In this document: piece after piece, positions 1-41,275 of the stretch | How positions within the stretch are numbered: position 1 is the first letter of the stretch | Layout of the letters: every line of letters begins with the position of its first letter | Source: an uncultured Methanosarcinales archaeon | GTDB lineage: Archaea; Halobacteriota; Methanosarcinia; Methanosarcinales; CAZCCY01 | Direction: 5' to 3' | Length of the DNA: 41,275 nt | Assembly: GCA_964497545.1 (NCBI GenBank) | Contig: CAZCCY010000002.1 | Location: 14,075-55,349 of the forward strand | Translations under genes and position numbers: made by a program | The notes under the pieces: generated by a model | The model's database searches: none | What the model saw: only the letters and a program-made list of their open reading frames with translations | What the model was told of the DNA's origin: nothing

Positions 1-196
1 AGTTTATGAGGGGTAAGCCAGGTAAAACCGCTAATATGCTTTACAGGAAATATCAGCAGAAGAGAGGACAGCTGGAATGGAAGAATACGGAATGTAAGAA
101 TATTCGGAGAAAGGTCACTGCAGGAAACCCCTGTAGTAGAAATGAAAATCCGTACAACAATGTAGATAGTATGACTTTGAGGGGAGTGGATGATAA

Positions 197-931
197 ATGC
201 TTTCAGTTGTGATTCCAGCATATAATGAAGGACATCACATCTATAACAATCTTCTTAGAGTCCACAACCAGCTTGAGGAATCCCGATGTGAACATGAGAT
301 AATAGTTGTAAATGACGGCAGCCGGGACTCAACCGCCGAGGAAGCGAAAAAAGCCCTGGAAGAAGTAGACGTAATTAAACTTGTCTCGTATTCAAAGAAC
401 ATGGGAAAAGGCTATGCAATCATTGAAGGGATTAAAAATTCCTCTCAGGAACTGGTAACCTTCCTTGACGGAGACCTGGATATCCCACCCGGCCAGATAA
501 AACTGCTGATAGACAAACTCTACGAAACCGGTGCAGACGTAGTAATACAGTCTAAAAGACACAAAAAAAGCATCATAGAAGGATACACCTTCAAAAGGAA
601 GTTTTTAAGTCTATCTTACAACCTCATAGTCAGGATGCTATTCAATCTACCGGTCTCAGACACCCAGGTAGGACTAAAACTATACAGGAGAGAGGTAATC
701 GACAAAATCCTCCCCAAACTCCTAGTCAAACGATACGCTGCAGACCTCGAACAGCTTGTACTAATCCGCAAATACGGATACAAAATCGCAGAATGCCCGG
801 TCCACATCAGATACAAACCCAATGGAGACACAATAGGAATCAGAGACATAGCCAGAATCGCATGGGATACGGCTGCTATCTACTACAGACTAAACATCAC
901 AAAATACTACGACAAGCCAACCCAGTTTTAA
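197..931 (+). CDS. Glycosyltransferase family 2 (dolichol-phosphate hexosyltransferase-like)
   Basis: SVVIPAYNE start, VVNDGSRD, NMGKGYA, FLDGDL (DxD) and DTQVGLKLY motifs typical of DPM1/DPG synthase-like GT2. Confidence 0.9.
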   Translation: MLSVVIPAYNEGHHIYNNLLRVHNQLEESRCEHEIIVVNDGSRDSTAEEAKKALEEVDVIKLVSYSKNMGKGYAIIEGIKNSSQELVTFLDGDLDIPPGQIKLLIDKLYETGADVVIQSKRHKKSIIEGYTFKRKFLSLSYNLIVRMLFNLPVSDTQVGLKLYRREVIDKILPKLLVKRYAADLEQLVLIRKYGYKIAECPVHIRYKPNGDTIGIRDIARIAWDTAAIYYRLNITKYYDKPTQF

Positions 932-1034
932 TCAACAGGTAAAATTTCCAGAAAACGGGGATTGCATCCCTTTGGTTATGCTTTGATTTCACATTATAGC
1001 AAAAAGCATAACCCTATAGAATAAAAAAAGACGT

Positions 1035-1078
1035 TAAAAAATAGAAGGGGAGAAAGGGGGGTGAGTTTCCCCCTTTTC
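1035..1078 (-). terminator. Putative terminator of the tetraheme cytochrome gene
   Basis: On the minus strand: aaggggaaa...tttctccccttc hairpin followed by T-runs directly after the stop. Confidence 0.5.
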
Positions 1079-1082
1079 AGTT

Positions 1083-1802
1083 TTACGGGTTGGCTGCGTC
1101 GAAGCCTGGCGGGTTAACTCCACCGATTGTTGGAGGAGCGGTTGTACCAGTGGTATCGCCAGTCTGGTTACCATAGGTTTCAATGTCAGCTGTGCCAGCA
1201 GCAGCGAAGTTGTCCACAGTCCAGACATGATTGTCATTTACTGTGGCATTCATTACCAGCATGTACCTGTGCTGCCAGTTGATGTCCACTGCCACGTGTG
1301 TGTGACAGCCGATACAGGCTTCGTTTGCACCCTTGAGCAGGTTTGTCTTATTGGCGGGGTCGTCTGCAGATGCTGAATTCACAAATGGCTTGTGTGCCTC
1401 AGCACTACCGTTGAAGATGCTTCTGGCATCGTTTCCTGGACCGGCAGCACCATGGCAGTCCAGACATGCTACAAGGGCTGCTGCATGGAAGTCTGCTGCT
1501 GCCCTCTCTGGATTAGTTCCAGCATTTTTTGTCCATGTCAGACCCTCATTGGTGGGTGCTGTTGACATGTGGCAGCCAAAGCAATCCTGACCCAGGTGAG
1601 CGCTGTTCACAGCTCCTGGCTGGCTGAGCTCCTCTGCAATGTCTGCATGGCATTTCTCACAGGGAATAGCGTTTCCGCTGCTTCCGCTTGTTATTGTATC
1701 GTAGAAGTTGTGCTGTCCTGCGAACAGTGCCATGGTCTGGGGCAGTGCGAACATTCCCACTGCCACTACTGCGAGTCCCAGAAGGACTATTTTATTACTC
1801 AT
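1083..1802 (-). CDS. Secreted tetraheme c-type cytochrome, archaeal extracellular cytochrome nanowire (AvECN-like) family
   Basis: Signal peptide; four CxxCH motifs (CEKCH, CFGCH, CLDCH, CIGCH); LFAGQHxFY, HAA, EAH and ANEACIGCHTHVAVDINW segments recalled from the Archaeoglobus/ANME tetraheme family. Confidence 0.8.
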   Translation of the reverse strand: MSNKIVLLGLAVVAVGMFALPQTMALFAGQHNFYDTITSGSSGNAIPCEKCHADIAEELSQPGAVNSAHLGQDCFGCHMSTAPTNEGLTWTKNAGTNPERAAADFHAAALVACLDCHGAAGPGNDARSIFNGSAEAHKPFVNSASADDPANKTNLLKGANEACIGCHTHVAVDINWQHRYMLVMNATVNDNHVWTVDNFAAAGTADIETYGNQTGDTTGTTAPPTIGGVNPPGFDAANP

Positions 1803-1953
1803 TTTTTATCTACCTCTTATCCTATCCATCTATTTATTTTATCCACCGGCTTTTGCCGGCTTCTCTATCCATCCTTTCCGTTTTTAAGGGAGAGATTATG
1901 CTTTCACTTCCTCTCCTTGTCTTTCCATCTAATATTACTTTTTCAGTTAATCG

Positions 1954-1967
1954 CATATAAGCATTTC
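1954..1967 (-). promoter_or_regulatory. BRE/TATA box candidate for the tetraheme cytochrome gene
   Basis: Minus strand gaaatg-cttatatg about 150 bp upstream of the ATG; gaggt RBS near 1811-1816. Confidence 0.5.
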
Positions 1968-2401
1968 TATTTCGGCTCGGTCCAGTTCAGGTTCTGGACA
2001 ACATAGCCTATTCTCTCTCCTTTTTTATTTACTACTATTATCGAGACGTGAAGAGTATCATTTGGAACCGGATACATTCCTTCCCTGAAACCCAGGGTGA
2101 GGTTGTATTTACCTGGGCCATTGTAGGGTGTGTATGCCCAGGGGCCAATGGAGGAACTTATATTTTTGTATTTAGTGACCCAGACCCTCCCTCCAATTGT
2201 AGGGAAGCTTTCTGCTAGCATTTCTTTGGGTCGTTTGATGTAGTCTATGGTTGCTGGTGTGATGGTGTATTCTTCTGCCCTGACAGTCCCGTTTGTTTCG
2301 TTGAGTAGCATTTCTACCTTGAGTATGGGCACCTTTTCCGTGGGATTTTTGATGCACCCGCTCAGAATAATTAACAGCAGTAAAATAACGGTTTTCTTCA
2401 T
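1967..2401 (-). CDS. Hypothetical lipoprotein
   Basis: MKKTVILLLLIILSGC lipobox; ATG at 2401 preceded by aggtga RBS. Confidence 0.75.
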   Translation of the reverse strand: MKKTVILLLLIILSGCIKNPTEKVPILKVEMLLNETNGTVRAEEYTITPATIDYIKRPKEMLAESFPTIGGRVWVTKYKNISSSIGPWAYTPYNGPGKYNLTLGFREGMYPVPNDTLHVSIIVVNKKGERIGYVVQNLNWTEPK

Positions 2402-2407
2402 TTTCAC

Positions 2408-3055
2408 CTATCCTATCAGTTTGATGAGGGCGTTAAATATCCTGCCTATCAACTGCCAGATGGTTAGGTATTCGGTTTCTGCTGGTATATTATTTTTTTC
2501 ATTTACGGTTCTTGGGACCAGGATTTCCTTGGGGATCTCTTTTTTTCCTTCCAGGTATTGTTCTCCGAATTTTCCGTGGCATGCCGGGCATTTCTTGGCC
2601 AGGTCGGTGTGGACTACGTGGGCTCCACCCTGGTGGCAGGAGAGACAGCTTGTGGTATTGGGTTTCATGAGGGTTCCGTTTTCTATTGGGTGACATTTTC
2701 CACATTTTACATTGGGCATCACCCGGTGGAAGTCCTGGGCTGTGAGCTTGTAGGGGTCGTTGCCCTTGTTTCCTACGTGGCAGCGGATGCAGGGCCTTGA
2801 GCCGTGGAGCCGGCTTATTTTTCCAATGTCGATTTCCAGTCCCCTGGGATTCTCAGGTCTGTTACCGTGACAATTATCACAATACTTTTCGATTTTTTTC
2901 GCTCCCTTCTCGCCGAGGAGGTTGTAGTGGCATTGGATGCATAGCCATCCTGGATGGGATGGGTCTGCCAGGCCGTCTTTCACCTCTGGCAGCTCATATG
3001 CATATGCTACAGATGTCAGCAAGAGCAGTGTCAGCAGGGAGAGGAGGGTTTTCAT
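2408..3055 (-). CDS. Secreted hexaheme c-type cytochrome
   Basis: Signal peptide; six CxxCH motifs (CIQCH, CDNCH, CIRCH, CGKCH, CLSCH, CPACH); amphipathic C-terminal helix. Confidence 0.88.
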   Translation of the reverse strand: MKTLLSLLTLLLLTSVAYAYELPEVKDGLADPSHPGWLCIQCHYNLLGEKGAKKIEKYCDNCHGNRPENPRGLEIDIGKISRLHGSRPCIRCHVGNKGNDPYKLTAQDFHRVMPNVKCGKCHPIENGTLMKPNTTSCLSCHQGGAHVVHTDLAKKCPACHGKFGEQYLEGKKEIPKEILVPRTVNEKNNIPAETEYLTIWQLIGRIFNALIKLIG

Positions 3056-3101
3056 TTTTACTTTATTGTTTTTGTTTCTTTGTAGCTATTTATTATTTCT
3101 T

Positions 3102-4715
3102 TCACCTATCTAATTTTAATTTTATTAGAATATAAACTATGGCCAGGGTCAGTGGTAGGCTGAAGCCTGGGGTTTCTTTGGGGGGCTGTGGCTGTTCCGG
3201 GGGTGGCTGTCCTGGCGGGGAAGGGGTGGAGAGAAGTGGGGTTTCTCTTGGTCTCGGGGTTATGGTTAGGGGGTGTTCTTTTCTCAGCACCCGGATGGTT
3301 GCTTTGTTGGTGGTTTTTTTGTGGTAGTAGCGGGATTGGCGGTAGCCAGGGGTGTAGTGGGGTTTGTCTATTATTTCTAGTTGTGCCGGGGGTAGGTTGT
3401 AGGTTCCGGTCTGGTTGAACTGGAGGGTGTAGGTCAGGGTGCGGGGTTCTTCTGGGTAGAGGATGCCGCTCCAGTTGGGGCTTCCGGTTTTGAGGGTGGC
3501 ATTGGATGGTAGGGTGTCTTTGACTGTTACCACTGCGGCCAGGTCTCCTGAGTTTTTCAGGGTCAGGGTGATGGTGGCGGTCTCGCCCTGTGTGAGCTGT
3601 TTTGGGTCTGCTTTTTTGACTGCTGTGACCTCTGGGCCGCTTACTATTATTTTTGGGGTGTTTGACCTGAGGGTGTAGTTCACCCCCTGGAGTTGCCATC
3701 TCAGAGTGGCGGGTGGGGTGAGGATGGTGCCAGGGGGCCTGGGTTTCACCTGGTATGTGATGCTCTTTTGTCCCCCGGGTGGGAGGGTGAGGTTCCAGGT
3801 GAGGGTTGTGTTGCCCTGGAGGTCGGGTGGCAGGGTGTCTGTCAGGGTTGCATGGGGGATGGGGATGCTTCCGTTGTTTCTGGCTGTGATGGTGATGTAT
3901 GCTGTGTCGCCGAGGTAGATTTTCTCGGAGGCGTATTTCACAAGCTCAACGCGGTGGGCGGGTAGGATGTGGGCGGTTGTTTTGTCGGTTTTCTCGTATT
4001 TTTCTCCCAGGACATCTTCGCCCCAGGCGCGGGCTGTAATCAGGTAGCTCTGCCCTGTCAGATTTGAGGGGGCTTTGAACCTTATCTGGTAGATGGGGGA
4101 GGATTCTCCTGCCTCCAGCTCGTGGAGGTCGAAAATAATTCTGTCCCCGGCAAAACCCCATCTGCCCTCTGGCATCTCCCGGAGGGGGAGGGTTGAGTTC
4201 ACCTCTAGGAAGGCCCTTTTTAGGATGGCTCTTCCGGTGTTCACAACCGAGGCATTAACCGTGATGGTGTCACCCGGGGTGTATTCCTCCTGGTCGGTGA
4301 AGACCGTCACCCTTATGCCAGGTCTGCCCCGCACCCTCACCCTGATTTTAACCCAGGTGTCAGCCTCCACAATCCCGCTTCCAAACACAGGCTCGGTGTA
4401 GTTAACCTTGACCAGGGTGATATTCAGGATATTGTTGAAGACCGAGACATCTCCAGCCCCCATCACAGCCTCGAACACCCTATCCCCCTTCTTATCGTAG
4501 ATGGAGATGAAGGCTGATTGGTTTAAAATGTCTGTAGCCTCGATGGTGTAGCCCTCTCTTTCCAGGGTGTCGCCCATGTGGAGTATGGATGTCCGGGGGT
4601 TCACCCATTCAATGTCTGAATACAGCGATTGAACTGGAATCGGCAAGAGCAGGAACAGAACGACAAAGAGGATACACCCTCTCTTTTCAAGCCTCTCTTT
4701 CATTCTCAGGTTCAC
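3102..4715 (-). CDS. Cell-surface protein with DUF11/BatD-like Ig repeats and PGF-CTERM sorting signal
   Basis: Signal peptide, repeated T-ITxTxxNxG...xDTLP modules, Pro-rich linker, C-terminal TPGF + hydrophobic + basic tail (archaeosortase A substrate); start may be 4703. Confidence 0.8.
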   Translation of the reverse strand: MNLRMKERLEKRGCILFVVLFLLLPIPVQSLYSDIEWVNPRTSILHMGDTLEREGYTIEATDILNQSAFISIYDKKGDRVFEAVMGAGDVSVFNNILNITLVKVNYTEPVFGSGIVEADTWVKIRVRVRGRPGIRVTVFTDQEEYTPGDTITVNASVVNTGRAILKRAFLEVNSTLPLREMPEGRWGFAGDRIIFDLHELEAGESSPIYQIRFKAPSNLTGQSYLITARAWGEDVLGEKYEKTDKTTAHILPAHRVELVKYASEKIYLGDTAYITITARNNGSIPIPHATLTDTLPPDLQGNTTLTWNLTLPPGGQKSITYQVKPRPPGTILTPPATLRWQLQGVNYTLRSNTPKIIVSGPEVTAVKKADPKQLTQGETATITLTLKNSGDLAAVVTVKDTLPSNATLKTGSPNWSGILYPEEPRTLTYTLQFNQTGTYNLPPAQLEIIDKPHYTPGYRQSRYYHKKTTNKATIRVLRKEHPLTITPRPRETPLLSTPSPPGQPPPEQPQPPKETPGFSLPLTLAIVYILIKLKLDR

Positions 4716-6882
4716 CCATGTTTATCTGGATTATTCCTCCGCTTGTCACCTCGTCTTCGCTGACAGATACAGATATTAACTGGTTGTTTAATTTCATTTC
4801 GTAGCCTGCTGTGGTGGGGTAGGGTACTGTGAAATTGAAATCTCCTCTGCTGTCAGCTTTTGTGGCCTGGAGGTAGGTGAGTCTCCGGCCCTGGTTTGTC
4901 AGAATCTGGAGGGTCAGGTTCACCTGGCTTCCTGGCAGGGTTTTTCCTTTTATTTTTGCACCTGGGACATACTCGAAGATTTTAATGTAAGGCACAGGCC
5001 TGTTCAATAACGGGTCATAGGCTAAACTGCGGGTCTCGTAGACCAGCCGGTAATGCTGTAGCCCTCTGCCGTCCAGGAGATAGAGCCTTGCATACATTGT
5101 CCTGAGATACCTCCTACCTGGCAGGCCGCTGGGGTCCAGATAGTCCCGGAAGCTCTGGCCCAGGGTGGAGACTATGGCAGGGAAGGTGCCGGAGAGGGTG
5201 AGGATGTTCCCTTCACTGCGAATGTTGAGACCCATCTTGTGGTCCAGGATAACATATCTTGCCCGGTGGCGGTCCATTAACCGGTTTGCGTTTGTCTCGT
5301 TCTCTGAGGTGAGGAACTCTGCAGACTCTTTCAGGCCGAGCTGGAAGTTGTTGGCCACTACCGGCCGTTTTGAGAGGTATTCAATCCAGTGGCCATAGTC
5401 CCACCAGTTCATGACACCATACTCAGGTGGGTAGCCGGGCGTGTTGAAACTGCTGGTGGCCGGGGTGGCTCTTTCCAGCCAGGAGAGGGCTTCCAGCCAG
5501 TCAGAATTGGGCCGGGGAGGGTTTTCTGCAAGAGCGAGGTCTATCTGGAAGCTTGAAACCCCAACAAGGACAAGAACCACCACAGGGATAGCATTAGACC
5601 TTGTGAGCCGGTTGAAAATTGTGAGCTGGTATAGGAGGTATCCTGTGAGGATTGCCAGGTTAACCGAGAGGAGATAGGCAAACCGCCGCTGTAAAATGGC
5701 GAGAGTGAAATTTACAAGCGTCCAGACCAGAAAGAAAACCTCGCTCGAGGATGCCTTTTTCTTGTACAAGAGGAGTGCTAGACCTGCCAGGGCGGTGTAG
5801 AAAGTCAGGGCAAAGGCGTTCCACACTGGTCGCAGGGTGAACTCGCCAAAAAAAGTGTAAAACATGGGTAGAGACTCGCTTATCTGCTGTATCGCCCTGT
5901 CCTGGCGGAGGAGGAAGGAAACACCCCCCTCCCCACTGGAAAGCCAGAGAAAACCAGCCACCCCGAGTATTCCGGCTGCCACGAGATAGAGAGGTCTGGC
6001 CCTGGAAACGGTGTAAATCAGGAGATATGCCAGCAGGTTTACCAGGAGGAAGATCACCTGGAACCAGGAGAGAAAGTTCTGGGAGACCTCTGGAGTCCAG
6101 GGCACCCCGGCAAGATATGCCAGGAGGAGCAGGTCCAGGCTTACCAGGATAGAAATTATGCCTGTAACAGCAAGCGGCCTGGAAGACACACCCCTGCGGG
6201 AGTTAACCGTGAACTGGATGAAAGAATAGACCAGGAGGATGCCAATGAAGATGGGAGCCCCAAGCCAGGTTAAAAGAGAGACAGCAATCAGAACACCGGT
6301 GGAAACCGTGAAAAAGAGGAAACGCCTGTTTTCAGCGAAACTGGCAAGACCAATGTTTTCACCACATTTTAGGGCTTTTAGAAAAGAGAGGTAAATCAAC
6401 ACTGAGAAGAGAACCTCGCTGATATGGTGGTCGGTGAAACCCAGAAACGAGATCTGGACATGGATAGGGGAAAGTGCAAGCACAAAAACCGCGAAAAGAC
6501 TGGCAATCTCACCGAAAATCTCCCGCCCTATAAGATATACCGCGACAAGAGACAGAAGCCCCAGGAGCACCGGGAAATAGGCTCCTACATATTCCACCGT
6601 CCGGGAGCTGGGATTTCCAAGGCCCACCAGGAAAGAGACCGTGGAGATTGCTAGGTCATAGAGTGGCGGCCAGTTAACCGGCGCCCCAGCCGGATAGTTC
6701 ATATAGGAATCTGAGGCCAGCAGTGAAGGAAAAACAGCCACCCTCCGCATGTGATAATAGGGGTCAGCCCCAAGAAAAACAATCCTGTCGCCAGAGAACA
6801 CAGCAGGAAACGTCAAAAGCCTGACACCATAGCCCATAAGAACAATAAGCAGAACAGCCAGAACTTTTTTGTCCCTATCCAT
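4687..6882 (-). CDS. aglB: Oligosaccharyltransferase AglB (STT3 family)
   Basis: DPYYH, DHH, QRRF and WWDYG motifs; multi-TM N-terminus with soluble C-terminal domain. Confidence 0.95.
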   Translation of the reverse strand: MDRDKKVLAVLLIVLMGYGVRLLTFPAVFSGDRIVFLGADPYYHMRRVAVFPSLLASDSYMNYPAGAPVNWPPLYDLAISTVSFLVGLGNPSSRTVEYVGAYFPVLLGLLSLVAVYLIGREIFGEIASLFAVFVLALSPIHVQISFLGFTDHHISEVLFSVLIYLSFLKALKCGENIGLASFAENRRFLFFTVSTGVLIAVSLLTWLGAPIFIGILLVYSFIQFTVNSRRGVSSRPLAVTGIISILVSLDLLLLAYLAGVPWTPEVSQNFLSWFQVIFLLVNLLAYLLIYTVSRARPLYLVAAGILGVAGFLWLSSGEGGVSFLLRQDRAIQQISESLPMFYTFFGEFTLRPVWNAFALTFYTALAGLALLLYKKKASSSEVFFLVWTLVNFTLAILQRRFAYLLSVNLAILTGYLLYQLTIFNRLTRSNAIPVVVLVLVGVSSFQIDLALAENPPRPNSDWLEALSWLERATPATSSFNTPGYPPEYGVMNWWDYGHWIEYLSKRPVVANNFQLGLKESAEFLTSENETNANRLMDRHRARYVILDHKMGLNIRSEGNILTLSGTFPAIVSTLGQSFRDYLDPSGLPGRRYLRTMYARLYLLDGRGLQHYRLVYETRSLAYDPLLNRPVPYIKIFEYVPGAKIKGKTLPGSQVNLTLQILTNQGRRLTYLQATKADSRGDFNFTVPYPTTAGYEMKLNNQLISVSVSEDEVTSGGIIQINMGEPENEREA

Positions 6883-6997
6883 GTCTCAGACTTTCATTTT
6901 AATTTTTATTGTATCTAAACCTATCCTGCCTGCAGGTGTTACAGGGGGTGTCAAACTTAACCTGGAGGAGGAGCGGTGTATTGAATAAAAACAATTT

Positions 6998-8176
6998 TTA
7001 TTTCGATGGAAGTTCTTCCAGAATTGATTGGGCACTGGCTATCAATGTTTCCCTTTCTTCTCTGGTTGCCAGGCGTGCCCCCTCTGCGAGGTTGGAGGTG
7101 ATTACCTGGTATCTTCCCTGGAGGGTCTCTTCGGCTTTTGATTTTATTTTGTCTAGGTTTTCGGGTGTTGTGAGTATGGCTATGGAGGGGCCGGTGTCGA
7201 TGGAGTAATATGCTGGGATGTTTTGTTTTTTAAGTTCATCAGCCATTTGCATCAGGGCGATTGTCTCGGGTTCCCAGGCTATAATACCGCTGGGGCCTGT
7301 CATCATGACAGCACGTAGCATCCTTGTATCTTCTTCTGCAATTCTCCCTATTTCATCGATATTTCTACTTTCGATGGCTTTGATTAGGTCTAATACGCGT
7401 TTGGGTTTCAGTGAGGCCCATTTCTCATAAAAAGGAGATAATAGGGCTTCATCGTGGACTTTCTCTGTTTTCAGTTTCATTGGCATGGGTATCACAGCCA
7501 GTTTCAGGGGGAGGGTGCCGTCGTCGATTCTTACTGCGTAGCATTCCTTGTGTTCTATTTCTGGGTGGGAGAGCCAGAGGGAGATTCCGCCTGTGGCAGA
7601 GCGGGTTGCCGAGCCGCTAAGCAGCCTTGCATAGATTGAGACAAGTCTCTTGTTGTTGCCGATGGCCTCTCCAAAAGCTGCGGTAATCAATGCCTTGGAG
7701 AGTGCACCGCCTCCCGAGGAAGAGGTGCCCAGCCCTTTACCAGTACCCTCTTTAAAATAGTTTTTAGAAACTACAAGTATCTTTGTTTTAATGCCGGTAG
7801 CTATTCTAAACGCATCTACCATCTGCATTACTCTTTCCCTTGCCCTTCCCTCTTCTTTCCTGCCATCTATGATGACAACGTCTTCCTTGAGTCCAGGATC
7901 GAATTTGACGTGGGTGACGGTTTTGAGCGAGTCATGGCAGAGGGATATTGAGGGAAAATAGGCTATTCTTAGATTGTTATCAACCATTCCCAGGTATTTC
8001 TGGATTCCGAGTATGGGGTAGGCGACTGAGGTGGCTTCTCCCTCTACCTCTGTCTTTTTGGGCAGGCTAGGTAATTTTTCGTTCAGGTATCCTTTTTCAC
8101 AGAGGTATCTGATAATCTCTTCTGTCCCGTTCTCGATTCTGGTTATTGTCTCTCTGCTGATGTTTTCTCCTGTCAT
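6998..8176 (-). CDS. Diphosphomevalonate decarboxylase family protein, probably mevalonate 3,5-bisphosphate decarboxylase
   Basis: AYPILGIQKYLG...PSISL, GLGTSSSGG GHMP loop, ARLLSGSATRS, catalytic Asp in SIDTGPS; about 45 aa N-terminal extension; operon context. Confidence 0.75.
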   Translation of the reverse strand: MTGENISRETITRIENGTEEIIRYLCEKGYLNEKLPSLPKKTEVEGEATSVAYPILGIQKYLGMVDNNLRIAYFPSISLCHDSLKTVTHVKFDPGLKEDVVIIDGRKEEGRARERVMQMVDAFRIATGIKTKILVVSKNYFKEGTGKGLGTSSSGGGALSKALITAAFGEAIGNNKRLVSIYARLLSGSATRSATGGISLWLSHPEIEHKECYAVRIDDGTLPLKLAVIPMPMKLKTEKVHDEALLSPFYEKWASLKPKRVLDLIKAIESRNIDEIGRIAEEDTRMLRAVMMTGPSGIIAWEPETIALMQMADELKKQNIPAYYSIDTGPSIAILTTPENLDKIKSKAEETLQGRYQVITSNLAEGARLATREERETLIASAQSILEELPSK

Positions 8177-9075
8177 TAAATTGTATTGAAGTCTGTCCGT
8201 TCTTTTTCAAGGTTTTCAACCAGGGATGGTTGCCCTATCCCGCTTTCACCCAGCTCAACAAGTCTCTTTATCCTCTCAAATATAATGTCCAGTATCCTAT
8301 CAAATGCACTTTCCCCCTCATCAGTGCTTATGACAGGTATGCTATATCTCCTAGCTTGTTCACACTGGTAGTCCTGTATTATCCTGTATATGTCCAGCAC
8401 ATCCAGGAGCCTCCTGGCCCCCCCTTTCAGGTGGGTTTTCCTGACCCTGTTTTTTATTCTCTCCCGATGTATTTCCTCTGAATCCAGCCTCAGCACCACA
8501 GGTATCACGCTAGGGTGATTCAACACCTCGATGTTGAATTGTTGCGGGAGGAAGTGGAGATACTCATAGACCATGGACTCCCCATCCCTTATGCCCCGGT
8601 CCACCACAACTCGCTCCATGGCTCTGTTCATTATTTCTGCCTGGGCCTCAAACCCTTTTATTATATTCTCCTCAGTCAGTTCTCCAAAAAATTTCCAGGA
8701 ACTGTAAACCGAGGAGAAAAAGAAAGGGTTCTCCTTTTTAGAGACAAAAGCCCGCAGCGCAGCTCTGAAAGCATCTCCACCCATGACATTCCCAATTCCC
8801 AGAGAGGTCGCCACCTCTCTCGCCATGGTTGTTTTACCCACTCCAGGCACAGCCGCGAATAAGGGTAATATCGGCTCCCTGAGACGCCCCGACCCTGTCA
8901 GCTCCCGGTATTCCCTGTAGGTCAAATACCTCTCATAATATTTCTCTCCTTTATTTTTCAGCCAGGATTCAAAACCCTGGGGAGATAAACCTTTGAGGGG
9001 GGAAATCAACTCCCCGATTTCCCGGAGGCTCAAACCGGTAGCCAGCAAAAGGCTGTATTCATCATCATATATCAT
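8176..9075 (-). CDS. 2-phosphoglycerate-kinase-like P-loop kinase, probably mevalonate-3-phosphate 5-kinase
   Basis: Walker A-like AVPGVGKT, GGDAFRAALR, EYLHFLP, IQDY motifs of the 2-PG kinase family; translationally coupled between two MVA decarboxylase-family genes. Confidence 0.7.
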   Translation of the reverse strand: MIYDDEYSLLLATGLSLREIGELISPLKGLSPQGFESWLKNKGEKYYERYLTYREYRELTGSGRLREPILPLFAAVPGVGKTTMAREVATSLGIGNVMGGDAFRAALRAFVSKKENPFFFSSVYSSWKFFGELTEENIIKGFEAQAEIMNRAMERVVVDRGIRDGESMVYEYLHFLPQQFNIEVLNHPSVIPVVLRLDSEEIHRERIKNRVRKTHLKGGARRLLDVLDIYRIIQDYQCEQARRYSIPVISTDEGESAFDRILDIIFERIKRLVELGESGIGQPSLVENLEKERTDFNTI

Positions 9076-10027
9076 ATTTTATAAACGGTGGGCCAGCTAC
9101 TTTGTACTTCAGAGCCCTGTATTTTTTCAGCTTCTCCCCAACCTCCTCCTCATCCCGCACAGTACAATAAACATAAACCATGTTCCCCCCAGCAACTGTG
9201 AAATACACCTGAACTCCTGTCTCCCTCATCTCCCGGACACAATTTGTCACCTCATACATAGGGTCTTTTATCACCCTGACACCCACCCATTCCAGGAGGT
9301 AATGGAAATTCATGGCATCCTCCTCAGCTATCCTCATCAACTCCACCAAATCATTTTTTTCCACCGCCCGCAAAGCCCTCGAAACAACCTCCTCCCTCCC
9401 CTCCACCCTCTCCCAGAACTGTGGATGAGTAACAATCTTCTCATGAATCGTGTCAGCACTGTAACGCTCCCCCTCAAAAGGAATCGCAAATATCCTGAAA
9501 TCCCTTAAATCACCCTCACTGGCCACCTGCCTCGCCCTACACCTCTCCCCCACCACCTCTGTAAGAGAAAGCCCCCCCACCATGCTGCGATAGACACTTT
9601 CTGATGCAAACCTCCCTATCTCCATTAATTCATCTTTTTCAATATCCAAACCAAAAAAATCAGAAATAGCCGTAACCAGAGCCGCGGCACCAGCATCAGA
9701 ACTACCAGTAACTATATTATAATTATTAGAATATATCCTGAGACCGCCGTGATAACCAGCTCGACTCCTCAAAATATCGATTGCCCTGAAAATATCTTCC
9801 GACCTTGTACCCGGCACTTTTACCAGCCTCTCCCCATTGATAAAGAACTCAACTTGCCCCCCCTGACCTCCACTTACAACCGTTTCTGTTCTGACAGACT
9901 CTCTATCATCTGTAACAGCCAGACCCATGGTAGTGTAGAAAGGTATCCTCTTCTCTCTATTTTTCAATCCACCCAACAAGAGTACCGGAATAGTCGGATA
10001 CGCAACCGCCGTAGTTCGCTCCTTCAT
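9065..10027 (-). CDS. Mevalonate 3-kinase (Thermoplasma Ta1305-like)
   Basis: AYPTIPVLLLGG, GSSDAGAA, SESVYRS, DTIHEKIV, AEEDAMNFH, TVAGGNMVYV closely follow the remembered Ta1305 sequence; the decarboxylase Asp is absent. Confidence 0.85.
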   Translation of the reverse strand: MKERTTAVAYPTIPVLLLGGLKNREKRIPFYTTMGLAVTDDRESVRTETVVSGGQGGQVEFFINGERLVKVPGTRSEDIFRAIDILRSRAGYHGGLRIYSNNYNIVTGSSDAGAAALVTAISDFFGLDIEKDELMEIGRFASESVYRSMVGGLSLTEVVGERCRARQVASEGDLRDFRIFAIPFEGERYSADTIHEKIVTHPQFWERVEGREEVVSRALRAVEKNDLVELMRIAEEDAMNFHYLLEWVGVRVIKDPMYEVTNCVREMRETGVQVYFTVAGGNMVYVYCTVRDEEEVGEKLKKYRALKYKVAGPPFIKYDI

Positions 10028-10152
10028 AAAAAACCTCCACAGAAACCTCTACCTTTTAAACACCATCCTATTTCAAATTTTTGAACTACCATCCGCCGTT
10101 CAGCCATCCAGTACCATCAATCTTTTTTTAACAATAAATCCTCTGGAATCAC

Positions 10153-11004
10153 TGTATAGTCCCATAAATTTTTTCGCATTAGACTCTTTTCAATATTTTC
10201 AGACATATTTTCACAACCCAAACAGTCTATAACCTATTCCAAATATGGCTTCTGGTGGCATTTTTCTCCAGAATGCCTGTTCTGGTGTCTCAAGTTCCTC
10301 AAAATTCAAACTTCCATGAGGTCTGTTGTTATACCAGTCAACAAACTCTTCAATTTTCACGTTTGTTTGTGGATGTTTTACCCTTACCAGGATTGGTTTA
10401 ATTCCGTATTTCAGTATATGCTGTTTAAATTCGCCATCCCATTCTCTTTTCTCATGGATCCTATGGGCCCCAAATTCACTCCCATGATCCATGATAAGTT
10501 CTCTCAAAGGGCAAATTGACCAGTATCAGTAGTTGTAAAATACATCGCTGCATCATGCGGTTTTCAGTGCTGCATTCACAATGTGATAATTCCGGCCCAG
10601 CATATTGTTTTTAGCATTTTGATTTTACAAGTACTGAATATATCCTGCTGACATACTATGCTTTCGTTCATATCTGACCCATTTCCGTCTCTTCTTTTAT
10701 TCTTGCTCCGAATTTAAAACGGTGGAAAGCTTCCTTGACAATCTCAGCTTCCTCTGGATTGTAAGGTCTCTTTGGTCTGCCAAGATTCAATCCTACTACT
10801 GGTTCTACACCAGTCTCTCTATATTCTTTCCATATCTGTTCCACCCTTCTTCTCGATATTTTCATGTCTTTTGCGATAGCTTCACTCGATTCTCCTTTTT
10901 TCTTATGGTTGATTATATAGCGAATTTTCCTCCTGTTCAGCTTCACACCCTGAACAGAAATTTCAGGGTAATATGGGATGCGAAATTTTTTTTGGGACTA
11001 TATA
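10153..11004 (-). mobile_element. Degraded IS481-family insertion sequence
   Basis: Imperfect ~27 bp terminal inverted repeats (tgtatagtcccataaattttttcgcat / atgcgaaattttttttgggactatata) enclosing transposase fragments; no target duplication seen. Confidence 0.8.
10211..10946 (-). pseudogene. IS481-family transposase pseudogene
   Basis: N-terminal HTH fragment (10668-10946) and integrase-core fragment DHGSEF...HPQTN...YNNRPHGSL (10211-10507) in separate broken ORFs. Confidence 0.85.
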
Positions 11005-11041
11005 TCCTTTGCATTTGATTTTTTGGTTTTGTCTCAGCATT

Positions 11042-11689
11042 CTACTTTCTTTGTAGGTCGCGGTGTAGGTTGCAGGGGGGTTTCGTGGGTGGTTTGCTGT
11101 ATTTTCTTATTTTGAAGTCGGCTCCGGTTTTTTGTGCGAGTTTTTGGCAGGTTTTGATGTCTACCATGGGTAGGTCTACTATTGTGAATCTTGTTTTTAT
11201 TCCTGTTTTTTTGAGCTGGCGGGCGAAGGCGAGGATGGTGGAGAAGGCGTTTTTGAATTTTGGCTGGCAGAGGAGGTTGTAGGTTTCCTGGTTGTGGGCG
11301 TTCAGGCTGATGGACACTGTGTCTATGCCTGCCTGTGCGAGTTCTGTTGCCACGTTCCGGTGGGGGTGGATGAGAGGAGCGTGGCCGTTTGTGTCTATTC
11401 GGACTTGTTTACAGCCGTGTTTTTTGAGCCAGCGGGTTATGTCTAGTACCAGTTCTAGTCTGAGGAGGGGTTCTCCCAGGCCGGTGAACACTATCTCCTG
11501 GTAACTGTGGAGGTTGAGTTTTTCCAGTACTTTCAGTACTTCTTCCAGGGTGGGTTCTTGTTCTAGTTTTAGGTTGTAGCCGTAGGCTCCGTTGGTGTGG
11601 TGTTTGAGGCAGAAGATGCAGTTGGCGGTGCATCTGTTGGTGATGTTCAGGTAGAGGTTGTTGTTTGCTTTGTAGACGATTTCTCCCAT
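11042..11689 (-). CDS. Radical SAM protein (TatD-associated family)
   Basis: LYLNITNRCTANCIFC (CxxxCxxC), VFTGLGEP, DTNG, SISLNA. Confidence 0.85.
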   Translation of the reverse strand: MGEIVYKANNNLYLNITNRCTANCIFCLKHHTNGAYGYNLKLEQEPTLEEVLKVLEKLNLHSYQEIVFTGLGEPLLRLELVLDITRWLKKHGCKQVRIDTNGHAPLIHPHRNVATELAQAGIDTVSISLNAHNQETYNLLCQPKFKNAFSTILAFARQLKKTGIKTRFTIVDLPMVDIKTCQKLAQKTGADFKIRKYSKPPTKPPCNLHRDLQRK

Positions 11690-11706
11690 ATTTTAAGTTG
11701 GGGGGT

Positions 11707-12228
11707 TTAGCCCATTTTTCTGGCTGCGACTTCGATGGCTGCTAGGAGGCTTCTTCTGGGCATGATGGTGGCTACCGGGATGCGTACCACTTTTTCTATG
11801 GTGGTGCTTACGATTGGGGCGCAGACAAGTGCTCGGGCTCCTTCTCGTTCTGCTCGGACCGCGGCCACGATAGCTTCTTCCATGGAGGTGGCTGAGTATT
11901 CTCGGACTGTCACGAGTCTTCCTTCTACTTTGAGTTTTTTTTCGATGAGGTGGTTTAGCACTGGTCTGGCTGCGATGACTGCGATGAATTCGCTGCTTCT
12001 GCCTTCTTCTATCTTCTGGATGGTTTTGACAATGTCCCGGAGTGTTTTCAGGGTGGGTTTGCGTTTTCCAGAGAGGAGTTTGTAGAGGGTGCTGACTGGG
12101 ATTCCGCTTTGGGTGCTGAACTCGGCTGCGGTCATGTTGAGTTCTTCCTGGATGACAAGTTTCAGGATTCTTCGCCATTGTTCGTCGGATTCCAGTGCAC
12201 CTCTAATCACAGCGTCAGCGGCAGACAT
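11707..12228 (-). CDS. XRE-type HTH transcriptional regulator with archaeal C-terminal domain
   Basis: SGIPVSTLYKLLSGKRKPTLKTL HTH; IAVIAAR...SMEEAIVAAVRAEREGARALVCAPIVS C-terminal domain. Confidence 0.85.
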   Translation of the reverse strand: MSAADAVIRGALESDEQWRRILKLVIQEELNMTAAEFSTQSGIPVSTLYKLLSGKRKPTLKTLRDIVKTIQKIEEGRSSEFIAVIAARPVLNHLIEKKLKVEGRLVTVREYSATSMEEAIVAAVRAEREGARALVCAPIVSTTIEKVVRIPVATIMPRRSLLAAIEVAARKMG

Positions 12229-12263
12229 TAAAAGTCAAAGACAATGTAAGGCTAGATAAAAAT

Positions 12264-12291
12264 ATCCAGCAATTTGGGGGGGTTGCTGGAT
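12264..12291. promoter_or_regulatory. Inverted repeat (9-10-9), operator candidate
   Basis: atccagcaa-N10-ttgctggat next to the tttttatc TATA-like box of the HTH gene. Confidence 0.45.
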
Positions 12292-12342
12292 TTTTTTTGA
12301 TGGTGTCTGTTTTTCAGGGGTTTGCAAAACCATATTCGTAAA

Positions 12343-12385
12343 TTTTAAATATTACAATATCATTGTGATTATGATTATCATAATG
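12343..12385 (+). promoter_or_regulatory. TATA box and Fur-box-like palindrome upstream of the large surface protein
   Basis: ttttaaata at 12343-12351; palindrome attatgat-t-atcataat at 12368-12384. Confidence 0.5.
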
Positions 12386-12399
12386 CGAGGTAGGTTGGT

Positions 12400-15300
12400 A
12401 TGATATTGTTTAGATTAGTAGTCAGGACGCTAGCCCTGCTTTTACTTGCATATACCGCATATGCAGGAACCCTCAGCGTGACAGTCCTTGATGCGGATTC
12501 CCTTACACCTGTGAACAATTCAAACGTAAGCTGGACCTCGAATATGAGCAATTTCCACGCGGGCATCTTCGATTTCTTCAATCTCACACCTGCCAACGGC
12601 ACAGTCACCAACAACAGTGTAGACCCCACCGCCACCTATTACATCAAGGTGGTCGGGGGAGACAACGAGAGCACCCCGGCTCTGGACTACGAGCCCTTCC
12701 GTCTTGACCAGGGCGTTAGTTTCAGAAACCTCTACCTAACAAGGTACGACGCCCAGAACATTCCTAACCTGAATATCACCTATGCTGGAGCCAATTCCCT
12801 GTCACTGGAAATCCCGGTTCAGCCCGCCTTTGAGCTTAACATTACCGGTGTTACCAGGGGGCAGAGCGTTAAACTCAGATACAGCGTTTTCGGAGATGCA
12901 GGTTACGGTGACTTCTCCACCCGAGAGGGTGTGGGAGGGCCTGTTGTCCGTTTCAATGCCTCGACCACCTCTGAACTGCTGGCTGTGAAAAACCAGACCG
13001 GCTGGGTGAACTACTCCTGGCTGCCAGAGAACAACATCCAGGGCTTCACCCTCAACCTGACACCCACACTTGAGCAGGGCTACAATGTGACCTTCAACAT
13101 CACCGGAACATATGATGACCTGATAATCGAGGTGAGAAACGCAAGCCAGGACACTGGCATGCCGTTTGACACCAGCCTGATAGCCCTTGTAGAGGGCTAT
13201 AACCGTTCGGGCAGCTTCTTTGAGACGCTCCTGCTTCCAAATGGCACCTACAATTTCCTTTTCCACTCGCGCGGTTACACCGGGACCTGGAATCGGAGCG
13301 TGGAGGTAAACGGCTCAGACATCACAGTGGAAGTCCCACCCCTTCACCCCTCCGGGCCAAGCTACCTCTGGCTTAACCGGGACGAAATAAGAACAGGCGA
13401 AAACCTCACCGGCACCCTCAACAATGGAACGATTAACGGTGGGATTTTCTATCCAGACCGGCTGGACTATGCTATCTACACAGACCAGGGCAGTGAATTT
13501 GTGAAACCAACCCTCCAGGCAAGTGGGACCGTCTCCCAGATGTCAGCCCTGGGAGGCGGGATGCTCAGTTTCACAATCCCAGACCCAGGTCTTCTTCCTG
13601 GGGAGTACAGCCTGATTCTGAACCTGACAAATTCAAGCCTCCAGGCCTACAAGTTCACAGGCTTCAAGTTCGCCGTTGTCAACTCGAGGCTTGAGGTTGA
13701 CCTGAAACCCAGCGCCCGGCCAAACGCCCTGGTAAACGCCTTTGTAATAGCCAAAAACGGCACCTCCAGCATAGGGGGAATGAAGGTCAAACTTGAACTC
13801 ACCTCTCCAGACCACAACTTCTGGACCGTGGTAAAAACCAGTAGCACCACCGACAGCCAGGGTAAAACCACCCTCACCTTCAACGCCCCAAATGCCACCG
13901 GCACCTATTTTGTCAAGCTCACCGGCACAAAACAAGGTTACACAGCCAGGGAGTACCGGATGCTCCGGGTCCAGAACTTCCAGGTGACAGCCATGCCTGA
14001 CAGACCCTCAGTCAGACCCGGTGAAAAGGTGAATATCACCATTACCACCAGCTACTTTAACGGCACACCCCTGGCCAATGCTATCATCAACACCTCGGTT
14101 CACACAGACTTCCAGGACTGGGAGAATGTGACCTACCTCGACGAGACCACCACAGATGACGATGGGAAAGCCCAGATAAACTACACCCCCACCGGCGGTA
14201 GCCAGGGGCTGATGCTGGAGATAACAGCCACCAAAAACAGTGAGAAAGCCTCCACCGAGGTCTTCCTCTTCATCCCACTCTACACCCTCTCGGTGGACAC
14301 AGACAGATTCGAATACGACACCGGAGAAAACGTCAACATCACCATCCAGGTGACCGGTGAAAATGCCACCAACCTCCAGTTCCTCAACGGCTCCATGAAC
14401 TTCAAAGACCCCCACCAGGCAGGAATGACAGCCATGACCAGCGGTAAAAACGCTTTCGCACTCCTCATGAACCCTGAAACAGGGGGCTGGAGCGTGGTTA
14501 ACGTGACCCATCTCGGAAGCGGAGTCTACAATGCCAGCCTCTCCACAGCAGGTCTGTCCCCGGGCTGGTACAATGTCATGGTAATGGTAATGAACTCAGA
14601 GGGTATGCCTGCTGCCGACGGGTTTGCAGACTTCCGGGTTAACGGGGGCCTGGAGGTAGCCTTCCAGAACATGGGAGAGGACATCTTCAAGTCCTACAAG
14701 CTCAACGATGATGTGAATATCACGGTGAAGGTGACAAATAGAAGCACTGGCGAGCCTGTGGGAAACGGGACCCTCAATTACAAGGTTGGCATGCCCTGGG
14801 AGATATTCGCACCCAAGGACTTCAGAGAAGAGATGGGCTTCGCACCCAGACTCGACCGGACAGTAGACCTGGTCAACGGTACAGGCTATGTCAACTTCAC
14901 CCTCAACGCCAGCTTCAAGGAGAACCGGACCATGCCCATGGTAGATGAAAAGCACGTTGGAACCCCGCCACTCATCCTCTATGTCACAGCAACCGTGGAC
15001 AAGGGCACCGGGAGCATGGACATACCCATCTTTCTGAGCGACCTCAACGTGAACCTCACCTCCAATGGTGTCAACTTCAACCGCAGCGGCACGGTCAACT
15101 TCACCATTAATGTCACCGACTCCACCGGCCAGAGCATACCGGCCACCTTCGAGACGCCAGAGGGCACCACCGGTCGTATGGTGGTCTTCGGCCCCCATGG
15201 AGAACACGACATCCCGATCACCTGCCAGACCCCTGGTAACTGTACTGCCAGCTACAATCTCGCCGAGGATGTGGCAGGAGAATACTTTGCCATGGTGGTA

Positions 15301-15939
15301 GCAAGTTCGGGAGATGATGTTGCAGGCAGCGGCGTCCACTTCATGGTCAGCACCTTCAACCTCAACCTGTCCCTGGACAAGACAAGCTACACTGCAGGAG
15401 ACACCATTACAGCCACTGTCAATGCAAGCGAGAACCTTGGCACAGTCGACATCCAGGGAGTCCTCCTGAGCCCCAGCCACATCCCCCTTAACCTGACCAC
15501 CCTGGGTTCAACCAGCCTCCCCAGGAGTATTTCCCTCGTGATTCCCACAACAGCCAAATCCGGCCTCTACACCCTCAAGGTAAAGGTGACGGATCCCACA
15601 GGCAACACTGGAGCCACAGAGAAATCCTTTGAAGTCGAAAATGCAAACCTCAAAGCCAACATCACCATCCTCGACGGGAACAACACTCCCACCTCGTTGT
15701 TCCACCATAACGACACCATCAAATTCCAGGTCAATCTCACAGGCATACCCTCGGTTACCCTCAGGGTGTACAAGCCCCCAAGTGGAGACCTCTTATACGA
15801 GGCAGCAGGCATAACAAGCGGTGTCCAGAATACCACGATACCGCCAGATGCACCCCTGGGCGACTATTTTGTTAGACTTGACACCACTGACACAATAGGT
15901 GTCGCCTCTGCAGGATTCACCGTAGTAGGAGGAGGATGA
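12400..15939 (+). CDS. Large secreted glycoprotein with tandem Ig-like/MG2-like domains
   Basis: Signal peptide; repeated D-x-x-Y-x-x-G-E-x-V-x-I-T beta-sandwich starts; very many N-x-S/T sequons; no C-terminal TM. Confidence 0.75.
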   Translation: MILFRLVVRTLALLLLAYTAYAGTLSVTVLDADSLTPVNNSNVSWTSNMSNFHAGIFDFFNLTPANGTVTNNSVDPTATYYIKVVGGDNESTPALDYEPFRLDQGVSFRNLYLTRYDAQNIPNLNITYAGANSLSLEIPVQPAFELNITGVTRGQSVKLRYSVFGDAGYGDFSTREGVGGPVVRFNASTTSELLAVKNQTGWVNYSWLPENNIQGFTLNLTPTLEQGYNVTFNITGTYDDLIIEVRNASQDTGMPFDTSLIALVEGYNRSGSFFETLLLPNGTYNFLFHSRGYTGTWNRSVEVNGSDITVEVPPLHPSGPSYLWLNRDEIRTGENLTGTLNNGTINGGIFYPDRLDYAIYTDQGSEFVKPTLQASGTVSQMSALGGGMLSFTIPDPGLLPGEYSLILNLTNSSLQAYKFTGFKFAVVNSRLEVDLKPSARPNALVNAFVIAKNGTSSIGGMKVKLELTSPDHNFWTVVKTSSTTDSQGKTTLTFNAPNATGTYFVKLTGTKQGYTAREYRMLRVQNFQVTAMPDRPSVRPGEKVNITITTSYFNGTPLANAIINTSVHTDFQDWENVTYLDETTTDDDGKAQINYTPTGGSQGLMLEITATKNSEKASTEVFLFIPLYTLSVDTDRFEYDTGENVNITIQVTGENATNLQFLNGSMNFKDPHQAGMTAMTSGKNAFALLMNPETGGWSVVNVTHLGSGVYNASLSTAGLSPGWYNVMVMVMNSEGMPAADGFADFRVNGGLEVAFQNMGEDIFKSYKLNDDVNITVKVTNRSTGEPVGNGTLNYKVGMPWEIFAPKDFREEMGFAPRLDRTVDLVNGTGYVNFTLNASFKENRTMPMVDEKHVGTPPLILYVTATVDKGTGSMDIPIFLSDLNVNLTSNGVNFNRSGTVNFTINVTDSTGQSIPATFETPEGTTGRMVVFGPHGEHDIPITCQTPGNCTASYNLAEDVAGEYFAMVVASSGDDVAGSGVHFMVSTFNLNLSLDKTSYTAGDTITATVNASENLGTVDIQGVLLSPSHIPLNLTTLGSTSLPRSISLVIPTTAKSGLYTLKVKVTDPTGNTGATEKSFEVENANLKANITILDGNNTPTSLFHHNDTIKFQVNLTGIPSVTLRVYKPPSGDLLYEAAGITSGVQNTTIPPDAPLGDYFVRLDTTDTIGVASAGFTVVGGG

Positions 15940-15943
15940 AACC

Positions 15944-17332
15944 ATGAAACTCAAAATTTTTCTGGCACTCATACTATTGCTGGCAGCCCTCAGCCTGCCG
16001 GCAGGCGCCACCCTCTCTGCGTCCAGCAGCACCAGTACAAGCGAGGTTACCACCGGTAACAGTTTCACCGTGACCGTGACCGTCTCCAACACCGCAACCA
16101 CCGGCAGCGAGACAGGCGTGACAGTGGGGATAGATCTCACCCAGACCAACGGGGGTCTCAGCCTCGATGCCACAAGCATAAAACTCCAGAACACAACAGA
16201 CTCCATCACCATCACCGCTGGAAACCAGCTAACCCAGACCTGGACGGTCTACACAAGGGCGGCGGGAATCTACACCAACCAGATTAAAATCACCATAAAA
16301 CAGAACAACCAGGAGGTCAGCGGAGTCTCACCCCTCTACGAAAGCGTCACCGTGAAAGACCCTGCAGCCTTCGCAGCCCCCTCCCTGAACCTGAACACCA
16401 CCATACCGGTTAACAGCGAGTTCAACCTGAACATCACCACCCAGAACACCGGAGACTACAGCATCAAAAACGCAACCGTGACAATCACCGACAGCGAAAA
16501 CAGCATAGAACTCCTCTCCTCCCAGAACACCACAGCCCAGACCCTCCAGCCAAACGCCCTCTTCTCCACCTCATTCCACCTCAAATTCACCCAGGCCAGC
16601 ACCCACACCCTGACCATAACCTACAGCTCTGACAACGCTGCCACCACCACCAAAACCACCACCATCACCGTGACAAGCAACACCGGTTCCACCACCAGCA
16701 GTTCCACCACCAGAGGGGGCGGTGGAGGCGGAGGCGGCAGTCTCCCCTCAACAATCCAGAGCAGGATCCTCCAGAAAGGCACAGCCAAATTCACAGGAAC
16801 CGTAGGAGAATACATATCCCAGATAACAATCCCAGGAGCCACCGGAAGCATTAAAGTCAAAATCCTGGACAAAAACCCCACAAAAAAGACACCCAAGGTC
16901 AAGGCCCTGAAATACCTGGAAATCACCCTCTCAGGCAAAGACAAAACCGGTAAAATCACCTTCAAGGTAACCGACAAGGAACTCAAAAAACATGGGCTGG
17001 CCCGCGATAAAATAAGCCTCTACAGATACACAGACAAATGGAACCAGCTACCCACCACCCTCAAAACCACAACACAGGGGGGAGAAAACATCTACGAGGC
17101 AGAAACACCCGGATTCTCCTACTTCATGATAGCAGAAAAAACCACAACACCAAAGCCCACCACCCAGCCAAAAGTCACACCAGAACCATCAACACCAAAA
17201 CCCCAAACAACCACTGAGACACCTAGCGGCGGTGAAAGCAGTAAGCTGCTACCAGCACTGACACCAGCAATAGCAATCCTGACACTGCTCACAGCAGCAT
17301 ACACCTACCACAGAAAAAACAAACAGAAATAA
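15944..17332 (+). CDS. PGF-pre-PGF domain cell-surface protein
   Basis: Signal peptide, Ig-like domains, S/T- and Gly-rich linker, YEAETPGFSYFMI motif, P/T-rich stalk, C-terminal TM + basic tail. Confidence 0.85.
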   Translation: MKLKIFLALILLLAALSLPAGATLSASSSTSTSEVTTGNSFTVTVTVSNTATTGSETGVTVGIDLTQTNGGLSLDATSIKLQNTTDSITITAGNQLTQTWTVYTRAAGIYTNQIKITIKQNNQEVSGVSPLYESVTVKDPAAFAAPSLNLNTTIPVNSEFNLNITTQNTGDYSIKNATVTITDSENSIELLSSQNTTAQTLQPNALFSTSFHLKFTQASTHTLTITYSSDNAATTTKTTTITVTSNTGSTTSSSTTRGGGGGGGGSLPSTIQSRILQKGTAKFTGTVGEYISQITIPGATGSIKVKILDKNPTKKTPKVKALKYLEITLSGKDKTGKITFKVTDKELKKHGLARDKISLYRYTDKWNQLPTTLKTTTQGGENIYEAETPGFSYFMIAEKTTTPKPTTQPKVTPEPSTPKPQTTTETPSGGESSKLLPALTPAIAILTLLTAAYTYHRKNKQK

Positions 17333-17397
17333 CCCCCATAAATATTTTTACCCTCTCCTCCTCTCTTTTTTTCCAGTCAAAAGGCTCCCCAGTTTTT

Positions 17398-17456
17398 CAG
17401 GGTAAAAAGAGCCGTAAATCAGGAATCCAGGGTGAAAAAAGACCGTAAATCCAGGA
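17398..17456. repeat. Imperfect direct repeat, ~30 bp period
   Basis: cagggtaaaaagagccgtaaatcagga / cagggtgaaaaaagaccgtaaatccagga. Confidence 0.7.
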
Positions 17457-17465
17457 TGCTTCAAC

Positions 17466-17501
17466 TGTTCTAGGAGCACCTAGTGTTCTAGGAGCACCTA
17501 G
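17466..17501. repeat. Perfect 18-bp tandem duplication with internal palindrome
   Basis: (tgttctaggagcacctag)x2; each unit contains ctagg-N4-cctag. Confidence 0.9.
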
Positions 17502-17557
17502 AAAAGCTTAATTATAAAACCGTACAATCATTACCTTTAGGAGGTGAAGGTGTAGAT

Positions 17558-17740
17558 ATGTGCAGTACTGATGGCTTCTGGATGCACCCTGAGGAACTTG
17601 AAGCTATGAAAAAGGCTAGCAAAATTGGTGTTTACAGGTGCCAGGACTGCGGTAAAGAATTCAAAGCCGTGAGAAAAGAGACTGTCTCCTGCCCGGGATG
17701 CAACTCTCCATCAGCAAGCTTTGTTAAACCAACCCTATGA
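17558..17740 (+). CDS. Small zinc-ribbon protein
   Basis: CQDC...CPGC; ggaggtga RBS; paralog at 31421. Confidence 0.75.
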   Translation: MCSTDGFWMHPEELEAMKKASKIGVYRCQDCGKEFKAVRKETVSCPGCNSPSASFVKPTL

Positions 17741-17985
17741 ACGGGTGTGAAGAAATCACAAAAAACCAGCTCCGGATGATAGAGTCAGTTTACAACATAG
17801 AAATCAAGAACAAAGAGGATGCAGCCAGGTGGATTGCAGAGGGTTCAGAGATGGACTCCAGGGTGGCTCTGTCTGTCTGCACCACCCTTAACAACTGGGT
17901 CTACATGAACAATCTCAGAGGGGAAATCACCATCCCCCAGGAGCTTGTAAAGAAAATATGCGGCCACTACAACCGGTACCGCTAG
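17737..17985 (+). CDS. Hypothetical protein
   Basis: 82-aa ORF with ATGA overlap on the upstream gene, followed by a T-rich tract. Confidence 0.6.
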   Translation: MNGCEEITKNQLRMIESVYNIEIKNKEDAARWIAEGSEMDSRVALSVCTTLNNWVYMNNLRGEITIPQELVKKICGHYNRYR

Positions 17986-18072
17986 CTGACATAGCCTAAA
18001 ACAATATTCCCCCTATTTATTTTTCTTTTTCCTGCCTCAAAACATTGGTTTCCGGAGCTTAGTGTGTTTCTT

Positions 18073-18264
18073 CTAGCCGTCTTTCCCTGGCTCCTCTAGG
18101 TGGAGGTGCCAGCCCACCCGGTATCTCTGACCACAGTTTGGACAGATTAAAATAATCTCCGTCCTATCATTTTCAGGCTGGAAAGAGACATGGAACCCCC
18201 TGGCGTATCCACAGGTGGTGCAGACATGGAATTCCTCCTCTACCGCCATGGTTTTAATATCCAT
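18073..18264 (-). CDS. Small zinc-ribbon protein
   Basis: CTTCGYARGFH...ICPNCGQRY; ATG at 18264 preceded by aggtg. Confidence 0.7.
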   Translation of the reverse strand: MDIKTMAVEEEFHVCTTCGYARGFHVSFQPENDRTEIILICPNCGQRYRVGWHLHLEEPGKDG

Positions 18265-18304
18265 GACACACCTTTTTATCCTCAAAGCTTAAATACCTGG
18301 GAGG

Positions 18305-18769
18305 TTGGAAAAATTTTTGATTAGAAAGGCAAGGGTACAGGACGCTCTCCAGATTAAAAGGCTGGTGAACCACTATGCAGAGAGGGGTGAGATGCTTCCC
18401 CGCTCCCTCACCGAGATCTACGAGAACATCCGGGACTTCTATGTCTTTGAAAAAAATGGGGTGCTCGTTGGATGTGGCGCGCTCCATGTCACCTGGGAGG
18501 ACTACGGGGAAATCCTCTCATTGGCAGTGGAACCCTCCCATACCCGCCAGGGCATCGGCACCCGCATACTCCAGGCATGTCTGGGAGAGGCGTCCTCCCT
18601 CGGCCTGAGAAATGTGATCACCCTCACCTACGCTGTGGACTTCTTTAAGAAACATGGGTTTGTGGAGGTGGAAAAACAAACGTTACCCCAGAAGCTCTGG
18701 GGGATGTGTGTCAAATGCCCGAAGTTTCCGGAGTGTGACGAAACTCCACTGCTGAAAAAAATCCCCTGA
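18305..18769 (+). CDS. argA: Amino-acid N-acetyltransferase (short GNAT ArgA)
   Basis: MLPRSLTEIYENIRDF, EILSLAV, QGIG acetyl-CoA loop, LPQKLWGMCVKCPKFPECDE tail. Confidence 0.8.
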   Translation: MEKFLIRKARVQDALQIKRLVNHYAERGEMLPRSLTEIYENIRDFYVFEKNGVLVGCGALHVTWEDYGEILSLAVEPSHTRQGIGTRILQACLGEASSLGLRNVITLTYAVDFFKKHGFVEVEKQTLPQKLWGMCVKCPKFPECDETPLLKKIP

Positions 18770-18812
18770 ACACCAAAGTCTTTTTTTAGATAAAACGAGT
18801 TATCTGTGAGTC

Positions 18813-18887
18813 GGGCTCGTGGCTTAGCCTGGATAGAGCGCTGGGCTTCTAACCCAGATGCCGGGGGTTCAAATCCCTCCGAGCCCG
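18813..18887 (+). tRNA. tRNA-Arg(TCT)
   Basis: Acceptor stem gggctcg/cgagccc, anticodon arm ctggg-ct-tct-aa-cccag, T-loop ttcaaat. Confidence 0.95.
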
Positions 18888-18930
18888 TTCACCACAGACT
18901 TTAATTATCCTTCTGCCTTATCACGAGGAG

Positions 18931-21900
18931 ATGTTCCAGGAAGTCACCGGCCGCTACGATGCAAAAAGTTTGAGCAAGGAGATTGAAAGGCTCTGGGAGC
19001 AAGTTGACGCCTACCGGAAGGTCAGAGAACTCCGGAGGGGTGGCAAAAAGTTTTTTTTTGTGGACGGCCCTCCCTACACTACAGGTCAGATTCACCTTGG
19101 GACTGCCTGGAATAAGGTGATTAAGGACTCTATTCTCAGGTTCAAGTCCATGTCTGGTTTTGACATCCTGGAGCGGGCTGGCTGGGATATGCATGGCCTG
19201 CCCATCGAGATTAAGGTGGAAGAGCTTCTGGGTTTCAAGTCCAAAAAGGACATTGAGGCCTATGGCGTGGAGAATTTCATCAAGAAATGTAAGGAGTACG
19301 CCCTAGCGCAGAAGGAGAGCATGACCGGCCAGTTCCAGCAGCTTGGCGTGTGGCTTAACTGGGAAGAGCCTTACATGACCCTGAAGGACGACTACATTGA
19401 AGCTGCCTGGTGGACTCTCAAACAGGCATGGGAGAGGGGGCTGCTGGAAGAGGGCAGACGGGTTGTAAACTGGTGTCCCAGGTGTGAGACAGCCATCGCA
19501 GATGCAGAGGTGGAATACTGGGACCGGGAAGACCCCTCCATCTATGTTAAATTCAAGGTTAAAGGCAAGACCAATACATATATTGTGATCTGGACCACCA
19601 CGCCCTGGACCCTCCCTGCAAACCTGGCTGTGGCGGTACACCCCTCCTTTGAGTACGCCTGGGTCAAAGCAAAAAAGGACGGCAGCGAGGAGACACTGAT
19701 AATGGCAAGAGAGCTCACAGAACACGTGCTGCGGGAGGGGAGGTACCAGGACTATGAGATACTGGACACAATGCTGGGCGAGGAGCTCGCCTCACTGGTC
19801 TACGAGCACCCACTGGCAGACCTGGTACCCTTCCAGCAGGGTTTTGAACACAAGGTGTTCCTCGCCGAGTTTGTCACAGCAGAGAACACAGGATGCGTCC
19901 ACATTGCACCTGGACACGGACTAGACGACTTCGAACTGGGATTAAAACACGGTCTCCCCCCGTTCTGCCCGGTCGGACCTGACGGCACCTACACCAGGGA
20001 GGCCGGAGCCTACAGTGGGATGAGCGTCTGGGACGCGAACAGGCAGGTGCTCCAGGACCTGAGAGAGCGGGGAGCCCTGCTCGCATCCGGCACCATTCTT
20101 CACAGGTACGGCCACTGCTGGAGGTGCAAGACACCCATCATCTACCTTGCCACAGACCAGTGGTTCATCTCCATCACCCGGTTGAGAGATGAAATGCTCA
20201 GGGAGATTGAACAGGTTAAATGGTATCCTAGCTGGGCTGGCTCTGCCAGGTTCCGGGACTGGGTGGCCGGTGCGCGGGACTGGTGCATCTCCCGCCAGCG
20301 CTACTGGGGCATCCCCCTACCCCTCTGGAGGTGCGAGAAATGCAAGAACGTCCAGGTGATCGGAAGCCTGGAAGAGCTTAAAAAACTCACCGGGAGCGAG
20401 CCACCCGAGCTCCACCGCCCATATGTGGACCAGATAACCCTGAAGTGTGCCTGCGGGGGTGAGATGCGGCGGGTCCAGGATGTGTTTGATGTCTGGTTCG
20501 ACTCCGCGGTGGCCTCCTGGGCGGCTCTCGGATACCCTGCACGTGAAGAGGAGTTCAGGAAGTGGTGGCCGGCAGATTTTATCACCGAGGGCCATGACCA
20601 GACCCGGGGCTGGTTCTACTCCCAGCTCGGTGCAAGCATCATTGCCTTCGGCCAGGCACCCTACAAGAGCGTCCTGATGCACGGGTTCACCCTGGACGAG
20701 GAAGGCCACAAGATGTCCAAGAGCAAGGGCAACACTGTGACACCCAGCGAGGTAATCAGGAGATACGGGGCCGAAGCCCTCAGACTCTACCTGCTCTCCC
20801 AGAACGCGCCCTGGGAGGACCTGAAATTCAGCTGGGAGGGGGTGGCCAACAGCCACCGCACCCTGAACATCCTCTGGAACGTGTACAAGTTCCCCCTCCC
20901 CTACATGGCCCTGGACAACTTCAACCCCCAACAGCACAAACTCGAGGACCTGCCCCTCCGGGTAGAAGACAGGTGGATACTCTCCCGCACCTCCTCCACC
21001 CTCCAGAAGGTGACCGAGAGCATGGAAAGCTACGAACTCCACCGTGCGGTCAGAAGCCTCACCGAGTTCATCCTCGAGGACCTCTCCCGGTGGTACATCC
21101 AGCTCATAAGGCCCCGCACCTGGACCGAAGCCGAAGACCCAGACAAAATAGCAGCCTACAAGACCATCCACCACGTCCTCACCCTGACCGCAAAGATGCT
21201 CGCACCCTTCACCCCCTACACAAGCGAAGCAATCTACCAGAACCTCACACCCAAACCCCTAGAATCAGTACACATGACAGACTGGCCCACACCTGAGAAA
21301 TGGCTCAACCCAGAACTGGAAGAAAAAATGGAGACAGCAAGACAGGTGGTCGAGGCAGCATCCAGCGCCCGCCAGCAGGCCCGCCGCAAACTCAGATGGC
21401 CCCTAAAAAGAATAATAATCACACCCCAAAACAAAGAGACCTACCAGGCAATCTCAGACATGAAAAGAGTAATCCAGGAACAATCCAACACCCAAAACCT
21501 GACACTCCTGGAGCCGGGAGAGGTCTGGGAGGAAATATCAGAAAAAGCCCTCCCCAACTACACCGCCCTCGGCCCAGTATTCCGCAAAGAAGCAGGAAAA
21601 ATAGCAAAAGCAATCCAGGAAACACCACCCAGCACCCTCAAAAAAGCCCTCCAGAGCAAGGGCAGCTACGAGGTCCTGCCAGGAAAAAAAATAACACAAG
21701 AGATGGTAAACTGGCAGACACAGATACCTGAGAACATCTATCCGGCAGAATTCCCAGGCGGCACCCTCTACATCGACACCACCCTCACACCCCAGATAGA
21801 AAGCCAGGGATACGCCAGAGAAATCGTAAGACGCATACAAGACATGCGCAAACAGCTAGACCTCGCAGTAGAAGACAAAATAAACGTGAAACTCCAGATA

Positions 21901-22062
21901 CCAGACACAAAAATAACAGACCTCATAAAAAGGGAACACAAATACATCATAGGAGAGGTAAGAGCAGCCCAACTCGAGATAGACCAGGCAGAAGAGGGGA
22001 AACTCGTGAAGGAATGGGATGTTGAAGGCGTAAAAATAAAAATCGCTGTAACACCCATCTAA
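18931..22062 (+). CDS. ileS: Isoleucine--tRNA ligase
   Basis: DGPPY, HLGT (HIGH-like), [35 protein letters not shown]. Confidence 0.97.
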
Positions 22063-22147
22063 ACCCCCGCCCACGACGGATTTGGGTGGAGGTGCGAATC
22101 ACCGAAGCCATGAAGCCGTATGTCTGCTGTTAGGCGAAGTAGCTGTA

Positions 22148-22466
22148 TCAATATTATCTTTCGTTCTCTTTTTATAGGTCCTGTCTTTTGGGCTGTTTCT
22201 TTGAGCCATTCAGATGAAAAAATGCTGCAAAGGTCTTTCTCAATGACATCTGAATTGTAGGATGGTTTTTTCTTTCATCTTTTTTGGTGTTTCTCATCGA
22301 TTGCCCCTCAATATTATAATACAATTTAATTAGAATTCTAATGTAATACACACAATATAAATGTTACCCATCATGGCAACCAGGTAAGGGAAGAGAATTA
22401 ATTAAATATATTTTTATTAAATAATTTGTGATGTTTTATAATAATTTTCTTAACCGATGACCGATG
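22148..22466 (-). mobile_element. Truncated IS4-family (ISH8 group) remnant
   Basis: Minus-strand end catcggtcatcggttaag (22449-22466) resembles ISH8-group TIRs; downstream frame reads DVIEKDLCSIFSSEWLKETAQKTGPIKRERKI, like an IS4 transposase N-terminus, without an in-frame start. Confidence 0.65.
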
Positions 22467-22524
22467 AAATTTTGTAAATTTAAATCAAAAATGTATTAAA
22501 ACATGACGAACATTTTATAATTGC

Positions 22525-23337
22525 ATGTTAAGTTATAGAAGATATAAATTGAAAAAAGCAGTATTGTTATTAATAGCGATTTTGATAGTATCGACTTTGG
22601 CACTGGCACATGAAGAGAGCTCGGAAGCAAATGACGCTAAAGAACTCTTTGAAAATGCTGATATGATTATTGTGCCATTCATCGCCAATCCAGGTGTAAC
22701 GATTGATGGAAAAATCGGAGCATCCGAATATAGTGATTACGGACGTTTTCTGGATGAAGACACAGGTATGCAGGTATATCTTGAGCATGACGGCAGTTCC
22801 CTGTATGTTGGTTTGAAAAATCCTGGGAATGGCTGGATTGCCATAGGTTTCGGCAATGAAAATATGAAAAATGGTGCCAATGTGATTATGGGATACATGG
22901 ACAATGGCACTCTGCTCATAAGAGATAGCTATGCATCAGAGATTGACGGTGAAATGGAGCATGAACCGGTTGAAAATCTTGGAGGGAATAACGATATTGT
23001 ATCTGCAAAAGGAATAGAGGATTCCCTTGGAACCACTATAGAGTTCAAGGTTCCCCTGAATTCCAAAGATAAATACGGACGGCATCTTGAACCCGGGAAA
23101 ATTTATCCTATGATCATCGCCTTTAATGACTCTTTTAAGGAATTCAATCCTACTCTTGATGAGGGAGAGATTCATTTCGAGAAGATTTACGTTGCAAGGC
23201 AAAGCGACGATTTGGAGGAAATTGTTGATTTATTTGCCAGGAATATCTCTCCCACGAGCGCGGTGGCTGCAGCAGCATTTCTTGGTATTTCCTTTGCTAT
23301 TCTATTGATAGCATATTATCCATGGAGGAAACATTAA
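22525..23337 (+). CDS. Membrane-anchored DOMON-domain protein
   Basis: Signal peptide (start possibly TTG 22549), LYVGL...GWIAIGFG...M..ANVIMG...RDSY...TTIEF DOMON pattern, late His, C-terminal TM. Confidence 0.8.
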   Translation: MLSYRRYKLKKAVLLLIAILIVSTLALAHEESSEANDAKELFENADMIIVPFIANPGVTIDGKIGASEYSDYGRFLDEDTGMQVYLEHDGSSLYVGLKNPGNGWIAIGFGNENMKNGANVIMGYMDNGTLLIRDSYASEIDGEMEHEPVENLGGNNDIVSAKGIEDSLGTTIEFKVPLNSKDKYGRHLEPGKIYPMIIAFNDSFKEFNPTLDEGEIHFEKIYVARQSDDLEEIVDLFARNISPTSAVAAAAFLGISFAILLIAYYPWRKH

Positions 23338-24360
23338 ATGAAATTTTCAAAAAGAATGTGGCAGGCTCTAGATGAAAGGCTATGTTTTAGCAAACTTTCG
23401 TATCCCATCCCAAAAAATGGGAATAATCTCGGATATTGCCTTGGTGGTATTACCTTATTTAGTTTCTTTATATTGATTATAACAGGTATATATCTTGCCC
23501 AGTTCTATAGCCCGGAAATCGCAGCAGCAAATAGCAGTGTATTGCTTATGAGCGCTGGTTTCACAGGATTTATACGTGGTATACATTACTGGGCTGCTCA
23601 GGCTGTTTTTGTTTTAATTATTCTACATCTATCGAGGATATACATTACAGGTTCATATAAGAAACCGAGGGAGTTTAACTGGCTTGTCGGCGTTGGACTT
23701 TTTGCAATCACACTAGGTTTTATATTCAGCGGTACTATACTTAAATGGGATCAAGAAGCGTATGAAGCCTTCCTGCATAATATAGGGCTAGCAAACCTGC
23801 TTGGAAGCTTAGGCACATGGTTTTCAGCAGCTTTCTCATCCCATATTTTACACCGGATGTACGATATCCACATCGCTATTTTACCCCTCCTTTTTGTACT
23901 GGTGTTCCTTATACATGCATTCTTAGTAAAGATGCTGGGCATATCCCTGTGGCCTGCAAATGGAGAAAACACCAAACATGATACCACTATACCTTTCACA
24001 ACGCATATGAAAAAAGTAACAATTCTTGGATTAATAGTGCTTGGTGCACTAGCTGTGCTCTCAGCAGTTTTTCCACCTCCACTTGGACCTGCACCCATAG
24101 AAGGCATAGAAGTTACAAAACCTCCGTGGATGTTTTTGGGATTATATGCCATAGAAAACAGTCTGGGACTTAAGAGTCTGTTTTATGTGCCTGTATTGTC
24201 CTTTGCTTTACTGGCAGCAGTACCTTTTGTTGATATGCGGCCGGAAAGAAACCCGAGTAAAAGGAAGCTGATGATAGCAGCGCTGATAGTTGCTATGGCA
24301 ATATTGATTTCTCTGATATTGATGGCAGCGCTCACAGCGCCACAGGCACATATAGGCTGA
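23338..24360 (+). CDS. Cytochrome b/b6-like subunit (bc-complex family)
   Basis: YCLGGITL, RGIHYWAA...LHLSR, YKKPREFNW, WDQ, DIH...LIH (four heme His), KPPWM in place of PEWY. Confidence 0.9.
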   Translation: MKFSKRMWQALDERLCFSKLSYPIPKNGNNLGYCLGGITLFSFFILIITGIYLAQFYSPEIAAANSSVLLMSAGFTGFIRGIHYWAAQAVFVLIILHLSRIYITGSYKKPREFNWLVGVGLFAITLGFIFSGTILKWDQEAYEAFLHNIGLANLLGSLGTWFSAAFSSHILHRMYDIHIAILPLLFVLVFLIHAFLVKMLGISLWPANGENTKHDTTIPFTTHMKKVTILGLIVLGALAVLSAVFPPPLGPAPIEGIEVTKPPWMFLGLYAIENSLGLKSLFYVPVLSFALLAAVPFVDMRPERNPSKRKLMIAALIVAMAILISLILMAALTAPQAHIG

Positions 24361-24495
24361 ACTCATACGTCATCGGGTAGGGTCAGCATAACCATCATGT
24401 CTGTACCAGCATCAAGAATATCCAAAATTTCTTTTAATTTTCCCTAGTGATTACCGATAATTCTATTTACCCTTATTGTGTTACCCGCCCCTTTG

Positions 24496-27057
24496 ATGGA
24501 GCTGGCCAGAGAGTACGATGCCAAGGCTGTTGAGGAGAAGTGGCTTAGGAGTTGGAGTGCTGAGATGTATGCTTTTGACCGAGATTCGGAGAAGCCCAGG
24601 TTTGTTATTGACACTCCTCCCCCGTATCCTACCGGGGATTTTCATATTGGGAATGCGCTTAACTGGTGTTACATTGATTTTGTGGCCAGGTTCCGGCGGA
24701 TGCAGGGGTTTAATGTGATGTTCCCCCAGGGGTGGGACTGTCATGGTCTTCCCACCGAGGTTAAGGTGGAGGAGAGCTATGGGATTACCAAGAACCAGGT
24801 CTCTCGGGGTGAGTTCAGGCGTCTCTGTGTCGAGTTGACCAGGGAGAACATCCGGAAGATGGAGGAGAGCCTGAGGCGGCTGGGGTTCTCCATTGACTGG
24901 ACAAACGAGTACATCACCATGGAGCCCAGCTATTATCGTAAGACCCAGGTTTCTTTTGTCAGGATGTACAGGCAGGGCTTGATTTATCAGGCTGAGCATC
25001 CGGTCAACTGGTGTCCCAGGTGTGAGACCGCTATTGCGTTTGCCGAGGTGGAATACGACTCCCGAAAGACCACTTTGAACTATTTCCATTTTGACAGTAT
25101 GGATATTGCAACCACCAGGCCTGAGCTCCTGGCAGCCTGCGTTGCAGTGGCTGTAAACCCAGAGGACGAGAGGTTCCGGGACAAGGTTGGCTCCAGGTTG
25201 AGGGTCCCACTTTTCGGTCATGAGGTGGAGGTAATCGAGGACCCGGAGGTTGACCCGGATTTTGGGACGGGTGCAGTGATGATCTGCACCTTTGGGGATA
25301 AGCAGGATGTCAGGTGGTGGGCTAAGTATGGCCTCCAGCTCCGCAAAGCGGTGGACAAGAAGGGGAGGATGCTGGCACCGGGCTATGAGGGGATGACCAT
25401 CGAGGAGTGCAGAAGAGCCATCATCGAAGACCTCAGGCAGGGGGGTTTGCTCTATCGTCAGGAGGAGGTTGACCAGAATGTGGGGCTCTGCTGGAGGTGT
25501 AAGACCCCTATCGAGATTCTGAGCGAGCGTCAGTGGTTTGTTAAAATCAACCCCAGTGAGATAATGGAGACCTCAGGGGAGATAAAATGGATACCCTCTC
25601 ACATGGAGACCCGGCTTAAAAACTGGACCGGTACCATGGAGTGGGACTGGTGCATCTCAAGACAGCGGGTCTTCGCAACTCCGATACCGGTCTGGTACTG
25701 CCAGAAGTGCGGCAGGACAAAGGTGGCAGAGGAGAAGTGGCTGCCCCTCGACCCTCTGGAGAGCCAGCCTCCAGTGGCTTGTGAATGCGGTTCCACGGAT
25801 TTTGAGGGAGAGGAGGATGTCCTGGACACCTGGATGGACTCCTCGATTTCTGCCATGCACATCTCTGGCTGGCCCGAACAGGGGGATACCAGGCTCCCCT
25901 GCCAGCTCAGGCCCCAGGGACATGATATCATCCGCACCTGGGCGTTCTACACCATCCTCAGAACAAAGGCCCTGGCGGGCGTCAAACCCTGGGAGACCAT
26001 ACTCATAAACGGCATGGTCCTTGGCGAGGACGGCCACAAGATGAGTAAATCCCGCAACAATTTCGTGGTACCAGAGGAGGTGACCGGGAGATATGGGGCT
26101 GACGCCTTCCGGCACTGGGCAGCCCTGGGTGGTGCTACTGGCAGTGATGTGATGTTCCGATGGAAGGACGTGGTAGCAGGCTCAAGGTTCCTACAGAAAC
26201 TCTGGAACATCACAAGATTCTCCCTCCTGAACCTCCAGGGCTACCAGCATCGGGAGTTTGACAAAACAGAGCTTTCCACGGTGGATAGGTGGCTGCTCTC
26301 CAGGCTCCACAGGCTCATCCAGGACACCACAGCCCGGCTTGAGAACTACCAGTTTGACGAGGCTCTGAAAGGGCTTCGAAGCTTCACCTGGGAGGTGCTG
26401 GCTGACAACTACATCGAGCTTGTGAAATCCCGCCTCTACACCCAGGGCGACCAGAGGGCGAGGTACACCCTTTACACCACCCTTGACACCCTGGTCCGGA
26501 TGCTGGCACCCTTCCTCCCCTACATCACCGAGGAAATCTATCATCACCTCGCCAGGGAGAGTGTTCATCTGCAGGAGTGGCCCAGGGTGGAAAAGGAGCT
26601 GATAGACCCAGCTGTGGAGGAGGAGGGGGAGCTAATCAAGGAAATCGTGAAAGAGGTCAGACACTACAAATCCCAGCATGGGATACCCCTCAACCAGCCC
26701 CTCACCCGAATCGAGCTCTACCACACCGGGCTGAAAGACCCCCTCGACATCCAGGGCGCCACCAGCACCCCCACTGAAATCAGGAGAGGTGACCCGGACT
26801 TCCAGGAGGTACCGGTAGCCCTGAAACCCAACCTTGGGGTGATAGGCCCAAGGTACAAGAAGAAAGCCAGAGACATCATAAAAGCCCTGGAAGAATTGAA
26901 CCCGGCCAAAGCCAGAGACGGTGTTAAACTGACCATCGAAGGCGAAGAGGTGGAAATCCCGCCTGAATGCTACCACCTCGAGAAAGAGGTCCGCTCCCAG
27001 GGGAGAAAGGTCGAGGTGCTTGAGGTCAGAAAGGGCATCGTGGTGGTAACGCCCTAG
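24496..27057 (+). CDS. valS: Valine--tRNA ligase
   Basis: [44 protein letters not shown]. Confidence 0.97.
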   Translation: MELAREYDAKAVEEKWLRSWSAEMYAFDRDSEKPRFVIDTPPPYPTGDFHIGNALNWCYIDFVARFRRMQGFNVMFPQGWDCHGLPTEVKVEESYGITKNQVSRGEFRRLCVELTRENIRKMEESLRRLGFSIDWTNEYITMEPSYYRKTQVSFVRMYRQGLIYQAEHPVNWCPRCETAIAFAEVEYDSRKTTLNYFHFDSMDIATTRPELLAACVAVAVNPEDERFRDKVGSRLRVPLFGHEVEVIEDPEVDPDFGTGAVMICTFGDKQDVRWWAKYGLQLRKAVDKKGRMLAPGYEGMTIEECRRAIIEDLRQGGLLYRQEEVDQNVGLCWRCKTPIEILSERQWFVKINPSEIMETSGEIKWIPSHMETRLKNWTGTMEWDWCISRQRVFATPIPVWYCQKCGRTKVAEEKWLPLDPLESQPPVACECGSTDFEGEEDVLDTWMDSSISAMHISGWPEQGDTRLPCQLRPQGHDIIRTWAFYTILRTKALAGVKPWETILINGMVLGEDGHKMSKSRNNFVVPEEVTGRYGADAFRHWAALGGATGSDVMFRWKDVVAGSRFLQKLWNITRFSLLNLQGYQHREFDKTELSTVDRWLLSRLHRLIQDTTARLENYQFDEALKGLRSFTWEVLADNYIELVKSRLYTQGDQRARYTLYTTLDTLVRMLAPFLPYITEEIYHHLARESVHLQEWPRVEKELIDPAVEEEGELIKEIVKEVRHYKSQHGIPLNQPLTRIELYHTGLKDPLDIQGATSTPTEIRRGDPDFQEVPVALKPNLGVIGPRYKKKARDIIKALEELNPAKARDGVKLTIEGEEVEIPPECYHLEKEVRSQGRKVEVLEVRKGIVVVTP

Positions 27058-27067
27058 GATTGGGAGT

Positions 27068-29917
27068 CTAGGTTGGGTTTCCCTGTCTGCGGATTTCTCT
27101 GGGGATTTTCAGGGTGAAGGTGCTTCCTTCGCCCCATTTGCTCTGGGCCTTGGTTTCTCCCTGGAGGATGTTTTCTGTGAGTTTTTTGACCAGGTAGAGG
27201 CCGAGGCCGGTGCCCGGTGTTTTCTGGGTGAGGTGGGTTTCGATGCGGTTGAAAGGTGTGAAGAGCCGGGGGAGGTCTTCTTTTTTTATCCCGATCCCGG
27301 TGTCGGTGATGGAGATTTCGAGCCAGTCTCCCAGGTCTTTTGCGGTGATGGTGATGCCTCCGGTCTCGGTGTATTTGGCTGCGTTGTCGAGGAGGTTGAG
27401 GACGCACTGGTGGAGGCGTTGTCGGTCTGTGTAGAGGGTGACCTGGCTGGGGATATCGATTTTTAGTGTCAGGTTTTTCTTTTGGATTTCAGGTTTAATT
27501 GTGGCTGTGGCTTCTGCTATTAGTTCTTCGAGCTGGAATTTCTCGGGTTTTGCCTCGATTTTGCCGGCCTCGATTTTGGAGATGTCGATGATATCGTTGA
27601 CCAGTGCGAGGAGTCTTTCTCCTGCATGGTGGATGTTTAAAATCATGTCCTGCTGCTCCTTGGTTAGACCTTTTGCCCAGTCTTCCAGGAGTAGTTTGGA
27701 GAAGCCGATGATACTTGTCAGGGGTGTGCGGAGTTCGTGGCTGGTGGTGGCGATGAAGATGTTTTTAAGCCTGTCCAGTTCTTTTAACCGTCTGTTTGCC
27801 TCTTCTAGCTGTTGGGTGCGGGCTTTCACTTCTTCTTCCAGGTATAGGGTTATTTCCCGCAGGTCCTGGAAGAGTTCTGCGTTTTCCAGAAAGTTGCCGG
27901 CGTAGGAGGCCAGGATGGTGGTAAGGTTCACCTGGCGTTCCTGGGGGGGCTGGTGGACCGAGAGGACTCCCCGGGGTAGTCCTTTGACCAGGATTGGAAC
28001 GTAGAAGCAGTTGCTGTCCGTTTTTCCTTCTCCTTTCTGGGGGGTGCGGGATTCCATGGCTTTGAAGGCGTCTGGCAGCGTTTCACGGTTAAATTTAACC
28101 TGTTCATCCCTGGGGGGGTATCCTGCAGCCAGTGATAGGGTTTCATCCTGGGGGTTGTAGAGGAAAATCTCTGACCTGCTGGCACCGGTAATCTCGCTGT
28201 TGGTCCGGGCGATTAGTTCGAGGCCCTTTTTCAGGTTGAAGATTGTCTGGAGCTGTTGGGCGAGGGAGTTGAGTTTCTTTTCGTCTTCAAAGGCCTGGAG
28301 GGTCTCCTGCTGGAGCTGGAAGCGCTGGACTGCCACCTTGAGGTGGTGGGCGATGGTGTGGAAGATTTTCCTCTCCTTGCCTGTCCACTCCCGCCTGGTA
28401 TGGGTTCCAAGGGCTAGAATCCAGGTCTCACCGCGGGTTGCGTGTGCAAGCAGGCCTCTAACACCGGGGATTCCTAACCCTGCTTCCAGTTCTCCCCCTG
28501 TTTCCTGGATGTCTGGGATGGCTGCAATACCATCTTCCTTCACGGCTTCCAGTATCGGGTGGACCGGGATTTTAATTTCATCCAAGCCGTCCATCCAGTC
28601 TTTCTGGACTGCGGCTTTTACATGGCAGGATTTGCCATCAGGGCAGGGTTCCAGGAAGATGGCGAAGTCTGCCTGGAAAAGGTCTACAACCTCCTTTAGG
28701 ACGCGCTGGCACATCTCCTGGAAGTCAAGGTTGGAGGCGATGGTGGTCGCAATCCGCCCCAGGGCTGTCTCCACCTCAAGCTGGCGTTTCAGGGCTGCTA
28801 CCGCCTGTTTTTCCTTCGTGACATCCCGGAATACATGTACCACCCGAACAATCTCCCCATTCTCGATTATGGGCGAGGCTACTACGCTCAGGTGGCGGCC
28901 CTTAAACTCGATCTTCAACCTCTCGATCCTGCCGGTCTCAAGACACCTCTTAACCGGACATCTGGCAATGGGAGAACTGGTGCCATGGATGACCTCGTAG
29001 CACTTTTTACCCTCAATATCCTCTGCCTGTAACCCCAGCAGCTCCCGGAAGGCCTGATTTGTTTTTTCGACGATGAAATCAGGAGTGTCGATAGCAACAC
29101 CGTCCACCATGGAATCAAAGGTGTCCCGCCACGTCTTCTCGCTCAGGCTGATGGCCTGCTGAGCCTTTCTGCTCTCGGTGACATCTGTGGCGAAAAAAGC
29201 GTATCCCAGGAGAACCCCCTCCGTGTTCCGGATGTCCGCAATCCTCGCATCAATATACCTTTTTCCCTCCCCGGTCACCCGTTCCACCGTGAACCTGTGC
29301 TCTCCCTTCTCTTTTACCTCCTGTATTACCTCCTGGAAGCGTTCCTTTCCAATTCCCACCCTGCTGTGGATTTCAGGTAGGCTTTTGCCGATAACATCTT
29401 TTTCAGAGTATCCCAGGAGTCTCTCTGCCATGGGATTGTAATAGGTGACCCGCAGGTCAAGGTCTGTGGTTGCAATAGCCATGTCAGTGGACCCCCGGAG
29501 GATGCTCTCAAGATAGGCTGTCCGCTCCACCAGGGCCTTTTCAGCCCTCTTCTTTTTCTCGTCCTCCCGGATTTTAACAGCCCGTAGATAATAAGGGAGT
29601 TGCCGTAGAGCATCGGGGCTTTTAACTACACATTGACTGGCATCAGCACATGCCAGACGTCCAGGGCCGTCAAGGAGGACGACCGAGAAAATACCTTCCA
29701 GAAGTCCCTCCTCAAAAAGGGCTTCCACCTCTCCGTCCGGCAGTCTGGAATCCAGGACAGCAGCATCAAAAATGCTCTCTCGCAACCTCCTCCTCGCCTC
29801 TACCAGCGTGCGGGCAGGTACAACCTCCCACTCCCCACCCAGCGTGCGAGCTACGACCTCAAACTGGGACTCTTCACCCCCTACTACCAGTACCCGGAAG
29901 TTTTTCATCAAAAGCAC
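27068..29917 (-). CDS. Sensor histidine kinase (REC-like, PAS, PAS, GAF, GAF, HisKA, HATPase_c)
   Basis: SHELRTPL H-box, NLLDNAAKY N-box, DTGIGI, GTGLGL; PAS motifs (YNPMAERLLGYS, GKKCYEVIHG); cytoplasmic. Confidence 0.92.
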   Translation of the reverse strand: MLLMKNFRVLVVGGEESQFEVVARTLGGEWEVVPARTLVEARRRLRESIFDAAVLDSRLPDGEVEALFEEGLLEGIFSVVLLDGPGRLACADASQCVVKSPDALRQLPYYLRAVKIREDEKKKRAEKALVERTAYLESILRGSTDMAIATTDLDLRVTYYNPMAERLLGYSEKDVIGKSLPEIHSRVGIGKERFQEVIQEVKEKGEHRFTVERVTGEGKRYIDARIADIRNTEGVLLGYAFFATDVTESRKAQQAISLSEKTWRDTFDSMVDGVAIDTPDFIVEKTNQAFRELLGLQAEDIEGKKCYEVIHGTSSPIARCPVKRCLETGRIERLKIEFKGRHLSVVASPIIENGEIVRVVHVFRDVTKEKQAVAALKRQLEVETALGRIATTIASNLDFQEMCQRVLKEVVDLFQADFAIFLEPCPDGKSCHVKAAVQKDWMDGLDEIKIPVHPILEAVKEDGIAAIPDIQETGGELEAGLGIPGVRGLLAHATRGETWILALGTHTRREWTGKERKIFHTIAHHLKVAVQRFQLQQETLQAFEDEKKLNSLAQQLQTIFNLKKGLELIARTNSEITGASRSEIFLYNPQDETLSLAAGYPPRDEQVKFNRETLPDAFKAMESRTPQKGEGKTDSNCFYVPILVKGLPRGVLSVHQPPQERQVNLTTILASYAGNFLENAELFQDLREITLYLEEEVKARTQQLEEANRRLKELDRLKNIFIATTSHELRTPLTSIIGFSKLLLEDWAKGLTKEQQDMILNIHHAGERLLALVNDIIDISKIEAGKIEAKPEKFQLEELIAEATATIKPEIQKKNLTLKIDIPSQVTLYTDRQRLHQCVLNLLDNAAKYTETGGITITAKDLGDWLEISITDTGIGIKKEDLPRLFTPFNRIETHLTQKTPGTGLGLYLVKKLTENILQGETKAQSKWGEGSTFTLKIPREIRRQGNPT

Positions 29918-30050
29918 CCTTCCCCAATTTTAATTCAAACCACGTTTTTCACTGAATCCACACGCTCTTCCAGCCAAAGCCTCTATTTTTTCAGGTAAGT
30001 ATAACTATAAAAAACTTCGCCAACCCTACTGGAAAATCAAAATCCAAAAG

Positions 30051-30122
30051 TGCCCCGGCCGGGAGTCGAACCCGGGTCTAAGGCTCCGCAGGCCTCAAGG
30101 ATATCCTCTACCCTACCGGGGC
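30051..30122 (-). tRNA. tRNA-Arg(GCG)
   Basis: Reverse complement gccccgg...gaggc-ct-gcg-ga-gcctt...gttcgactccc...ccggggca. Confidence 0.95.
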
Positions 30123-30224
30123 AGGGCTTTTTAGAATTGTTTTCCCCCCTTTTAACTGTTCCCGTTTTGGAACAATTTGATTGTGGCAAGGGTTAAATTT
30201 CCAGGCATCCTCTAGGGGTATTGG

Positions 30225-30902
30225 ATGACAGTTGTTGTTTCTCTTGGAGGGTCTGTCTTGTCCCCGGTTTCTTCCAAGCGGCTTCGGGAATATGCAGGGG
30301 TGTTCAGGGAGGTTGCAAGGGAAGAGACTTTGTTTGTGGTCACAGGTGGGGGTGGGCTTGCCCGGGAGTACATTTCTGTGGCACGTTCGCTGGGAGCGGC
30401 AGAGGCTTTCTGTGACCTTATCGGGATCGAGGTCACCCGTCTAAACGCCCGCCTCCTCATATCCGCGCTTGGCGAGTCGGCCTACCCCTTCCCCCCTGCT
30501 AGCTACCAGGAGGCTCTTGAACTGGCAGGGGACCGGGGCGGTAAAATTGTGGTGATGGGGGGCATACTCCCAGGGCAGACCACAGATACCGTGGCAGCAG
30601 TGCTGGCTGAGCTTGCCAGGGCAAGGCTCCTTGTTAACGCCTCCTCAGTGGATGGGGTCTACAATAAAGACCCCCGACAGTGGGAGGATGCAGTACGCCT
30701 TGAAAGAATCACACCCGCCGAGATGGTAGAACTCGCCCTGAAACAAGGGATGGGGGCAGGAGTTAACATCCCCTTCGACATGCTGGCAGCCCAGATAATC
30801 GAGAGAAGCAACATCCCTACCCGGGTAATCGATGGCAGACAGCCCCAGAACATCCTGGCAGCAATCCTTGAAAACACTGGCGGCACACTCATCAAAAAAT
30901 AA
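30225..30902 (+). CDS. pyrH: UMP kinase (archaeal type)
   Basis: VSLGGS, VTGGGGLAREYI, GIEVTRLNA, PGQTTD, VDGVYNKDP. Confidence 0.95.
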   Translation: MTVVVSLGGSVLSPVSSKRLREYAGVFREVAREETLFVVTGGGGLAREYISVARSLGAAEAFCDLIGIEVTRLNARLLISALGESAYPFPPASYQEALELAGDRGGKIVVMGGILPGQTTDTVAAVLAELARARLLVNASSVDGVYNKDPRQWEDAVRLERITPAEMVELALKQGMGAGVNIPFDMLAAQIIERSNIPTRVIDGRQPQNILAAILENTGGTLIKK

Positions 30903-30907
30903 ATAAA

Positions 30908-31336
30908 ATGGCACAGGTCCAGGTTAAAACGGTTAGAATCCTGCAAAAAGATGTAAAGCTGATAGAAGATGAAGCTGCCCTCTGGAGTCCCCTGGAAGCC
31001 TGCGGCATCCTGGTAGGGCAGTACTCTGATGATACTGCCCTGGTAAGAGAGGTTGTAACTGCCCGGAACGTGAGAGAGGAGCGGAACCAGTTTGAAATCG
31101 ACCCAGAGCGGCTCTATCATTGCTGGAAGGAGTGCGAGGAAACCGGCAGGGAAATCATTGGCTTCTACCACTCCCACCCAGGTGGCCTGGCTACACCTTC
31201 GGCATGGGACAAAGAATGCATGGAAGCCACACCTCTTGTCTGGCTAATCCTCGGAAAAGATGGGTTGAAGGCTTACCAGTGGGACGAAACCATAAAAGAT
31301 GCTAGAAGGGTGAAACTGGAGATAGAGAGAGTGTGA
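30908..31336 (+). CDS. JAMM/MPN+ (M67) metalloisopeptidase
   Basis: EACG...YHSHPGGLATPSAWD matches E-xn-HSH-x7-S-x2-D. Confidence 0.88.
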   Translation: MAQVQVKTVRILQKDVKLIEDEAALWSPLEACGILVGQYSDDTALVREVVTARNVREERNQFEIDPERLYHCWKECEETGREIIGFYHSHPGGLATPSAWDKECMEATPLVWLILGKDGLKAYQWDETIKDARRVKLEIERV

Positions 31337-31420
31337 GACCTGAGGTGGGGGGAAAGACTTATGGGTTTTAGTTGTCAATACCTTTGTTTATCAAAGAGTT
31401 CTTGGAGGTGAAGGCCGGGT

Positions 31421-31579
31421 ATGTGTAGTGTTGGAGATGCTTTTGAAATCGACATTTCTGGCGAGGCTAAGGTGTGTGGCTACATCTGTCTTGACTGTCA
31501 GAAAGAATTCAAGGGTATTGGCAGTAATGTGCTGTGTCCTGCATGCAAGTCAGGTAATGTCCAGTTGAAAGAGGAGTGA
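31421..31579 (+). CDS. Small zinc-ribbon protein (52 aa, not in the ORF track)
   Basis: Hand translation MCSVGDAFEIDISGEAKVCGYICLDCQKEFKGIGSNVLCPACKSGNVQLKEE; ggaggtga RBS. Confidence 0.75.
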   Translation: MCSVGDAFEIDISGEAKVCGYICLDCQKEFKGIGSNVLCPACKSGNVQLKEE

Positions 31580-31725
31580 AGCTGAATTTTTGCAGGGTTT
31601 TTTGATTCTGATCCCTGCAATATTTTTCCTATATTGTGTAATCAGATGTAATTTTTCTTATGGGTTTATTTTTCTTTCCTGGTGGTATTTTTATATTGTA
31701 GTAGGACAATTGGGTGTTCAGGTTT

Positions 31726-32379
31726 ATGGCCAGGGATCAGTATCGTCGGGATTTGGAGGCTCTCAAGGATAGTGTCGTGGAGCTGGGGTCGCTGGCTAGC
31801 CAGGCTATTCTGGATTCTGTGGCTTCTCTTAAGAATCGGGATGTTGAGCTTGCTCAGCAGGTCATTGATCAGGATGACAAGGTGGATTCTTTCTGTTTTT
31901 CTATTGAGGATTCCTGTCTGCGTCTTCTCGCCTTGCAGCAGCCTATGGCCCGGGATCTCAGGATGATTTGTGCCGTGCTTCGGATGATTGTGGATCTGGA
32001 GCGGATTGGGGATCTTGCTCTTGAGATTGCTTTGATTACCAAGGCCACGGCAGAGGAGGAGCCGGTTAAGCCTCTGGTGGATATTCCCAGGATGGCTGAG
32101 ATTTGTGCTGCGATGGTTAAGTCTGCTCTTGAGGCTTTCAAGGAAGGGGATGAGGCGAAGGCCAGGGAGGTTGCCAGGAGGGATGATGAGGTGGATGCTC
32201 TGTTTGATCAGATCCGGCGGGAGCTTATCACCTACATGGTGGAGGACCCACGGAAGATTCGGGGTGCCCAGCATTTGACTTTTGTGGCAAGGTATCTGGA
32301 GCGGATTGGGGACCATGCTAACAATGTGTGTGAGAGTATTGTTTACATGGTTACCGGGGAGCGGGTGGAGTTAAATTGA
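31726..32379 (+). CDS. phoU: Phosphate signalling protein PhoU
   Basis: LLALQQPMARDLR, DLERIGD, RDDEVD, YLERIGDHANN. Confidence 0.95.
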   Translation: MARDQYRRDLEALKDSVVELGSLASQAILDSVASLKNRDVELAQQVIDQDDKVDSFCFSIEDSCLRLLALQQPMARDLRMICAVLRMIVDLERIGDLALEIALITKATAEEEPVKPLVDIPRMAEICAAMVKSALEAFKEGDEAKAREVARRDDEVDALFDQIRRELITYMVEDPRKIRGAQHLTFVARYLERIGDHANNVCESIVYMVTGERVELN

Positions 32380-32392
32380 TATAGCATTATTC

Positions 32393-32590
32393 ATGATTAA
32401 TCTGGTTGGAATGATTTTCTCTTCCAGGTGTGTCTCCTGTGGAGCGGTTAGGGTTCTGAGTAACAGCGATTTTGAGGACTATGGGCACAGGCTTGGGGAG
32501 TCTGAGACCCGTTTGCACCTGATTGAAAGGGATGCCCGCTGTTGCGTTAAACCTAACTATATCTGGAATTCGAATTCCAGGGAGTGTTAA
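32393..32590 (+). CDS. Small Cys-rich hypothetical protein
   Basis: CVSC and CC motifs; fills the gap between phoU and the convergent gene. Confidence 0.5.
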   Translation: MINLVGMIFSSRCVSCGAVRVLSNSDFEDYGHRLGESETRLHLIERDARCCVKPNYIWNSNSREC

Positions 32591-33294
32591 ACCTTAACAA
32601 GGTCGAGGCAGTACCTCCCCACTCCAGGGCTTGTGTTACCGCACCGTCTGAAACCTGTCAGGGTTAGACCCAGGGTTTTCATCCATCTGGAGGTCAGGGG
32701 GAGGTCGGGTTCTTTTTTGAAGGTGTAAAAGTGTATCCGTCCTCCTTTTTTCACGAGGGGTAGTGTGTCTTCAAGGTAGAAGTCGCATCCATAGGGTGTG
32801 GGCATTATTATCCGGTCAAAGGTGGTGTTGAGGAAGCTGGGGGCGAGTTTCGCATCTCCCTGGATTATTTCACCCTGGGTCTGGTTGAGTTTGAGGTTTT
32901 GTTTGAAGTATTTGCAGGCGGTCTTGTTTTTCTCCACCCCGGTTATGTTTGCCCCCTTGCGGGCAGCGGGTATGAGAAACGGTCCTACGCCGCAGAAAAG
33001 TCCCAGTATTTTCTCTCCTTTTTTTGTCAGGTCTGTTATTCTTTTTCTTTCTCCTCCCAGACGGGGGTTGAAATACACCCTGGTGGGATCGACTAGGTAG
33101 CGGCATCCGTTCTCCCGATGCACGGTCTCGGTCTGTTCTCCCCAGATTATCTTGTAGGGGGTGATTCTTGCCTCTCCACTTGTTTTACCGGTTTTCAGGA
33201 GTATTGTTTTTGCTCCTGCTTTTTTAGCTGCTTCTACAAGGTCTGGGCTTTCTTTTTTCAGGATGGCGATGGTGCCGATTCGGTCGAACTTCAA
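32587..33294 (-). CDS. Trm5/TYW2-family SAM-dependent tRNA methyltransferase
   Basis: HRENGC, VYFNPRLGGER, LFCGVGPF, VEKN, FDRIIMPTP, IHFY. Confidence 0.85.
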   Translation of the reverse strand: MKFDRIGTIAILKKESPDLVEAAKKAGAKTILLKTGKTSGEARITPYKIIWGEQTETVHRENGCRYLVDPTRVYFNPRLGGERKRITDLTKKGEKILGLFCGVGPFLIPAARKGANITGVEKNKTACKYFKQNLKLNQTQGEIIQGDAKLAPSFLNTTFDRIIMPTPYGCDFYLEDTLPLVKKGGRIHFYTFKKEPDLPLTSRWMKTLGLTLTGFRRCGNTSPGVGRYCLDLVKV

Positions 33295-33402
33295 TTTTTA
33301 AACTTAAAGGTGTTTTAAGTTTATTCGTTTTCCGGCCCGCTTCACGTAATTTTTAAATAGGACTACAAACAGATGGAAAAGAGATTTTTGGAGGATTAAA
33401 AC

Positions 33403-35037
33403 ATGGCGGGACAATTAAATAGGCCGATTATTATTATTGATCAGGAGCGTACGGCGGGTAAGGACGCCCAGAGCATTAATATTAACGCTGCAAAGCTTGT
33501 TTCTGATGCTGTGAAGACCACCCTCGGCCCCATGGGGATGGACAAGATGCTTGTGAACCCGGTGGGGGATGTGGTGATCACAAATGATGGTGCCACCATT
33601 CTCACCGAACTAGAGATCAAGCATCCGGCTGCCAAGATGATGGTAGAGGTGGCCCAGACCCAGGAGGGCCGGGCCGGGGATGGGACAACCACCGCGGTGG
33701 TGCTGGCAGGCGAACTGCTCGGCAAAGCCCGGGAGTTAATGGACGAGGGTGTACATGCTACCACCATTGAGACCGGCTATCAGATGGCAGCAGAAAAGGC
33801 CGTAGAACTCCTGGAAGAGATGGCTGTCACAGCCGACGAGAGCATGCTTATCAAGGTAGCTAGAACCTCTCTTTCAGGTAAAGGGGCTGAGATGGCCATT
33901 GAGCCACTGGCCAGGGCATGTGTTGACGCCGCCAAAATGATAGAAGAGGGGGGTGTTGCAGACATCAAGGAGAACATTAACATTCTACACCAGCGTGGGG
34001 GTAAAATGAAGGACACCGAGTTCGTTCACGGCCTTGTTATTGACAAGGCCCGTGCCCACAAGAACATGCCAAGGCGGGTGGAGAACGCCAGAATAGCTGT
34101 GCTTGATGTGGGAATCGAGGTTCGGAAGACAAAGGCTGACTCCAAGATTAAGATTGAAAGCCCAGACCAGCTACGGGAGGCCATAGCCGAGGAACAGAAC
34201 CTGGTACGAGAGATGATTGATGCCTTTGTCAAAAAAGGTGTGAACGTGGTTTTCACCGAGAAGGGTATTGACGATATTTCCCTCCATTATCTTGCCCGCC
34301 GGGGCATACTTGCAATTCGCAGGTGCAAGGAAGAGGAGATTAAAAAAATTGCCAAGGCCACCGGCGCCAGGGTTGTCTCGAGCATCGAGGACATCTCCCA
34401 GGATGACCTTGGAAGCGCAGGCCTGGTGGAAGAGCGGGGTGTTGGTAACTACAAGATGATTTACATTGAGAAGTGCCAGGACCCGAAGGCTGTCTCGATT
34501 CTGGTGAGAAGCGGGGCAGAGAAGGTCACCGAAGAGGTGGAACGGGCTCTGGATGACGCTCTCCATGCTGTCTCGGTGGTCATGGAAGACAAAAAAATTG
34601 TGCCAGGCGGGGGCGCTGCCGAGGTTGAACTCGCCCTGCGACTGCGGGAATACGCTAACACCCTGGGGGGGAGAGAACAGCTTGCGGTCCTGAAGTTCGC
34701 AGAGGCACTGGAAGCCATACCCTCAGCTCTGGCCGAGAACTCGGGCCTGGACGCCATTGACAGTCTTGTAGAGCTAAAGAGTGCACATGAGCGGGGAGAG
34801 AAGAGCGCGGGTCTCGATATCTACACTGGTAAGACAGTAGACATGCTCGAGGCGGGTGTGGTTGACCCGCTGCGGGTGAAAACCCAGGCCATCAAGAGTG
34901 CTGCAGATGCTGCGGTCATGATTCTCAGGGTGGATGACATTTTCATGGCCAAGGAGACCGGCATGCTGGACGTGAAGCCTGAGCATCGGGCTGACTACTA
35001 CGATGGCATCTCACCCCCGCCTGTAGAGGACTACTAA
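33403..35037 (+). CDS. Thermosome (group II chaperonin) subunit
   Basis: [34 protein letters not shown]. Confidence 0.96.
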
Positions 35038-35068
35038 TCATAAAAACGGCCTTGTGAGGTGAAAAACC

Positions 35069-35515
35069 ATGGTTTGGGACCCATACGAGGAAATCAGGAG
35101 ATTTGAGGAGAGGATGAACAAGCTGTTCGAGGACTTCTGGAGGAAAGGGGGACGCCCCCTGCTGGCACCAGGCCGTACAGCCCTTGAGCCCTACCGGGAG
35201 CCCTACACCGACCTTGTTGAGGGCGACAAAGAGGTAATCGCCACCATAGAACTCCCAGGATTCGAGAAAAGCGACATCAAGGTCAACATTACCGAGAACA
35301 GACTAGAAGTCTCTGCTGAGAGGAAGGCCGAGAAAAAAGAGGAGAAGGAAGGCTACATTTACCAGGAGAGGTATGGAGGGCGTTTCTACCGCTCCATCCC
35401 CCTGCCCTGCAGGGTGGACGCTTCCAAGACAAAGGCCAGCTACAACAACGGGATACTGGAAGTAAAAATGCCCAAGCTGGAAGAAACCGGCAAGACCACA
35501 ATCAAGGTTGAATAG
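35069..35515 (+). CDS. Small heat shock protein Hsp20
   Basis: ELPGFEKSDI, ERYGGRFYRSIPLP, ASYNNGILEV alpha-crystallin domain. Confidence 0.95.
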   Translation: MVWDPYEEIRRFEERMNKLFEDFWRKGGRPLLAPGRTALEPYREPYTDLVEGDKEVIATIELPGFEKSDIKVNITENRLEVSAERKAEKKEEKEGYIYQERYGGRFYRSIPLPCRVDASKTKASYNNGILEVKMPKLEETGKTTIKVE

Positions 35516-35641
35516 GAACCCCATCCATCAAATTTTTTTTGCTTTTTAAATTTGGCCCCCCATATTTCACTGACTAAAAAGCCGACGTAAGTAAATGGCT
35601 GAGGACAACACTAAAAAAGAACCAGGGAAGGAAGACCAAAA

Positions 35642-36256
35642 ATGGAGGAACCACTAATGAAAGAGAAAACACCTGAAAACAAAACCGCTGAAGATAAAAC
35701 ATCCGAAGAAAAAGCTGAAGAAGAACCAACCGAAAAGGAAGCGGCTGAGAACTCCATTGAAGAGCTAAGGAGTAAGCTTGAGGAGACAGAGAAACTTGCA
35801 GAGGAATACAGGGAACTTCTGCTGAGATGTCGGGCTGACTTTGAGAACTACAAAAAACATGTGGAGCGACAGCAGGAGAAGCTGAAGCTGCTTGCTAACC
35901 GGGATTTAATCCAGGAGTTAATAGATGTCTGGGAGAATCTGGAGAGGGGGCTTGCTTCCACCGGAAACGAGGGGGATTTCAGAAAAGGAATTGAACTTGT
36001 CGCAAGCCAGCTCTGGAAGCTGCTGGAAAAACAGGGCCTTGAGCCGATTAAAGCTCTGGGCCAGAAGTTCGACCCGACATTCCATGAAGCTCTGCTCCAG
36101 ACTCCTCATGAGGGTGAAGATGGGATTGTGCTGGAGGAGCTTCAGCGGGGCTACACCCTGAAAGGAGAGGTGCTCCGCTACTCCAAGGTACGGGTGTCCA
36201 AAAAGCCGGATGCCAACATGGAAAACAAAAAAGAAAATAGAAATAATAAAATATAA
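35642..36256 (+). CDS. grpE: Nucleotide exchange factor GrpE
   Basis: RADFENYKK, FDPTFHEA, QRGYTLKGEVLR. Confidence 0.95.
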   Translation: MEEPLMKEKTPENKTAEDKTSEEKAEEEPTEKEAAENSIEELRSKLEETEKLAEEYRELLLRCRADFENYKKHVERQQEKLKLLANRDLIQELIDVWENLERGLASTGNEGDFRKGIELVASQLWKLLEKQGLEPIKALGQKFDPTFHEALLQTPHEGEDGIVLEELQRGYTLKGEVLRYSKVRVSKKPDANMENKKENRNNKI

Positions 36257-36274
36257 ATTTTGAGGTGAATGTGT

Positions 36275-38122
36275 ATGGCGAAGATAATCGGAATAGACCT
36301 GGGTACAAGTAACTCCGCGGCAGCGGTAATGATGGGGGATCGGCCAACCATCATCCCAAGCGCAGAAGGCGCAACAGCCTATGGCAAAGCCTTCCCCAGC
36401 TACGTGGCAATCACCAAGGACGGCCAGCGCCTGGTAGGAGAACCAGCCAAAAGACAGGCCGTGACAAACCCGGATGGCACAATCACAGCCTTCAAAAGAA
36501 AAATGGGGACAGACTACAAATACAACATCCACGGCAAAACCTACACCCCCCAGGAACTCTCAGCCTTCATCCTACAGAAAATAAAAAACGATGCCGAAGC
36601 CTTCCTCGGCGAACCAGTGAACCAGGCAGTAATCACCGTCCCAGCCTACTTTAACGACAACCAGCGCCAGGCCACCAAAGACGCCGGACGCATCGCCGGC
36701 CTCGAAGTACTCCGGATAATCAACGAACCCACCGCAGCCTCCCTAGCCTACGGCCTCGACAAAGAAGGAGAAGCCAAAATCCTCGTCTTCGACCTGGGAG
36801 GCGGCACCCTGGATGTGACCATAATGGAACTCGGTGACGGAGTATTCGAGGTCAAATCAACCTCAGGCGACACCCAACTCGGAGGCACAGACATGGACAA
36901 CCGCCTGGTAGACTACATCGCCGAAGAATTCAAAAAAGAACACGGCATCGACCTCCGCCAGGACACCACCGCAATCCAGCGTCTCAAAGATGCAGCCGAA
37001 AAAGCAAAAATCGAGCTCTCCACAACCCTCCAGACAGACATCAACCTACCCTTCATCACAGCAGACCAGAGCGGACCCAAACACCTCAACATGACCATCA
37101 CCAGGGCAAAACTCGAAGAAATCGTAAGACCAGTAGTAGAAAGATGCCGCCACCCCATAGAACAGGCACTAAAAGACGCAGGCCTCCAGCCAGGCGACAT
37201 CGACAAGATAATACTTGTGGGCGGCCCCACCCGCATGCCCATCGTCCAGAGATTCGTGGAAGAAGTCATCGGCAAAAAAGTCGAACGGGGGATAGACCCC
37301 ATGGAATGCGTAGCCATGGGAGCAGCCATCCAGGCAGGAGTGCTGGCAGGAGAAGTAAAAGACATCCTGCTACTCGATGTAACACCCCTCACCCTGGGAA
37401 TCGAAACCCTGGGTGGAGTCTTTACAAGACTAATCGAAAGAAACACCACAATTCCAACAAGGAAAAGCCAGATATTCTCAACAGCAGCAGACAACCAGAC
37501 CAGCGTAGAAATCCACGTCCTACAAGGCGAAAGAGAAATGGCAAAAGACAACGTAAGCCTCGGACGGTTCACCCTCACCGGAATCCCGCCCGCGCCCCGG
37601 GGCGTACCCCAAATCGAGGTAACCTTCGACATCGACGCTAACGGCATACTACACGTCACAGCCAAAGACCTGGGAACCGGTAAAAGCCAGAACATAACAA
37701 TAAGCGCCCCCCTCAAAATGAGCGAGGAGGAGATACAGGAGAAAATCAGGGAAGCTGAGAAATATCGGGAAGAGGACAAGAAACTAAAAGAAAAAGTAGA
37801 GCTCAAAAACCAGGCAGACGCCCTCATCTACACAAGCGAAAAAACCCTAAAAGAACTGGGCGACAAAGTAACACAAGACCAGAAAACAAAAGTCGAAGAA
37901 GCCATCAAAAAAACCAGAGAAGCCCTAGAAAGCGACGACACAGAAAAAATAAAACAGGCAACAGAAGAACTCACAAAAGAAATGCACACCATAAGCCAGC
38001 TCCTCTACCAACAAACCCAACAAACCCAACAACAGCAACAGCAAGAACAAAAAGAAGACAAAAACAATAAAGAAAAAGTAATGGACGCAGAATACAAAGT
38101 CGTAGACGAAGACAAAAAATAA
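36275..38122 (+). CDS. dnaK: Chaperone DnaK (Hsp70)
   Basis: [39 protein letters not shown]. Confidence 0.98.
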
Positions 38123-38136
38123 CTGGCTACAAAGAA

Positions 38137-38176
38137 GCGATTCTGTGAAAACCCAGGGGGAAGTTCACAGAATCGC
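38137..38176. terminator. Perfect 13-bp inverted repeat after dnaK
   Basis: gcgattctgtgaa-N14-ttcacagaatcgc, 15 bp after the stop. Confidence 0.55.
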
Positions 38177-38225
38177 ATTAACTAATTTAAAAAACTGACG
38201 GTAAAAATTTGATGGGATGAACTTT

Positions 38226-38255
38226 GTTTTTTTGTTTCCTGTTTTTTTGTTTCCT
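38226..38255. repeat. 15-bp tandem duplication, T-rich
   Basis: (gtttttttgtttcct)x2. Confidence 0.8.
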
Positions 38256-38404
38256 GAATAAACCACCAGCAGTTTTGAATTGCACTGCTGGTAAGCATCT
38301 AAAATATGAAGGCCAAAACAGATTTCAGCCTGAAAACCACGGTCTGATCACATATTACTGGAGTAAATAGATTTATAACAGACAAAAACATCACAATTGC
38401 AGAG

Positions 38405-38692
38405 ATGGCACTGGAACTTAACAAGAAGACTACAAAGCGTCCTAAATTACAAGACCTTGAGATAGGAGACGTTCTCCACGTAGGCTCAGGTGGAAAAGAA
38501 ATATTTGCAGTACAAAAACTTGGAGAAAATAACTATGCAATGTACCAGGGCGACGAAATCAGGTTCTATGGCCGGGCAGTTATGAACAAAAACATCCAAT
38601 CCTTCACAGAAAGATATCCAGCCGTCTTCTGGATAACACACCCGGAAAACGAAGACGAGGAAAAAGAGAAACAAACCCAAAACCAGTCCTGA
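38405..38692 (+). CDS. Hypothetical protein
   Basis: 95-aa ORF with upstream tttataa TATA-like box and protein-like composition. Confidence 0.7.
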   Translation: MALELNKKTTKRPKLQDLEIGDVLHVGSGGKEIFAVQKLGENNYAMYQGDEIRFYGRAVMNKNIQSFTERYPAVFWITHPENEDEEKEKQTQNQS

Positions 38693-38818
38693 GAATAGGG
38701 AGTGGCCGGCTCCGGCCAAAGTGAAGAATTCATATTTTTGGCAGCAAAAGGTCTAGGACATAATGCTAAATAAGCATTGTGACATATATATGTGACACCG
38801 CTATTGTATGTGTTTTGT

Positions 38819-38901
38819 GCGGAGATAGCCAAGCGGTCAACGGCGGAGGCCTTAAGAGCCTTTCCCATAGGGGTTCAAGGGTTCGAATCCCTTTCTCCGC
38901 A
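38819..38901 (+). tRNA. tRNA-Leu(TAA)
   Basis: gcggaga/tctccgc acceptor stem, gaggc-ct-taa-ga-gcctt anticodon arm, long variable arm, gttcgaatcc. Confidence 0.95.
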
Positions 38902-39024
38902 TATATTCTCCCATAAAAACACCACATTAAACCGACAATCCAGAATGGTGTCCTGGCCGGGTAAAGTTAAAGTAGTTGTCCACACTCTCTCTTTCGGTCA
39001 AGGTATTGCAAGGTGGACGGTTTT

Positions 39025-39432
39025 ATGGAGATTCGGACCAATGATTTTATCAGGGTTCTTGCAGTGGTGGTGGGTCTGGCGTTTGTTCTTATCTCCATTG
39101 CATATGGTTTCAAGTTCATGTTTGACCCTTCTGACGATTTTCTCGTCAAGCTGCCCATGCCTCCTTATTTTCTCCTATTAGTCTTCTCTGTAGGCTTTGT
39201 CCTGGGATCGGTCTTCTTTGAAAACAGGGGGGCTGAATTCCCCTGGCACCTGGTGGGAGGGGCTGTAGCTTCCCTGTGTTTCACATTCCTCCTGGCAGCC
39301 AGTGTTGGCGGTGTCAGATACATTTACAGTAACGGTCTCTCAGGACTGGGGCTGGACAACATCATCTACGCCATTTCCATCTCTATCATTGTTAGCATGA
39401 TTCTCCTGAACCTGGTCACCCACAAACTCTAA
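39025..39432 (+). CDS. Hypothetical membrane protein (about 4 TM)
   Basis: Four hydrophobic segments. Confidence 0.75.
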   Translation: MEIRTNDFIRVLAVVVGLAFVLISIAYGFKFMFDPSDDFLVKLPMPPYFLLLVFSVGFVLGSVFFENRGAEFPWHLVGGAVASLCFTFLLAASVGGVRYIYSNGLSGLGLDNIIYAISISIIVSMILLNLVTHKL

Positions 39433-39525
39433 ATGCTGTTAACCATAAAATTTGGATGGGTTGGTGAGAATTCTTGGAGGGAATTGACCAGTCAAAGGTT
39501 TTCTTTAGATGTACCATCTGTGAGT

Positions 39526-40635
39526 ATGTTTTCCAGGCAGACCCGGACTTCATCCCCATCCGGTGCCCCCAGTGCGGAAGCGAGGAAACCCAGCGGACCT
39601 GACAGGATACGTGACCCTGTCAGCGGTTTTCTGGTGCCCAGGGAATGGATTGGCCGCGCCAAAAAAATGGACCCGGGTGAGCTTGAAGCAGGCATAAAAA
39701 CCGGCAGGCTCATTCTACTCTCGGATGGCACCATCCTGAGGCGGGGATACACCACAGGCACGACAGCCGCAGCAGCAGCCAAGGCAGCAGTCCTCACCCT
39801 CCGGGGGGGTAGAATCGGGGGCGTCCTTGTACCCACACCCAGCGGGTTCAGCGTCTGGCTGCCAGTAACCGCAGAAAATGGCAGAGCCACCGCGGTGAAG
39901 GATGCTGGAGACCACCCCTGGGATGCAACCAGGAACATCAAAATCAAGGCCAGGGCAACCCCAGATTCCAGGGTTAAAATTACACCTGGCAGGGGGATTG
40001 GCACCATCACCCGGGACGGACTCCCCCTGGCCAGGGGCGAGCCTGCCATCAACCCCGCCCCCCGCAGCCAGATAGAAAAAGCAATAACAGAAGCCCTAAA
40101 ACTAACCGGCCAGCCCGGAGTAGAAGTGACAATCTCCATCCCCCAGGGAGAAAAGGTGGCAGAGCAGACCCTGAACCCGAAACTGGGAGTGGAAGGCGGG
40201 ATATCCATCCTTGGCACCACCGGCTTTGTGGAACCCTGGAACAAACACCTACTTGAAGAAAAGCTTGAAGAGATTAAAAAACATCCCCGCGTAGTCCTCA
40301 CCACCGGCAGGACAGGGACCGTCCATGCAAAACGCCTCTTCCCCCACCATGGAATTGTGATGATAGGAAACAACCTAGACCTGACATCAAGGGTCCCCAG
40401 AGACCGTGTAAAAGAAATCATAATCTGCGGGCTTCCAGGGCTCATCCTCAAATACGGAGACCCTGAAATCCTGGAAGGCACAGGCTTTAACACGGTCCAG
40501 GAGATGGTGGATAAAAACCCCGGTCATCCGAGAATTGACGCTGCCCTCAAAAAAGCAGCAGCCCAAACCGGGGGGGCAAGAATCGTCCTTCTGAACCGAG
40601 ATGGAAGCCTGCTACGAGACACAACATCAAAATAA
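39526..40635 (+). CDS. cbiD: Cobalt-precorrin-5B C1-methyltransferase CbiD
   Basis: LRRGYTTGTTAAAAAKAA, KDAGD..DAT, TLNPKLGVEGGISILGTTGFVEPW; start uncertain. Confidence 0.93.
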   Translation: MFSRQTRTSSPSGAPSAEARKPSGPDRIRDPVSGFLVPREWIGRAKKMDPGELEAGIKTGRLILLSDGTILRRGYTTGTTAAAAAKAAVLTLRGGRIGGVLVPTPSGFSVWLPVTAENGRATAVKDAGDHPWDATRNIKIKARATPDSRVKITPGRGIGTITRDGLPLARGEPAINPAPRSQIEKAITEALKLTGQPGVEVTISIPQGEKVAEQTLNPKLGVEGGISILGTTGFVEPWNKHLLEEKLEEIKKHPRVVLTTGRTGTVHAKRLFPHHGIVMIGNNLDLTSRVPRDRVKEIIICGLPGLILKYGDPEILEGTGFNTVQEMVDKNPGHPRIDAALKKAAAQTGGARIVLLNRDGSLLRDTTSK

Positions 40636-40636
40636 T

Positions 40637-41215
40637 ATGAAGATTGTGGGTGTTGGAATCGGGCCTGGAATGCTCACCCTACAGGCAATCCAGGCAATAA
40701 AAAACGCACGAATCGTCTACGGCTCAAAAAGAGCACTGGAATTAGCAGAAAAATACATTCAAGGCGAAAAAAGAGAAATCAAAGACTACCAGAACCTGGA
40801 AATCCCAGAAGACGCCATAGTCCTCTCAACAGGAGACCCTATGTTCTCAGGACTAGGAAAACTGGGAGGCGAAATAATCCCAGGCATATCCTCCCTCCAG
40901 ACAGCCTGCGCCCGCCTGGCAATAGAACAAACCGAAGTCACAACAGTCAACTTCCACGGCAGAAACCCCACAAAAGCCAGAGAAAAACTCCTAGACCAGC
41001 TAAAAAAAGGAGAAACAGTCTTCATCCTCCCAGACCCCCACAAATACGGAGCAAAAGAAATAGCAGAACTCCTCCTAAAAGAAAAACTAACACAATACCA
41101 GATATTCCTACTACAACGACTCGGCTACCCAGACGAAAAAATCAAAAAAGGAACACCCCAAAACCCACCCCAGCCAGAAAACAAACTCTACTCCCTCCTA
41201 ATCAAAAAACTGTAA
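40637..41215 (+). CDS. cbiE: Cobalt-precorrin-7 C5-methyltransferase CbiE
   Basis: IVGVGIGPGMLT, LSTGDPMFSGLG, IPGISS, FHGR, RLGYPDE; follows cbiD. Confidence 0.88.
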   Translation: MKIVGVGIGPGMLTLQAIQAIKNARIVYGSKRALELAEKYIQGEKREIKDYQNLEIPEDAIVLSTGDPMFSGLGKLGGEIIPGISSLQTACARLAIEQTEVTTVNFHGRNPTKAREKLLDQLKKGETVFILPDPHKYGAKEIAELLLKEKLTQYQIFLLQRLGYPDEKIKKGTPQNPPQPENKLYSLLIKKL

Positions 41216-41225
41216 CACCATTAAC

Positions 41226-41275
41226 TTCATCGGCGGGAAGTCCCCTTCCGAAAGGGAGGGGATGAGAGCCGATAA
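41226..41275 (+). mobile_element. Probable end hairpin of an IS200/IS605-family element (cut by the window edge)
   Basis: atcggc...ccccttcc-gaaa-gggagggg...gccgat nested hairpin preceded by ttcat. Confidence 0.5.

Follow-up and report, generated by a model that had tools for sequence, protein, structure and literature searches.

What does an oligosaccharyltransferase gene do at the head of an operon that ends in a small multihaem cytochrome? The question arises from a 41,275-nucleotide stretch of DNA (the window) from an uncultured Methanosarcinales archaeon, in which the initial annotation had described a co-directional run of five genes. That run is indeed present: at 1083-6882 all five genes lie on the minus strand in the order AglB > D > H > L > T, and a terminator-like hairpin follows.

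A five-gene operon on one strand

The genes and the signals read within them are as follows.

4687..6882, minus strand: AglB paralog, oligosaccharyltransferase, 731 aa; Pfam AglB_core-like, AglB_L1 and STT3
5392..5406, minus strand: WWDYG motif of AglB, residues 493-497, read from the sequence
3102..4715, minus strand: D, multi-Ig-like DUF11/CARDB protein of 537 aa, predicted to be secreted and glycosylated; PGF-CTERM-like tail
3105..3170, minus strand: PGF-CTERM-like sorting signal of D, residues 516-537; PGF, hydrophobic stretch, basic tail
2408..3055, minus strand: H, hexahaem c-type cytochrome, 215 aa, six CXXCH; signal peptide at the N-terminus, conserved helix at the C-terminus
2411..2476, minus strand: C-terminal amphipathic/hydrophobic helix of H (YPTI-type motif in homologs), from an alignment of 21 homologs
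1967..2407, minus strand: L, predicted lipid-anchored Ig/FN3-like beta-sandwich protein, 146 aa; AF2 pLDDT 91.8
2354..2365, minus strand: lipobox LSGC of L, residues 15-18, read from the sequence
1083..1802, minus strand: T, AvECN-family tetrahaem cytochrome and candidate filament subunit, 239 aa, four CXXCH
1019..1077, minus strand: terminator-like hairpin with T runs closing the operon; GGGGG/CCCCC stem read directly, just after the stop codon of T

AglB and D overlap by 29 nt, or by 17 nt if D begins at its likelier start, the ATG at 4703. A gap of 46 nt separates D from H, the start of L abuts the stop of H (gap 0), and 164 nt lie between L and T. The host genome carries mcrA, archaeosortase A (ArtA) and CcmF-type genes, together with 17 frames containing at least three CXXCH motifs.

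The expectation that this gene order would be conserved was borne out by comparison with other archaea, in which AglB > D > H > L > T recurs at 7 distinct Methanoperedens-type loci. Three more loci have D > H > L > T without AglB; its lack in 3 of 10 D-H-L-T clusters argues against an obligatory role of AglB in the cluster. Neither AglB nor D was found at any of 25 Archaeoglobi-labelled loci or of 20 ANME-1/Syntrophoarchaeum-labelled loci. Because of these absences, the suggestion that D and AglB are general assembly factors had to be dropped. The cluster itself is a real, conserved extracellular-electron-transfer cluster.

T and the A. veneficus filament family

AvECN is the subunit of the extracellular cytochrome nanowire of Archaeoglobus veneficus (PDB 8E5G), reportedly described by Baquero et al. 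in 2023. With T as a single query, phmmer matched 8e5g_A at E 6.8e-24, and a profile built from 59 T sequences matched the same chain at E 2.3e-58 over residues 5-251, the next best match reaching only 5e-7. The two proteins are homologous over their whole length at ~30% identity. Both have an N-terminal signal peptide followed by a GQH arm, four CXXCH motifs with four distal histidines, and a C-terminal beta-sheet region. The distal ligands of T (H31, H69, H106 and H137) and the four motif histidines are invariant in the 59 sequences, and all eight align to histidines in 8e5g_A. Judged by these alignments, T belongs to the A. veneficus filament family (PDB 8E5G). A Foldseek search with a model of T returned 8e5g as its sole match at E<=0.001 (9.6e-7), at a TM-score of 0.28; this AF2 model, built from the 59-row alignment without haems, has a pLDDT of 59 and is too poor for fold superposition.

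The earlier proposal that T is an ECN-type subunit is supported by the full-length alignment with AvECN, but it does not extend to PcECN, with which no sequence relation was detectable: 8E5F was absent among the 26 rows that the T profile returned at E<=1. The four N-glycosylation sequons ascribed to T are all present (NGS 131, NKT 151, NAT 185, NQT 212), but their number is not above chance, since 215 of 1000 shuffled sequences reached 4 (shuffle mean 2.5). A class III (pilin-like) signal peptide was considered for T and rejected, since the position where cleavage would be expected holds neither G nor A. T of the window shares 55-59% identity with its Methanoperedens orthologs, and in the T tree all 10 D-H-L-linked T genes, that of the window included, fall into one 14-row clade with a support of 98.

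H and L are conserved companions of T

Structures of archaeal cytochrome filaments have been solved, but their making, anchoring and electron feeding are named by reviews as a gap for methane-oxidising archaea (PMC13046784). Among 301 genomes of the phylum, 45 had T, 44 had L and 40 had H. Where T was present, L was found in 42/45 genomes, H in 38/45 and both in 37/45; where it was absent, H or L occurred in only 2/256. Relatedness among these genomes makes the counts overstate the support. Of the 39 genomes with both H and L, 28 have the two genes side by side. From this phyletic pattern and the adjacency of H and L, it follows that H-L-T is a conserved trio. Such near-perfect co-occurrence with the filament family makes a single-copy hexahaem cytochrome and a small Ig-like membrane protein two candidates for filament machinery.

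In H, 11 invariant histidines and one Met/His column account for all 12 haem ligands. Against the PDB, the H profile gave generic multihaem matches only. For H we kept a one-round profile (33 matches) and discarded the third round, which had drifted to 253 cytochromes.

L is a predicted lipoprotein, since the LSGC that closes its signal peptide fits the lipobox pattern L-[AS]-[GA]-C. The SGC box is kept in Methanoperedens-type homologs and replaced elsewhere by a transmembrane helix. L by itself matched 2 proteins in a word-indexed search, and its profile 38, all of them unnamed and none with Pfam domains. P69 is its only invariant residue; because no His, Cys or Met is conserved, L cannot be a haem ligand. 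The L model had no Foldseek match in the PDB at E<=0.001; the top rows were the N-domain of a Bacteroides peptidase and, weakly, the soluble domain of FlaF. A wide VIA structure search matched many Ig/FN3 domains, with 4df9_A scoring highest (Z 7.7), and scores in the Atlas search were <=0.84. These model-based matches describe a generic beta-sandwich, and no function follows from them. Complex prediction for H (20-215) and L (18-146) with 4 haems scored 0.00 in both runs, for which controls were not folded, and weighs neither for nor against binding.

A predicted surface glycoprotein and an AglB paralog as lineage-specific additions

D and the AglB paralog are lineage-specific additions to the H-L-T trio. 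The domains of D correspond to Pfam BatD/DUF11/CARDB and NCBIfam TIGR01451. Its family keeps a C-terminus of (P/A/G)GF, a hydrophobic stretch and a basic tail in 12/12 rows, which stand for the window and 10 distinct homologous loci, one locus being represented by two rows. No PGF-CTERM family was among the matches of D in an NCBIfam scan (E<=0.01), and the assignment is based on reading the motif. ArtA of the host genome scores 235 bits against a cut-off of 75. With this tripartite tail and ArtA in the same genome, D is a predicted archaeosortase A substrate.

Sequons are enriched in two of the exported products. D has 13 (shuffle mean 3.3) and L has 6 (shuffle mean 1.2), numbers that 0/1000 shuffles reached in either case; H shows no enrichment.

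The AglB of the window carries WWDYG, the catalytic motif of STT3/AglB enzymes, and scores 525 bits against TIGR04154 (cut-off 450). It is one of two AglB genes in the host genome. The other, on a different contig, encodes a longer protein (864 aa versus 731 aa) with which it shares 27% identity. In the AglB tree, the window copy groups with 6 ECN-linked AglBs (SH-aLRT 99). This clade is nested in a 17-row paralog clade, which is split from 31 long housekeeping copies at 100. The idea that this AglB is a paralog apart from the housekeeping enzyme is therefore confirmed by the longer copy elsewhere in the genome and by its own deep clade. In one further case (G001), the AglB beside H-L-T belongs to a different subclade, and in one genome with D-H-L-T and no adjacent AglB, the second AglB consists of two fragments only, ~120 kb away.

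A system of AglB, archaeosortase A and PGF-CTERM glycoproteins (TIGR04154, TIGR04125) was reportedly described by Haft et al. in 2012. The locus resembles it in that AglB adjoins a PGF-CTERM protein in a genome with ArtA. Unlike in that system, the AglB of the window is the shorter of two paralogs, and in one lineage it is linked to a cytochrome cluster.

Proposed scheme and alternatives

Taken together, we lean towards a scheme in which the five genes act as one transcription unit that would build and service an AvECN-type cytochrome on the surface of its host, an archaeon with Mcr and many multihaem cytochromes. We infer that T forms a polymer in the window organism, being exported and stacked into a haem wire like its A. 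veneficus relative. H would be held at the membrane through its C-terminal helix, next to the lipid-anchored, Ig-like L that is probably translated directly after it. As their co-occurrence with T suggests, the two may act together on the membrane side, as a partner that either supplies T with electrons or holds it. D would be an archaeosortase-processed, heavily glycosylated surface protein, and the AglB paralog would N-glycosylate the exported products of the cluster, above all D and L. H-L-T would represent an old and widespread core, which D and AglB may have joined in a lineage common to Methanoperedens. The adaptor role that had been proposed for H and L, and that of D as a scaffold through the S-layer, are roles that we only infer. 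The retention of a private AglB in this operon by two families hints at N-glycosylation as a built-in feature. This idea fits the heavy glycan-like densities on the OmcZ-type wire of the ANME archaeon 'Ca. Methanoperedens vercellensis', which passages of the report on it place at 10 of 11 sequons (PMC13748539). Both the idea of H and L as filament machinery and that of N-glycosylation are directly testable.

It is possible, if rather unlikely, that AglB and D instead form a general envelope-glycoprotein module that merely lies beside H-L-T. This would be a second N-glycosylation route for many surface proteins, with an AglB of the kind commonly linked to archaeosortase targets and no private service to cytochromes. 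NCBIfam itself describes TIGR04154 as 'archaeosortase A system-associated', three paralogs of D are encoded elsewhere in the host genome, and T and H lack sequon enrichment. The absence of AglB from some D-H-L-T clusters points the same way, as do the 'mid' second-copy AglBs of 7 other genomes, which lie away from cytochromes. Furthermore, the cluster in Methanoperedens is part of a larger island, which also encodes GT2/GT4 glycosyltransferases, one beta-propeller and one CARDB protein and a ParA-like ATPase. However, the five genes are contiguous across family-level divergence, whereas the rest of that island is dispersed: T11, unk337, CARDB and the ParA-like gene lie on other contigs in the host genome. 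The linked genes also form one clade in both the AglB and the T trees, the AglB and D genes overlap, and a single terminator-like site ends the whole run. All of this argues against a module that has only come to lie next to the cytochromes.

A bolder version of the favoured scheme, which we regard as doubtful, is that H, L, D and the private AglB form a system by which cytochrome nanowires are built and anchored in archaea. The T polymer would then be seeded at a universal H-L base, which would also hold it at the membrane and charge it. D would take the wire across the envelope, and the wire would need glycosylation by a dedicated oligosaccharyltransferase to assemble correctly and with insulation. 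If true, archaea would have an equivalent of the OmcS accessory machinery of Geobacter. Parts of the literature on OmcS/OmcE describe a comparable arrangement, with a polymerising multihaem subunit beside dedicated accessory genes and a small cytochrome that possibly charges the wire (PMC12954529); titles of cited papers refer to OmcS assembly machinery and to Ppc 'charging' cytochromes. In contrast to Geobacter, the envelope is archaeal, the accessory set consists of a lipoprotein, a hexahaem cytochrome, an archaeosortase substrate and an oligosaccharyltransferase, and no sequence relation was detected.

That T is a small multihaem shuttle between membrane and S-layer with H-L as its membrane-bound donor, and not a filament subunit, is improbable: passages of Chadwick et al. 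do treat small multihaem cytochromes as such intermediates (PMC9012536), genomes have up to 11 T-profile matches, T-like genes elsewhere in the host genome adjoin giant 62-haem and 35-haem proteins, and a filament has been solved for a single AvECN-family member only, but T is homologous to that solved subunit over its full length, including the N-terminal His-bearing arm and all ligand histidines, and it is the best AvECN match among the T paralogs of the genome (6.8e-24, versus 1.1e-14 and no match). According to the same passages, these small multihaem cytochromes form one group that is widespread in ANME, Syntrophoarchaeum and some Archaeoglobales and transcribed at very high levels (PMC9012536).

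Relation to known cytochrome clusters and a neighbouring glycosyltransferase

Set against AvECN, the candidate subunit T differs in the setting of its gene, which shares its operon with genes for a PGF-CTERM protein and an AglB paralog, neither of them found at the 25 Archaeoglobi-labelled loci. A closer parallel is 'Ca. M. vercellensis' (ANME-2d), for which the portions of the report considered here describe a four-haem AvECN homolog, 29% identical to AvECN, likewise within a cytochrome gene cluster, and a thick filament that coincides with this ECN and whose structure was not resolved (PMC13748539). The host genome of the window, in contrast, represents a different family of the same order. 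The main text of that report contains none of the terms 'AglB', 'STT3', 'lipoprotein' and 'oligosaccharyl', and the passages covered do not mention a PGF-CTERM protein (PMC13748539). Our literature search found no paper that joins AglB, oligosaccharyl or STT3 with such cytochrome clusters.

One further gene near the operon deserves mention.

197..931, plus strand: GT2 glycosyltransferase, convergent with the operon; Pfam Glycos_transf_2 E 4.4e-30

This GT2 is a possible partner in glycan synthesis. The AglB paralog is flanked by GT2/GT4 genes in 2 Methanoperedens loci as well, and the products of these share only 21-27% identity with the GT2 of the window.

A co-directional five-gene run in a methanosarcinal genome

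Five co-directional ORFs, all on the minus strand, occupy positions 1083-6882 of the window. The initial annotation had read this run as a putative cytochrome-nanowire locus with its own AglB and anchoring module, and its description of the genes proved correct in every detail when ORF coordinates, motif positions and Pfam/NCBIfam identities were examined.

Genes of the run (window positions)
6882..4687, minus strand: A, the oligosaccharyltransferase AglB, 731 aa; Pfam and NCBIfam matches, 525 bits on TIGR04154 (cut-off 450)
4715..3102, minus strand: D, DUF11-type protein, 537 aa; Pfam and NCBIfam matches
3055..2408, minus strand: H, hexahaem cytochrome, 215 aa; six CXXCH motifs
2407..1967, minus strand: L, lipobox protein, 146 aa; LSGC at residues 15-18
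1802..1083, minus strand: T, tetrahaem cytochrome, 239 aa; four CXXCH motifs; sequons NGS, NKT, NAT and NQT

The AglB and D frames overlap, with homologs of D beginning at a position that matches the ATG at 4703; H and L abut, and a gap of 164 nt separates L from T. Directly 3' of the T stop codon lies a G5/C5 hairpin followed by runs of T. Motif scans placed WWDYG at residues 493-497 of AglB and revealed PGF, a hydrophobic stretch and a basic tail at the C-terminus of D.

The source assembly (1.6 Mb, 123 contigs, 91% complete; the window lies within contig C2) is the sole member of its own family, and the order's other families include Methanoperedens-type genomes. It contains mcrA (937 bits, cut-off 768), archaeosortase A (235 bits, cut-off 75), five CcmF-type matches and 17 frames with at least three CXXCH motifs, including frames with 62 and 35, which on gene content mark the organism as an archaeon with Mcr and with the equipment for extracellular electron transfer.

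How T relates to a solved filament subunit

A phmmer search with T against all PDB sequences returned one entry, 8e5g_A, the A. veneficus extracellular cytochrome filament subunit AvECN (E 6.8e-24, two stretches covering residues 3-218). A profile of 59 T-family members matched residues 5-251 of this chain at E 2.3e-58, with the runner-up at 5e-7. The likeness to AvECN holds over the full length. PcECN (8E5F) was absent among the 26 PDB rows at E<=1 for the profile. Exactly eight His are invariant in the 59-sequence alignment, namely the four CXXCH His and H31, H69, H106 and H137, which is the count required for four bis-His haems, and all eight align with His of AvECN. H31 lies within a strongly conserved LPxT-ALF-GQH arm right after the signal peptide. 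In OmcS and OmcE, the interfacial haem is shared and ligated by His of two subunits (PMC12954529). Among the T paralogs of the genome, the window copy is the closest to AvECN (6.8e-24, versus 1.1e-14 for the copy on C38 and no match for that on C11). The AF2 model of T, built without haems, was poor (pLDDT 59), and Foldseek with this haem-free, low-confidence model returned 8e5g as the only significant match (E 9.6e-7) at a TM of 0.28, so the fold of T is without independent confirmation. By sequence, T adds a new member to a known family.

Previous studies described a four-haem ECN homolog located in a second cluster of cytochrome genes in Ca. M. vercellensis (PMC13748539), homologs of the A. 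veneficus wire in Methanoperedenaceae, whose filaments are yet to be visualised (PMC13046784), a group of small multihaem cytochromes that is widespread and highly transcribed in ANME, Syntrophoarchaeum and some Archaeoglobales (PMC9012536), and a Methanocellales homolog named MmcX and likened to AvECN (PMC11176372).

The C-terminal ..G(F/W)(D/N)xxNP tail of T (1083-1110, minus strand) is common to its nearest Methanoperedens homologs and is missing in more distant members. Two further T-family loci of the genome lie on C11 (L056) and C38 (L054); one reads 62-haem giant, T-like, L-like lipoprotein and 5-haem, and the other 2-haem, T and 35-haem giant.

H, L and T occur together across the phylum

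The T, L and H profiles were all run against one set of 301 genomes sampled from the phylum. Among the matches listed, T was present in 45 genomes, L in 44 and H in 40. L accompanied T in 42 of the 45 T-bearing genomes, H in 38 and both in 37, whereas L or H occurred in 2 of the 256 genomes lacking T; both exceptions carry H and L together, at 82% and 87% completeness. The distribution is patchy but concordant within families (f9, 46 genomes: T 16, L 15, H 16; f16, 38 genomes: T 18, L 19, H 18). H is almost always single-copy, with no profile match between E 1e-15 and 1e-39, and is the immediate neighbour of L in 28 of the 39 genomes holding both; in several complete f9 genomes, H, L and T are spaced within 5-30 kb of one another. 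Because related genomes are not independent, we attach no probability to this co-occurrence, a pattern expected of proteins working together.

The H alignment revealed a signal peptide, six haem sites and, behind a YPTI-type motif, a conserved C-terminal helix. It has eleven invariant His and another ligand column that holds Met (window and Methanoperedens-type rows) or His (elsewhere), so that all twelve haem ligands lie within H itself. Only generic multihaem proteins were found as relatives of H in the PDB. The Met in this column (M112, ~2720-2722, minus strand) hints at a switch between His/Met and bis-His ligation at one haem. The second haem site (2867-2881, minus strand) is CXXCH in the window and CX3CH in locus L040. 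Most homologs of the Methanoperedens and ANME-1 types have CXCH there, with one residue as spacer, which if real would be an unusual haem-attachment motif.

L was modelled with high confidence (pLDDT 91.8) as an Ig/FN3-like beta-sandwich, for which structure searches gave no specific relative, and its alignment contains no invariant His, Cys or Met. Its predicted anchor is a lipobox in Methanoperedens-type rows and a transmembrane helix elsewhere. L belongs to a small family without a name (38 clusters, 0 with a Pfam domain).

Conservation of the gene order

We labelled the ORFs of 91 fetched loci with profiles made from the window proteins. Seven distinct loci carry the arrangement A>D>H>L>T (L040, on the same contig as L067; L059; L060, with AglB cut by a contig end; L062; L063, whose record title is Ca. 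Methanoperedens sp. BLZ2; L064; and L121, with T cut likewise), and three have D>H>L>T>T without AglB (L039, L065, L066). The gene order, which the initial annotation proposed to compare across ANME and Archaeoglobi, is conserved in Methanoperedens-type loci; D and A were absent from all Archaeoglobi- and ANME-1/Syntrophoarchaeum-labelled loci.

Loci with each gene, labelled by record title (counts understate linkage because many loci are cut by contig ends)
Methanoperedenaceae (n=12): H 8, L 10, D 8, A 6
Archaeoglobi (n=25): H 3, L 1, D 0, A 0
ANME-1/Syntrophoarchaeum (n=20): H 3, L 5, D 0, A 0
Other (n=19): H 5, L 4, D 1, A 1

A FastTree was built from 134 proteins of the T family, leaving out three duplicate loci, rows outside 190-300 aa and rows that had under four motifs. 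It placed all 10 T genes linked to D-H-L, including that of the window, in one 14-row clade (local support 98). In Methanoperedens, the cluster sits inside a longer island, with a beta-propeller protein and GT2/GT4 genes upstream and an 11-haem T-family protein, an unknown protein (330 aa), a CARDB protein and a ParA-like ATPase downstream. Homologs of island genes lie on C4 and C45 of the source genome, whereas A-D-H-L-T remained contiguous. The flanking sets with such homologs (from L059, L063 and L067) comprise the 11-haem T-family protein with an unknown 330-aa protein, and the CARDB protein and ParA-like ATPase with an unknown 210-aa protein.

A second AglB linked to the cluster

Of the suggestion that this AglB may be a dedicated paralog, the paralog status was borne out by the gene count: the genome holds two, the other being an 866-aa frame on C92 (729 bits) with 27% identity to the window copy. 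Among 41 genomes of the order, most have one long, housekeeping-type AglB of ~820-900 aa and several have an extra shorter one. A quick IQ-TREE analysis (LG+G4, SH-aLRT) of 48 of 49 frames, each at least 600 aa (one 488-aa frame excluded), separated 31 long copies from 17 second copies, the window's among them, with support of 100 on each side. With a support of 99, the window AglB joins six AglBs that are encoded in cytochrome-nanowire-type clusters of Methanoperedens-type genomes; its branch is long (0.85) and its amino-acid composition was flagged as odd. The stretches of 2.8-19 kb around seven "mid" second copies contain neither a cytochrome gene nor D, H or L. Since the AglB adjoining H-L-T in another genome of the order (G001) was placed in the "mid" subclade, apart from that of the window AglB, linkage to the cytochrome cluster may have had more than one origin. 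The Methanoperedens-type genome G008 has its own D-H-L-T cluster without AglB. Its second AglB, at L170 (C10, ~172.7-173.8 kb), consists of two short frames only (193 and 150 aa) and looks like a pseudogene.

A proposed assembly system and its possible glycosylation

The cluster is a real finding and exceeds what chance would give. The analysis establishes that T is homologous to the subunit of a solved filament, AglB is a paralog, the order is conserved, H, L and T are phyletically linked, and export and anchoring signals are present. We hypothesise that it is an assembly system, in which T would polymerise via its conserved N-terminal His arm and H-L would sit at the membrane's outer face, charging or holding the T polymer. 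D would be lipid-anchored by ArtA and glycosylated; it has several Ig-like DUF11/CARDB domains and 13 sequons versus 3.3 expected, and an archaeosortase tail is present in 12/12 family rows (the window and 10 distinct homologous loci, one fetched twice). Archaeosortases and PGF-CTERM signals have been noted on some ANME-2 cytochromes (PMC5244752).

The AglB paralog may in turn glycosylate the cluster products. This is the weakest step, because 3 of 10 clusters have no AglB, the second AglB of G008 is reduced to two fragments, and neither T nor H is enriched in sequons. Moreover, the glycosyltransferase genes that flank the cluster in Methanoperedens point to an alternative glycan pathway of wider scope. 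In the OmcZ-type wire of Ca. M. vercellensis, glycan-like densities were seen at 10/11 sequons, and the main text of that report makes no mention of AglB, STT3, oligosaccharyl or lipoprotein (PMC13748539). Full-text search of main texts found no literature linking AglB, oligosaccharyl or STT3 to these clusters; the H-L pair or the AglB linkage may have been described before. The conserved operon, in which a private AglB paralog and a PGF-CTERM glycoprotein join the cytochromes, and the H-L-T trio found across the phylum amount to a new form of an already known kind of system.

Neighbouring genes

197-931, plus strand: dolichyl-phosphate-sugar-type GT2 glycosyltransferase gene, convergent with the operon; GT2/GT4 genes also adjoin the AglB paralog in two Methanoperedens loci
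6998-10027, minus strand: three co-directional genes directly upstream of AglB
10211-10946, minus strand: two short ORFs resembling an integrase core fragment and an HTH fragment

The three genes upstream of AglB resemble a Thermoplasma-type mevalonate route, all below cut-offs: a mevalonate-3-kinase-like protein (186 bits, cut-off 440), a mevalonate-3-phosphate-5-kinase/2-phosphoglycerate-kinase-like protein (144 bits, cut-off 250) and a bisphospho-/phosphomevalonate-decarboxylase-like protein (218 bits, cut-off 560). A search for the kinase-like protein at E<=1e-10 gave matches in 0/40 of the order's other genomes. The two short ORFs probably represent an insertion-sequence remnant, judging from their sequence.

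Follow-up and report, generated by a model that had tools for sequence, protein, structure and literature searches.

The Thermoplasma-type mevalonate pathway is described from Thermoplasmatales, where Ta1305 is the mevalonate 3-kinase (M3K), Ta0762 the mevalonate-3-phosphate 5-kinase (M3P5K) and Ta0893 the mevalonate 3,5-bisphosphate decarboxylase (BMD, also abbreviated MBD) (PMC5177888, PMC9254496). An Asp/Lys/Arg triad is reported to be invariant for decarboxylation (PMC5177888). M3K is described as lacking the catalytic Asp that related decarboxylases keep, and an N-terminal extension is described as specific to BMD (PMC9254496). The occurrence of this route beyond Thermoplasmatales, in DPANN archaea and Heimdallarchaeia, has already been published (PMC6107057, PMC8975820, PMC11052028). 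One of the DPANN organisms, Ca. Micrarchaeum harzensis, is described as having no HMGR and as dependent on host lipids (PMC8975820). Here, we analyzed a three-gene operon in a window of 41,275 nucleotides (the whole stretch of DNA under study) from an uncultured Methanosarcinales archaeon. With a probability of about three in four, we consider it to be the lower half of a Thermoplasma-type mevalonate pathway in an mcrA-bearing host, gained horizontally and accompanied by loss of the canonical genes. The novelty seems to lie in the host lineage and in the substitution of the canonical route; the pathway and the gene order were already known.

All three genes are located on the minus strand. The first gene of the operon (g1, 9065..10027) codes for an M3K-like GHMP protein of 320 aa, the second (g2, 8176..9075) for an M3P5K-like P-loop kinase of 299 aa, and the third (g3, 6998..8176) for a BMD-like GHMP protein of 392 aa. 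The TGA stop codon of g1 (9065-9067) lies inside g2, whose ATG begins at 9075, giving an overlap of 11 nt; g2 and g3 meet in a TAATG (8178-8174), in which one base is common to the stop of the former and the start of the latter. This overlapping layout is exactly as the first-pass annotation described it, and the operon it reported is confirmed. The motifs it cited were also found (FTVAGGN in g1, YYSIDTGPS and GIQKYLG in g3), and the P-loop character that it assigned to g2 is seen in a Walker-A motif (PGVGKTT) and in matches to P-loop kinase models. A GGAGG on the same strand (10034-10038), six bases before the g1 ATG, is a putative ribosome-binding site, and a TTTAAAA further upstream (10054-10060, minus strand) is a putative TATA-like box. 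Just past the g3 stop, a T-rich run on the minus strand, TTGTTTTTATT (6984..6994), is a possible archaeal terminator. Directly upstream of the operon, Pfam matches revealed insertion sequence (IS) fragments on the minus strand (10211..10946), namely a helix-turn-helix piece (10668-10946; HTH_28, 30 bits) and an integrase-core piece (10211-10507; rve_3, 20.8 bits, under the cut-off).

In a synteny survey of 80 loci from other species, the order and strand of g1-g2-g3 were identical in 23, and the trio was found together in 27 (23+4). Clusters with the same order and strand are present in DPANN archaea (Aenigmatarchaeota, Iainarchaeota and Micrarchaeota, including Ca. Micrarchaeum A_DKE), which also have the 'long' g2 of about 290-305 aa and the 'long' g3 of about 390-400 aa. 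They differ in the host, which here is a non-DPANN organism with a 1.6-Mb genome containing mcrA, HMGS and HMGR. The compact g1-g2-g3 operon is common in DPANN. In contrast to the single overlapping operon observed here, a solitary 3-kinase was seen in all 18 loci whose taxon names begin with Thermoplasmat. The statement in the first-pass annotation that these genes are not clustered in Thermoplasma thus holds for the 3-kinase, but not for M3P5K and BMD, which are adjacent in Oxyplasma. The best NCBIfam models of g1, g2 and g3 are all of the Thermoplasma type and, together with the recurrence of the gene order in 23 of the 80 loci, this shows that the observation is not due to chance. Phylogenetic trees also placed each protein with its Thermoplasmatales counterpart, in agreement with the M3K/M3P5K/BMD assignment first proposed. 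The three proteins belong to the same families as those of Thermoplasmatales, and the two systems have in common an M3K without the Asp and Lys, a decarboxylase with the triad and with extra N-terminal residues that may match the BMD extension, and a genome with IPK and no mevalonate 5-kinase (MVK). Identities to the Thermoplasmatales proteins are about 30-35%, and all three proteins missed the equivalog cut-offs (186/440, 144/250 and 218/560 bits).

A further difference from Thermoplasmatales is the host itself. Its genome (estimated 91% complete, with 0% contamination) carries mcrA; Mmp3, MCR component A2 and methanogenesis marker 15 were found on the contig of the operon, on its AglB side, as expected from the proposal of a methanogen- or ANME-like host. 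IleS, suggested as a taxonomic check and likewise encoded on this contig, was 59-64% identical to its counterparts in 20 of 20 same-order relatives and in named Methanoperedens, Methanolobus and Methanosarcina, compared with 46-48% identity to 'Micrarchaeia' metagenome-assembled genomes (MAGs) and 37% to a Thermoplasmata MAG. These data support an mcrA-bearing, Methanosarcinales-type host and not a member of Thermoplasmatota; it is the only representative of its family, and its order resembles Methanosarcinales. The sample is labeled as a microbial mat, with no acid habitat on record.

We then consider the rest of the pathway. HMGS (584 bits), HMGR (458 bits), IPK (184.5 bits) and IDI2 (419.5 bits) were each detected above cut-off in this genome, which has no MVD-like paralogues other than g1 and g3. 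MVK was not found in the genome, the top match of the MVK model (29 bits) being an archaeal shikimate kinase. Similarly, AcnX (the aconitase-X phosphomevalonate dehydratase) was found neither by its model (20.6 bits versus a cut-off of 31.5) nor by tblastn with ORFs of at least 110 aa from the AMPD-AcnX loci of four relatives, which matched only AMPD, a second UbiD paralogue and flanking genes. AMPD (the UbiD-type decarboxylase) and UbiX are retained. Thus, the genome search outlined in the first-pass annotation recovered IPK and AMPD, with MVK and the dehydratase missing. Among 40 same-order relatives, MVK and AcnX exceeded their cut-offs in 39 each and an AMPD orthologue was present in 38, which agrees with the stated use of an aconitase-X/UbiD route by Methanosarcinales. 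MVK, IPK and IDI2 are adjacent in 5 of the 6 relatives fetched; here, IPK-IDI2 occurs without MVK and only 139 bp separate it from a divergent L10e gene. Of the 38 relatives that have both AcnX and AMPD, 21 carry the two genes no more than 2 kb apart by a count from coordinates, and the neighbors of AMPD here are other genes and UbiX, but not AcnX. Because MVK and AcnX are missing from the syntenic places, another route is needed. M3K, M3P5K, BMD and IPK occur together in this one genome with MVK absent, which is the combination that defines a Thermoplasma-type system. Since MVK and AcnX are missing and the 3-kinase is found in none of the 40 relatives, the operon is most likely the only route of the host from mevalonate to isopentenyl phosphate, and one that was gained horizontally. 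It has the starting compound and end product of the canonical archaeal pathway, of which IPK, IDI2, AMPD and UbiX are kept; the difference lies in MVK and AcnX. Compared with the canonical archaeal route, the Thermoplasma-type route consumes one additional ATP and involves no [4Fe-4S] dehydratase. This extra cost is odd for an energy-limited organism. In addition, the retention of AMPD and UbiX and the 9% of the genome that is incomplete both weigh against this explanation of the operon.

The assignment of g1 is supported by Pfam matches to MVD-like_N (PF22700, 63.3 bits) and M3K_C (PF21433, 58.7 bits), both above the 27-bit cut-off. Its top NCBIfam model is mevalonate-3-kinase (NF040848, E 9e-55), with 185.9 bits against an equivalog cut-off of 440 bits that appears to be tuned to near relatives of characterized enzymes. 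The nearest solved structure is Ta1305 itself (4rkp, 6.7e-31), and the runner-up, a decarboxylase, scored 6.6e-14. In an alignment to 2hk2 and 4rkp, g1 has Ala at the position of the catalytic Asp, the residue whose absence had been pointed out, and Leu at that of the Lys. It falls inside an 82-row M3K-family clade (SH-aLRT 100) apart from the decarboxylases, within which the branching order relative to the Thermoplasmatales subclade lacks resolution. For g3, the best NCBIfam model is BMD (NF040847, E 2e-64, 218.2 bits); its cut-off of 560 bits was missed, and of 5 named Thermoplasmatales genomes just 1 passes it. K60 (QKY), R192 (ATRS) and D327 (SIDTGP) occupy the triad positions in alignments with solved decarboxylases, and K60 and D327 do not vary among 30 relatives. 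Therefore, g3 retains not only the Asp and Lys first noted but also the Arg. The protein has about 47 extra residues at its N-terminus, and the BMD model aligns from residue 15; they are a putative counterpart of the BMD extension (helix alpha-1), which DMD and PMD lack.

It is conceivable, though unlikely, that the same genes carry out a different chemistry, in which isopentenyl phosphate would still be formed but not via the Thermoplasma step order: either g2, as a non-homologous mevalonate 5-kinase, would phosphorylate mevalonate at the 5-position first, with g1 then phosphorylating mevalonate 5-phosphate at the 3-position, or g3 would be an ATP-dependent phosphomevalonate decarboxylase (PMD), with a side or regulatory role for g1. 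The score of g3 on the PMD model (NF040704, MvaD) is nearly equal to that on BMD, at 200.3 bits (cut-off of 475 missed). Its nearest solved structure by sequence is 6n0x (1.3e-30), which we take to be the Anaerolinea phosphomevalonate decarboxylase and whose entry title says diphosphomevalonate decarboxylase; Picrophilus BMD scored 2.5e-28. The Lokiarchaeial relatives of g3 (37-41% identity) have been interpreted as PMD (PMC11052028), g1, g2 and g3 are all far under their equivalog cut-offs, and at its N-terminus g2 carries about 70 aa with no counterpart in Thermoplasmatales M3P5K. However, g3 groups with Thermoplasmatales BMDs in a 22-row clade (UFBoot 95 / SH-aLRT 95) apart from the Loki 'PMD' and haloarchaeal PMD-like proteins, and in another tree it falls in a 38-row BMD-side clade (support 95). 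It also shares with Picrophilus BMD the KGLG, FPSIS and WLS-P motifs and probably the N-terminal extension, and g1, like M3K, is without both the Asp and the Lys. Moreover, the trio keeps together in 27 of 80 loci, which argues that all three genes are needed. The Haloarchaea-type route, which consists of MVK and an ATP-dependent PMD, is related in that g3 is homologous to PMD and that the PMD-like proteins of haloarchaea, members of the same phylum, are the outgroup of g3 in the tree; it differs in that the present genome lacks the MVK that would provide mevalonate 5-phosphate and in that g3 groups with BMDs. It is scarcely credible that g2, which shares its P-loop kinase superfamily core with 2-phosphoglycerate kinase (2PGK), is a true 2PGK that makes 2,3-bisphosphoglycerate for cyclic-DPG and merely adjoins two GHMP genes. 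Its scores on the two models are close (M3P5K, NF008996, E 6e-42, 143.7 bits, cut-off of 250 missed; 2PGK, NF003259, 135.9 bits, cut-off of 343 missed), and its 299 aa resemble the length of 2PGKs, being about 95 aa more than Thermoplasmatales M3P5Ks (~205 aa). But true 2PGKs, which exceed the cut-off, reach 344-367 bits on the 2PGK model and 100-110 bits on the M3P5K model, whereas g2 is far lower on the former and aligns only to its positions 68-297, lacking the first ~65; M3P5K matches in 4 of the 5 Thermoplasmatales genomes searched had 252-272 bits. The kinase tree that had been called for put g2 on the M3P5K side of the split (SH-aLRT 98), and an AU test rejected a clade of g2 with 13 2PGK-type sequences (p 0.0019). 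Furthermore, g2 has the Walker A loop in common with Thermoplasmatales M3P5K, as well as 15 invariant alignment columns, and homologues of g1 and g3 flank g2 in 23+4 of the 80 loci, with g2 between them, as here, in the 23.

How the operon came to be in this genome was also considered. It is very improbable that it belongs to a DPANN symbiont or other organism and was wrongly joined to the contig of the methane archaeon by assembly or binning. DPANN archaea do provide the closest named homologues of g1 and g2, the GC of the operon (0.47) is under the genome mean (0.529 +/- 0.04; about 1.4 sd, a modest composition signal), and the adjoining IS is multi-copy, with a read depth 2-3 times that of its flanks and loose ends in two runs; the link between the operon and IleS runs through this repeat, where independent contigs break. 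Against this, the AglB|g3 junction is bridged by contigs of two runs, one X1 contig spans g3-g2-g1, and the operon and its flanks have equal depth in both runs (about 148; about 550-750), although the support of the two runs is not fully independent, as they come from one study and one of them may be the source sample. The methanogenesis genes lie on the bridged side of the same contig, and further copies of the IS family, whose fragments have a GC of 0.39-0.40, are present on contigs C15, C16, C44 and C20 of the same genome. The estimated absence of contamination and the loss of MVK and AcnX from their syntenic places also speak for an operon that belongs to this host. Of the two origins offered by the first-pass annotation, horizontal gain was strengthened and ancestry disfavored. 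Vertical descent from an early archaeon, with loss from every other family of the order, is improbable: none of the 40 same-order genomes, which span five families, contains g1, and a scan of 400 same-phylum genomes gave no close homologue (best match outside this genome, at most 82 bits). Nevertheless, g1 and g3 branch near the bases of their families, a poorly resolved placement, and the nearest tree neighbor of g3 is from an NCBI MAG labeled Methanosarci... (55% identity), so that in this group the genes may be older than one genome would suggest. On the other hand, the relatives carry canonical MVK-IPK-IDI2 and AcnX-AMPD clusters of which IPK-IDI2 and AMPD-UbiX remnants persist here, a pattern that fits an ancestor with the canonical route, and the operon has an atypical composition and an adjoining IS. 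Horizontal gain is therefore favored, and its direction and donor are what we infer from these comparisons. The closest relatives of the operon genes are DPANN-type and metagenome sequences: P0002 and 'Micrarchaeia' MAGs for g1 (58% identical to hot-spring 'Micrarchaeia' MAGs) and Aenigmatarchaeota/Iainarchaeota for g2 (57-60% identical to Aenigmatarchaeota). As the nearest neighbors differ among g1, g2 and g3, no single donor is indicated.

Every testable part of the interpretation first put forward was supported. In the proposed pathway, g1 would phosphorylate mevalonate at the 3-OH and g2 would phosphorylate the product at the 5-OH, in this order, and g3 would form isopentenyl phosphate by removing the 3-phosphate and the carboxyl group, probably independently of ATP. 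The IPK and IDI2 of the host would complete the pathway. In this scheme, the host would have acquired the operon, lost MVK and the aconitase-X dehydratase, and kept the UbiD-type decarboxylase and UbiX. We consider the odds to be about even that this is a pathway replacement caught part-way, in which the host has given up the route that is cheaper in ATP but needs an iron-sulfur dehydratase (MVK and the aconitase-X enzyme), relies wholly on a DPANN-like acquired operon, and retains UbiX and the UbiD decarboxylase as relics. In that case, the Thermoplasma-type route would not be an adaptation to acid, as it would serve a lipid-autonomous host from a habitat not recorded as acidic, and selection may favor it on other grounds, such as independence from an oxygen-sensitive [4Fe-4S] enzyme in a microbial mat. 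DPANN episymbionts would then supply their hosts with core lipid metabolism.

The three genes lie on the minus strand in the order g1 (mevalonate 3-kinase (M3K)-like, 9065-10027, 320-aa ORF), g2 (mevalonate-3-phosphate 5-kinase (M3P5K)-like, 8176-9075, 299-aa ORF) and g3 (mevalonate 3,5-bisphosphate decarboxylase (BMD)-like, 6998-8176, 392-aa ORF). The g1 stop codon is located 11 nt within g2, and the g2 stop and g3 start have one base in common (TAATG). GGAGG occurs six bases ahead of the g1 ATG and a T-rich run follows the g3 stop; no signals comparable to those of g1 were found ahead of the g2 or g3 start. Upstream signals at g1 alone would fit a single transcript with coupled translation.

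The g1 product contains an MVD-like N-domain and an M3K-specific C-domain. Its top NCBIfam model was mevalonate-3-kinase (185.9 bits) and its closest solved structure was Ta1305 (6.7e-31; a decarboxylase was matched at 6.6e-14). Ala and Leu occupy the positions of the catalytic Asp and Lys of decarboxylases; this Asp is described as conserved in diphosphomevalonate decarboxylase (DMD), phosphomevalonate decarboxylase (PMD) and BMD, but not in M3K (PMC9254496). In the phylogenetic tree, which like the quick tree of g3 was built without ORFs shorter than 300 aa, g1 was placed within the M3K family with a support of 100, and the branching did not settle the order of g1 and the Thermoplasmatales subclade. 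The products of g1, g2 and g3 all scored well under the curated equivalog cut-offs, and none is a family member by that criterion.

Assignment of g2, a P-loop kinase, required a choice between M3P5K and 2-phosphoglycerate kinase (2PGK), whose models scored 143.7 and 135.9 bits, respectively. A quick tree of 85 rows (without ORFs shorter than 190 aa and the split g2 genes of loci L020 and L022) contained one split, with an SH-aLRT of 98, which set the four sequences scoring above the 2PGK cut-off, without exception, apart from a group formed by Thermoplasmatales M3P5Ks and g2. The duplicate locus L153 and representatives outside 190-345 aa were also left out of the trees. An AU test, for which rows were picked after the tree had been seen, rejected a clade of g2 with 13 2PGK-type sequences (delta lnL 47, p 0.0019). 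This grouping of the kinase with 2PGKs would have contradicted the first-pass annotation of a complete Thermoplasma-type operon. A PDB search with the single g2 sequence gave no useful match, and a profile search with its family matched at the P-loop level only (e.g., adenylate kinases and PSTK).

The g3 product retains the Lys, Arg and Asp described as an invariant triad for decarboxylation (PMC5177888). It scored 218 bits with the BMD model versus 200 bits with the PMD model, and the former also covered its ~47-aa N-terminal extension; an extension of this kind is described as special to BMD (PMC9254496). In a careful tree of 47 rows, g3 fell in a 22-row clade (UFBoot 95, SH-aLRT 95) together with BMDs of Acidiplasma, Ferroplasma, Oxyplasma and Thermoplasmataceae, whereas Lokiarchaeial proteins annotated as PMD and haloarchaeal PMD-like proteins were outside it. 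A quick tree of 80 rows, which included 34 of the 120 matches listed, was in agreement; neither tree contained characterized reference sequences of PMD (from Haloferax, Roseiflexus or Anaerolinea) or DMD. The order of phosphorylation by g1 and g2 and the ATP-independence of g3 are predictions.

The nearest named homologs of g1 ('Micrarchaeia' and Aenigmatarchaeota) first suggested a DPANN host. However, IleS encoded in the window was 60-64% identical to that of named Ca. Methanoperedens, Methanolobus, Methanosarcina and other Methanosarcinales and 59-64% identical to that of 20 out of 20 same-order relatives examined, compared with 46-48% for 'Micrarchaeia' MAGs and 37% for a Thermoplasmata MAG. 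The host genome (1.6 Mb, 91% complete, 0% contamination) contains mcrA (214 bits), and on the AglB side the operon contig carries Mmp3 (614 bits), MCR component A2 (859 bits) and methanogenesis marker 15 (739 bits). Because of IleS, mcrA, these same-contig markers and the same-order relatives, a DPANN host was rejected. IleS and mcrA likewise argue against a Thermoplasmatota host, another finding that would have undermined the first-pass annotation. ValS, suggested there as a second marker, was ambiguous in a comparison with 24 named genomes, the best match (51%) coming from a 'Bathyarchaeia'-labeled MAG. The named IleS matches point to Methanosarcinales as the host order, and the host is the sole representative of its family in the genome collection. 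Two genes for multiheme c-type cytochromes and a DOMON protein gene followed by cytochrome b were also present in the window (1083-1802 and 2408-3055, minus strand; 22525-24360, plus strand). Together with a menaquinone-pathway UbiD, they suggest a Methanoperedens-like extracellular or quinone-linked electron transfer.

We then considered the rest of the pathway. HMG-CoA synthase (584 bits), HMG-CoA reductase (458 bits), IPK (184.5 bits) and IDI2 (419.5 bits) were over cut-off in the host. In the host genome, the best match to mevalonate 5-kinase (MVK), at 29 bits, was archaeal shikimate kinase (281 bits with the shikimate kinase model), and aconitase-X phosphomevalonate dehydratase (AcnX) reached 20.6 bits, short of the 31.5-bit cut-off. 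A tblastn search with the loci of four relatives containing AcnX and the UbiD-type anhydromevalonate-phosphate decarboxylase (AMPD), using ORFs of at least 110 aa, recovered only AMPD, a second UbiD paralog and flanking genes, and no AcnX. Among same-order relatives, MVK and AcnX were each over cut-off in 39 of 40 genomes, the single miss being a 56%-complete genome, and a g1 homolog was found in none of the 40 (one 21-bit match was at chance level). MVK, IPK and IDI2 are side by side in five of six relatives fetched; host IPK-IDI2, on a 46-kb contig, has no MVK beside it and is preceded at a distance of 139 bp by a divergent L10e gene. An AMPD ortholog (46-54% identity) was found in 38 of the 40 relatives, and by coordinates AcnX is within 2 kb of it in 21 of the 38 having both. 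The host has kept AMPD with UbiX nearby (contig C29, 9051-11357), although the partner AcnX is gone from its side. Since both conserved places are present without MVK and AcnX, the absences do not represent assembly gaps. The genome search proposed at first pass for MVK, phosphomevalonate dehydratase, AMPD and IPK therefore found only the last two. The retained AMPD and UbiX are either a relic or serve a second function; the second host UbiD gene (contig C98) is the menaquinone-pathway decarboxylase (624 bits). No MVD-like genes other than g1 and g3 were detected. With MVK and AcnX absent, the operon is the only recognizable way for this organism to convert mevalonate to isopentenyl phosphate. 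Given the full upper pathway, IPK and IDI2, and the loss of two canonical enzymes, the borrowed operon would have to carry flux.

Artifactual joining of the operon to its contig was also examined. The AglB-g3 junction was bridged by Logan contigs of two runs, and one contig of run X1 covered g3-g2-g1; the two runs belong to one study labeled microbial mat, and one is possibly the source sample. Depth was equal on operon and flanks in both (~148 and ~550-750), and contig breaks occurred only at an insertion sequence (IS), where depth was 2-3 fold higher. Sequencing runs X3 and X4 held small shares only. This IS, which is fragmented (HTH and integrase-core pieces, 10211-10946, GC 0.39-0.40), is directly upstream of the operon, and copies were found elsewhere in the genome (contigs C15, C16, C44 and C20). 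The gene for archaeosortase-A-associated AglB (4687-6882) showed clustered single-base differences from run X1 contigs at 5470-5533 and 6583-6598, which suggests co-existing strains. It is near an ORF of 1179 aa with many N-x-S/T sequons and a following 462-aa ORF with no Pfam match (12400-17332, plus strand), which are probably surface or S-layer proteins.

Within the phylum, the best g1 match other than its own in 400 sampled genomes was to haloarchaeal PMD-like genes (82 bits). Outside it, relatives were found in 135 GTDB species, of which the best 80 loci were examined. The arrangement g1-g2-g3 on one strand was present in 23 of them (Aenigmatarchaeota, Iainarchaeota, Micrarchaeota, two hot-spring 'Micrarchaeia' and others), four had all three genes in another arrangement, and nine had g2 upstream of g1 (eight Heimdallarchaeota-type, one 'Bathyarchaeia'-labeled). 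The first-pass statement that the genes are unclustered in Thermoplasma agrees with g1 standing alone in all 18 Thermoplasmat* loci among these 80. However, M3P5K (268.8 bits) and a BMD homolog (368.6 bits) are adjacent and co-directional on the Oxyplasma meridianum chromosome (L148/L153), and therefore the pathway genes are not fully dispersed in all Thermoplasmatales.

The closest relatives differed among the three genes: a metagenome protein (62%) and 'Micrarchaeia' MAGs (58%) for g1, Aenigmatarchaeota and Iainarchaeota (57-60%) for g2, and an NCBI MAG labeled 'Methanosarci...' (55%) for g3. The operon may be a mosaic. Its GC content was 0.47, compared with 0.529 +/- 0.04 in the long ORFs of this genome, and the g1 GC skew (+0.44) was the only extreme composition value; by itself, composition (~1.4 sd in GC and GC3) is weak evidence of transfer. 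The lack of a close same-phylum g1, the DPANN-type relatives, the atypical GC and the abutting IS together favor horizontal gain of the operon. Ten other operons looked mosaic (L031, L036, L042, L045, L049, L050, L055, L058, L063 and L074; Micrarchaeota and one Marsarchaeota-labeled MAG): their short g2 groups with Thermoplasmatales, as does g3 in six, g1 groups with other DPANN except in L055, and four have a different short (~330-aa) decarboxylase type. This set is only partly consistent with the published account, in which Thermoplasmatales were the source of all three genes. In addition, L052 (labeled Methanothrix sp., with a very small genome of ~0.7 Mb) and Ca. Micrarchaeum A_DKE have nearly identical operons, and the organism label of L052 looks doubtful. 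In L004, the 'Bathyarchaeia' SPRUCE MAG with the best ValS match, g1 and g3 are among the nearest relatives of those in the window, but g2, on a long branch, is basal on the 2PGK side.

Previous studies defined the pathway in Thermoplasma and interpreted it as adaptive under extremely acidic conditions (PMC5177888), reported its genes in some Micrarchaeota (PMC6107057; PMC8975820), for which transfer from Thermoplasmatales was inferred (PMC8975820), and found them in Aenigmatarchaeota, Altiarchaeota and Heimdallarchaeia from non-acid sites (PMC11052028). The main text of the latter study does not mention methanogens, ANME or Halobacteriota, although its Table S5 may list such genomes; our literature search, limited to openly accessible main texts, yielded no study that connects the pathway with ANME or Methanosarcinales. 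The DPANN and Asgard MAGs in which surveys detected these genes (PMC11052028) are symbionts with incomplete pathways or genomes also holding other routes, whereas here one genome has the complete upper pathway, IPK and IDI2 and has lost canonical enzymes. What appears to be new is the lineage of the host, along with the evidence that it has lost these enzymes, the pathway itself being already known. This organism offers a clean natural test of the reason for using the costlier route, and three divergent enzymes, presumably of a non-acidophile, for biochemical comparison with those of Thermoplasma. On the favored reading, it is also a clear example of a methane-cycling archaeon in which horizontal transfer has replaced core lipid-precursor metabolism.
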